Source: Paraspadella gotoi
Taxonomy: Eukaryota > Animalia > Chaetognatha
NCBI GenBank assembly: GCA_051294375.1
Contig: JBJCIZ010000346.1
Coordinates: 1-49,774 of the forward strand
Direction of reading: 5' to 3'
Length of the DNA: 49,774 nucleotides
The notes under the pieces are model-generated. The model had not been told where the DNA came from, ran no database searches, and saw only the letters and a list, made by a program, of their open reading frames with translations. Positions 1 through 49,774 of the stretch are shown one piece after another. Within the stretch, counting starts at the first letter, position 1. Each line of letters starts with the position of its first letter. The position numbers and the translations under genes are program-made.

Positions 1-2434
1 AGTACAAAGGAACCGCGGGGAGATTATGACTCGTCGCGGGTAAACTTGACCTGATGGGGACTTTAACCCACTGGCCAGGTAGTTAAGGACAAAAACCGGT
101 TAAAAATTATCCTGATTCCCCCTTTCTCAGGATAAAACGATTGGTTTAAAATTTATTAAATACTACGACGTAACTTTTATTACTCTTCGCTCGAATTTTC
201 TTCGCTTCGCGCTGGATCAACTGGATTTTCGGAGGTTAGCATGCCATGGAAAGTTTTATTAATGAAAGTGAAAACCTCTCAGAGAGGGGTTTACGTAGAT
301 TTATTGCTGATTTTAAACAAGCTTTAAGCTGTTTTAATAATAAATATCAGGCGTATTTATTGAAAACGTCTGCTGATAACCTTAGCAATGCTCTAAAATC
401 ACGCGAAAAACTCGTCGATCTCGTAAGAGATCTTTCGGAAGGGCTACGAAACCGGCCGGATTTAGCTACGAGTCGTGTGAAGAGTATTTTACGTGAAGCT
501 GAGGATTCATTACTTTGTTGTCCAATAGTAGATATTACTAATTTGCAATTCCCTGATCCCCGTGAAACGAGCACTAGTAATATGCCGGGTACCGTATCTA
601 ATTCTGTAACTGTTCCCGTGTCGTCGGTTGTTCCGGTTTCTACATCTGTAAATGTTCCAGTCTCCGTGCCGGAAGGCGTGGATCATTCTGTCAATCCTTC
701 TGTTAACCCTCTCCCGGATCTGCCCCCTACCCCTGCCCGTGTCGTCAGGTGGGTCGAGCAAACTGTCACCATCCCAAGAAGGACTCCGTCGGCCGATTCC
801 TCAGAAAACGCGCGTTCTCAAGAAGATCGTCAATCAGTCCCAAACTCCTCAGGGTCGGAAGCGTCAAGGGTTTCGCGAGAATTACAGCGGACACGTTTGA
901 TCGAAAAAGGTAAAATTGAAAATCGCCTGAAAAAACACTTCCGTCGGGAGCTTAGAACAAATGGAAGTGGATTTCCAAACTGAGCAAAACCGAAAAAGGA
1001 TTGAATTAAATAGAATGAGAGATGAAATGGAAAGACTTGAGAGAGAGGCGGAAATTGAAAGATTAGACGTTGATGTACGTTATGAAAATGGTATTGAACA
1101 AATTTTAGAAGTCAATGTCCCATTTATTAGGAACAATCCGGAGCCGAGAAGGGATGGAGAAGCCGGACGCAAGTCAACCAATCCAGTTTTCGCGGCGGCG
1201 TCGTCGTCTTCGTTTCTGGGCCCTCCCGTTGATCCAGTCCATCCGCGTGATTCAATTTCGGCGAATCCGAAAAATCTCGTAACCATGACGACGGCGTCAC
1301 AGTTTTAGCCCAAGCGACGAAAGAGGCTGAAAATCTTGCGGCGGCGGAATCAACTCATCCCAAGCAATTAGCCATTCAAAATCCAGAGAAAAACTTACAC
1401 GGACTGAAAGTCGTAATTCCAAATACATCGGCGACACGGCCGCCAGCTCAGTCAGACGAGGCGACTCTCATTCAACCGGTCCCTAATACTGCATCTTCTC
1501 TAGCGGCACCAGTGGTCGCGGCGTCGTCCGCACGTCCTCCTGTATTCCACAGTCATGTTCTTCGTCTTTTTCTCCTGTTTTGTCCCCAATTGTTCCTGCA
1601 GTTATTAATGAAATACAACCCAACTGTGATATGATTAAAACTTATTAAAAACTACACTCTCCTGTGGTATATACTAGTCCAGCAGTGCATTACCAGTTAT
1701 ATCTTCAACCGTAAATCAGTCTCATTTGCCACAATCTGTTCAATCGTCATATGTTGGTTTACCTGTATCTTTACCCTCTTTGGAACAGTCAAATCAGTTA
1801 TTATTAATTTTACAAGCCTTATCTCAAGCTTGTTCGTCATTATTTCCGCCCATTCCGAATCCGCTTCCGCCGGTAGTACCGCCGTCCGCGCCGCCGGCAC
1901 CGTCGAAAAATCCCGTAGCTTCTCCGATCATTTCATCCGCAGCAGCACCTCCGACGGGCGCCGCAGCAGCCCCGTTTCTGTCGGGTCATCAAATCACGGT
2001 CGAATCTACAATCCCGAAAACCGTGATCACACTCCCTTACCCCGTCCACCTCCCCAAGAAAGGATCCATCTGAAAATCAGGTTTTTAGAAGAAAAATTAA
2101 AATCTAAAAATAAACCTGTTTTGAATAAAATTATCGATGATCCTCCTCACCTTAGCGACGACGACGAATCCATCTGTTCCGACGAGACCCATCGTCTGGA
2201 TCCCATCGCGATACCGGCGACTGAGGACAATCCATTGATTCAGCTGTGCCTCATTCAATCTCGCAACATGCCTTTTCTCTGATGCGTCAAAAACGCCAAA
2301 GACGAAATTTTTCTGGTAGGACAGGCGAGTAGATTTTGACGCTCAGTTAGCTTTATTCAATACTCTTTATAGCATTCCAGGCATTACTAACGAAATGCTG
2401 GTTGCTGAAATGCGTGAGTACTTTTCTGGTGATG
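1..2434 (+). mobile_element. BEL/Pao LTR retrotransposon copy A (5' leader and gag N-terminal part, ends at N gap)
   Basis: 1-1270 is near-identical to 14232-15620 of copy C, which follows the LTR; 1566-2434 matches 35693-36606 of copy E, which runs on into the Zn knuckles and pol. Confidence 0.9.
246..2434 (+). CDS. gag: Gag N-terminal region, read across frameshifts: helical N-terminus, S/V/P-rich linker, short coiled coil, P/A/S-rich tract, start of Gag core
   Basis: ORFs 246-983, 961-1308, 1726-2073 and the 3' end of 1830-2282 chain by small indels. The end reads ...RVDFDAQLALFNTLYSIPGITNEMLVAEMREYFSGD, resembling the start of the BEL Gag core, and is collinear with the knuckle-bearing copy E. 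Confidence 0.75.
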
Positions 2435-2459
2435 NNNNNNNNNNNNNNNNNNNNNNNNN

Positions 2460-5400
2460 TTCGTATGTGTAGGGGTTTCCTTCATTTCTGGTTATAGTGA
2501 GTCTTCAAGCGTTTTTGGCGAAGGTTGTCGCTCGTGGAAAAGTTGCTGAATAAATATGTTGGTAATGAATTGTGTGTAACGCAAAGTTAATAAATTTCAT
2601 TGATTTTCCACTTACTTCCGGCTGAATCCATAAAAGGAGAAATGGAAGTTCAGGGTTTCAGCGGTCTTTGGTGCTGGTTGAACTCCGGCTCATTTATCAT
2701 CGTTGTGGTCGTCTACTGTATGTCTAGGACTTTTCATGTGAGAGATGTTGCTGTGAATATATTGGATATGCATAATCCATCTGCCCTCAGTCAGATGTAG
2801 ATGATGATTTCATTGGCTCAATTTCGTATTCTTCATTCATTGATGTTCGTGGTTGTCATTTTTCATCTCTTGGTATATGTATTTTAATGTTCATTAATAA
2901 TTCCGTTTATTTTCAGTTATTATTTTTGTTATTTGTGATTTCTTTTCATGCTTCTTTATTAAGTTCGTTTATTATTATTTCTTTTTTTTGGTCTTATATT
3001 TTGTGCTCTTGTTTTTTTTTTGTTTCTGGAATTTTTATTATTATTATATTCCGGGATTAATACTGTGTATATATTTTTTTTGTATTTCGTTTGATTAATG
3101 ATTTTGTGTTCTTTATTGGTATTTTAATATTTTTTTGTTGATATTTTGTAGTTGCAATTTCTTTTGTCTTATCTTTATTTTTGAATTTATCTTTCTCTGA
3201 ATAATTTATAGTTTTGTGTTTTGATGTGATTTCAATATAATTATAGTTATCATTCTAATTTCTTCATAATCTTATTTGCCATATTATCATGTATGACTAT
3301 TTGTATATTTATTTTTAATTTTATGTCAATACATTATTTTAAAAGATATATCTTTCATAATCTGCAGAGGCATTTGTGCATAGTTTTTAATATTTTTGCC
3401 CCAAGTGCGAGATTAAGGTTTTTTCGTCCTTGGAACTGGATTCCGTTTTTTGTTTCCGATTCAATTAAATTTGTTTCCCATCAATTCTCGATGCTGCAAA
3501 TCGATTCTGTTCGAGATTCTACGCGGAGTTTGTTTAACGTAGTTGATTTTCATTTATATACGAGTCCTTGAAAGATTAAGTGAGTTTGTGAGTGCCCCCC
3601 ACGAAACCCACTGCCTCCAATATTGTTATTTCAGATATTTCCATAACAAACTGAAACAAGAATGGATCAATGAATGACAAATAATGCCAATAACAATAGC
3701 AATATAAAATTTTCCAGTTTTTTCATTTTCAAATTTTGAGAATCATAATTAAATTTGCCACGCTTTGAAGGTTTGCATTTAAGGAAGCTGTTTAATAAAG
3801 TTTTGATCTGCAGGACCAGTGCATCTTCCGCTTCTATCTCCTCAAGAGGAATCTTCGAGGTAATGGGTAGCTCAAAAAAAAAGTATTTTTCACGTGCATA
3901 GTTCTTGAAAGTATTTTTTGCTTTGATGTGTGAGTGAGAGAAGGGTTAAGTTACAACAATCGTACAATAGGTATACATTGGTTTATGTACTTGCAATGTT
4001 AATAGTTTTTACTTAAAAAAAAAAAATAATACCAACAATTCCGGTTCCGGACAGAACAGGTAAGTTTTCGATTCAGATGTTACTAATCTTTTATTTAGGT
4101 TCTTTGGGATCTTCAGGCGGGCTATTCAAAAGGATCGCTCGTTTCATTCAGAGCATTGAAGATCGTGCCAGGTAAGACTTCGGATCACCATGGGATTGCT
4201 TTGTCGCGGATTTGGGTTTCGTCTCACGAAATTGGATTCGTCCGTCACGGAATTGGATTTTGGATTTCGTTGGACTTCATGGACAGATCGTCCTCGGTAT
4301 TCGGACAAGCTTGATACTTCAGGCGGCGCCCAAACGTCTTCACTTCGATCACCTCTAAGATATGTCATCTTGAGCTTTCGAATCGACGCGAACTCTGACG
4401 GCGGGCGACGAGTACTTTATCGCCGCCATAAAAAATAAAAAAACTTTGGGCACTCTAGTGCAAAGATGCACTACAGAGTTGTTGATTTTTTTTTATTAAT
4501 CACATTATGTTAATAGGTAGCTAAATGTAACAGTATACGAGAAAACCAAGTAACCGGAAATGACTGACCAAAGACAAAGATAATATTTCCAAAGCAGGGA
4601 GTAATACAATTGAAGCTCTTAGTTAACATCACTATCAATTGGCTCTTTGAAATAGGTTCATCTTGTGAGGTTAAATAAGAAGAAATTCAATAAAATACAT
4701 TTTTAATGAAATAGAATAGTGCTCTTCAAATGTTACAATGAATCGTTTTGAACAATAAGTTTTTAATCAACCAAGATAAATGTCAAATGAACATGGTAAT
4801 AATTTTATCAATGATCTCAACTAGTTGTTCCAATTGTGTTATGTAATATAAACTTTATAAATGATGTATTTTAATAATTTTATGGTTTTTGAAATAAAAA
4901 AGTAAATGAGCAGTAATTAGGAATATAAGGTAGAAACTTTCTCCCACAAATTCAAATTTCTAATGTCTTCTGATTAGACGAGTAACTCAATCGACTCAAA
5001 TCTGTAATGAGAGAAGTCACATGGCGTGAATATTTTCCGTTCGCCATCTTGACAGTTCGCTCTCTCTGAGTCTCTCTCCAAGCAAGTTCTTTACAATTCG
5101 TCTATTCTCCAAATATCGCGGGGAACATTTTCTCTCTATGAGAACACGCTCCCGATGTGAAAGTGATCTGAGATGAAGTCCATTTCGTTTCGGCTTCTAA
5201 GGTTGTTGAAATACTCCTTTTTCCAGCGAAATCCAAAATTTGTCTGCAGTATCGCGGACAGTTTTTCCATGATGCGCGGAAAGAGTCACCAAGCTGTAGG
5301 AGTATAGAGGAAGTAGAGTTTAATGCTGTTGAAGCATTAAATAAGGGATATAAAAAATTTTCTGAGACCTAAAGCTATTATTTCCATTTGGATTTGCCTG

Positions 5401-8400
5401 GTGCTGTGAGTAATTTGGGCGTCTAGTTTAAAATTGCGAAATTTCACATAAAATAGTAACAAATTTCCAAGTCTGGCTCTGTCAGTAAGGATGTCGTAAT
5501 GTGTTTTTTGTAACTTTTTACTAATCTCTCCCACACTCCCCCAGTAGGGGTATGAGCCCAAAATCCCACTTATAGTGTTGAAGCGATGAAACTCCGAGAA
5601 TTTTCTGTCCTCCCGATCGTCTCATTGGTCTCTTCATTCGTTAATCAACCATCGAAAGGTTCCATTATCGGAGATATTCGTTCAAGAACTGGGAAGCGAG
5701 ATTTAATCTATGATTGCTGAGATTAAATGAAATGCTTGACATAAGTCTTTTAAAACTGTCAAAACTACAGCTCTTGTGCCCATGCAGGTTCAGAAGTAGG
5801 ACGTTTTTATATCTTAAATCCTCTTCCAGCATTTCTCACCCGTATGGGACCAAAGCAATGATTCCGGTCTGTACGAAAAATGGGATGGTGATTGAACCCG
5901 AAAATTCAGGAAGAGATCCAATCTGTTGGGTGTGCGTTTCTGGACCTTTGGCATTCACGCATTTCTCACGAGTGTCGACACTTTGAAGTCTTCCACCTAA
6001 TAACTGCCAAAGATTGGTTTTAAAGAATGAAAAGGTCGGCAGATGCGCCTCAATGTTTCAGTTGCTTCGTGGAATAAGCCCTAATAATGGACATTTACCA
6101 CTTCGTCACTTTTAGGAAGAATTAAGGATATTAACCTCATATATTCATAATCTACTTATTGCCAGTGCTGAGGTTCCCTCCGGCTCTAAATGCAATGATC
6201 CGTATCAATAAATGGACTTAAGAATATCATTTGTGAACTTTTAGTTGTTCTGAGTTTCTCTTTTGCATTTGGAAGATAGAATGCCAAGGTTTTAATAACT
6301 CAAAATCTTTATCAAAATGAATAAGTCGTTGAATCGCTCTAAAATATAACTTGGTTCTTGCCATTGAAGTCATCAACAGTAAGCGCATAATTTTTCAACT
6401 TTAACCTTTTTTCCCCTCCTTGCTTTCTTTTAAATATTTTCTAAAATAGCGAATCAACTATTTTGTGAAATAGGCGACGCGTCTTACCTTTGTCGCCAAT
6501 CTGAGATTTTCTCATGATCTGATTGCCCCAGTCTTTGGAGTCGTAGGGCGGGAGAATGGATAATCGCGAATGCGGTTGATGCAATGAGGTTCGATCGCTG
6601 AATAACTAAATCGTCATGAATTGCAGATAGATATATCTCCTCCGGTTCTCTCTTTTGGAGTTTGTTTGTGGAGAATAACTGGAAGACTTGAAGTGGCCAT
6701 TCGCTTCAGGACGCCGCACCCAATGCTGGATCCTTGATGAAATATTGACATTTGTTTGTCTTTAGCGTCAAACCCTTGAAGCAAAATCGGCGATTTTCCC
6801 GTTCGCTTGAACTTGGCGCATTTTCGAATAGAGATAAAAATTTTCGTTCAGTTTTCAGTCGGAAGTGCTCAAAAGTCTTAAATCTTTTGGTGAAGCTCAT
6901 TTAAATCCAGTTTTAAAACAGTGATCAATCGTTAACATGACAATGCTTGGAGAATTCTTGGTCTCCAGATTCTCTTACTATTGTATCCATAGATTGGGCT
7001 GCCATCCTGGCATTTTAATTCTAAACGAGGCCATGCTTTCAAGCTGATCTTCTTCTGACTGAATTTAAATCACTCGTTCATTTGCAATGGCACAACATGG
7101 ATTTTGAATAAAAAAGAGAAATGTGACATGCATCTTCATTTTGCATTCATGCTTTTTTTAAATAAGCAACAATTCCGTAACCTAACAGAGGAGGCATCGG
7201 AAAAACAAATGATAAGCTGGCGTTTTCCAACTTCTCTAGACCCTGAGATAGAGTCCAGCGAGGAAAGGGTGAAATGCCTTTCAAGTGAATCATTTCCTTT
7301 CTTCGCATTTTGTCAAATTTTTTAAAAAGTTCGTCAAAACTTTATCATTCCCAGGTCAAGTTAATCATATGCCTTTTTGGAAAAAAGCTCTCTCTTTAAA
7401 ATATAGTGAGATCAACGAATCCAAGTGTGATCAATAAACATGCCACTGAAATTTTAAAAAATTCTCGTCTTGTTAATGCTTCCTTTTTGAACTGTTTTCT
7501 GTTATTCTAATAAAAAATACGTCTTTCTGTATTGAATCCACCCACGCCAAAAATCTTACTGAGTGCTCAAATCTGTAGATTCTCTGACAAGGTGTTTCCG
7601 CCATCCTTTTCAATCGTCGACGAAGTCATCGACGACGTCGTGATTGGAGAGGCGCCTTCGTCTTTAAAACTTTCATCCTCCAAAACTCGGGGATCTGAAG
7701 ATTTCCATTTGCAGCGATCGAATCCGCTCGCGCTTCAGGGCGTCGTGAGTTCAATCGGAGTTTTTATGGCCTCTTCCAGGTGTGTCCGAAAGAATTTGAG
7801 CAAAATCGGTCCATCATAGAGCCTAAAAAAATGGAGTAGAAAAGCTTCTTGAAGATATTTCATTTTGAATTTTTTTCGCGTGATATTCTTATCACCCAAT
7901 TGGCGACACCGTGGGCTCCTAAACCCCCAAATATAAATGCACATTGGATGATGAGCTTCATAGAATCCAGTCAGGTTTCTATCAGTATATGCAGAGAAAA
8001 TCTTAAAGGCCCCTCTGTCAGCAGGTATTTCCACTGGTGGAAAAAAGCCCTTTGAATGTCCGACGATAGTGGTCACATTTTCTACGAAACCCATTAGAAA
8101 AAACTCCTATAACATGGGTCAAAACTTATCAGTCCAGCAAATCATTGTGCTCATTAATGAAAAGTACCTCTACTTTAAGAGGCCGCTCTTGACAAATGCG
8201 GAATTTTCCTGGTTATCAGAACGCTGTGACAATGTGCAAGGGGAGTAATAGCAAAATTCGGGTTCCCGCCATATAATCTTTTCAATTTCACATTTGCCTT
8301 GAAAAACCAACCTCCATTAGATTCAAGCATAGTCTCAAATACTCCTGTTCTTCAAATGGGAATCTTTTGCGAATTTTCAGCAGTCTTTATTGCTCTGCGT

Positions 8401-10090
8401 TGCGTTCGCTGATCGTAGCAGAGCGGATTTTTTGAAATTCCTTTGGCGCTGCTGCTCTCACACCCTTTTTCCAAGGCGTTTGGGGCAGAATAGTTCCTGT
8501 AAGAAATATTAAATTTATTCCGTTTTCTAACTGTTCAATGCATATTGAATCAAGTACTGAAGGAGGGAAATCTCACTTGAATTAATTTCTGATGTCTTCA
8601 TTAAAAGAATCCATTTATTGTTAACCTGGAAATTTGAATATAAATCTTCAATTTCCGATGGCGCGATTCAAGACATTTATCTACTGTTGACATCCGTTTT
8701 CACTTGGCCAATAAGAGTCCAACCAAACGAAGTAGTAGTGCAGTAGGAATCCCGTTGGTCAACCACGAGTCGAATCCACCGACCCAGCGGAGGCTCAAGC
8801 GCTGCATCAAAATAATATTAATTTCTTCATTTAGAAGTTCAACAAAATAACATCTTTCATATAATCATAATCCTCAATATCTTTATTCTTTTGATTGCCT
8901 TATCCCTTTCCGTAGTTAAAATACCCAACAATAAACTTTATTCATTTTACGGAATAAGTCGTCATTCTAAATCTATTTCAATATCAAACAAAATCTGCGC
9001 CAAGTCATGAGATACAGAGTCATAAGTAAGTTAATTGGTATAGAAGAGTGTAGGAATTTAACTTAATTTATTTACAATATTGTTGATATAGCAGAGCGGT
9101 AGCAACCACTATCAGTAAAGAGCTACGTCACTACTTTCCGCTTTCATTTATTACAATCTACAGGAAACAATGAGAGACGAAAGTCCCGGTAGCGCGTACG
9201 CTGCTGGCAGTCAAGAGAAGACGAGGCACCGATCTCATGCATGGGAAAAGCGTGATGACGCCCTCGCGATGTCTACATCCCAACAAGCTTTGAATCTCTG
9301 TTACATGTTTCTCAAGCAGCAATGCAATAAATTTTGTTCTTTTATATAATCCCCACCTTTTTTTCCATGTCCATGTGAGATATTTTTCGACAGGTTTCAA
9401 ATGTATGATTGCTTCCCACCATGAACATGATGATGTGGACAAGCTTCTTGGGGATTGTGTCATTGATCGCGTTTGATGCGGAAATCTCGAGCAGGTTTGG
9501 TATTTGTTATCGTGGAGTCTCTGAGACCAACACATTTTTTGCTGGTTTTTGCTGCAACCGCCGCAAAGTAACGGGAAAAGATTTCGATGGGGTTGGCGTT
9601 GAATGGCTACGGGATCCGAGTTGTGAAGGTCTGTCCGTTGAGAGCTGATTCCCGGCGTAGATGCTGCCCATTTCGGCGATTTCTGCAGTATATTTAAAAC
9701 AATTTATAAAGGATTCAAAAGTCGGATATAAATCCGTTGCGTCATCCCTCGTCATCAGTTCTCTCGTTCTAACCATCCATTTTTTCTTACTGCACGTTTT
9801 GCCCAAGCATTAGCCAGATGAGGAGCTTTTTGATAAATATTTCTGTATAAATCTCTTGAGTAAGGCAAAAAGTTTTTCCCTATTTGTTCTTTGTGCTTAA
9901 GGTATATCTTTTTTAAACTCAGTATTAAAAGTCTTAAGCTGCAGGAGATCTCTGCTGCTTTATTTTCGGCCTTAGTAAATTATCAAGTAAATGAGTGCAT
10001 ATAACTTTCTGCAACTAACTTTTTAACGCTTTCTTAATCTTTTTAAAGAGCGGTCAATACAATGCGCGGCCTAATTCATATTGTTGTATG
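2460..10090 (-). mobile_element. BEL/Pao copy B (inverted): gag core to pol to 3' accessory region, truncated at both ends
   Basis: Reverse complement of copies D/E: 2460-2800 matches 34680-34990; integrase stop ~4987; YMDD-equivalent ~7804-7820; DSG protease ~9105; knuckles ~9230-9430. Confidence 0.9.
4987..10090 (-). pseudogene. pol: gag-pol remnant of copy B (many indels, possibly sequencing error)
   Basis: Minus-strand fragments FTKRFKTFEHFRLKT (RNase H), PADRGAF (RT), YWGSVGE (integrase) and TFESFINCFKYTAEIAEMG (gag). Confidence 0.8.
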
Positions 10091-10097
10091 ATAATTA

Positions 10098-10207
10098 GGG
10101 CAAAGCCAAAGAAACAAATAGGGAAAAAACCTTTGCTACTCAAGAGATTTATACGGAAATATTATCAAAAAAAGCTCCTCATCTGGCTAATGCTTGGGCA
10201 AAACGTG
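10098..10207 (+). repeat. Short fold-back copy of gag, inverted relative to 9790-9895
   Basis: aaagaaacaaatagggaaaaaacctttgctactcaagag...gcttgggcaaaacgtg is the reverse complement of 9790-9895. Confidence 0.85.
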
Positions 10208-10539
10208 ATATGGTAAAGTTTTATTTATCTTTCATAAGTAATTATGCTGGTACTCATGTGCTTCTTTGATTAAGAAGGTCATATCTTCATCAGCATAAAT
10301 TACAAAATTTTTTGGAGCACCACTGGTTTCGCAGAAGAAAAAAAGAGGAGAGAGATGTGAAGAGAGATGGAATTGTTTCTTTTTCAAACACTGTTCCCAA
10401 AACTTTATAATTTGCAACTGATGAAAAACTCTAGTAATTCACCAAGACGCCTAGTTAATTCTACAGTAATTTATTTTTTAATTCAATATTAAAATAGAAA
10501 ATTCATAATATAAAGTATAAATTGATGAATAAAAATTTC

Positions 10540-11610
10540 AACAGCTGTCAGAATTGAGTTCAGAGTGTTGAGGATCACAGGAGCAAAGTAAGGCGGAGAC
10601 GGGGGAAGGAGAGTATGATAAATTTGAGAATTGGGTAAAAAAAAAAGAGGAGAGAGATCAATACATTTTGGCAATTGTACAACAGTGAATAGAAGTGAAA
10701 AAAACTAAAGTAACATCAAAGCCCTCAAACCCTCTTGAACCGGTGATGGAGGACGCAATTCGAACTTTCGTCCCTCCACGCTACTGATTCGCTAATCACA
10801 AAACTGGTGAGAACCCAACAGCCACCCCTTCAGCCTTAATGGTGTTCCCCTGTCCCACTCAATGGGTCAGGAGCGGCGGAGACCCTAGCAGGCAAGTGAA
10901 CATCTGCACTGCCATCCTCCTGAGCCATGCCAGCAACTTGGCTGACAACCTTCTCCGTGCTGAGCCGCCTCCTCGCCAACATACGGAACAGCTGCGCAGA
11001 AGGAGGGAGAGGATCTGTACTCCGTTTCATAAACAGGCCAGAAAAGGATAACTGCTCGCTCTCGGACCATCAAGGTGTAGAAGAGGGCTCGTCGGCAGGC
11101 TAACTCAGCCAGAGAGATATACGAGTGGGCACTCCTGGCAGTTTTTTTCAGCTTGGATCTTAGGCCAGACCCGCACAATCCCACCTCCACCACAATATCC
11201 TCCTCAGCCCCATTACAGGCCAATGAACCTTTGAGCACATTCGTTAAATCATCCCTCATTTTGCCCGGGCCAGGGGGGGGCCAAGCTCATTTTGAGCTTT
11301 TCTCATCTTGATTTTTCTCTTAACAACTTACCTTAGCTATCCTCACAAACTTATTCCTTTCGCATTTCATATTTAATTCTTACTATTAACCAAATTCTCA
11401 AACAAACAGTTTATTTACTTATTGAACCTTAAATTACTTTTCGTTTTTATTCACTTTTATTCAACTGTTGTAACTATTGGGCCAAATATATTGATCTCTC
11501 TCTCTCCCTCGCCTTCTCCTCCTCTCTCTCTCTTATCTTTTTAACCAATCTCAAATTCACTACTCTCCTTCCCTTCCCTCACTTTCTCCTGTCTCAACAG
11601 ATCTGACCCA
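10540..11610. repeat. Imperfect inverted repeat (arms ~10540-10715 and ~11435-11610) around a GC-richer spacer
   Basis: gagagagatcaatacattttggcaattgtacaacagtgaatagaagtgaa pairs with ttcacttttattcaactgttgtaactattgggccaaatatattgatctctc; weaker similarity extends to ~10290 and ~11745. Confidence 0.7.
10715..11280 (+). pseudogene. Possible degraded non-LTR (LINE-like) reverse transcriptase fragment
   Basis: Reads IKALKPS*TGDGGRNSNFRPSTLL, similar to the LINE IPK..GD...NYRPISLL motif, followed by PSRQVNICTAIL and AVFFSLDL. Motifs are weak and no catalytic motif is seen on this strand. Confidence 0.3.
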
Positions 11611-12652
11611 CTGTCCTTACTCAAATTTCTTTGTTGGAAACTTTGCTCTCTCTCCCATCAATATCTCCTCCTTCTTCTCTAACCTTTAAAACCAATATAA
11701 AAAAAGGTTTGTGAAATTATCTTTTTCAATTGCTGATGGAAGAACTTCGAACAACTAGAGTCGAAAACTTGTCCATTATAAAAAAAATAAATGTTGTTAA
11801 AGGCGTGAACAAAATTTCGTTCTTCTTTTCCTTTAATATTCTTTTATTTAAAAATACAACACACATAGTTTTTGGGCCTTTTGCACATTGGTGTTAATAA
11901 AACGATTAAATTATTTTTTTATTGTTTTTTAAAAAATAAAAAAACCGATTGGATTGGTATTTCAGTAATCATCTTACTCTAAAAAAATAATATTAATAAA
12001 CTAATAATATTAAAATTCTAAAAAGTTTTAACACATAATTTTACTGCGCAAATACGGTTTCTACGTTAAATCATATTTTTATAAAACCAGTTTTTATACT
12101 CTTAGATTGAAACTTTACTCTTCAAAGTGATTGATAAAAAGTCAAAACAGTGAGGGGAAAAATGGCTCCTTATGGGCCCTTGTTTTTTTAAAAAACTGTT
12201 ACTTTCAATTAATGATAAATATTAAGTTTTAATCTATAATCAAAAAGTGTAATTTACTTTTTCTTTAGTTTAAAAAAGTACATTTTAATAGAATAATAGA
12301 TATTAAACGTTTTAAAATGTGGTGAACAAAATTCGGAAAATGCTCGTTCCAGGGCACCGGGTAAGTCAAGCGATTCGAACTAAACTGAGCACAGTTCTCG
12401 ACCTCACTCAAAATTTCCCACCCCCAAATTGGTCTAATAAGCCTGTCCAATTAAAAAATATAATTTGAGTTTTTTTTGAAAGGTTTTAACAATTACTAAT
12501 ATTTTTTCCAAAATTTGGGAAATAAAATTTTGGACTCACGTTTCAAAATAAAAAAATTAACATTTATTTTTTTATTTTATTTTGAAATGTTCGGGTTTTT
12601 AAACAAAATCAATCGAAAATCTCAATTTAATAATCAAATTTAAAACTTGAAA

Positions 12653-12820
12653 GTCACCCACTTTCCAGTTTTGTTTCTCTTTTTTAAATAGTTGTCGCCT
12701 TTTTAAGTCATCCTTCCTCAACAGGGTCATTTCCCTTGGTAATTATTTCTTGTCATCCCTTTTCCTTTTCTTGTCACCCTCTAGATTCACACGAGCCCAA
12801 TTGCTTGAGGTCATCCCTGT
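12653..12820 (+). repeat. Cluster of six GTCAYCC-like motifs in pyrimidine-rich DNA
   Basis: Motif at ~12653, 12707, 12726, 12752, 12773 and 12810. Confidence 0.45.
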
Positions 12821-13679
12821 GTTTTGCAAAGTGACCAAAGAGTCTCGCCTCTCCTCTCCCTCTCTCATCTCTCTCCTCTCTTCTCCGTCTCTCTCGTTTT
12901 GGATCTCAAGTTTTTTTTTTCTGTCAGCAGACTTTTTCCCCGTCCTTTCTCAGCAATTTTAATTAGTGGCAGAAGGAAAAGGCGGAGGATTTAACTTGTC
13001 GGCCGGTGTTTGCTTCATCTTCCCGATCTCCTGACTTTCCTCTCTCCTCTTGCTTCTTGCTTATTCACTCGCTCATCCTTCTTTTTCCTGGACCTGTCAC
13101 ACAAGTTTTCGGCAAAAACCAAATTTTTAATAACGGAATTACGAAACGTAGGCAAATTATTAAAAACTACAGGTTGCGCGGAGAGCACTCGGAGAAACGA
13201 TTTATGTACATGTATTTTTCTTCTTTAATGATTATTTTTTATAATATATGATTTTTTTTCTTCGGCAAGGTGGTTTTACGTAATCAGAATCAACATAAAT
13301 GTTGGTGACTAGTACTAGTACAGAAATAATGAAACTTTTTGGTGAAAATTAGTTTTTTTTAAACAGTTGGGTTTCGCAAATTACGTTTTCTATTTTCTAT
13401 TTGGTGAGTTGGAAATTGAGTAAAAGTCTGTTGTCAATGCGTCCGCAGCTTAATTTATTTGAAGAAAAAGAAAGTTTTATATTGAGGACACAGCAATCGA
13501 GTTAGAAAATCTGTATTTTGGGCAACCGGCTGCGTCCAGAACAAAAATCGCCCTAACTTTGAGAACGTTGGTGTTTTCAATAAAGCTTTTTTAGCGAGAC
13601 AAGAAGATAGCCTTTTGGGCTTTTAAAGGTCAAACATAAAGTTTGACTTGCTTTCTATTTAAATATTTCAAATTGAAGC

Positions 13680-14079
13680 TGTAACAATAGGCGCCTAACA
13701 TAGTGGTAACGAGCGGAGAAAGCAGATGGAAAACGATGATCACTTGCTTCCCTAAACATCCCTTACTTTTGCTCTTTACCATTCTCTGGTTCCAGCTCAT
13801 TCTCCGATGGAAGGCCGAATCGTAAACATCGAAAATAATATTTTCTACTATTTCACAAAAATGTAAATATTTAATTAAATATTTATTATTATCATAATTA
13901 TTACTAAACTTAAGAATTAATTAATAAATTAATTCTTCCTTCCATTCTAGGTTTGAACAAATTCCATTGTTCTTATTTTGGAATTCCGCCGAAAATGTAC
14001 TCGTCTTCTAAAATATACCTTGGTAGTTCTACATTTAGTGAATTATATTTAAAGGTATTAATAGTATAGATTAGTTACA
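13680..14079 (+). repeat. 5' LTR (~400 bp) of copy C
   Basis: Starts TGTAAC and ends GTTACA (6-bp terminal inverted repeat, TG..CA rule); homologous to 49088-49517; lies ~400 bp upstream of the gag ATG. The right boundary could extend slightly further. Confidence 0.8.
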
Positions 14080-14204
14080 CATTTTTATATTCAAACATTT
14101 TTTAAGTAAATATTAGTTAATTAGTTAAAATTATTTTAAGCTTTATTTTTTAGGATTATTACTTAAAATTATAAATTTAACAAAAGGTAAACTTTCTTCG
14201 ATAG

Positions 14205-14218
14205 TGGCTCTGCCAACG
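14205..14218 (+). promoter_or_regulatory. Candidate primer-binding site TGGCTCTGCCAACG
   Basis: First TGG downstream of the LTR, but ~125 nt from the inferred LTR end, and no tRNA match could be verified. Confidence 0.25.
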
Positions 14219-17200
14219 AAATATCGGAGGAAGTACAAAGGAACCGCGCGGGGAGATTATGACTCGTCGCGGGTAAACTTGACCCTGATGGGGATTTAAC
14301 CCACTGGCCAGGTAGTTAAGGACAAAAAACCGGTTAAAAATTATCCTGATTCCCCCTTTCTCAGGATAAAACGATTGGTTTAAACTTTATTAAATACTCG
14401 CTATCGACGTAACTTTTATTACTCTTCGCTCGAATTTTCTTCGCTTCGCGCTGGATCAACTGGATTTTAGAGGTTATAGCCAGCCATGGAAAGTTTATAT
14501 TAATGAAAGTGGAAAACCTCTCAGAGAGGGGTTTTACGTAGATTTTATTGCATGATTTTAAACAAGCTTTAAGCTGTTTTAAAATAATAAATATCAGGCG
14601 TATTTATTGAAAACGTCTGCTGAATAACCTTAGCAATGCTCTAAAATCACGCGAAAAACTCGTCGATCGATCTCGTAAGAGATTCTTTCGGAAGGGCTAC
14701 GAAACCGGCCGGATTTATGCTACGAGTCGTGTGAAGAGTATTTTATCGTTGAAGCTGAGGTTCATTACTTTGTTGTCCATTAGTTAGATATTACTAATTG
14801 CAATTCCCTGATTCCCCGTTGAAACGAGCACATACGTAATATGCCGGTACTGTACTCGTATCTAATTCTGTAACATGTTCCCGTGTTCGTTCGGTTGTTC
14901 CTGGTTTCTACATCTGTAATATGTTCCAGTCTCCGTGCCGGAAGGCGTGGATATTCTGTCAATTCCTTCTGTTGTAACTCTCTGCGGATCTGCCCCCTAC
15001 CCTCTTGCCCGTGTCGTCAGGTGGGCTCGAGCATAACTGTCACCATCGCAAAGAAGGACTCGTCGGCCCGATTCCTCAGAAAACGCGCGTTCTCAAGAAA
15101 TCGTTCAATCAGTATCCAAACTCCTCAGGGTCGGAAGCGTCGTCAAGGGTTTCGCGACAGACATTACAGCGGACACGTTCTTGATCGAAAAAGGTGAAAA
15201 TTGTTGAAAATCGCCTGACACAATAAAACTTCCGTCGGGAGCTTGAACAAATTGGAAGTGGATTTCCAACACTGAGCAAAACCGAAAAGGATTGAATTAT
15301 TATAAGGAATGAGAGTATGAAATGAAAGACTTGAGAGAGATGTGCGCGAAATTGAATAAAATTAGACGTTGAATGTACGTTATGAACAAATGGTATTGAT
15401 ATCAAATTTTAGAAGTCAATGTCCCTCTATTTATCTCTTCAGTCGCAACAATTCCGGAGTCCCCACGAAGAAGTGCGATGGAGAAGCCGGACGCACAAGT
15501 CAATCCTTAATTCCAGTTTTTGCATCGTGGCTGGCCGTTCGTCGTCTTCCTTGTTTACTGGCCTCCCGTTGATCTTTACCAAGTCCATCCGCTATGCATT
15601 TCAATTTCGGACAGAATCCGAAAAAATTTCTCCAGTTAAGCACCATTTTGTACCGCACCACGTCGCATTGTATTCAGGCAGTTTCTATTTCATGCTCTCA
15701 TGTTATTTCGTTCGATTCGTATTTATAGAGGACCTGGAATTTAAGTCTTTGTCGGTCGGCCAGAGAAAGGTCAACTTCATCCACAAGGCAATTATCTGTA
15801 CTCATTATGCAGTTCGGAAAATCCAGAGAAAACTTCTACACGGACTGAGTCGCTTAATTCCAAATACATCGTCGAGCCACGTGCTAGTCCTTCAGATTGC
15901 TAGTGTTCCGTCTTGGAGTCAGTTATCTTGTAGTTTTCAGATAAGTAGCGCTTTCTCTTGGCACCGGGGCAGCTGTTCATTCCTTGGCCTCCCGAGAGGC
16001 CTTTGACATTACCTTCAACACCCTTTCCCTGTGTCGCCTTGCCTCCGCGTCCTTTTGCACGTTCCTCCAGGACTAGAGAGTCAAGGGAACTACGTTCTTT
16101 CTCTCAAGGACTCGTTAATTATCTTCGTCCGTTTTATAAACCCCTTTTCTCCTCAGCCACGGCCTTACGTCATTTCTCTTCCATTACAACATTTTCCACG
16201 GTTCTTTTCGCATCTTTCTTTTCTCCTTTAGACCTTAGATGTTGTTCTGGGACGGCGCACCGTTCGTCTCTCGCACGTCCTTCTTCTTTCACTACGCTAT
16301 TTATTTTCCCTTTAGTCTCTTTTCAGCCCATTGTTTTTCATGTGTTCGTTACTTCTAGGCGTCTTTTATCTTACTCTGTTTTGTCCTCTACACTTGTCTC
16401 CCTAGCCGGTAGTTTTATTAATTTGCCAACCTTATCATGCCAGAATTCTGTGATCTATGATTAAACATTCTTCTATTTCATAACAGAAATATCGCTATCC
16501 TATTGAAGGCTCACCTTGTGTGTACAATCAGTCACACCTGTTGTCCCTTGTAGGCCTTGTAATAAATTATATCCTTTATTGGTTCTCATTGAGGTCTAAG
16601 TTTGAACACTTCACACTTTAGACCTACGTTATATCTTGCGACACCGGTCAAACTCACGTCTAGCAGTCTGGTGGCCACAAGATTTACCATCTGGTGGTCC
16701 AATGTCGTTCATAATGATTCGGCTGTGTTTACCCTGTATCTTTACCGCGCTCTTATAGTGAACAGTCAAATTACAGTGGTATATAATCTTCAATTTTTCA
16801 AGGGCCAACGTTATGTCTAGTGATCCCGCTATGATATGCTGGACTGTTATCCTCCAATTTTGCTTTTTTGTTAATTCCTCGTTTCACTTTATCTCTTCCT
16901 CGTCTAAGCGCACCTATTTTCTCACGAGGATTTTCCGTCTTCCTCGCCGGTTCATGTTCTTAAAGGTCTCTGACCATTGTTCGCGACTGTCGGCGGCACC
17001 ACGTCTCTTGTGGGATTATGGAGGTGGCCTTCACTCGAGGCGTATTTGGTCAGCTTTCTCTGCACAGTTTCACGATCCCTCACTTGGTGCTCCTTCCATT
17101 CCGTAGCACGTCATTGCAGATTTTCCGTACGGGCTGCCGGCCTCGTGCCTTTAGCTGTTACTGCGCCTCCTCCGGCCGTTTTTTCGTCGGGTCCGGCGTC

Positions 17201-20200
17201 ATTTTCAGATGTGTACGCACGGTTCCCGGAGGTCAGTCTATCACATCCCAAATAGAGGAACTGGGTACTCCACCGAGTAGATCACACCCCTGTTTCCTTA
17301 CTTCTTGCTCCTTGGTGGCACCCATCCCTTCTCTCCCACACGTAAAGGATTTCATCTGAAATCATAGGTTTTAAGAGATAAAATTAAATCTTAACAATAC
17401 TAACACCGCTGTTTTGAAATAAAAAATTCAATTCGTATTGTATATTCCTCTTCCTTCGGGAAGGACTATAAGCGACTGAGCGACGAATCATCTGCTTCGA
17501 CTGAGACCACATCGTATCTGGATCTTCCATCGCCGTTATTTCCGAGAGTTTGACCATTATTGAAGGACATCACATTATAGATTCGGAGCTGATAAGCACA
17601 TATTCAAATCTCAGCAAAACATGCCTTTTCTCTGAACATGCTGTCAGAAGAAAAACGACCAAAAGACGAAATTTTCTGGTAAGCTGACAAGGCGAAGATA
17701 TGGGGATGTTTTGACCGCTATCTTCTATATGCTAAGTCTAGCCCTTCGGTATGTCAATCACTTCTTTCGATGAGGCAATTGACTCACATGCATTAAACTC
17801 AGGAGGAAAATAAGACTGGTTCCTGCTGAGTAATCTCATGCGCTTGAGTTATCTTTTCTGCGTGATTTGGCCTCTCGTCACTAATATATACATATTACAA
17901 CAATTTATTTGCCAACTTAGGGCCCGCTGATTACATCGCCCGCCTCTTTACTTATTATTCAAAGTAATCTCAAAGTATTAATTGTATTCCCAAGCGACTT
18001 CTATAATAGTTCAGATCTTTGGTCATTGTTAAAAAGGTTTATTTACTTTGCACTCCGTATAATTACTTAGATAATATAATACTATAAAGGCCTCGAAACA
18101 TTAAGCACAGAGCAGAGATTTGAGCTTAAGACCTTTATAACTTGTAGTTAGAGAAGAGTATATATCTTAAAGCCAAGAAATCATATTATTAGTGTGTAAT
18201 ATATCTTCAGCTTTTGCCTACTTCGCAAAGGAGATTTATACAGAAATTTCCTCACAATTAGTCTGTCAAAAAGCTTCCTCAATCTGGCGTAATTCTTGGA
18301 GCAAAACGTTGCAAGTAAAGCAAAAAAATCGGTAATGGTTAAAGACGAGACTTGACTGACGAGGATGACGAAACACCGGATTTAGATCACCGGACATATT
18401 TTGAATCCGGCTTTATGGCATTTAATATTTTCTTTAAAATCATACTGCAGGAGAATGCCGCCGAAAAATATCGCGGCACAGCTTATCTACGCAAGGGTAC
18501 AATCAGCTCTCTCAAACGTGGACAGACGCTGGTTCATAACTCGCGCACCTCCGGAGCCATGTCCAACTGGCCAATAACTCCACTTATATAACGAAAATTC
18601 CTTTAACCTACTCGTGGCTGCACGATTTGACGGGTGTTCGGGCGTCTTTCACGCAAAAAACAGCATATAAAATTAAGTTTGGGTGGTTTTCCTAACTATA
18701 TAGACACGACATTCCAATTCGTACTTCAACAATATAGACATCCATGCTCCGATGCATGGTTTCCACGCATAGCCAAAGCGCGAATCCAAATGACACATGC
18801 CAACAATCAGTTAAACTGCTTGTCAAATCATCATTTGGTTCATGTGTGTGTAAGCAATCCATTACATTGAAACCTGTCGAATAAATATCTCCATGAAGAA
18901 ATGGATAAAAGGTGGATTATATAAAGCACCAGAGCCTATAAATCTCTATGCCAATTCTGTCTCTCGCAAATTGAGAAAAAGGACCATGTAACAAGAGATT
19001 GCAGAAAGCTTTGTCTGTGGATGTCACGGACAAGCCAGGGCGTCATCATCGTCTCTTCGTTCACATGTCGAGCAGAGACTCCGGTGTTCCGTCGTTCTGC
19101 TAGCACTCTCTGTAGATTACTTCGCTGCAGCAGTACGCCTGCTCAAGGGCACCACTAGGTCACGCACGAAATTTGCTTGGCAACTTATACCGTCCAATTA
19201 GTATTCCTGTAGTATGTAAATATAATGAAAGCAGTGAAAGCGTAAGTGACGTATGCCTACTTGGAGTAAGTGGTGGTCTATTATCACTCTCCAGTCTCGA
19301 TCTATTATTATAAACTAAACTATTGTGAAAATATATTAATTATAAGTTTACACTCACCATAACACTGCTAAATGAATAACTTATAACCTCTACTCTATGA
19401 ACATTGTAACTCACACTACTTCTCGGATCGAGATCTCTCTCGTTGAAATTTAATAGAAATTAGAAATTTTAAAATGAACGTGATTATTACCGTAAAAATG
19501 AATTATAAGTGTAGTTGTTGGTAGAAAATAATATAGAATATACTTAACGAGTAATGGGTATATCAAGTCCTAACAAAGAGACTATAAGAAATATACTATA
19601 CGTTGATGAGATATAATAGAATAATTAATAATATAATGCAATAACGATATGTGTCAAATTTTAGGATGTGACAACTTGACATACATAATGTTAAGGAGAT
19701 TAATTCAATTATTATCACCTATTTTCAAGCGATGTCAAGCTCTAATGGAACTCTCTTCGTCTTGACGAAGTCGGTCGATACAAAAATGTATTATTAATTC
19801 AAAGTACTTTAAAAACTTCCTGTAGATGAAAATAAAATTGTGGGAGGGTACATAAAAATCCTACTTTCACTTTATATCATTTATTTTCATCTTTCTTTAT
19901 ACAAAAAATTTTCCAATAGTTGGAATATTCTCAGTCCGATCTGATAAGGGCTTCGCCGCACTGCGGTTACGATCTCAGTATAACATTCATATGATATAGA
20001 TACAATACAGAAATACAAATGATGGCACACCCTATCCAAAATATGCTCTTAATCTGTTACACAAAGTGCACACTCTATGTTATAACTTAATATTATCTCT
20101 CTTTGACACTTACTTAAAATGCCTAAATTATACATTCCTAAGCCCTATATATATCATGAATGCCCGCGCTCAGCTTCTCCACCTACTGGCCACCCTTGCT

Positions 20201-20885
20201 CACCCAGGGCTTCGGCCCATTCGTTCGAGAACGTCCGTCTCAAAACGCTGGGCGGCGGACAACAAAGCACAAAGTATCGTCACCACTCCGAATATCACTG
20301 CGATCGCACTCGTGTTGTACGCCATTACCGACTACTCCTCACTGCACTACTCACTTATACTGTTCTGGTATGGACTCTTATTCGACGTACCCACAAGTAG
20401 AATATACGAAGAGGAAAACGCGAATCGTCGTCCTACGCCCACACTGCGGCTCCAACAAGAACTCAGATAGGGAGACTTTCTGCTTGGCATCGTTGCCATC
20501 GCGCGCCGATTGCCGGCAGGAATTTGAACAGATCTTTAAATATTCCAAAATTTCCAGTGTTAACAAAAATGGATTTTTATTAATGAAAGAATCAGAACAT
20601 TATTCAAGTGAGATTTCCATCCTTCAGTACTTGATCAAATATGGCAATTGAACAGTTAGAAAACGGAATAAAATTTAATATTTCCACAGGACATTATTCT
20701 GCCCCAACGCCTTGGAAAAGGGGAGAGCAGCAGCCCCCAGGAATTTCAAAAAAATCCGCTCTGCTACGATCGCGAACGCCAAACGCAGAGCCATAAAGAC
20801 TTGCTGAAAAACTCGCGAAAAGATCCAATTTTGAAGAAAGGAGTATTTGCAGACTCATGCNNNNNNNNNNNNNNNNNNNNNNNNN

Positions 20886-21655
20886 TGCTTGAATCTATGG
20901 AGGTTGGTTTTTCAAGCAAATGTGAAATTGAAAATTTATATGGCGAGAACCCCGAATTTTATACTCCCTTGCACATTGTCACACGTCCTGATAAACCAGG
21001 AAAATTCCGCATTTGTCAAGACGCGGCCTCTAAAGTAAGAGGTACTTATCTTAATGAGCACCTGATTGCTGGACCTGATAATTTGACCCCATTATTAGGA
21101 GTTTTAATGAGGTNNNNNNNNNNNNNNNNNNNNNTATCGTCGGACATCAAAGGCTTTTTCCACCAGGTGGAAATTGATCCTGCTGACAGAGGGGCCTTTA
21201 GATTTTTCTGGTATACTGATGAAACCATGACTGATCTTGAAGCTCNNNNNNNNNNNNNNNNNNTATTTGGGGGTTCAGGCAGCCCAGGTGTCGCCAATTG
21301 GGTGATAAAATATCATGCGAAAAAAATTCAAAATGAAATATCTCAAGAAGCTTTTCTCTCCATTTTTTTAGGCCTCTATATGGACGATTTGCTCAATTCT
21401 TTGGACACGCCTGAAGAGGCCAGAAAACTCCGAATTGAACTCACAGACGCCCTGAAGCGCGGCGGATTCGATCTCTGCAAATGGAAATCTTCAGATCCCC
21501 GAGTTTTGGGAGATGAAGTTATTAAAGACGAGGCGCCTCCTCCAATCCACGCGTCGTCAGATGAACTCGTCGACGATCTTGAAAAGATGGCGGAAAACAC
21601 CTTGTCAGAGAATCCTACAGATGAGCACTCAAGTAAGATTTTTGGTGTGGATTAA
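20886..21655 (+). CDS. pol: BEL/Pao reverse transcriptase domain, frameshift-free segment
   Basis: YTPLHIVTRPDKPGKFRICQDAAS, LNEHLIAGPD, SDIKGFFHQV, DRGAFRFFW, FGGSGSP, YMDD (21377-21388), GGFDLCKWKSS. Confidence 0.95.
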
Positions 21656-21736
21656 TACAGAGAAAGACATATTTTTATTAGAATAACAGAAAAAGTTCAA
21701 AAGGAAGCATTAACAAGACGAGATTTTTTAAAATTA

Positions 21737-23108
21737 GTGGCAAGTGTTTATGATCCACTTGGATTCGTGTCTCCCTATATTCTTAAAGGGAGAGCTTATT
21801 TTCAAAAGGCCACTAATGATAACTTGACCTGGGATGATAAAGTTTCTGACGAACTTTTTAAAAAATTTGACAAATGGAGAAAGGAAATGATTCACTTGAA
21901 AAGATTCACCTTTCCTCGCTGGACCTCTATCTTCGGGTCTAGAAGTTGCGAAAACGCAGCTTATCATTTTTTCCGATGCCTCTCTGTTAGGTTACGGAAT
22001 TGTTGCTTATTTAAAAAAGATGAATGCAAATGAAGATGCATGTCACATTTCTCTTTTTTATTCAAAATCCATGTTGTGCCATTGCAAATGCAACGAGTAT
22101 TAATCTCAGGTCAAGAAGATCATCTTGAAAGCATGCCTCGTTTAGAATTAAATGCCGCCAGACTGGCAGCGCCAATCTAGGGATACAATAGTAAGAGAAT
22201 CTGGAGAAGAATTCTCAAGCATTGTCATGTTAACAGATTCGATCACTGTTTTAAACTGGATTAATGACTTCACCAAAAGATTTAAGACTTTTGACACTTC
22301 GACTGAAACTATACGAAATTTATCTCCTATTCAGGAATGGCGCCACGTTCAAGGAACGGAAAATCCCGCGATTTTGCTTCAAGGGGTCTTGACGCTAAAG
22401 ACAAGAAATGGTCAATATTTCATCAAGGTCCAGCATGGCTCGGCGTCCTGAAAGGATGGCCAACTTCAAGTCATCCAGTTAATTCCTCCAAAAACAAAAC
22501 TCCAAAGAGAAAGAACCGGAGGAGATAAATCTATCTGCAATTCATGACGATTGTAGTTATTCACCGTCGAACTCATTGCAATCAACGCCACTCGCGATTA
22601 TCCCATTCTCCCGCCCCGACTCCAAAGACTGGGCAATCAAGATCACTGAGAAAAATCTCAGATTGGCGACAAAAGGTAAGACGCGTCGCCTTTCACAAAA
22701 TGTGTTCCGCTATTTTTAAAATATTTAAAAGAAAAGAAGGAGGGAAAAAAGTTAAAGTTGAAAAAATTATGGCTTATTGATGACTTCAAAAATGCAAGAA
22801 CCAAGTTATATAGAGCGATTCAACGATTCATTTTGATAAAGAATTTTTTTGAGTTATTAAAACTTGGCATTCTATCTCCAAATGCAAAAAGAGAACTCAG
22901 AAACTAAGTTCAAAAAATGATTTCTCTAAGTCCATTTATTGATACTGATCATTGCATTAGAGCCGGAGGGAGACTCAGCAATGCAAGAGATATGAATTAT
23001 GAGGTTAAATATCCTTTAATTCTTCCTAAAAGTGACGAAGTGGTAAATTCCATTATTAGGCATTATCACGAGCAACTGAAACATGCAGGAGCATCTGCGA
23101 CCTTTCAT
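21737..23108 (+). pseudogene. pol: RNase H / connection region and start of integrase in copy C (frameshifted)
   Basis: ASVYDPLGFVSP, FSDAS..GYG, PRLEL, LTDSITVLNWI, WRHVQGTENPA, LSPFID...RAGGRL, KYPLILP, H-x4-H. Confidence 0.9.
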
Positions 23109-23590
23109 TTTTTTAACTTGCATAATTTTTTAACTTGTATAATTGTTTTCAGCTTGCATAATTTTTTTCAAACTTGATAATTTTTTTAAACTTGCTAATT
23201 TTTTATAACTGGCAATAATTTTTTCATTTTTTATAAATTTTTTACTTGCATAATTTTTTCAACGTTGTATAATTTTTTCAGCTTGCATAATTTTTCACTT
23301 GGATAATTTTTTTTAACCGTCATATTTTTTTAATTGCATAATTTAATTTTATAATTTTTTCAACTTGCCATAATATTTTCAACTTGCATAGAATTTTTTA
23401 CTTGTTAAATTTTTACAACTTGTAATAGTTTGTTTCTAACGTTGCATACTTTTTCAACTTGCAATACTTTTTTCAACTTGCATAATTTTTTCATTGCATA
23501 CTTTTTCATCAACTTGCATACTTTTTTCAACTTGCATACTTTTTTACTTGCATACTTTTTTTAACTGCATACTTTTTTTCAAACTTGCTG
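23108..23590 (+). repeat. Minisatellite, ~19-20-bp unit TTTTTCAACTTGCATAATTT (roughly 25 copies)
   Basis: Repeated aacttgcata(a/c)ttttttc; the ataat variant gives way to atact after ~23440. Confidence 0.9.
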
Positions 23591-26500
23591 TTAATAAAAA
23601 ATCATAAAAAGTTTTTCAATAAAAGAAAAAAAATAATGGAAAAAAAAATGACAGAAAAAAAAATGACCAAAATTCAAGGGTAAAGTTAAATCGCTAAAGC
23701 GATTTACAATTCATGTGATTCACTATTTGATTATGCTTTTTGACACTTTTTATCGAGCCCCTTGCTTCAGCTCCTAAGCACGGACTCAAGAGACCCAATA
23801 GCTTCGTCTCTTTTTGTTCTTCATGTCGCTTTTAATGCGTCACTTTGCGTTTTGTCGTCGTGCTTCTCGATCGTCGCATTGCTTCCGTATGATCATGTTT
23901 TTGGTCGTCGCGATACTGAACTAGAGTTCATCCAGCAGACTTCAAAGAGATCATCATACGGCAAAGGGGCTTTGAATGATACCAATTAAAAGCGATTTTT
24001 ACATGTCTTTATTTATTATGTTTTTTGTTATCTACCTTGAACCTGGTGGTTGATTCAACTTTCCTCATTGCACGTTCTGGTTTTATTTCTCCAACGCTTT
24101 TGCCAATTTTTTTTTTTTTTCAAAAATTAAACAACTTTTTTTGACGAAAAAGTAGGATTAAGAGGTATGTGATTTTAGCGGCAAATTTTCTTTGCTGTTT
24201 CTCTCATCAATTGCGATCGAGCGTATCGCTTCATTATTCTATTCTCGTTAGTTGCAGAGATAAATAAGAACTTTCTCAAAATAAAGGGGAAAAGTGGCTG
24301 TTTACGCCGTGAAAAAGTTTTTTGAAACTCAAAGTAAAATTTGGAAAATTGAAAAAAATTCACGAGAAAAAAGAATAAAGAAAGATAAAAATAGCGCGAA
24401 ATTGTTTCATTAGTATTTAGGGATTGCGCGAGGTTGACCGAGTGATGTTATTTCCTCGAAAAGAAATTATTTTTAATTATTATTTTGAGCGGCTGTTCAC
24501 AAGATTTGGCATATGAGAGTAATGGCTACATTTGATCTTTTGTCTTTTTCTATGAAGAATTGTAGAATGTTAAAAAAGGGTATGCGCTTCAGACTTAGAT
24601 GTTCTAGGTGAGGAATTATATGGAACAAAATGGAAATGACCGTCACGTCTCGCTTTGGCGGCCTGAGAATTTTCAAAGAAATTTCACAATTGGTAACCTC
24701 TAGATACTTTCGTTTGATTCGAAGATAGGATCTAGAGGTGCTGTGCGGGTTTTCGACGTTTAATAGTAAGAGAAAATAGCTCTAAACTTAATGAAGTATA
24801 GGCCCACAGAAAGTTGATGCCTCCTCCCCGTTAAGAAGTTTATAAACTAATGCTTGGAGTTTAGAAAAGATATACCTTAAGCACAAAGAAACAAAAGGAG
24901 AAAAAATTTGCTACTCAAGAGATTTATACAGAAATATTATCCAAAAAGCTCCTCATCTGGCTAATGCTTGGGCAAAACGTGCAGTAAGAAAAAAATGGAA
25001 TGGTAGAACGAGAGAGACTGATGACGAGGATGACGAAACGGATTTGAATCCGACTTTGAATCCTTTATAAATTTTTTAAAATATACTGCAGAAATGCCGA
25101 AATGATGGCAGCATCTACGCCGGGAATCTAGCTCTCAGAAGACCGACAGAAGCTTCAAACTCGGATCCCGTAGCCAGTGTCACGTCCAAACCCATCGAAA
25201 ATCTTGTTCCGTTACTTTGGCGGCGGTGTGGCAGCAAGAAACCAGCAAAAAATGTGTCGGTCTCAGAGACTCCACGACTCAACAAATAAAACCCTGCCTC
25301 GAGATTTCCGCATCCAAAGCGATCCATGACACATGCCCCAAGTAAGCTTGTCACATCATCATGTTCATGTGTGAAGACATCATATACATTGAAACCTGTC
25401 GAAAATATCTCACATGGAAATGGAAAAAGGTGTGGGATTATATATAAGAAACAAAATTTATGCCATTGCTGCTTGAGAAAAGGAATAACAAGAGATTGCA
25501 AAAGCTTGTTGGGATGTAGACAATGCGCAGGGCGGTCATCACGTCTCTTTCATGCAGAGACTCGGTGCCAGTCGTCTTCTCTTGACTCGCAGCAGCGTAC
25601 GCGCTACCGGAACTTTCCGTCAATTTTCCTGTAGTTGTAATAAATGAAAGCAGGAAGGTAGTGACGTATGCTGCTTACTTGATAGTGGTGCTACCCGCTC
25701 TGCTATATCAAGCAATATTGTAAATAATTAAAGTTAAATCCCTACACTCTTTATACCAACTTAACTACTTATGACTCTGTATCTCATACTTGGCGAGATT
25801 TTGTTGATATTGAAATTAGAATTTAAAATGACATATTCGTAAAAATGATAAAGTTATTGTTGGGAATATTTTAACTACGGAAAAATGATAGCAACAAAGA
25901 ATAAAGATATTGAGGATTATGATTATATGAAAGATGTTAATTTGTTGAACTTCCTAATGAAGAAATTAAATTATTTTAGATGCACAGCTTGGCCTCCGCT
26001 GGGTCGGTGGATCGACTCGTGTTGGACCCAACGGATTCCCTACTGCACTACTCACTTCGTTTGGTTGGACTCTTATTGGACCAAGTGAAAACGGATGTCA
26101 ACAAGATCATAAATTGTCTTGACATCGCGCATCGGAAATTGAAGATTTAATATTCAAATTTCCGAGGTTAACAAAAATGGATTTTTTAATGAAAGAATCA
26201 GAACATTATTCAAGTGAGATTTCCCATCCTTCAGTAGTACTTGATCAAATTCGCAATTGAACAGTTAGAAAACGGAATAAAATTTAATATTTCTACGAGG
26301 ACATTATTCTGCCGCCAACGCCTATGGAAATAGGGAGAGCAGCAGCCGCCAAGGAATTTCAAAAAATCCGTCCTGCTTACGATCGCGAACGCCAAACGCA
26401 GAGCCATAAAGACTGCTGAAAAAACTCGCAAAAGATCCAATTTTGAAGAAAGGAGTATTTGAGAGCTATGCTTGAATCTATGGAGGTTGGTTTTTCAGCA

Positions 26501-28019
26501 AAATGTGAAATGAAAATTTATATGGCGAGACCCGAATTTTATACTCCCTTGCACATTGTCACACGTTCCTGAAACTCAGCGAAAATTCCGCATTTGTCAA
26601 GACGCGGCCTCTAAGTAAGAGGTACTTTTCTTAATGAGCACCTGATTGCTGGACCTGAATATTGACCCATTATTAGGAGTTTTAATGAGGTTTCGTAGAA
26701 AATGGTGACACTATCGTCGGACATCAAAGGGCTTTTTCCACCAGGTGGAAATTGACCCTGCTGACAGAGGGGCCTTTAGATTTTTCTGGTATACTGATGA
26801 AAACCAGACTGATCTTGAAGCTCATCAATCGAATGTGCATATATTTGGGGGTTCAGGCAGCCCAGGTGTCGCCATTGGGTGATAAAATATCACGCGAAAA
26901 AAATTCAAAATGAAATATCTCAAGAAGCTTTTCTCTCCATTTTTTTAGGCCTCTATATGGACGATTTGCTCAATTCTTTGGACACGCCTGAAGAGGCCAG
27001 AAAACTCCGAATTGAACTCACAGACGCCCTGAAGGCGGCGGATTCGATCTCTGCAAATGGAAATCTTCAGATCCCCGAGTTTTGGGAGATGAAGTTTATT
27101 AAAGACGAGGCCTCCTCCAATCACGACGTCGTCAGATGAACTCGTCGACGATCTTGAAAAGATGGCGGAAACACCTTGTCAGAGAATCCTACAGATGAGC
27201 ATCAAGTAAGATTTTTGGGTGTGGATTCAATACAGAGAAGACATTTTTTTATTAGAATAACAGAAAAAGTTCAAAAGGAAGCATTAACAAGACGAGATTT
27301 TTTAAAATTAGTGGCAGTGTTTATGATCCACTTGGATTCGTTGTCTCCCTATATTCTTAAAGGGAGAGCTTTTTTCAAAAGGCCACTAATGATAACTTGA
27401 CCTGGGATGATAAAGTTTCTGACGACTTTTTAAAAAATTTGGACAAAATGGAGAAAGGAAATGATTCACTTGAAAAGATTCACCTTTCCTCGCTGGACCT
27501 CTATCTCGGGTCTAGAGAAGTTGCGAAAACGCAGCTTATCATTTTTTCCGATGCCTCTCTGTTAGGTTACGGAATTGTTGCTTATTTAAAAAAGATGAAT
27601 GCAAATGAAGATGCATGTCACATTTCTCTTTTTTTATTCAAAATCCATGTTGTGCCATTGCAAAAGCAACGAGTATTAAATTCAGGTCAAAGAAGATCAT
27701 CTTGAAAGCATGCCTCGTTTAGAATTATATGCCAGCCAGACTGGCAGCACTGGGATAACAATAGTAAGAGAATCTGGAGAAGAATTCTCAAGCATTGTCT
27801 ATGTTAACAGATTCGATCACTGTTTTAAACTGGATTAATGACTTCACCAAAAGATTTAAGACTTTTGAAAGCTTCCGACTGAAACTATACGAATTTATCT
27901 CCTATTCAGGAATGGGCCACGTCAAGGAACGAAAATCCCGCGATTTTGCTTCAAGGGGTCTTGACGCTAAAGCAAAGAATAGGTGCAATATCATCAGGTC
28001 GAAGCATGGCTTGGGCGTC

Positions 28020-28465
28020 TGAAGCTTCTGTATTTTCTAGAGCTTTGTTTAAAAGCTTGTTTAAAACTTAGAAAGCTTTCAGTAATATCTAGAGCTTGTT
28101 TAAATACCGAATAAACTCTGTGGAGAGCTTGTTTAAAGATTTCCGGAACTTGAAAAGAAAAGATAAAGATAAAGATCCAAGCAAAGCTTAAAGTTTCTAT
28201 CTTCCAGTCTCTAGTCTCAAGTCTAATCATCCTCATCTTCGTCTCAATTTTCCAAGACAAAGATGCTTCCCAAAGTTCCCGCCCCATGCCTTTTCTCGTG
28301 GGGGGCCATGGGTAAAAGAAGACATGGGTAAAAGAAAGACAAAGATATCTTCCAAGTCTCTAGTCTCAAGTCTCATCATCCTCATCTTCGTTTCTAAGTT
28401 TTCCAAGACAAAGATAGTTTTCCAGTCCTGCCATGCCTTTTCTCGCGGGGGCCATGGGTAAGAAG
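28020..28465. repeat. Short repeats AGAGCTTGTTTAAA (about five) followed by a ~115-bp direct duplication (28199-28315 / 28347-28462)
   Basis: agcttgtttaaa-like motif at ~28041, 28054, 28092 and 28125; atcttcc(a)agtctctagtctcaagtct...ccatgccttttctcg.gggggccatgggtaa occurs twice. Confidence 0.85.
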
Positions 28466-31096
28466 TCGTCCTCCAAACCTCGACTCCGGGACATCACCCA
28501 TCTTCTGGTTACGCTCGTACCTCGTCTGGGACGCTGTGGCCTTGCTCAGATGCGGCGCATTGGAAGGAAGGGAAGGGTCGCTCAGGCATCCAGTGGGACA
28601 AGCCTTCGCAGCTTTCACGCTTCTGCGTTTGGAATAAACCCAGGCACATTTTCCAATGTCTTCGCTGGTACTGTCAGAACTGTTTCGGTCCCCGGATTCT
28701 GCTCCAGAAGGAATTTCTTCTTCATGAGTCAAGAAATCTCGGAGGCGGTCTTCGTCTCTTTCGCGGCTCAAGGTGCCTCGGATCCTCACCTCTCAGCTTC
28801 AGAGAATTTCTCTTCTTCCTTCTCTCCCTTGGCCTCTCCCCGGATCTCCTCATGCCTTCCCTCCTTCCTCCAGGTTATTCCCGCCTTACACGTCTGTATT
28901 CCTTCCGCCCCCTCGTAACCAAACCTGCAAGCGTCCTCTGGCCAGCCCCTAGGGCGGCCTTTTGATCCAGCATCCCCGAATCCTCTTTCTGGATGAGGGT
29001 GGAGAATTTCCTCTTTTGCCCACCTCCCCACCCAGAAATCCCACCAACCGGGGCCTCTTGTTCTCCTGGCCTGTCACCTCCCACCGCCCCCTCCTCTTCC
29101 CTCCTCCCCCTCCTCTTCCCTCTACCCCTCCTACCTTTCTTCCACTTTCGCTTTTCCGCTCTTTTCCTCAAACTTCTACATCTTCTTTGAGTGCCTGGCT
29201 CAGCCAGGACTCCAGTCCAACACTTTCGACTTCGTCACTCAGGGCCTTCAGTCGCGTGAGCCGTCACTCTTCCTTGGAGAAATCTTGCAGTAACTGATTC
29301 CACCTTTTCGCCATGTCCAAAGCGTTGGGAATGCTTGGTCCAAATTTTTTTGCTCGCTATTGACCAGTCCTAGAAGACCGTTCACACAAAGAAGGCATTC
29401 AATGGCTCTTTGCCCTGCCTAAGCAACCTTATCGACTCTCCCTGCCGAGAGGTGGAAGACGCATGGAAATCAAGAACGTCAAACCTCGTCAAAGACCGTT
29501 TTCAAATGGAGAGCAGATGAGCCAATATTCTTAAGGGTATCCCGCGGAAGAAAGCCTCCTCACTTCCTCACCCCTTCGCAGGAATCAGCACATCTTCGGG
29601 CTGCGCGAGATTTGGTCAATATGCTAAACTCAAAGTTGCTAGGCCTCATCATTTTTGGCACAGCACCTCCCTCAACAAGCGCTCGGACAATAAGGAAGCT
29701 CATCCGAAGTTCCCTTCGCCCATCATTCCAATAGAGGATGACCCCCTTTCGTCATAAGTGAAGACTAATGATTTGCAGCCCTCGTTCTTTCCCTGAAGGC
29801 ACCGTCGCTGGAACATCAGGCCCCCCCCCTTCCCCCGGGGCGGCGGGCTTTTTCACAAAAAAAATATTTTAAGGAGAGCAGTCTTCTGTTGGAAGTCCTC
29901 TCAGGGCAGCCAAGACAACCTCAAGCTAACCCATCTCTTAAATGTCATCGCATTCCGGAAACTCCTACCGATGTTTCACCTTCTTCTGCGGGGCATTTGC
30001 ACGCATCAACAGAAATCTCCTGAATCCTGTCCGTCTAGTCGCCGTAGTGTGAGGTTCTCAGACGTTCTTTGTGGCCAGAGTGGTTTGGCCTTTTCAGTTG
30101 GGCCTCAGGCGGCAACTTTCCTGGAGCTATCAGCTTGGAGTGAGGACCAAGGAGGGCCGAAGCGCCTGATTCACGCAAGTCAAAGCCAATACTCGAAGAC
30201 AGTTCCTACCCATCCAATTCTAAAATGGGTGCTACAGGTGGATTTCACATGCTTTCAAATTGCATCGACCGTTCCACCATGCTACTTGAAGTAGCAAACG
30301 GCTTCCCAGCTAAGCCCCTTTGTCAATTGGTGTTATGGGAGTGCCCTCTGGTTCTTCGCTTTGGTGACGAACATTATCTCAGTCGTGGCTGGAGCAAAAG
30401 GTGATCCCGGACCCCTTCTCTCTCCCATAGCTCTTCATGTCTTGGTCGAAGATGGCTTGAGGTTCAGCTCTTCTCCTAAACAACTGGTATTTGGATGATG
30501 GCCTTTTTTTCTGGTGGCCCACTAATCGTACCCCGAGCTTCAAGTTGCTCCAGCAAGATGCCAAGCTGGTGCCCACAAATAGTCATTAAGGTTGAGTCAA
30601 TGACCTTTTGGAGGCCCCGACATCGCGCTTCTCTTCCTCCTTCGGACTGCCTCTCACTGAGATCATTGGACGAAGGGGTCATCCATTCTTGGCCGCGATC
30701 CCGTTGGTTGCGGCTCTTTCTGTCCAGCTTACGCCTCAAAGGAGCGGGTCTAAAACTCTCGGGCTTCTTTGGTCAACCTTGAATCCTTGGGTGACGCCCA
30801 AGTTGGCTTATGCCCTGCTTTCGCGCTGCTTTCGGAACCAATAGTTTCTTACAACCCTAAGAACTGTGCTCCTCACCCTTAGTCCAACTAGCGCATTCTT
30901 CTTCGATGAATCTCATGCTCCTCTCTCGCTTCCCATCCTTGGATGCTCGTTCTCACACTCTCAGATCTCAATGGGACCTTTCTTCTTAACCGCGTCTCCT
31001 GGGCGGCTTGGGAGATACGCAGCGCCCATGCCACAGTGCTCCGGCCTTTGTCTCCTCCTCTGCAGACCAAGTCACTCGTAGATCGACTGTTTGCCC
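28465..31096 (-). mobile_element. Unrelated GC-richer insert with a degenerate gag-like ORF
   Basis: Minus strand LLRQGKEPLNAFFV (29385-29426) resembles the capsid major homology region, followed by an R/G/E-rich linker and degenerate knuckle-like RESCEGLSHWMPER / CAASEQGHSVPD (~28525-28625). Heavily frameshifted. Confidence 0.4.
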
Positions 31097-31573
31097 TCAT
31101 CTCTATTCCAAATGCAACAAAGAGAAACTCAGAACTAAAAGTTCAAAAATGATTTCTCCAAGTCATTTATTGATACTGATATTGCATTATTCGAGGGCCG
31201 GAGGGAAGACTCAGCAATGCAAGAGATAAGAAATTATGAAGGTACCTAACATCACTCCCTTTAATTCATTCCTAAAAGTGACGGAAGTGGTAAATTCACT
31301 TATTAGGCATTATCAGAGCAACTGAAAACATGCAGGAGGCATATCCGACCTTTCCATTCTTTAAACCAATCTTTGCATATTAGTGGAAGATCAAGTGTCG
31401 ACAACATCCGATAAGAAAGCGTGAAAGGCAAAAGGCTCACAAGAAACGACAACCCGCAAAGATGGGATCTGCTTCTTGAATTTCGGGTTCAAGTCACCAT
31501 CCCATTTCGTACGACCGGAATCCGGATTGCTTTTGGTCCATAAGGTGNNNNNNNNNNNNNNNNNNNNNNNNNG

Positions 31574-32437
31574 GTGAGAAATGCTGGAAGAGGATTTAAT
31601 AATAAAAACGTCCTACTTCTGACCTGCATGGGCACAAGAGCTGTAGTTTTTGAAGTTTTAAAAGATATGTCAAGCATGTCATTAATCTCAGCAATCATAA
31701 GATTTAAATCTCGCTTCCCAGGTCTTGAACGACTTATCTCCGATAACGGAACCAATTTCCGTGGTCTCGATAACGAACTGAAGAGACAATTGAAGACGAT
31801 TCGGGAGGACGAAAAATTCTCAGAGTTTATCGCTTCAAACGATATAAGGTGGGATTTTGGGCCTCCACATACCCCTCACTGGGGGGGAGTGTGGGAGAGA
31901 TTAGTAAAAAGTACAAAAAAACACATTACGACATCCTTACCTGAAGAGCCAGACCTTGACACATTTGTTACTATTTTATGTGAAATTTCGGCAATTTTAA
32001 ATAGACGCCCAATTACTCAAGCACCAGCAAATCCAAATGAAATAATAGCTTTAAGTCCAGAAAATTTTTTATATCCTTATTTACATGCTTCAACAGCATT
32101 AACTCTACTTCCTTATACTCCTACAGTTGGTGACTCTCTCCGCGCATCATGGAAAACTGTCCGCGATACTGCAGACAAATTTTGGATTCGCTGGAAAAAG
32201 GAGTATTTAACAACCCTTAGAAGCCGAACGAAATGGACTTCATCCTCAGATCACTTTCAAATCGGGAGCGTGGTTCTCATAGAAGAAGAAAATGTTCCCC
32301 GCGATATTTGGAGAATAGGACGAATTGAAGAACTTCTTGGAGAAGAGAACCACAAGAGAGAAGCGAACGTCAAAATGGCGAACGGAAAAATAATTCGACG
32401 CCATGTGACTTCTCTCATTCATCTTGAGGTCGATTGA
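31574..32437 (+). CDS. pol: BEL/Pao integrase core and C-terminal domain, intact frame to the stop codon
   Basis: LLTCMGTRAVVFEV, ISDNGTNFRG, PHWGGVWERLVKSTK, LNRRP, FWIRWKKEYL..L..RTKW, GSVVLI, W.IGRI, RHVTSLIHLE. Confidence 0.95.
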   Translation: MRNAGRGFNNKNVLLLTCMGTRAVVFEVLKDMSSMSLISAIIRFKSRFPGLERLISDNGTNFRGLDNELKRQLKTIREDEKFSEFIASNDIRWDFGPPHTPHWGGVWERLVKSTKKHITTSLPEEPDLDTFVTILCEISAILNRRPITQAPANPNEIIALSPENFLYPYLHASTALTLLPYTPTVGDSLRASWKTVRDTADKFWIRWKKEYLTTLRSRTKWTSSSDHFQIGSVVLIEEENVPRDIWRIGRIEELLGEENHKREANVKMANGKIIRRHVTSLIHLEVD

Positions 32438-32767
32438 GTTACTCGTCATAATCAAGAGACATTTAGAATTTGAATTTGTGGGAGAAAAGTTTCTACCTTA
32501 TATTTCCTATTACTGTCAGTTACTTTTCTTATTTCAAAAACCATAAATTATTTAAAATACATCATTTATTAATTATATTAATAACACAATTGGGAACAAA
32601 CATATTGAATCATTGATAAATTTTACACATGTTCATTTGACATTTATCTTGGTTGATAAAAACTATTGTTCAAAAAACGATTCAATAGTAAACATTGAAA
32701 CGAGCACTCATCTATTTCAATTAAATTATTTTATTGAATTTCTTCTTATTAACCTCACCAGATGAAC

Positions 32768-34623
32768 CTATTTCAAGAGCAATTGATAGTATGTCAACAG
32801 AGCTTCAATTGTACTTACCTCCTGCCTTTGGATATATATCTTTTGTTTGGTCCCGTCATTTCCTTACTTGGTTCTGCATATATGTTACCATTTGCCACCT
32901 ATTAAACATAAATGTGATTATAAAAAAATCACAACTCTGTAGTGCATCTTTGACTAGAATGCCCAAATGCTCTCTTCTCATCTCATTAAGATAGTCCACG
33001 CTGATTACTTGATGTTAAATTATTGTCAAACGAGTCACTGATGAAGAGAACAATTAGAAAATAATAAAAATTAGACCTATTTGCATTTAATCATCTGGCC
33101 AAGCATTCCGCGATTTCGTTTCTGTAACCTGAACAAAAGAGAAATTAAAATATTCAAACGATTCTACCCTTTTACCTTTAAAATTGTTTGATCTCATCCA
33201 TGATGAGTGAGTTCATTGACTTAGTGATCATTGAACGGGAAGTCACGAGCCCACCATCGTCTCCATCAAATCGCGAAGTCCTCGTCGCGCCGTCGAGTTC
33301 CGCGTCGATCCGAAAGCTCAAAGATGACGATATCATTGAGGTGATCGAAGTGAAGACGTGGGCGCCGCCTGAGTCAAGCTCGTCGAATCCGAGGACGATC
33401 TGTCCATAGTCCTAACGAAAATCCAATTCCGTGACGACGAAATCCAATTTCGTGACGACAATCCAAATCCGCGACAATAATGATAAGCAATCCCATGGTG
33501 ATCCGAAGTCTTACCTGGCAACGATCCTCACAAATGCTCTGAATGAAACGACGATTCCTTTGATAGCCGCTGAAGATCCCGAAAGAAACTAAATAAAAGA
33601 TTAAAAAATTAGTAACATTGAAATCGAAAACTTACCTGTTTGTAACGGAACCGGATTGTGGTATTATTTTTTTTTTTTAAAGTAAAAAACTATTAACATT
33701 GCAATACATAACCAATGTATACCTATGTATTTTTGTAACTTACCTTCTCTCATCACACATCAAAGCAAAATCTTTCAGACTATGCACGTGAAAATATTTT
33801 TTTTGGCTACCCACTTACCTCGAAGATTTTCTCTTGAGGAGATAAGAAGCGGGAAGATGCACTGGTCCTGCAGATCCAAAATTATTAAACAGCTTCTTAA
33901 ATGAAACCTCAAAGCGTGGACATTTAATTATGATTCCTCAAAATTGAAAAAGAAAAACTGGAAAATTTTTATTATTGCTATTGTTATTGCATAATTTGTC
34001 ATTCATTGTCCATCTTGTTCAGTTTGTTATGGAAATATCTGAATAACAATATTGGAGGCAGTGGGTTCGTGGGCACTCACAACTCACTTATATTCAAGGA
34101 CTCGTATATAAATGAAATCAACTACCGAAAACCCAACTCCGCGTAAGAAACTCTCGAACAGATCGATTGCAGCCATCGAGAGATTTGATGGGAAAAAAAT
34201 TAACATTGAATCCGGAAAAACGGATCCAGTTCAAGGACGAAAACCTTATCTCGCACCTTGGGCAAAATATAAAAACTATGCAAAATGCCTCTGCAAGATT
34301 ATGAAAGAATTAATCATCTTTAAAATATGTATTGCTTTATTCATGTCTCTGTTTGGCCATTGTTTGGTTGATGTCTATTATTTATTGAATCAACTCACCA
34401 CTTACCTTTTCCAGGAGTCATTCCAAAAATAAAGTGCGATTGCACTCAATTCAAACTTTAATCTGCGATCTTTCACGAACTCAAAATTCATCCAGTTTAT
34501 CACGGCTTAAACTCAAATTAAATTCAACAAACGGCCAATTCGCGGTTCCATCGACTTCTTAGGTGAGATCCAAATCAAACTTACCTGAAAATAAAAGGAT
34601 TATTATGAAACATTTATACTTAC
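32768..34623 (-). other. Putative antisense multi-intron transcription unit inside the element (copy D; homologues ~2870-4660 on + and ~43405-44860 on -)
   Basis: Minus-strand GT-AG intron candidates 34585-34623, 34291-34405, 34039-34087, 33780-33818, 33690-33743, 33589-33635 and 32768-32818; donors GTAAGT/GTGAGT; TACTAAC branch motif in the copy-E homologue (43984-43990). Confidence 0.65.
33188..33566 (+). CDS. Small acidic/Ser-rich hypothetical ORF (~125 aa across indels) with IQFRDDE repeats
   Basis: ORF 33188-33409 joins the copy-E ORF 43734-43946; in-frame 21-nt repeat. The opposite strand is also largely open, so the strand is uncertain. Confidence 0.35.
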
Positions 34624-34627
34624 CAGG

Positions 34628-35012
34628 ATGATGAACAACCACGACCTCATGTGGAATAACGTTGAGCAATTGAATCTCTCTCTTGACATTGAGGGCGATG
34701 AGTTTGCTTCCATATTTTCAGCAAACTCTCTCCATGAAGTCCTAGACTGTGCCGACCCAAACGATGTGGCCGGGTTCAACCGCCAGGACCCGCTGAACCT
34801 GAACATTCCCATTCCTCCCCTTATGGATCAGCCGGAAGTAAGTGAAAATCCAATGAAATTTATTACTTTGGTTACACACAATTCACTTACCCAACATATT
34901 TAATTCAGCCAACTTTCCACGAGCGACAACCTTCCGCCAAAAACACGCTTGAAGACTCCACTTCCGATGAAGGAACCCTACCCTACGAAGTTCCACCTAC
35001 CCCCAAAACTCC
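34628..35012 (+). CDS. Accessory ORF3, exon 1 (34628-34837) and start of exon 2 (from 34909) in copy D
   Basis: Removing the phase-0 intron GTAAGT...TTCAG (34838-34908) joins MMNNHDLMW...LMDQPE in frame to PTFHERQPSAKNTLEDSTSDEGTLPYEVPPTPKTP. Confidence 0.7.
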
Positions 35013-35592
35013 TCCATCTTTATGCTTCTTTTTTCGAAAAGAAGACGGACGGACTTCTTCGCTTTTCGCACTTTTTTCCGTTTCGGCTGCGACGTTGATA
35101 CGGGAAGAGGATACCAAACGGAACTGCTCAGAAGATCGACAACGAGGATTTTGAAGAGGGTCTTTAACAATACATTGACGTTTCGTCCTTTGTCGTCGTC
35201 GTCCGTTGGCATTGCCGTGAAGGAATATGGGAGGAGGGGGACAGTTTTCATCTTGATAATCACTCGGGTTGACGATGAGGCCCGAAATGATTGAAGACGA
35301 AAAACGAACGAAATCGATGCCGCCGTCTCTTTGCAACGCGGGGCCAGTTTTTACGACACGTCTATGATCATTCGTCGCCACCCTCACGAAGAGGGTTACG
35401 TCGGGACGAAATTTCCATTAAGTCCAGAAGTTCCGAAACGATGAACCGGAATTTTTCCTCGTTGGAGTAAGCGAGGAGACTTAAATGGTTGTTACAGTTT
35501 GATGTGTCGATTTTCCAATCAACGCATCGGGAATTGGAGGAAGCTCCGCGTACTCGGAAGGTCGGAAAGGAATCGTGCTTTTAGGTTGGGCG
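35013..35592 (-). repeat. Inverted ~580-bp piece of ORF3
   Basis: Reverse complement of ~45316-45872; abuts a 100-N gap. Confidence 0.9.
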
Positions 35593-38462
35593 NNNNNNNN
35601 NNNNNNNNNNNNNNNNNNNNNNNNNNNNNNNNNNNNNNNNNNNNNNNNNNNNNNNNNNNNNNNNNNNNNNNNNNNNNNNNNNNNNNNNNNNNCTTTTTCT
35701 CCTGTTTTGTCCCCAATTGTTCCTGCAGTTATTAATGAAATACAACCCAACTGTGATATGATTAAAACTTATTCAAAACAAAATAACATAGTTATTGAAA
35801 ACACCTCTCCTGTGGTATATACTAGTCCAGCAGTGGCATTACCAGTTATATCTTCAACCGTAAATCAGTCTCATTTGCCACAATCTGTTCAATCGTCATA
35901 TGTTGGTTTACCTGTATCTTTACCCTCTTTGGAACAGTCAAATCAGTTATTATTAATTTTACAAGCCTTATCTCAAGCTTGTTCGTCATTATTTCCGCCC
36001 ATTCCGAATCCGCTTCCGCCGGTAGTACCGCCGTCCGCGCCGCCGGCACCGTCGGAAAATCCCGTAGCTTCTCCGATCATTTCATCCGCAGCAGCACCTC
36101 CGACGGGCGCCGCAGCAGCCCCGCCGTTTCTGTCGTCGGGTCATCAAATCACGGTCGAATCTACAATCGCCGAAAAACCGTGGATCACAACTTCCCTTAC
36201 CCCGATCCACCTCCCTTCCCCCCTCCATAAAGTAAAAGGATCCATCTGAAAATCAGGTTTTTAAGAAAAAAATTAAAATCTAAAAATAAACCTGTTTTGA
36301 ATAAAATTATCGATGATCCTCCTCACCTTAGCGACGACGACGAATCCATCTGTTCCGACGAACCCTCGTCTGGATCCATCGCGATACCGGCGACTGAGGA
36401 CAATCCATTGATTCAGCTGTGCTTCATTCAATCTCAGCACAATGCCTTTCTCTGATGCGTCAAAAACGCCCAAAGACGAATTTTCTGAAGGACAGGCGAG
36501 TAGATTTTGACGCTCAGTTAGCTTTATTCATATACTTTTATAGCATTCCAGGCATTACTAACGAAATGCTGGTTGCTGAAATGCGTGAGTACTTTTCTGG
36601 TGATGCCTAATTATCATACAACAATATGAATTAGGCCGCGATTATGCCCGCTCTTTAAAAAAGATTAAGAAAGCTTAAAAGTTCAGTTTGGCAGAAAAAG
36701 TTATACTGCACGTCATTTACTTGATAATTTACTAAAGGCCCGAAAATAAGCAGCAGAGAATTCTGCAAGCCTTAAGACTTTTATACTTGAGTTAGAAAAG
36801 ATATACCTTAAAGCCAAAGAAACAAATAGGGAAAAAACTTTGCTACTCAAGAGATTTATACGAAATATTATCCAAAAAAGCTCCTCATCTTGGCTAATGC
36901 TTTGGGCAAAACGTGCAGTAAAGAAAAAAATGGAATGGTTAGAACGAGAGACTGATGACGAGGATGACGAAACTGATTTAGATCCGACTTTTGAATCCTT
37001 TATTAAATTTTTAAAATATACTGCAGAAATCGCCGAAATGGGCACATCTACGCGGGAATCAGCTCCTCAAACGACAGACCTTAAACTCGGATCCCTAGCC
37101 ATGTCAACGCCAAAACCCCATCGAAATCTTTTCCCGTTCACTTTGCGCGGTATGCAAAACCAGCAAAATGTGTCGGTCTCAGAGACTTCCAACGACTCAA
37201 CAAATACAAACCCTGCTCCGAGATTTCCGCATCAAACGCGAATCCAATGACACATGCCCCAAGAAGCTTGTCAACATCATCATGTTTCATGTGTGGAAGC
37301 AATCATTACATTGAAACCTGTCGAAAATATCTCAACATGGAAATGGAAAAAGGTGGGATTATATAAAGAAACAAAATTTTATGCCATTGCTGCTTGAGAA
37401 AAGGCATGTAACAAGAGATTGCAAAAGCTTGTTGGGATGTAGACAATGCGCAGGGCGATCTACGTCTCCTTCATGCAGAGACTCCGGTGCCGTCGTCTTC
37501 CTCTGACTCGCNNNNNNNNNNNNNNNNNNNNNNNNNNNNNNNNNNNNNNNNNNNNNNNNNNNNNNNNNNNNNNNNNNNNNNNNNNNNNNNNNNNNNNNNN
37601 NNNNNNNNNNNNNNNNNNNNNNNNNNNNNNNNNNNNNNNNNNNNNNNNNNNNNNNNNNNNNNNNNNNNNNNNNNNNNNNNNNNNNNNNNNNNNNNNNNNN
37701 NNNNNNNNNNNNNNNNNNNNNNNNNNNNNNNNNNNNNNNNNNNNNNNNNNNNNNNNNNNNNNNNNNNNNNNNNNNNNNNNNNNNNNNNNNNNNNNNNNNN
37801 NNNNNNNNNNNNNNNNNNNNNNNNNNNNNNNNNNNNNNNNNNNNNNNNNNNNNNNNNNNNNNNNNNNNNNNNNNNNNNNNNNNNNNNNNNNNNNNNNNNN
37901 NNNNNNNNNNNNNNNNNNNNNNNNNNNNNNNNNNNNNNNNNNNNNNNNNNNNNNNNNNNNNNNNNNNNNNNNNNNNNNNNNNNNNNNNNNNNNNNNNNNN
38001 NNNNNNNNNNNNNNNNNNNNNNNNNNNNNNNNNNNNNNNNNNNNNNNNNNNNNNNNNNNNNNNNNNNNNNNNNNNNNNNNNNNNNNNNNNNNNNNNNNNN
38101 NNNNNNNNNNNNNNNNNNNNNNNNNNNNNNNNNNNNNNGAAAAAACTTTGCTACTCAAGAGATTTATACAGAAATATTATCCAAAAAAGCTCCTCATCTG
38201 GCTAATGCTTGGGCAAAACGTGCAGTAAAGAAAAAAATGGAATGGTTTAGAACGAAGAGCTGATGACGAGGATGACGAAACGATTTAGATCCGACTTTTG
38301 AATCCTTTATTAAATTTTTAAAATATACTGCAGAAATCGCCGAAATGGGCAGCATCTACGCGGGAATCAGCTCCTCAAACGACAGACCTTCAAACTCGGA
38401 TCCCGTAGCCATGTCAACGCCAAAACCCCATCGAAATCTTTTCCCGTTCACTTTGCCGGCGG

Positions 38463-38825
38463 TTGCAGCAAAACCAGCAAAAATGTGTCGGTCTCAGAGA
38501 CTTCCAACGACTAACAAATACAAACCCTGCTCCGAGATTTCCGCATCCAAACGCGAATCCAATGACACATGCCCCAAGAAAGCTTGTCACATCATCATGT
38601 TTCATGTGTGGAAGCAATCATTACATTGAAACCTGTCGAAAATATCTCAACATGGAAATGGAAAAAAGGTGGGATTATATAAAGAAACAAAATTTATGCC
38701 ATTGCTGCTTGAGAAAAGGACATGTAACAAGAGATTGCAAAAGCTTGTTGGGATGTAGACAATGCGCAGGGCGTCATCACGTCTCTCTTCATGCAGAGAC
38801 TCCGGTGCCGTCGTCTTCCTCTTGA
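38463..38825 (+). CDS. gag: Gag nucleocapsid with three Cys/His knuckles
   Basis: CFMCGSNHYIETC (CX2CX3HX4C), CHCCLRKGHVTRDC (CX2CX4HX4C) and CRQCAGRHHVSLH, the triple-knuckle pattern diagnostic of BEL/Pao. Confidence 0.95.
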   Translation: MQQNQQKCVGLRDFQRLTNTNPAPRFPHPNANPMTHAPRKLVTSSCFMCGSNHYIETCRKYLNMEMEKRWDYIKKQNLCHCCLRKGHVTRDCKSLLGCRQCAGRHHVSLHAETPVPSSSS

Positions 38826-38849
38826 CTCGCAGCAGCGTACGCCGCTACC

Positions 38850-39345
38850 GGGACTTTCCGTCCAATTGTTCCTGTAGTTGTAATAAATGAAAGCAGGAAG
38901 GTAGTGACGTATGCTCTACTTGATAGTGGTGCTACCCGCTCTGCTATATCAACAAATATTTGTAAATAAATTAAAGTTAAATCCCTACACTCTTTATACC
39001 AACTTAACTACTTATGACTCTGTATCTCATACTTGGCGAGATTTTGTTGATATTGAAATTAGAAATTTAAATGACGATTATTCCCGTAAAAATGAATAAA
39101 GTTATTGTTGGAATATTTTAACTACGAAAATGTATAGCCAACAAAGAATAAGATATTGAGGATTATTGATTATATGAAAGATGTTAAATTTGTTGAACTT
39201 CCTAATGAAGAAATTAATATTATTTTAGATGCAAGCTTGGCCTCCGCCTGGGTCGGCGGATCGCGATCGACTCGTGTTGGACCCAACGGATTCCCTACTG
39301 CACTACTCACTTCGTTTGGTTGGACTCTTATTGGACCAAGTGAAA
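38850..39345 (+). CDS. pol: Aspartic protease domain (frameshifted)
   Basis: VTYALLDSGATRS (DSG at 38922-38930), then INIILDA and TALLTSFGWTLIGP. Confidence 0.9.
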
Positions 39346-42300
39346 ACGGATGTCAACAAGATCAGATAAATTGTCTTGACATCGCGCCATCGGAAATTGA
39401 AGATTTAAATATTCAAATTTCCAGGTTAACAAAAATGGATTTTTTAATGAAAGAATCAGAACATTATTCAAGTGAGATTTCCCATCCTTCAGTACTTGAT
39501 CAATATGCAATTGAACAGTTAGAAAACGGAATAAAATTTAATATTTCCACAGGACATTATTCTGCCCCAACGCCTTGGAAAAAGGGGAGAGCAGCAGCCG
39601 CCAAGGAATTTCAAAAAATCCGCTCTGCTACGATCGCGAACGCCAAACGCAGAGCCATAAAGACTGCTGAAAAACTCGCGGAGAGTAGATCGCGACTGGT
39701 TGGTGCAGAGATCAGAGGAGATTTGAGACTATGCTTGAATCTATGGAGGTTGTTTTTCAAGCAAATGTGAAATTGAAAATTTATATTGGCGAGAACCCGA
39801 ATTTTATACTCCTTGCACATGTCACACGTCCTGATAAACAGGAAAATTCGGCATTTGTCAAGACGGCGGCCTCTAAAGTAAGAGAGCTTCTTTCTTAATG
39901 AGCACCTGATTGCTGGGACCTGATAATTTGACCCCATTATTAGGAGTTTTAATGAGGTTTCGTAGAAAAATGGTGACACGTTAGTCGTTCGGACATCAAA
40001 GGCTTTTTCCACCAGGGTGGAAATTGACCCTGCTGACAGAGGGCCTTTAGATTTTTTCTGGTATACTGATGAAACGATGACTGTATCTTGAAGCTCACCA
40101 TTACTCCAATGTGCATATATTTGGGGGTTCAGAGCAGCCCAGGTTCGCTTAATGGTTGATAAAGTACTCACAGACTTGTTAGATTCAGCGAAAAAAATTC
40201 AAAATGAAATATCTCAAGAAGCTTTTCTCTCATTCATTTATTTTAGGCCTCTATATGGACGATTTGCTTCAATTCTTTGGACACGCCTGAAGAGGCTAAA
40301 AAAACTCCGAATTTGAACTCACAGACGCCCTGAAGCGCGGCGGATTCGATCTCTGCAAATGGAAATCTTCAGATCCCCGAGTTTTGGAGATGAAGTTATT
40401 AAAGACGAGGCGCCTCCTCCAATCAACGGTACGTCGTCAGATGAACTCGTCGACGATCTTGAAAAGATGGCGGAAAAACACCTTTTCAGAGAATCCTACA
40501 GATGAGCACTCAAGTAAGATTTTGGGTGTTGGATTCAATACAGAGAAAGACGTATTTTTTATTAGAATAACAGAAAAAGTTCAAAAGGAGCATTAACAAG
40601 ACGAGATTTTTTAAAATTAGTGGCAAGTGTTTATGATCCACTTGGATTCGTGTCTCCCTATATTCTTAAAGGGAGAGCTTATTTTCAAAAGGCCACTAAT
40701 GATAACTTGACCTGGGATGATAAAGTTTCTGACGAACTTTTTAAAAGATTTGACAAATGGAGAAAGGAAATGATTTCACTTGAAAAGATTCACCTTTCCC
40801 TCGCTGGACCTCTATCTCGGGTCTAGAAGTTGCGAAAACGCAGCTTATCATTTTTTCCTGCCGAGCTTCTGCCTCTGCTGTTAGGTTACGGAATTGTTGC
40901 TTATTTAAAAAGTATGAATGCAAATGAAGATAGCATGTCACATTTCTTTTTTTTATTTAAAATCCCATGTTTTGTGCATTGCAAATGCAACGAGTATTTA
41001 TCTCAGGTCAAGAAGATCATCTGAAAGCTTATGCCTCGTTTAGAATTAAATGCCGCCAGACTGGCAGCCCAATCTAGGGATACAATAGTAAGAGAATCTG
41101 GAGAAGAATTCTCAAGCATTGTCATGTTAACAGATTCGATCACTGTTTTAAACTGGATTAATGACTTCACCAAAAGATTTAAGACTTTTGAGCACTTCCG
41201 ACTGAAAACTATACGAAATTTATCTCCTATTCAGGAATGGCGCCACGTTCAAGGAACGGAAAATCCCGCCGATTTTGCTTCAAGGGGTCTTGACGCTAAA
41301 GACAAGAAATGGTCAATATTTCTATCAAGGTCCAGCATGGCTTCGGCGTCCTGAAAGCGAATGGCCAACTTCAAGTCATCCAGTTAATTCCTCCAAAACA
41401 AAACTCCAAAAGAGAAAGAACCGGAGGAGATAAATCTATCTGCAATTCATGACGATTGTAGTTATTCACCGATCGAACTCATTGCAATCAACGCCATCGC
41501 GATTATCCATTCTCCCGCCCTCCGACTCCAAGACTGGCAATCAAGATCACTGAGAAAATCTCAGATTGGCGACAAAAGGTAAGACGCGTCGCCTATTTCA
41601 CAAAATGTGTTCCGCTATTTTTTAAAATATTTAAAAGAAAAGAAGGAGGGAAAAAAGGTTAAAGTTGAAAAATATTATGCTTACTGTTGATGAACTTCAA
41701 AAATGCAAGAACCAAGTTATATAGAGCGATTCAACGATTTCATTTTGATAAAGAATTTTTTTGAGTTAAAACTTGGCATTCTATCTCCAAATGCAAAAAG
41801 AGAACTCAGAACTAAAAGTTCAAAAATGATTTCTCTAAGTCCATTTATTGATACGGATCATTGCATTAGAGCCGGAGGGAGACTCAGCAATGCAAAGATA
41901 TGATATTATGAGGGTTAAATATCCTTTTAATTCTCTAAAAGTGACGAAGTGGTAAATTCCATTATTAGGCATTATATCACGAGCAACTGAAACTGGGCAG
42001 AGCATCTGCGACCTTTCATTCTTTAAACCAATCTTTTGCATTATTAGGTGGAAGATCAAGTGTCGACAACATCGTGAGGAAAATGCGTTAATGCCAAAAG
42101 GCTCACAAGAAACCGACACCACAACACGATGATCGGATCTTTCCTAGAATTTCGGGTTCAAAGTCACCATCCCATTTCGTACGACCGGAATCGATTGCTT
42201 GGTCCATACAGGGTGAGAAATGCTGGAAGAGGATTTAATATAAAAAACGTCCTACTTCTGACCTGCATGGGCACAAGAGCTGTAGTTTTTGAAGTTTTAA

Positions 42301-43076
42301 AAGATATGTCAAGCATGTCATTAATCTCAGCAATCATAAGATTTAAATCTCGCTTCCCAGTCTTAGAACGACTTATCTCCGATAACGGAACCAATTTCCG
42401 TGGTCTCGATAACGAACTGAAAGAGACAATTGAAGACGATTCGGGAGGACGAAAAATTCTCAGAGTTTATCGCTTCAAACGATATAAGGTGGGATTTTGG
42501 GCCTCCACATACCCCTCACTGGGGGGAGTGTGGAGAGATTAGTAAAAATGTACAAAAAAACACATTACGACATCCTTACCTGAAGAGCCAGACCTTGACA
42601 CATTTGTTACTATTTTATGTGAAATTTCGGCAATTTTAAATAGACGCCCAATTACTCAAGCACCAGCAAATCCAAATGAAATAATAGCTTAAGTCCAGAA
42701 AATTTTTTATATCCTTATTTACATGCTTCAACAGCATTAACTCTACTTCCTTATACTCCTACAGTTGGTGACTCTCTCCGCGCATCATGGAAAACTGTCC
42801 GCGATACTGCAGACAAATTTTGGATTGCTGGAAAAAGAGTATTTAACAACCCTTAGAAGCCGAAACGAAATGGACTTCATCCTCAGATCACTTTCAAATC
42901 GGGAGCGTGGTTCTCATAGAAGAAGAAAAATTGTTCCCCGCGATATTTGGAGAATAGGACGAATTGAAGAACTTCTTGGAGAAGAGAACCACAAGAGAGA
43001 AGCGAACGTCAAAATGGCGAACGGAAAAATAATTCGACGCCTGTGACTTCTCTCATTCATCTTGAAGGTCGATTGA
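39345..43076 (+). pseudogene. pol: RT-RNase H-integrase of copy E (many single-base indels)
   Basis: YMDD 40252-40263; ASVYDPLG; MPRLELNAA...TDSITVLNWI...ENPADFASRG (41031-41354); SDNGTNFRG; stop near 43076. Confidence 0.9.
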
Positions 43077-43809
43077 GTTACTCTCATAATCAAGAGACAT
43101 TTAGAATTTGAATTTTTGTGGGAGAAAAGTTTCTACCTTATATTTCCTATTACTGTCAGTATTTTCTTATTTCAAAACCATAAATTATTTAAATACATCA
43201 TTTATTAAATTAATATAATACACAATTTGGGAACAAACATATTGAATCATTGATAAATTTTACACATGTTCATTTGACATTTATCTTGGTTGATAAAAAC
43301 TATTGTTCAAAAAAACGATTCAATAGTAAACATTGAAACGAGCACTCATCTATTTCAATTAAAATTATTTTATTGAATTTCTTCTTATTAACCTCACCAA
43401 GATGAACCTATTTCAAAGAGCAATTGATAGTATGTCAACTAGAGCTTCAATTGTACTTACCTCCTGCCTTTGGAAATATTATCTTTTGTTTGGTCCAGCG
43501 TCATGTTCCGTTACTAATGTTCTGTCATACTGTTCATCCATTTGCGTAGCCTATTTGAAAACATAAAATGTGATTAATAAAAAAAAAATCACAATCCTGT
43601 AGTGCATCTTTGACAGAGTGCCCAAACGGTTTCTTTTTTTTTTTTATGGCCGGCGAAGGTAGACTCGTCGCCGCCGTCGAGTTCCGCGTCGATTCGAAAG
43701 TCAAAGATGACGATATCATTGAGGTGATCCGAAGTGAAGACGTGGGCGCCGCCTGAGTCAAGCTTGTCCGAATCCGAGGACGATCTGTCCATAGTCCTAA
43801 ACAAATCCA

Positions 43810-43860
43810 AAATCCAATTCCGTGACGACGAAATCCAATTTCGTGACGACGAAATCCAAT
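43810..43860 (+). repeat. 21-nt tandem repeat, ~2.5 copies (AAATCCAATTYCGTGACGACG)
   Basis: Seen directly; also at ~33418-33470 and inverted at ~4206-4270. Confidence 0.9.
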
Positions 43861-44938
43861 CCGCGACAAGCAATCCCATGGGATCCGAAGTCTTACTGGC
43901 AACGATCCTCACAAATGCTCTGAATGAAACGACGATCCCTTTTTGATAGCCGCCTGAAGATCCCGAAAGAACACTAAATAAAAGTTAGTAACATTGAAAT
44001 CGAAAACTTACCTGTTTGTAACGGAACCGGAATTGTGGTATTATTTTTTTTTAAAGTAAAAAACTATTAACATTGCAATACATAACCAATGTATACCTAT
44101 GTATTGTTGTAACTTACCTTCTCTCATCACACATCAAAGCAAAATCTTTCAGACTATGCACGTGAAAATATTTTTTTTGGCTACCCACTTACCTCGAAGA
44201 TTCTCTTGAGGAGATAAGAAGCGGAAGATGCCTGGTCCTGCAGATCCAAAATTAATTAAACAGCTTCTTAATGTGAAACCTCAAAGCGTGGACATTTAAT
44301 TATGATTCCTCAAAATTGAAAAAGAAAAACTGGAAAATTTTATTATTGCTATTGTTATTGCATAATTTGTCATTCATTGTCCATCTTGTTCATTTGTTAT
44401 GGAAATTATCTGAATAACAATATGGAGGCAGTGGGTTCGTGGGCACTCAAACTCACTTATATTCAAGGACTCGTATATAAATGAAATCAACTACCGAAAA
44501 CCCAACTCCGCGTAAGAAACTCTCGAAAGATCGATTGCAGCCATCGAGAGATTTGATGGGAAAAAAAGTTAACATTGAATCCGGAAAAACGGAATCCATC
44601 AAGGACGAAACCTTAATCTCGCACCTTGGCAAAATATAAAAACTATGCAAAATGCCTCTGCAAGATTATGAAAGAATTAATCATCTTTAAAATAGTATTG
44701 CTTTATTCATTGTCTCTGTTTGGCCATTGTTTGTTGATGTCTATTATTATTGAATCAACTCACCACTTACCTTTTCCAGGAGTCATTCCAAAATAAAGTG
44801 CATTGCACTCAATTCAAACTTTAATCTGCGATCTTCACGAATTCAAAAAAAATATTCATCGTTTATCACGGCTTAAACTCAAATTAAATTCACAAACGGC
44901 CAATTCGCAGCGTTCCAAAATCAATGAACTTTCTTAGG

Positions 44939-46337
44939 ATGATGAACAACCAGCGACCTCATGTGGAATAACGTTGAGCAATTGAATCTCTCTCTTGACA
45001 TTGAGGCGATGAGTTTGCTTCCATATTTCAGCAAACTCTGCTCCATGAAGTCCTAGACTGTGCCGACCCAAACGATTGTGGCGGTTCAACCGCCAAGACC
45101 CGCTGAACCTGAACATTCCCATTCCTCCCCTTATGGATCAGCCGAAGTAAGTGAAAATCCAATGAAATTTTTACTTTGGTTACCACAAATTCACTTACCC
45201 AACATATTTATCAGCAACTTTCCACGAGCGACAACCTTCCGCAAAACACCGCTTGAAGACTCCACTTCCGATGAAGGAACCCTACCCTACGAAGTTCCAC
45301 CTACCCCCAAAACTCCGCCCACTAAGCACGATTCCTTCCGACCTTCCGAGTACGCGGGAGCTTCCTCAATCCCGATGCGTGATGGAAAAATCGACACTCA
45401 AACTGTAACAACCATTTAAGTCTCCTGCTTACTCCAACGAGAAAATTCCCGTTCATCGTCGAACTTCTGACGAATGGAAAATTTCGTCCCGACGTCCCTC
45501 TTCGTGGCAGGGTGGGACGAATGATCAAGACGTGTCGTAAAAACTGGCGGCCGCGTTGCAAAGAACGCGGCATCGATTTCGCTCGTTTTCGTCTTCAATC
45601 ATTTCGGCCTCATCGTCAACGCCGAGTGATTATCAAGATGAAAACTGTCCCCTCCTCCCAATTATCACGGCAATGCCAACCGGACGACGACGACAAAGAC
45701 GAAACGTAATGTCATTGTCAAAGGGACCTCTCTGTCAAAATCCTCGTCATCGATCTCTGAAGCAGTTCCGTTGGTATCCTCTTCCCGTATCAACGTCGCA
45801 GCCGAAACGGAAAAGTCGAAAAGCGAAGAAGTCCGTCGTCTTCTTTTCGAAAAAGAAGCATTAAAGATGGAGCGAGACAAGTACAAGATGATAGCCGCGA
45901 GGTATGAGAAAGACTTGGCGCTTGAAAAACGTCTTCGTGAAAAAGATCGTGACCGTTTTGAAGAAAAGATGCAGAAAATGCGCCAGGATTCAGATAAACG
46001 CATCGACCGCCTCAAAGAAACTCACCTGTATGAGATCCGGAGTTTGTGTGAAGCACTTTGCGCTGCTTCTCTCCAATCAGTTGATCCATCTTCATTGGCG
46101 TCGAAAAGTAAGAAAGATGCTGTCCGCGAATCTACAAAAGTGCCCTCTCAAAGTGCATCGTTCAAAGTAAATAAAAACCCGGCTGATAATGCTCGTCCCC
46201 ACTTACCTCCCTTCAACCCCCCTCCCCACCTTCCAACACCTGGCAAAATCCCCCCTGCCAATCCCCTCCCCCCGAAAAGTCCAAAAAAAATATTAATCCG
46301 CGATTATTGTACTTATTTACAAAATATTTATCGCTGA
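44939..46337 (+). CDS. Accessory ORF3 (~440 aa after splicing and indel correction): acidic N-terminus, central compact domain, coiled coil, Pro-rich tail; function unknown
   Basis: Fragments 45060-45419, 45556-45864 and the clean 188-aa ORF 45771-46337 (EEVRRLLFEKEALKMERDKYKMIAARYEKDLALEKRLREK...PPFNPPPHLPTPGKIPP); intron ~45146-45214; present in four copies. Confidence 0.7.
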
Positions 46338-46487
46338 ACAATCTTTATCGTCAGTTTATTGATTTGTATAATAAACAATCAAATTTTTTATCTACTCTGA
46401 CGAAAATATTTATACTTACCTTTTACAGTCTGTAAATTAATTATACTCACCCTTTACATTCCATAAATTAATAAAAATCTTCTTCTT

Positions 46488-48200
46488 GACTCAATTTCAA
46501 TCACAGTTTATCATGAGCTTAAACTCAATTATTACCGGCCTTTCGCGGTTCCTCTATGCATAGTGGTGGTACCAAAATCAAACTTACGCTGAAATAAAAG
46601 GTATTATTATGAAACATTTATACTTGACCAGTGATGATGAACAACCACGACTCTGTGATAACGTTGAGCAATTGATCTCTCTACTTGCATTTGAGAGAGG
46701 GCGATGAGTTTGCTTCCCATATTTGTCAGCAAAACTCATCTCCATAGCAAGTCCTAGCTGTGCGACCCAATTTACGATGTGGCCGGGTTCATCACCCGCC
46801 AGGACTCTCGGTCTGAACCTGAAACATTCCCATTCCTCCCCTTAAATGGAGATCCAGCGTGAAGGATAATGCCAATGGAAATTTATTCTTTTGGTTACAT
46901 CACAATTCAGCTGTATCGTCCATACATATTTAATCGTCAGGAGAGCGCCAACTTTCGCACTGAAGCGACACTTCCCCAAAAACACGCTATGAAGACATCA
47001 TCCGCTTTGAAGGATCCCTATCTCTACGATTACAGTTCCACCTACGCCCAAACGACCCTCCCCAGCCCTAACACCGATGTCCTTCCACCTTCCATTACGG
47101 GTACGGGACTTCCTCCAATCCACGATGCGTGAGGAAAAAATCGACACACTCAAACTGTAACAACCATTTAAGTCTCCTTGCTTACTCCAACGAGAAAATT
47201 CCGTTCATCGCGGAAATTCTGACGAATGGAAATTTCGTCCCGACGTCCCTTTCTTCGTCGGGTGGGACGAATGATCAGAGACTGTGTCGTAAAAAACTGC
47301 GCCGCGTTGCAAAGAGGCCGCGGCATCGATTTCGTCGTTTCGTCTTCAATCATTTCTGGCCTCATCGTCAACCCGAGTGATTATCAAGTTGAAAACTGTC
47401 CCTCCTCCCAATTATCACGGCAATGCCAACCGGACGACGACGACAAAGACGAGAACGTAATGTCATTGTCAAAGGGCCTCTCTGTCAATCTCGTCTATCG
47501 ATCTCTGAAGCAGTTCCGTTTGGTATCCTCTTTCCGGTATACACGGCTCGACGCCGAAACGGAAAAGTCGAATAAAGGCGAAGAAGTCGTCGTCTTCCTT
47601 TCGAAAATAAGCATTTAAGATGGGAGCGAGACAAGTACAAGATGATAGGCGCGAGGTATGAGAAAGACTTGGCGCTTGGAAAAACATCTTCGGTGAAAAG
47701 ATCGTGACCCGTTTTGAAGAAAAGATGCAGAAAATGCGCCAGGATTTCAGATAAACGCATCGACCGCCTCAAAGAAACTCACTGATATGAGATCGCGAGA
47801 GTTTGTGTGAAGCACTTTGCGCTGACTTCTCTCCAATCAGTTTGATCCATCTTCAATTGGCGTTGAGGTAAGAATGCTGTCCGCGAATCTACAAAAGTGC
47901 CCTCTCAATAAAGTGCAATCGTTCAAAGTAAATAAAAACCCGGCTGATAATGCTCGTCCCTACTTACCGTCCTTTCCCCTCCCACCTCCAACACCTGGCA
48001 AAATCCCGCCAAATCCCCTCCTCCCGAAAAGTCCAAAAAAAATATTAATCAGACGATTATTGTGCTTTTTTACAAAATTTATTTTGTGAATCAATCTTTA
48101 TCGTCAGTTTATTTGATTGTTTTACTTTTATGTCTACGTCTGGAAATTTATACTTACTCTTTTACAGTTGTTTTTTCTCACCCTTTACTTCTAGTTAATT
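46488..48200 (+). repeat. Tandem, noisier second copy of the ORF3 unit (44840-46470)
   Basis: Collinear from cagtttatca..gcttaaactcaa through ctcaccctttac. Confidence 0.9.
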
Positions 48201-48429
48201 CTTCATTCTGTATCATGAATCTCCACTGTTGCTGTAAATAAATTTACTCACTTGTCTTGGATTTTAAATAAATGATTACTTTGGCTATATTTGTTGTTTT
48301 ACACAATCTTTTTCAAATATAATTGATATGCGAGAAAGAAATTCAACTTAAATCTAGCTCCTTCATTACCCCAACATGGGGTAGGAGCAATATTACCCCT
48401 CTTTTAAGTCTGACCCCCAGACCCTAAAA

Positions 48430-48900
48430 TAAAATCTTTTCAACGACCGTTTGCTGCGCGAAAATAAGATCTCAAATTTGCACGTGCCTCGAATCTAAAG
48501 TCAAACGAGAACGCCGTGTTTCATGGCGTACCGGAAAGACGAGCAGCACTTTACATCAGTTCCCGAAAGAGATACCGGAAAAGCTCGTTGTTGCTGAAGC
48601 GCGAACGAGGCCGGAAAACGGGGGCGGGCGGTCGCGGAAGGTATGGGGGCTGCCCGGGCGGCAGCGGACGGTCAGGGCACACGGCGGGCCGGCAGTCGGT
48701 TGCCCGGGCCGGGCTGCCCAAAGGCGGGCTGGCGAGAAAGTGCGGGGATCGGATCGTTCAACGGGATATCAAATGGAATGCGCGGCGCTTTGATTGGCGG
48801 CACGTCGAGGTGCCAGGATCAAAAACAGGGATTGGGGATGCTGCAGGGACGATCATTGCGTCCGCTTGATGCGTGGGAGTTATTGCAGGCATTTGGGAAA
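48430..48900. promoter_or_regulatory. GC/CpG-rich island upstream of the PPT; candidate internal promoter
   Basis: Sharp GC rise; GGGGCGGGCGG at ~48621; ATTGG (CCAAT on minus) at 48793 and 48831. Single noisy copy only. Confidence 0.3.
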
Positions 48901-49073
48901 TGCAAGTAACCCTTGTGGGATGGGGGGCAGCTGTAAAAGGAGAAATCAATGAAATGCCTACGCTTAAGACGATGACGCAAGCTTGAAATGATCCTTAGAC
49001 TGTCACGCACTATGTGCTGCCGCTTTCTTTAATTGGGGCAAACCTGGACATATGAGTATTTACAATGTTTCCC

Positions 49074-49086
49074 AAAGGTGGGCAGG
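49074..49086 (+). promoter_or_regulatory. Polypurine tract AAAGGTGGGCAGG
   Basis: Purine-rich run directly before the LTR start and absent before the 13680 LTR. Confidence 0.7.
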
Positions 49087-49087
49087 T

Positions 49088-49517
49088 TGGTAACACAATA
49101 GGCCGCTAACATGAGTTGGTACCGAGCGAGAAGCAGCATGGAACCGCATTGAGTCAATTGCTTCCCTAACACATAACCCTTTCTTTGCACTCTTTACCAT
49201 TCTCGGTGGTTCCAGCTCATTCTCCGATGGATAGACGAATCGTTAAACATCGGAAATAATAATTTTTCTCACTATTTTCACAAAAATGTAAATGTATTTA
49301 ATTAAATATTTATTATTTCATAATGTATTATAACTTAAGAATTAATTAATAAAATTAAATTCCTTTCTATCCATTCTATGGGGGTTGAACAAATTGCCAT
49401 TGTTCTTTATTTTGAATTCCGCCGAAATGTACTCGTGCTTTCTAAAGATATACCTTTTGTAGTTCTACCATTTAGTGAATTATATTTAAGCGGTATTAAT
49501 AGTATAGATTAGTTACA
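49088..49517 (+). repeat. 3' LTR of copy E
   Basis: Homologous to 13680-14079 (e.g. ggttccagctcattctccgatgga, gaattccgccgaaa, gtattaatagtatagattagttaca); preceded by the PPT. Confidence 0.8.
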
Positions 49518-49684
49518 TTTTATAATTCCTTCTATTTTAACGTCTTTAAACGTATCTTTTTAACTTTTACTGCTTTTACTTATACTTTTAATTATTTTTC
49601 GGGGTTTNNNNNNNNNNNNNNNNNNNNNNNNNTTTTAACTTATTTTTTAACTCATATCTTTTTATACCAGTTTATCAAATTTTT

Positions 49685-49760
49685 CAAGTTGACCAAATTA
49701 TGCCCGTTGAACAAATCATGCCAGTTGACCAAATTATGTCAGTTGACCAAATTATGCATG
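49685..49760 (+). repeat. Minisatellite, ~17-18-bp unit GTTGACCAAATTATGCCA (4 copies)
   Basis: gttgaccaaattatgccc gttgaacaaatcatgcca gttgaccaaattatgtca gttgaccaaattatgca. Confidence 0.85.
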
Positions 49761-49774
49761 TCTACAGTTTGATC

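Follow-up and report, generated by a model that had tools for sequence, protein, structure and literature searches.

This locus raises two questions: whether a long region behind the integrase gene of a BEL/Pao retrotransposon belongs to the element, and what the spliced units that a first-pass annotation placed on both of its strands might be. The window (the whole stretch of 49,774 nucleotides that was analysed) holds several partial copies, here called tiles, and its features are collected in table 1.

Table 1. Positions of the tiles, element parts and cassette features in the window.
Positions	Strand	Feature	Support
2460..10099	-	tile B: gag end, pol, integrase, 5' part of cassette (short form), noisy	
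13680..14090	+	5' LTR, ~400-410 nt; starts TGTAAC, GTTACA at 14074-14079; 3' end uncertain by ~15 nt	
14091..23107	+	tile F: leader; gag, its middle very noisy; pol (RT YMDD, RNase H)	Pfam, translation
31574..32437	+	integrase core and C-terminus, open frame, DD(50)E, tile D	DUF5641, spacing
32438..35012	+	cassette 5' half, long form, tile D	agrees with contigs to ~99% over most of the tile
32818..34890	-	antisense donors, tile D: 32818, 33514, 33635, 33743, 33818, 34087, 34405, 34584, 34623, 34890	
32976..33280	+	long-form-only segment; tiles E and B have a T-run and ATG instead	
33200..33592	+	sORF-A, likely ~110-130 codons, acidic, Ser/Pro-rich, no TM	
34628..34837	+	ORF3 exon 1, 70 codons, acidic; acceptor-like AG before ATG	
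34838..34908	+	predicted sense intron, 71 nt, GT-AG, AT 0.72, in-frame stop inside	
34909..35012	+	ORF3 exon 2 start, open in frame 0, tile D	contig passes from 35012 into 45322
35012..35580	-	tile G: inverted copy of 45324-45872, artefact	contig lacks piece
35693..37511	+	tile H: gag middle and C-terminus	
38139..46457	+	tile E: triple Cys-His box, LLDSG protease, pol, integrase, cassette (short form)	
45322..46337	+	ORF3 exon 2 rest, tile E; read noise breaks frame up to 45642	
46025..46450	-	antisense donors in or just after ORF3: 46025, 46206, 46419, 46450 (last two within a 31-nt repeat)	
46489..48188	+	tile E2, first part: noisy, repeats cassette sequence present in D and E	
48189..49073	+	cassette 3' tail, one noisy tile only; antisense donor 48251	contigs 48491-48590, 48703-48888, 49021-49069
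49074..49087	+	polypurine tract	X5 and X6 contigs pass from purines straight into LTR start
49088..49521	+	3' LTR	match to 5' LTR, contigs

The element and the build of the window

The copies had been read as subfamilies or independent insertions. In all 16 pairwise comparisons they differed by 0-2.5% substitutions, together with indel events, mostly of one base, at 3.6-11.5 per 100 nt (one poor stretch reached 21), and spacers of 18-25 N separate the tiles. Since substitutions are few and one-base indels many, and the tiles are divided by N spacers, these differences reflect raw long-read error rather than diverged copies. The window is likely a gap-filled stack of raw long reads of one BEL/Pao family; subfamilies among its copies are ruled out, and dN/dS between subfamilies therefore has no object within it. 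The inverted piece at 35012-35580 is missing from a short-read contig, and the inversion at 35012 is an assembly artefact. The duplication at 46489-48188 is likely an artefact or overlap of the same assembly. Gap-filled scaffolds of this kind can mimic transposable element subfamilies and small transmembrane (TM) ORFs, which is a useful caution.

Pfam domains and motifs identify the element as a true BEL/Pao LTR retrotransposon. In the Pfam search, tile F gave RVT_1 (E 4.9e-8, 20672-21652) and Peptidase_A17 (E 7.3e-17, 21656-22030), and the integrase piece of tile D gave DUF5641 (E 3.2e-22) and a match to rve that fell under the cut-off (E 4.5e-4). The catalytic motif of the reverse transcriptase, YMDD, fits the Y-x-DD of BEL/Pao. 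The gene order gag, protease, RT, RNase H, integrase is the one that BEL/Pao (Belpaoviridae) requires; in tile E it is based on the Cys-His box at 38409-38825, LLDSG near 38920, Peptidase_A17 at 40566-40823 and the integrase after it. The triple Cys-His box in Gag was read by eye, in a 138-aa frame for which a Pfam scan returned no match. A single gag-pol ORF is typical of BEL/Pao. In the three nearest relatives the protease motif lies at most 25 aa from the protein start, hinting that this clade may have a separate pol ORF, and the gag-pol junction of the window lies in noisy tiles. The integrase catalytic spacing in tile D is 50, and an expanded spacing, DD(45-53)E, is described as typical of BEL/Pao (PMC554778).

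The 5' LTR matches 49095-49524 at 2.5% substitutions plus read-type indels, and the flank upstream of it parts from the purine tract of the 3' LTR at TG. The LTRs of BEL/Pao measure 0.2-1.2 kb and end in TG...CA. A 6-bp terminal inverted repeat, the LTR start and the polypurine tract (PPT) were all seen, with the two LTRs on different tiles. No target site duplication (TSD) was found, the bases before 13680 being absent after the 3' LTR; the tiles may derive from different loci. Where the tRNA primer-binding site of BEL/Pao elements is expected, beside the 5' LTR, no TGG directly follows 14079; this noisy tile has TGG-like sites 20 nt into the LTR and around 14205. No tRNA genes were found in the window. 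A 20-nt LTR followed by a primer-binding site at ~13703 was ruled out by the LTR depth and by the ~400-nt match of both LTR tiles. Contigs over 49190-49521 were mostly deeper than the element interior, and the contig at 49021-49069 had 2.5-4 times the interior depth, so that other elements may share the 3' end. A 6541-nt contig of sample X1 (depth 28) runs from the LTR end into other sequence. The element is likely low-copy.

A cassette continuous with the integrase

As the first-pass annotation had noted, the same non-pol region follows the integrase stop in three copies (stop at 32435-32437 in tile D, ~43076 in tile E and ~4990 on the minus strand in tile B). Its estimates of a ~4.5-kb cassette in a ~13-kb element also held: added up, the tiles span 4.3-4.6 kb between the integrase stop and the LTR, and ~13.2 kb in all. 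Short-read contigs from three studies (X1, X5 and X7) run from the integrase past its stop and into the cassette. Contig depth, which is no true copy number, was 65 on the integrase side and 55 in the cassette in X1 (plus 19.6 for the long form), 29 and 21 in X5, and 13.7 and 13.2-13.8 in X7. Over tile D the X1 contigs cover 31573-32967 (depth 65), 32938-33270 (19.6) and 33485-35012 (55). The cassette is thus real and continuous with the integrase in independent samples, and a misassembled host flank is unlikely as its source because contigs of three studies cross the stop at matching depth.

At the far end, it had been claimed that tile E runs to a PPT and LTR. Tile E proper ends at 46457; it is an overlapping tile (46489-49524), repeating 1.7 kb, that reaches both. 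Contig pieces of the cassette tail were present in X5 at element-like depth (35 and 48). No contig or accurate read was found to span from the cassette to the PPT, with gaps at ~46470-48490 and 48890-49020, and what joins the cassette to the PPT and 3' LTR is a single noisy read together with depth.

More than one version of the cassette exists. X1 holds a long and a short form, at depths of 19.6 and 55, and the sequence near the 3' end of ORF3 agrees with tile E in X7 and departs from it in X1, X4, X5 and X6. No terminal repeats that would bound the cassette as a nested element were found, an Rfam scan gave three matches, all far below the gathering score, and a viral contig search returned no relative. 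A GC-rich island at 48440-48900 was not accepted as a promoter; in that stretch, 147 nt of the window are missing from a contig.

Splice signals and reading frames on the two strands

On the antisense strand of tile D, GTRAGT occurs 11 times against 1.10 expected, and none of 300 shuffles reached this count. The related signal G|GTRAG was found 15 times in 3.7 kb of cassette and 4 times in 7.3 kb of gag-pol tiles, and the exon-side AG precedes GT in 10 of the 14 antisense donors listed. None of 42 related loci checked had more than five such donors in up to 4.6 kb. The multi-intron antisense unit proposed earlier stands in so far as its donors lie far above chance; acceptors were not enriched (TTTYAG, 1 against 3.68 expected) and there is no demonstrable ORF. 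The longest antisense stop-free pieces are at most 118 aa, and a Pfam search of the 71 antisense fragments of at least 24 aa gave no match. Several donor-to-AG spans are 39-57 nt long and AT-rich, the AT excess after antisense donors being weak (9 of 13; 350 of 5000 permutations), and the donor pair 34623/34584 leaves a zero-length exon. The two units had been thought to meet or overlap around 34490-34900. They do overlap, and over a far wider range, since the donors run from 32818 to 46419, and on to 48251, through ORF3.

A spliced sense ORF3 had also been proposed. The ORF and its GT-AG intron are present; splicing is predicted, and the reading frames were picked after inspection, with no single copy in which ORF3 is open end to end. 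As assembled across tiles, ORF3 has ~445 codons, one 71-nt intron, a long helix and no TM segment in the pieces read. Removal of the intron drops the in-frame stop and fuses two open frames in phase 0, although frame 1 of the short exon-2 start is open as well. Exon 1 has no stops (3.0 expected), the 231 open codons after 45642 have none either (11.3 expected), and in both the composition score is the best of six frames. The 231-codon piece is predicted to form a 96-residue helix (residues 50-145, with pLDDT 92-98 over residues 61-140) followed by a Pro-rich tail. The intron donor is the only strong sense donor within the cassette. It is predicted to pair, in a 9-bp stem, with 34882-34890, the complement of an antisense donor 45 nt downstream, with a pair probability of 0.6-0.99 in tile D and ~0.77 in tile E; the region is not unusually stable (z -0.45 and -1.32). 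No splice joint occurs among the joints listed for X9 contigs, a sample only guessed to be RNA, and this result has no bearing on expression.

Homology searches found no homologue for three pieces of ORF3. The helix piece had no match among 1.84 billion representatives, the middle piece had 14 candidates, none at E <= 1, and exon 1 had no candidates. An Atlas search gave no usable match (best 0.79), and a profile of distant BEL/Pao ORF3s matched the middle piece with a probability of 0.3%. When 213 six-frame fragments were compared with 77 loci and the fetched proteins, three marginal matches (E 8e-4 to 6e-3) were obtained.

Upstream of ORF3, sORF-A is preceded by an ATG in both cassette forms (at ~43646 in the short form). 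Its frame is broken in tile D near 33383, and the two large indels between tiles D and E within it are 6 and 9 nt. Two further frames were rejected. A 106-codon TM frame at 34112-34432, hydrophobic as read in tile D (KD19 2.23), contains two positions at which an indel sets both other reads apart from D, and is therefore likely a read artefact. A 47-codon frame at 32762-32905 was not accepted; two other reads show indels against D there.

There is about an even chance, in our judgement, that the cassette acts as an accessory module with orphan sense frames and an antisense splice-donor array. Its origin could be sought elsewhere. It is improbable that the cassette is host or foreign DNA from a single locus, a flank or an insertion in one copy, multiplied by misassembly. 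The window is indeed misassembled from raw reads, the link to the LTR is a single noisy tile with no TSD found, and a pooled sample could hold the two forms as alleles; yet the joints and loose ends listed include no cassette-less junction at the integrase stop, in X1 the interior (55-68) is about twice as deep as the long flank contig (28), and the tile that ends in PPT and LTR starts in mid-cassette. A passenger origin, in which a host gene was captured antisense, kept its introns for that reason and was later or accidentally overprinted by sense frames, bringing no benefit, is unlikely while deserving some weight. It predicts donors on the minus strand only, the short AT-rich donor-to-AG spans resemble small introns, and the short form does without one antisense acceptor and exon, at no visible cost. 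Against this stand the Pfam result for the antisense fragments, the sense frames, which are open and outscore the antisense frames over ORF3, and the ATG kept ahead of sORF-A in both forms; nor is there a separate diverged host paralogue among the contigs listed.

The donor array itself could be read without any antisense transcript, with its ACTTACC motifs working in the sense RNA, where they would mimic the 5' end of U1 snRNA, resemble branch points or mask sense donors by pairing. The lack of acceptor enrichment on the minus strand, the predicted pairing of one motif with the sense donor and the position of several motifs shortly upstream of sense-strand AGs all fit such a role, to which we give little weight, as the exon-side AG of real donors accompanies most of the motifs and just one strong sense donor is available for masking. 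Still less probable, and by a wide measure, is that the cassette encodes a divergent envelope or a small fusogen (env-like or FAST/sORF2-like) for cell-to-cell spread. The position after pol, the long ORF3 helix and the hydrophobic frame at 34112-34432 recall such proteins, which are reported from other retrotransposons (10.1101/2025.03.14.642691, PMC13524379). However, that frame is probably an artefact and has its basic residues before, not after, the hydrophobic stretch. Nine pieces were scored for env features; the ORF3 pieces among them, which cover all but ~35-40 codons from 45322 to where the tile G piece begins, have a maximum KD19 of 1.05, few Cys, and neither a furin site nor a hydrophobic leader at the N-terminus, and a viral fold search gave none of 17 at E <= 0.001.

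A possible accessory module and its relation to known elements

If the cassette is such an accessory module, it is likely self-regulating, as judged by analogy, and from the same comparison we infer a regulatory or anti-silencing role. ORF3 would be translated from a subgenomic sense mRNA, made by splicing to the acceptor-like AG directly before the ORF3 ATG, and its product would be a soluble helical regulator. By analogy alone with Cer1 CERV and Cer9 SDG-1, the most likely task of this protein would be a nuclear one, in the export or silencing of element RNA. An antisense multi-intron RNA would in turn tune the expression or silencing of the element. The antisense introns would persist because genomic RNA is the other strand and would never splice them, and the sense intron through the predicted stem, which would tie up its donor and leave much genomic RNA unspliced. 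A more elaborate version, a complex lineage in which a sense Rev-like or anti-silencing protein with a stem-protected intron is joined to a controlling antisense RNA of at least 13 introns, and accessory start codons arise anew by cassette recombination, appears doubtful.

The nearest integrases (40-49% identical) belong to an unnamed BEL/Pao clade known from metagenome assemblies (P0001-P0008 and L001). They fell with the element in a clade of 10 rows (SH-aLRT 97), in a quick tree of 60 of the 120 listed proteins plus 6 loci that contained no labelled reference elements. L001, the only clade member for which DNA after the integrase was available, has 460 nt there and no GTRAGT on either strand. 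In the literature searched there was no paper on this BEL/Pao family or on a multi-intron antisense BEL/Pao unit.

BEL/Pao elements are usually 4.2-10 kb long, with gag-pol and rarely env (PMC3118150). The premise that their extra ORFs are mostly env-like proved incomplete, as Cer8 and Cer9 carry several non-env genes and nine distant BEL/Pao loci have long ORFs after the integrase. In the distant loci these have 585-983 aa; all five that were scanned had no Pfam match, and the predicted fold of this family, too poor to use at pLDDT 32, had no PDB match. The env-bearing elements (Tas, Cer7, roo and mosquito elements with a chuvirus glycoprotein) likewise place an extra ORF between integrase and 3' LTR, according to PMC554778 and PMC13524379; in contrast to Tas, Cer7 and roo, the ORF3 pieces here have no TM segment, leader, furin site or Cys-rich ectodomain. 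In sORF2/FAST-like fusogens the polybasic region follows the TM segment, whereas the sole strong TM candidate here has basic residues before it, in an unreliable frame.

Among Gypsy-type elements, the plant elements Retand, Grande and RIRE2 are described as carrying antisense ORFs between pol and the 3' LTR, thought to be regulatory (PMC11963269, PMC7264820). The long pol-to-LTR region (2.9-6.6 kb in Retand) is similar, but the antisense ORFs there are long, and here the antisense strand has splice donors, the open frames are sense and a long conserved antisense ORF of the Retand type (TRP28) is absent. Juno and Vesta of bdelloids (Gypsy-like) have family-specific non-env ORF3s after pol, of DEDDy, GDSL, coiled-coil and TM types (PMC5408684). 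In this they parallel the present ORF3, the coiled-coil types included; they belong to another superfamily, and the account in PMC5408684 gives no sign of a spliced or antisense unit. Cer1 of C. elegans (Gypsy/Ty3) makes CERV, an accessory protein from a spliced mRNA that is reported to be needed for export of unspliced genomic RNA (PMC10309623). It is the source of the functional model for ORF3, although it too is of another superfamily, with no antisense unit in the description given there and no homology shown.

The closest precedent, though a loose one, is offered by Cer8 and Cer9 of C. elegans, which are counted among Pao-like elements (PMC554778) and carry several non-env genes (sdg-1, ZK262.8, ZK228.1, EGAP798.1 and ZC411.1). 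According to PMC13277809 and PMC11793870, sdg-1 is translated and tied to RNA silencing, SDG-1 having a minor role there and no homologue outside C. elegans. Like the present element, they are oversized for BEL/Pao (9.5-19.8 kb, PMC4367959) and hold several non-env orphan genes. No sequence tie to them emerged, the ORF3 pieces having found no homologue in the protein collections. Non-env genes in BEL/Pao are thus already known. With a 13-kb member of an unnamed clade, one that has orphan genes and splice signals on both strands, the Cer8/Cer9 pattern of resident regulator genes would reach beyond C. elegans. Such an element would be a direct test, too, of how a sense-strand intron persists despite replication through RNA, for which the predicted donor-masking stem is a specific and checkable answer.

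Composition and affinity of the window

Self-comparison resolved the window into eight to nine overlapping partial copies, or tiles, of a single element, parted in places by N runs of 18–25, 100 and 627. Substitutions ranged from 0 to 2.5% in all 16 pairwise alignments of the tiles, most of them without a transition excess, while indel events, mostly one base long, occurred at 3.6–11.5 per 100 nt, with one stretch reaching 21. Since these differences show a read-error profile, the copies that the first-pass annotation regarded as diverged subfamilies are tiles of one family. We infer from the sequence profile that gap filling put these tiles in place as raw long reads. A 70% "subfamily" at 18085–19095 was rejected, as it comprised 2.15% substitutions and 142 insertion events on one side. 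The inverted piece 35012–35580 is an artefact, because 35012 runs on into 45322 in a short-read contig, and the repeat 46489–48188 is likely an unmerged overlap. The assembly of the window is poor.

Two noisy, mostly GC-richer stretches (28400–31080 and 10800–11300) bear no relation to the element. By eye they resemble a minus-strand non-LTR retrotransposon, and none of seven fragments from them gave a Pfam match at E ≤ 0.01; 31014–31060 is a high-copy repeat, since its contig depth is 637 in sequencing run X1. Two satellites with units of ~18–19 nt (23107–23588 and 49662–49757) each adjoin element tiles, and the latter was very abundant in all four runs compared.

The Pfam domains RVT_1 (E 4.9e-8), Peptidase_A17 (E 7.3e-17) and DUF5641 (E 3.2e-22) lay in the expected order. 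The reverse transcriptase motif is YMDD and the integrase has DD(50)E, a spacing within the BEL/Pao range according to excerpts of PMC554778, which name animals as the sole known hosts of these elements. The closest integrases (40–49% identity) come from metagenome assemblies; a quick tree, built from 60 of the 120 listed proteins and 6 loci, grouped them with the query in a clade of 10 rows (SH-aLRT 97). Three of the nearest relatives' proteins (P0002, P0004 and P0005; 1317–1415 aa) have the protease at their start and no gag domain (DUF1759), hinting that their clade may have split gag and pol.

Linkage of the cassette to the element

The integrase-plus-cassette stretch was present in nine runs from three studies. 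Contigs in X1, X5 and X7 pass the integrase stop into the cassette, with integrase versus cassette depths of 65 vs 55, 29 vs 21 and 13.7 vs 13.2–13.8, respectively, and no cassette-less junction at this stop was seen among the short-read contig matches listed. A 6541-nt X1 contig of depth 28 runs from the LTR end into other sequence, so the element interior is about two-fold a single flank, contig depth being a rough guide only. The LTR starts (13680 and ~49088) have upstream contexts that part at TG, one being a purine tract confirmed by X5 and X6 contigs. The summed tiles give 4.3–4.6 kb for the cassette and 13.2 kb for the element, bearing out the earlier estimates of ~4.5 and ~13 kb; the element exceeds the usual BEL/Pao size of 4.2–10 kb (PMC3118150, in excerpt).

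The weak link between cassette and LTR is 48189–49073, a single noisy tile. Contigs lie within it at 48491–48590, 48703–48888 and 49021–49069, none of them bridging the whole; in X5 the depth at the first two resembles that of the element. Neither a TSD nor a clear PBS was found in the window tiles. The element is a real BEL/Pao variant, likely of low copy number, with an orphan cassette, and we consider it probable that this cassette is LTR-enclosed cargo of the family. The contig at 49021–49069, just before the PPT, had 2.5–4 times the interior depth, and the LTR 3' end (49469–49521) reached 577 in X1, suggesting ends common to solo LTRs or derivative elements.

A long cassette form includes 32976–33280 (X1 depth 19.6), and a short form had an X1 depth of 55. 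The junction replacing this segment (window 43625–43650 and 4415–4450) carries a T-run, i.e. poly(A) on the antisense strand, and a new ATG, so that both forms begin the small sense frame sORF-A with ATG. No AATAAA was found just upstream of the T-run on the antisense strand; the T-run could mark recombination with polyadenylated RNA. Samples also vary near the 3' end of ORF3: at its Pro-rich tail (46188–46231) contigs of X1, X4, X5 and X6 match in part and then diverge, and an X7 contig agrees with tile E through 46469. This tail seems more variable than pol.

Predicted sense and putative antisense units of the cassette

Coordinates of features in the cassette
Feature	Position	Strand	Remarks
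ORF3 start	34628	+	acceptor-like AG precedes
ORF3 exon 1	from 34628	+	70 open codons
sORF-A	33200–33592	+	acidic; frame broken in tile D near 33383
Antisense intron	34584–34623	−	clean, 39 nt, GT-AG; runs straight into next donor

The sense spliced ORF3 proposed earlier was supported: a predicted 71-nt GT-AG intron (AT 0.72 vs 0.47–0.50 around it) takes out an in-frame stop and joins two open frames, exon 2 carrying on in phase 0. The last 231 codons are open in tile E (11.3 stops expected) and are predicted to form a 96-residue helix. Continuity over 45322–45642 is presumed, because read noise breaks every tile there, and the length by coordinates is ~445 codons. The ORF3 pieces have no TM segment, no furin site and few Cys, and protein sequence searches gave no homologue for three of them. 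Indels of 6 and 9 nt separate the D and E versions of sORF-A, and we discounted two small hydrophobic frames of D as unreliable.

Antisense GTRAGT was counted 11 times in the D cassette (1.10 expected; 0/300 shuffles) and 12 times in that of E (1.20 expected), compared with 0 in gag, 3 in pol (1.31 expected; 40/300) and 2 in the flank (1.36 expected). For antisense G/GTRAG the counts were 15 over 3.7 kb of cassette and 4 over 7.3 kb of gag-pol, and exon-side AG stands at 10 of the 14 listed antisense donors. None of the 42 related loci checked downstream of integrase (of 77) had more than five such donors in up to 4.6 kb. Several results speak against a clean gene model for the multi-intron antisense unit of the first-pass annotation: acceptors showed no enrichment in the cassette, one exon has zero length, resembling a recursive splice site, none of 71 antisense fragments matched Pfam, and the AT contrast at the donors was weak (350/5000 permutations). 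The two units had been thought to meet or overlap around 34490–34900. Overlap stands and its confinement there does not: the donors run through ORF3, and the units therefore overlap throughout.

Antisense introns are not spliced from a sense genomic RNA and so persist through retrotransposition, whereas loss would be expected for a sense intron. In this cassette the donor of the sense intron (34838) has 9-nt complementarity to 34882–34890, the complement of an antisense donor in the same intron. The resulting stem appears in both minimum-energy and centroid folds, with pair probabilities of 0.6–0.99 in D and ~0.77 in E, though the stability of the region is unexceptional (z −0.45, −1.32). Masking of the donor by this predicted stem would leave much genomic RNA unspliced, and ORF3 would be made from subgenomic RNA; donor-like sites lie at 14187 and 14312 (6/9 and 7/9). 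By analogy, the most likely role of ORF3 would be nuclear control of export or silencing, and we give the full predicted function of the cassette an even chance. Two features of the finding are surprising: the array of donors and the stem predicted to mask the sense donor.

Comparison with known elements

Nine distant BEL/Pao loci (L035, L040, L041, L043, L044, L046, L049, L050 and L051) carry a sense ORF of 585–983 aa after pol, a putative conserved non-env ORF3 family. None of five scanned matched Pfam, and a predicted fold (pLDDT 32) had no PDB match. Judged by eye, the L041 and L049 ORFs resemble a DEDDy-type exonuclease with Cys-His knuckles after it. Locus L056 has two tandem BEL/Pao units, with ~1.6 kb from one integrase to the next gag and an intervening 159-aa ORF without a Pfam match.

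Early Cer papers reportedly mention extra or antisense predicted genes. In the literature searched, no description was found of this family or of any multi-intron antisense unit in BEL/Pao. Analogues outside BEL/Pao, as excerpted, are Cer1 CERV (PMC10309623), plant elements with antisense ORFs (PMC11963269, PMC7264820), rotifer element ORF3s (PMC5408684, PMC6431247) and sORF2 fusogens (10.1101/2025.03.14.642691). The earlier statement that extra BEL/Pao ORFs are mostly env-like was incomplete: besides env-bearing cases (PMC13524379) and the expressed ORF2 of Cer19 (PMC7084138), excerpts describe Cer8 and Cer9, of up to 11.5–19.8 kb (PMC4367959), as carrying several non-env genes, among which SDG-1 is translated, species-specific and of minor effect on RNA silencing (PMC13277809, PMC11793870). 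The general idea of resident cassette genes thus has a precedent in Cer8 and Cer9.

Follow-up and report, generated by a model that had tools for sequence, protein, structure and literature searches.

What does a dense row of splice-donor complements do behind the integrase gene of a retrotransposon, and on which strand does it act? The question arises at positions 32768-34891 of the window (the whole analyzed stretch of DNA, 49,774 nucleotides), for which the first-pass annotation had proposed a maintained spliced antisense transcript on the strength of eight copies of the heptamer ACTTACC.

The motif cluster and the element that carries it

All eight copies were found on the plus strand, at 32813, 33630, 33738, 33813, 34400, 34579, 34618 and 34885, as were the related ACTCAC sites listed with them at 34075, 34082 and 34393. 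The annotation had also called such a heptamer rare on the scale of 2 kb, and shuffled sequence bears this out: shuffles of the interval held a mean of 0.09 copies and a maximum of 3, and none of 2000 reached the 8 observed, an excess of about 90-fold. Across the window we counted 20 copies, 18 of them on the plus strand, against 3.21 +/- 2.21 in 100 dinucleotide shuffles (maximum 9; 0/100 reached 20), while GGTAAGT itself does not occur on the plus strand of 32768-34891. Ranked against an order-2 Markov model trained on 32438-35015 itself, ACTTACC is the most over-represented heptamer of that interval (8 vs 0.22), and six of the eight sites extend to the octamer ACTTACCT, which occurs 6 times in 32768-34891 with 0.02 expected. 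The cluster is a real and unusual signal. Two of its sites lie in local repeats (tandem 7-mers and a 31-nt repeat at 46403-46472), as an origin by chance, low complexity or internal repetition would have it, but such an origin is barely credible given the shuffle results, site flanks that are alike over no more than 9-11 bases, and the lack of any repeat family covering the sites.

The motif has the character of a 5' splice site. In ACTNAC the variable base is T at eight sites, C at three and never A or G, which together with the extension of 6/8 sites to ACTTACCT identifies the complement of AG/GTRAGT (the slash marks the splice boundary) and not a branch point. Twelve GTRAGW sites lie on the minus strand of 32438-35592, with G at -1 in 10 and AG before the boundary in 7, and this strand matches the spliceosomal U1-type donor MAG/GTRAGT with only purines at +3. 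On the strand antisense to the element, every ACTTACC reads as consensus 5' splice-site sequence. Read on the sense strand, the same letters might be a branch-point or 3' splice-site motif (yUnAy, as CUUAC or CUCAC) of ordinary sense introns, and one copy does lie 17 nt before the 3' end of a frame-preserving sense intron (34838-34908) while others stand directly before TTTTCCAG/G (34414), CAG/G (34626) and TTTTACAG/T (46429). This reading is very improbable, and we rejected it on the variable base: the two forms with the best pairing to U2, ACTAAC and ACTGAC, number zero against 8 ACTTAC and 3 ACTCAC. In addition, only 4 sense-strand GTRAGW donors are there to match, four sites would place the branch A a mere 4-11 nt from the AG, and the link to acceptors is not significant with composition-matched anchors. 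Transcription-factor sites (CAGGTAG for Zelda and TACCTG for ZEB) and a microRNA seed were also weighed as identities for ACTTACC and set aside, since GGTAAGT forms the invariant core.

The carrier of the cluster is a decayed BEL/Pao retrotransposon. Pfam identifies Peptidase_A17 (E=7e-17 and 4e-13), RVT_1 (E=5e-8) and rve plus DUF5641 (E=3e-22), and in the copy that bears the cluster, copy D, the integrase end of pol spans 31574..32437 on the plus strand (DUF5641 E=3.2e-22, rve E=4.5e-4) and is free of the motif. Pfam searches of 14 and 42 frames returned pol domains only, with nothing in the tested frames of the accessory segments Q and P on either strand, and Rfam and tRNA scans of the window gave no match. 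Among 1.84 billion representatives, the best integrase relatives reach no more than 48% identity, so that the library searched contains no close relative of the element. Of the eight nearest integrase clusters, seven are ENA contigs and one is a fish protein, and Atlas assigns the integrase mostly to arthropod clusters; neither result is informative about the host. No direct repeat flanks any copy as an LTR would in blastn self-comparison at word sizes 11 and 9. Gaps of N at 2435, 35593 and 37512 may conceal LTRs.

Within this repeated element the motif sites occupy only the 3' accessory region (Q-P and the tail of Y) and not gag-pol, and segment X has none. The integrase frame had been reported as free of the motif, and the pol/integrase part of copy D (31098-32437) indeed contains neither the motif nor, on either strand, GTRAGT. 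Minus-to-plus counts of GTRAGT are 7:0 in Q of copy E, 4:0 in Y plus its tail, and 3:1 in the 7.4 kb made up of the 5' region and gag-pol, where those three lack the AG/ context. Six sites had been said to recur in copy E, and ACTTACC is present there at 43455, 44006, 44112, 44187, 44765 and 45193 (minus-strand donors spanning 43455..45199), accompanied by ACTCAC at 44451 and 44758. Further minus-strand sites at 46020..46451 comprise ACTCACC at 46020 and ACTTACC at 46201, both within the sense frame Y, followed after the AATAAA of Y by ACTTACC at 46414 and ACTCACC at 46445 in the 31-nt tandem repeat. Donors also stand in tandem on the minus strand at 34405/34398 and 34087/34080, as tandem 7-mers; these copies and the 31-nt repeat look more like binding sites than ordinary donors. 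Among 80 distant BEL/Pao loci, in most of which the contig stops within about 1 kb past the integrase, no locus shows ACTTACC more than once in the 3 kb that follow it, and the 83,916 nt available contain three copies, a point against the antisense reading.

The accessory region could be incidental to the retrotransposon. Q-P might derive from the host, as a minus-strand gene (ordinary or decayed) or as a fragment of one that was captured, and might have been copied by DNA-level duplication along with a dead element and its neighbors, so that the antisense relation would be coincidental. The missing LTR pair fits this account, as do copies that are clustered, nested, inverted and in tandem inside one 50-kb window, a P-X-Y unit tandemly duplicated without the element (44938-46364 vs 46633-48118), and contigs of the related loci that mostly end so soon after the integrase. 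However, the motif region directly follows the integrase in copies A, D and E with an identical pol-Q junction, and Q shares the A-rich, G-poor bias of the element's sense strand. Near-uniform perfect donors would not be expected of a host gene, and an ORF would be, yet none was found and Pfam is blank for the tested Q and P frames. We regard a host origin as quite unlikely.

Candidate introns on the antisense strand

Our tentative interpretation, to which we assign a probability of about 0.4, is that the motifs are U1-recognized donors of an antisense, multi-intron and probably non-coding transcript; judged from sequence, the cluster may act on the antisense or the sense strand, and both readings are live. 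Transcription of the minus strand would begin on the far side of the accessory genes and proceed back across them, and the RNA would shed short introns, the candidates in copy D measuring 39-115 nt. It would stop just before the pol stop, at a minus-strand AATAAA (32730..32735). This signal follows the last candidate acceptor (32768) by 33 nt and leaves about 295 nt to the pol stop, and under this proposal the antisense RNA would therefore never overlap gag-pol. A second minus-strand AATAAA lies at 32565. Because the sense genomic RNA keeps introns of antisense orientation, they would survive retrotransposition. The product would be a regulatory antisense RNA against the accessory genes, not a protein. 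For other LTR elements and HTLV, a review describes antisense ORFs and promoters in the interval from pol to the 3' LTR (PMC7264820).

Nine minus-strand GT..AG intervals can be drawn in copy D, of 39, 39, 47, 47, 49, 51, 54, 103 and 115 nt, those with strong ends reading GTAAGT..TTTTCAG, GTAAGT..TTTATTTAG and GTAAAAG..TTTGTTCAG. Nearest to pol, the ACTTACC at 32813..32819 (GAG/GTAAGTA on the minus strand) would open a 51-nt intron (32818->32768) that ends in ..GAAATAG. The next candidate (33129..33175, 47 nt, GTAAAAG..TTTGTTCAG) lies in a D-specific 300-bp segment missing from copies E and A, and a third (33412..33514, 103 nt, CAG/GTAAGAC..TTCGTTAG) would join two minus-strand frames in phase. 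A 21-nt tandem repeat sits inside the 103-nt interval. The site at 33630 (CAG/GTAAGTT), a donor intact in D, E and A, pairs with an acceptor ending TTTATTTAG to give 47 nt (33589..33635), 33738 (AAG/GTAAGTT) gives 54 nt ending in ..GTTAATAG (33690..33743), and 33813 (GAG/GTAAGTG) gives 39 nt with a weak acceptor, ..GTGCATAG (33780..33818). Farther along, the tandem ACTCAC at 34075 and 34082, which is GTGAGT twice, 7 nt apart, would delimit 49 nt ending in ..TTATTCAG (34039..34087), and the tandem ACTCACC-ACTTACC (34393-34406), which reads AAG/GTAAGTG/GTGAGT, would delimit 115 nt ending in ..CTTGCAG (34291..34405). The sites at 34579 and 34618 bound the last interval, a 39-nt candidate (34585..34623, GTAAGTA..TTTTCAG), behind which the next donor follows immediately; the resulting zero-length exon counts against antisense splicing. 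The final site, at 34885..34891 (TGG/GTAAGTG), has no good minus-strand acceptor nearby and lies within a sense intron.

Copies D, F and A share the longer form of 34585..34623, whereas copy E has a shortened one. An intron-precise loss in copy E at 34563-34626 was considered and set aside, as the alignment is ambiguous and reveals no clean removal of a sense or an antisense intron. Around 34579-34635, D and F are 0.82-0.88 identical vs 0.4-0.88 elsewhere, which is not decisive.

Most donors had been credited with an acceptor 39-115 nt away. A pyrimidine-rich YAG does lie at that distance for 7 of the 12 GTRAGW donors, but the acceptors behind donors are no better than those behind random anchors (score of at least 6 in 2/10 vs a null of 0.21; Mann-Whitney P=0.30), and pyrimidine-rich YAG acceptors number 9 on the minus vs 11 on the plus strand, which does not favor the minus strand. 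Comparison of the copies gave one point on each side: 7/8 acceptor sites are kept in all three (D, E and A), which we counted for the antisense reading, whereas only 3/11 donor sites are intact in copy A, as neutral decay predicts, which we counted against it. Differences between copies look neutral even in the true frame of the integrase (7 synonymous to 18 non-synonymous, with no purifying signal), so that conservation is uninformative and the synonymous/non-synonymous method has no power here. Donors of ordinary animal genes are less uniform than eight perfect GGTAAGT among about 12, and this too counts against antisense splicing. On the other side, the convincing frame Y contains the sites at 46020 and 46201; a sense role between cistrons would be meaningless there, and this counts for the antisense reading.

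Splicing of the nine candidate introns leaves no antisense ORF. The longest spliced minus-strand ORF, of 111 aa, arises by removal of 33514->33412 and 33635->33589 (2/9 junctions) and lacks a start Met. Codon scores of minus-strand ORFs range from -0.006 to -0.089, like those of antisense controls, and no antisense ORF is retained across copies, the minus-strand ORFs of D and E differing by frameshifts. Open frames are in excess on the sense strand in copy D (P<0.01), on neither strand in E and on the antisense strand in A (P=0.03). What stands of the maintained spliced antisense transcript first proposed is a signal of 5' splice-site type, in AG/ or G/ context, with purines only at +3 and placed only after pol; its spliced character is not supported by the acceptors, and the 111-aa frame is the most that splicing yields. 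The one sequencing run listed for 32600-35500, not on record as RNA, contains no joints across copy D or across 42100-46480 of copy E, and its contigs are short, with an even depth of 1-12 over pol, Q, X and Y. The run is probably DNA and so silent on expression.

A huge enrichment of donors beside acceptors that are not enriched also suits another account, in which U1 snRNP binds a cluster of sites on antisense RNA that is not productively spliced and there decides what becomes of antisense read-through transcripts. The bound sites might, for example, keep such RNAs from being polyadenylated or exported, or do the reverse and protect them from premature termination. Inhibition of polyadenylation or export by 5' splice-site motifs that lack a partner acceptor is established for RNAs of papillomavirus, HIV and the cell. 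The repeated and tandem copies fit this account, as do sites even within the sense coding frame Y and the lack of an antisense ORF. Yet several donors and acceptors combine into what look like good short introns, and confinement to the accessory region, with X and the 7.4 kb of 5' region and gag-pol free of sites, is unlike general antisense suppression. We know of no precedent for such a cluster in retrotransposons and consider it unlikely here.

Sense-strand genes and a trans-splicing alternative

The accessory region also carries frames on the plus strand. ORF G1 (33200..33409) encodes 69 aa in copy D and in copy E is open to a stop beside AATAAA, where its frame (43728-43943) ranks first of six by codon score (+0.044). 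ORF G2 (34112..34432) encodes 106 aa from an ATG to a stop overlapping the AATAAA at 34428, and its N-terminal part likewise scores best of six frames (+0.113). Gene P (34628..35011) consists of an exon at 34628-34837 (70 codons from ATGATG; codon score +0.059, again the best of six frames), an intron at 34838-34908 and a second exon from 34909; the intron measures 71 nt, reads GTAAGT..TTCAG and is in phase. In copies E and F, P is followed by X-Y, which includes the 231-aa frame Y (45642-46334, AATAAA at 46372). Frame Y has no protein relatives at E<=0.001, and Atlas offers generic coiled-coil leads only. Sense ORFs with element-like codon usage and AATAAA signals, together with a frame-preserving intron, make a sense reading a serious rival to the antisense transcript.

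In that rival, the element's polycistronic sense RNA would carry the motif as a U1-like sequence (ACUUACCU) that pairs with the 5' splice site of a spliced leader, in the manner of Ur elements, and the accessory ORFs after pol (G1, G2, P-X-Y) would be excised and trans-spliced like the cistrons of an operon. The motif matches up to 10/11 bases of the U1 5' end, which we take to be AUACUUACCUG. Ur is said to pair with the SL2 donor, and a short stem-loop reportedly lies just 5' of the Ur motif.

Several features of the locus are consistent with such a role. The ATG-to-stop ORFs end at or near AATAAA (G1 33592, G2 34428, Y 46372), and the three frames that score best of six are sense frames of G1 in E, the N-terminal part of G2 and exon 1 of P. 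In three of five cases a sense AATAAA has the motif 28-42 nt downstream (33592->33630, at 38 nt, within the 33589..33635 interval; 34590->34618; 46372->46414), a spacing with a chance of about 0.002 by hand estimate. The motif also precedes, by 34-47 nt, YAG acceptors that lie 2-4 nt from an ATG: 33738 stands 34 nt before TCTTTCAG/ACTATG (boundary at 33778), and 34579 leads to 34626/GATG. Counted to the ATG at 34628, the sites at 34579 and 34618 lie 49 and 10 nt upstream; the ACTCAC pair at 34075/34082 lies 25-37 nt before the ATG of G2, and the tandem at 34393-34406 is followed directly by TTTTCCAG/G. TACCTT occurs at 3/10 sites (33738, 34400, 46414), the others reading TACCTG, TACCTC, TACCAG or TACCCA. 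Uniform sequence and tandem copies suit pairing with one fixed RNA, the motif is unpaired in 10/11 folds, and the lone sense intron, that of P, carries the motif of 34885 at 17 nt from its 3' end, a sequence complementary to the 5' end of the same intron.

Other observations speak against this role. Ur elements are a feature of nematodes, and no stem-loop precedes the motif here, with one of 11 folds beating shuffles (z=-2.84) and the other 10 at z -1.34 to +0.94. An acceptor score of at least 6 is reached 26-60 nt past the motif in 2/10 cases vs a null of 0.12, and composition-matched anchors give P=0.19-0.35. The sites at 46020 and 46201 fall in coding frame Y and those at 32813 and 33813 suit no cistron start, while the CTA and CTG found right before two AATAAA, which are canonical minus-strand acceptors, would be left to chance. 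The window contains no SL RNA or other Rfam family. We view a sense Ur-like role as possible but doubtful. Its boldest form, in which the BEL/Pao accessory genes make up an operon whose every downstream ORF would be cut out and trans-spliced via a complement of the SL donor, so that the motifs would be sense 'super-Ur' elements, we hold to be rather doubtful as well.

Likeness to known systems

The closest known arrangements are antisense ORFs 3' of pol. The aORF-3R systems, as described in a review, include maize Grande gene23, rice RIRE2, Silene Retand and PvRetro13, and like the region studied here on its antisense reading they are placed right after pol, run opposite to gag-pol, occur in most copies of a family and have no database homologues (PMC7264820). 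They are, however, ORFs of plant Ty3/gypsy elements, whereas the present case is a metazoan BEL/Pao element with a row of splice donors and no surviving antisense ORF. The word 'intron' does not occur in that review (PMC7264820).

HTLV-1 HBZ offers a likeness in the restriction of an antisense RNA to the accessory region 3' of pol, although in our case the RNA is hypothetical, read from sequence. HBZ has a spliced form with one intron and a clear ORF. Here, by contrast, we find about nine short candidate introns and no ORF, and no LTR or promoter was located; an antisense promoter resides in the HTLV 3' LTR, according to the review (PMC7264820). If the antisense interpretation is true, a multi-intron antisense RNA in a metazoan BEL/Pao element would extend both the aORFs of plant LTR elements and transcripts of the HBZ type, and would provide a natural case of introns surviving retrotransposition through their orientation.

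Nematode Ur elements resemble the cluster under the sense interpretation, as U1-5'-end-like pyrimidine motifs that a sense RNA carries downstream of a poly(A) signal and ahead of the acceptor of the next cistron. A published account gives the Ur motif as TAYYTT (UAYYUU), about 50 bp upstream of trans-splice sites, and lists TACCTT as a variant (PMC7668243). The motif studied here differs in being a longer, near-invariant 7-9-mer without a preceding stem-loop, in a spacing test that is not significant, and in copies that lie inside ORFs or right at an acceptor. We found no report in the literature of an Ur-like element in a retrotransposon. Were the sense interpretation true, a retroelement would have borrowed the operon-resolving machinery of its host and gained a route to 3' gene expression that replaces retroviral cis-splicing.

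Isolated 5' splice-site regulators, such as those of the papillomavirus late 3' UTR, the HIV-1 major donor and telescripting, are perfect U1-complementary sites, sometimes in tandem, with no paired acceptor. They act on the transcript that carries the gene, whereas the sites studied here would belong to a hypothetical antisense RNA and are confined to about 3 kb. With its excess of about 90-fold, the motif cluster is strong enough to serve as a probe for further copies and relatives of the element.

The accessory region 3' of the integrase

The window is eukaryotic and AT-rich, with eight N gaps, and is filled by copies of one BEL/Pao-type retroelement whose Pao peptidase A17, RVT_1 and integrase plus DUF5641 domains were matched by Pfam in plus-strand frames. 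Self-comparison of the window delimited copy A (1566–2434 plus an inverted block, 2460–10099), fragment B (20535–23117), copy C+D (24850–28023 and 31098–35012, interrupted by a GC-rich 3-kb insert) and copy E (35693–45319), and found no LTR pair. The motif cluster analyzed here (32768–34891) sits in D, immediately 3' of the integrase stop at 32437. The 3' region consists of segments Q (32438–34479), P (34479–35012) and X (35012–35580) in D, followed by Y (45872–46364 in E).

On the sense strand, the end of G1 adjoins an AATAAA at 33592, and G2 (34112–34432) runs from ATG to a stop overlapping another AATAAA. Exon 1 of P starts at an ATGATG (34628) and spans 70 codons; after a 71-nt plus-strand intron (34838–34908, GTAAGT..TTCAG) the next exon continues in phase and stays open for 81 more codons. 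In E and in F, a further copy of the P-X-Y part, P is succeeded by X-Y, where a sense frame of 231 aa looks coiled-coil-like and an AATAAA lies at 46372; a protein search found no homologue of this frame, and Atlas gave generic coiled-coil leads only. The P-X-Y frame is truncated in D because X (~570 bp) is inverted there relative to E and F (45324–45872, 47095–47623), its breakpoints falling exactly on the P/X and X/Y junctions; the inversion is either real or a misassembly beside the 100-N gap at 35593. A codon log-odds model trained on the element's own sense ORFs finds the true frame in 12/12 leave-one-out tests with stop codons counted, and is weak because only 8/12 are correct without them. 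Its best of six frames was the open sense frame for the N-terminal part of G2 (+0.113), P exon 1 (+0.059) and G1 in E (+0.044).

A local excess of 5' splice-site complements

The first-pass annotation had listed eight ACTTACC (32813, 33630, 33738, 33813, 34400, 34579, 34618 and 34885) and three ACTCAC (34075, 34082 and 34393) sites, all of which we recovered, and the six it reported in copy E do recur there. Its expectation of enrichment was borne out: 32768–34891 holds 8 ACTTACC, where 2000 dinucleotide shuffles averaged 0.09 (maximum 3), and 6 occurrences of ACTTACCT against 0.02 expected from shuffles, with no GGTAAGT on the plus strand. ACTTACC is also the top over-represented 7-mer under a Markov model trained on the same region (8 versus 0.22), and chance is a scarcely credible source of the cluster.

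Counting GTRAGT on the element-antisense versus the sense strand gave 7:0 in Q of E, 4:0 in Y plus tail, 0:0 in X, and 3:1 across 7.4 kb of 5' region and gag-pol, where the three lack AG| context. The signal is thus confined locally within the element, and further sites in Y plus tail (46020, 46201, 46414, 46445) extend it past the original interval.

Read on the minus strand, the sites are GAG|, CAG| or AAG|GTAAGT, and among 12 minus GTRAGW sites G occupies −1 in 10 and AG| precedes the break in 7. The variable base of ACTNAC is T in eight cases, C in three and never A or G, the pattern that the +3 purine of 5' splice sites predicts. U2 pairs best with ACTAAC and ACTGAC; both are missing, whereas a branch point should favor them, and that explanation is highly improbable. 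The cluster is thus a genuine and strong signal of 5' splice-site type, its motif complementing the 5' splice-site consensus. It can be read in two ways, either as a donor (or U1 site) carried by a minus-strand RNA or as a U1-like stretch of the sense RNA that pairs with a donor supplied in trans.

Possible antisense introns or sense intercistronic elements

We tentatively favor an antisense, multi-intron and probably non-coding RNA, at a probability of roughly 40%. The earlier claim that acceptors lie near the donors held only loosely: the minus strand of D accommodates nine GT..AG intervals (39, 115, 49, 39, 54, 47, 103, 47 and 51 nt), several with strong ends (GTAAGT..TTTTCAG, GTAAGT..TTTATTTAG, GTAAAAG..TTTGTTCAG), but these acceptors are no better than those behind random anchors (score at least 6 behind 2/10 donors versus a null of 0.21). 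A minus-strand AATAAA at 32730 lies 33 nt past the last candidate acceptor and short of the pol stop, and such a unit would be convergent with pol but would have no overlap with it. The minus strand has 9 pyrimidine-rich YAG sites and the plus strand 11, and splicing all nine candidate introns yields a longest frame of 111 aa across two junctions, without a start Met. In these tests, and in those of minus ORFs and donor arrangement below, the expected signs of real introns came out not positive. Minus ORFs of D and E diverge by frameshifts and resemble antisense controls in codon usage; an antisense RNA, if it exists, is probably non-coding. Two donor pairs are tandem 7-mers, one further pair lies within a 31-nt repeat, and the next donor directly abuts the candidate minus intron 34623→34585. 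That the sites instead serve as U1 sites on an antisense RNA that is not spliced is unlikely.

A segment of ~300 bp in D (32968–33280), replaced by ~45 bp in E and A, contains the ATG of G1 and, on its minus strand, a clean GTAAAAG..TTGTTCAG interval of 47 nt.

The nematode intercistronic motif Ur, which precedes an SL2 trans-splice site, reportedly pairs with the SL2 donor (Lasda et al., 2010). It is described as TAYYTT, with variants including TACCTT, ~50 bp upstream of that site (PMC7668243; bioRxiv 10.1101/642082). The sense-strand layout here is reminiscent of nematode intercistronic regions: the motif lies mostly in spacers, 28–42 nt 3' of AATAAA in 3/5 cases, 10–49 nt 5' of the ATGs of G2 and P, and 34 nt 5' of TCTTTCAG|ACTATG. 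However, a stem-loop precedes only 1/11 sites, and the motif-acceptor link is not significant with composition-matched anchors (P ~0.19–0.35). Sense Ur-like elements recruiting a spliced leader are possible but doubtful.

The two readings mirror each other and tie on sequence alone: what one strand presents as a short GGTAAGT..TTTATT(T)YAG intron, the other presents as AATAAA, ~35 nt and then ACTTACC. CTA or CTG immediately 5' of two AATAAA, which completes an acceptor on the minus strand, and two motif sites within coding frame Y favor the antisense reading; the exact AATAAA, the sense ORFs and the uniform, tandemly repeated motif favor the sense one.

Copies, relatives and the rest of the window

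Differences between copies look neutral even within the integrase, which deprives conservation among A, D and E of evidential weight. Shared motif sites are kept between D and E in 6/6 cases and donor sites are intact in A in 3/11, as fits the overall identities of these copies; all three copies retain 7/8 candidate acceptor sites. An independent contig of the one sequencing run matching this stretch, apparently of DNA, covers 33407–33918 unspliced with its three motifs kept. Very many 1–2-nt insertions and deletions separate the A, D and E copies, and some of those in E are reproduced in a short-read contig assembled independently; the copies have therefore truly diverged in at least some of these positions, which are not assembly noise. 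The pol-Q junction is identical among A, D and E, and the P-X-Y unit is tandemly duplicated past E without the retroelement (44938–46364 versus 46633–48118, 85% identity). A host gene or captured fragment, its antisense relation incidental, is distinctly unlikely.

The nearest integrases among 1.84 billion representatives searched are at most 48% identical. In the 3 kb 3' of the integrase at 80 metagenome loci (integrases 31–41% identical), ACTTACC occurs 3 times in 83,916 nt and never more than once per locus (0/80, the loci being very distant and mostly short past the integrase); BEL/Pao elements therefore do not carry the cluster as a general trait. Upstream of the integrase at these loci (283,446 nt), the gag-pol sense strand carries 24 ACTTACC versus 9 GGTAAGT, a bias consistent with strong splice donors being avoided on the strand of the genomic RNA. 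Known parallels are antisense ORFs 3' of pol in plant LTR elements and the HTLV antisense promoter (PMC7264820). No paper in the limited literature collection searched was found to describe, for a BEL/Pao element, either an antisense unit with several introns or Ur-like elements.

Copy A is collinear with E once block 2460–10099 is reversed, the switch falling at a 25-N gap (2435), which points to either a misoriented piece of scaffold or an inversion that broke at the element position matching 36605/36606. Long plus-strand frames upstream of gag (240–2279; 247, 125, 127 and 215 aa, without Pfam match) recur at 14232–15625 and 35693–36249 and may represent an additional 5' gene that the element carries. 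The GC-rich (~50%) insert dividing C from D (28024–31097) is crowded on both strands with low-complexity frames that overlap one another; the three tested gave no Pfam match. A 21-nt tandem repeat within Q (33415–33475 and 43810–43867) reads as IQFRDDE repeats in the E sense frame, a ~480-bp satellite with a 19/36-nt unit (23107–23588) lies 3' of fragment B, and an 18-nt repeat occupies the end of the window (49662–49757).
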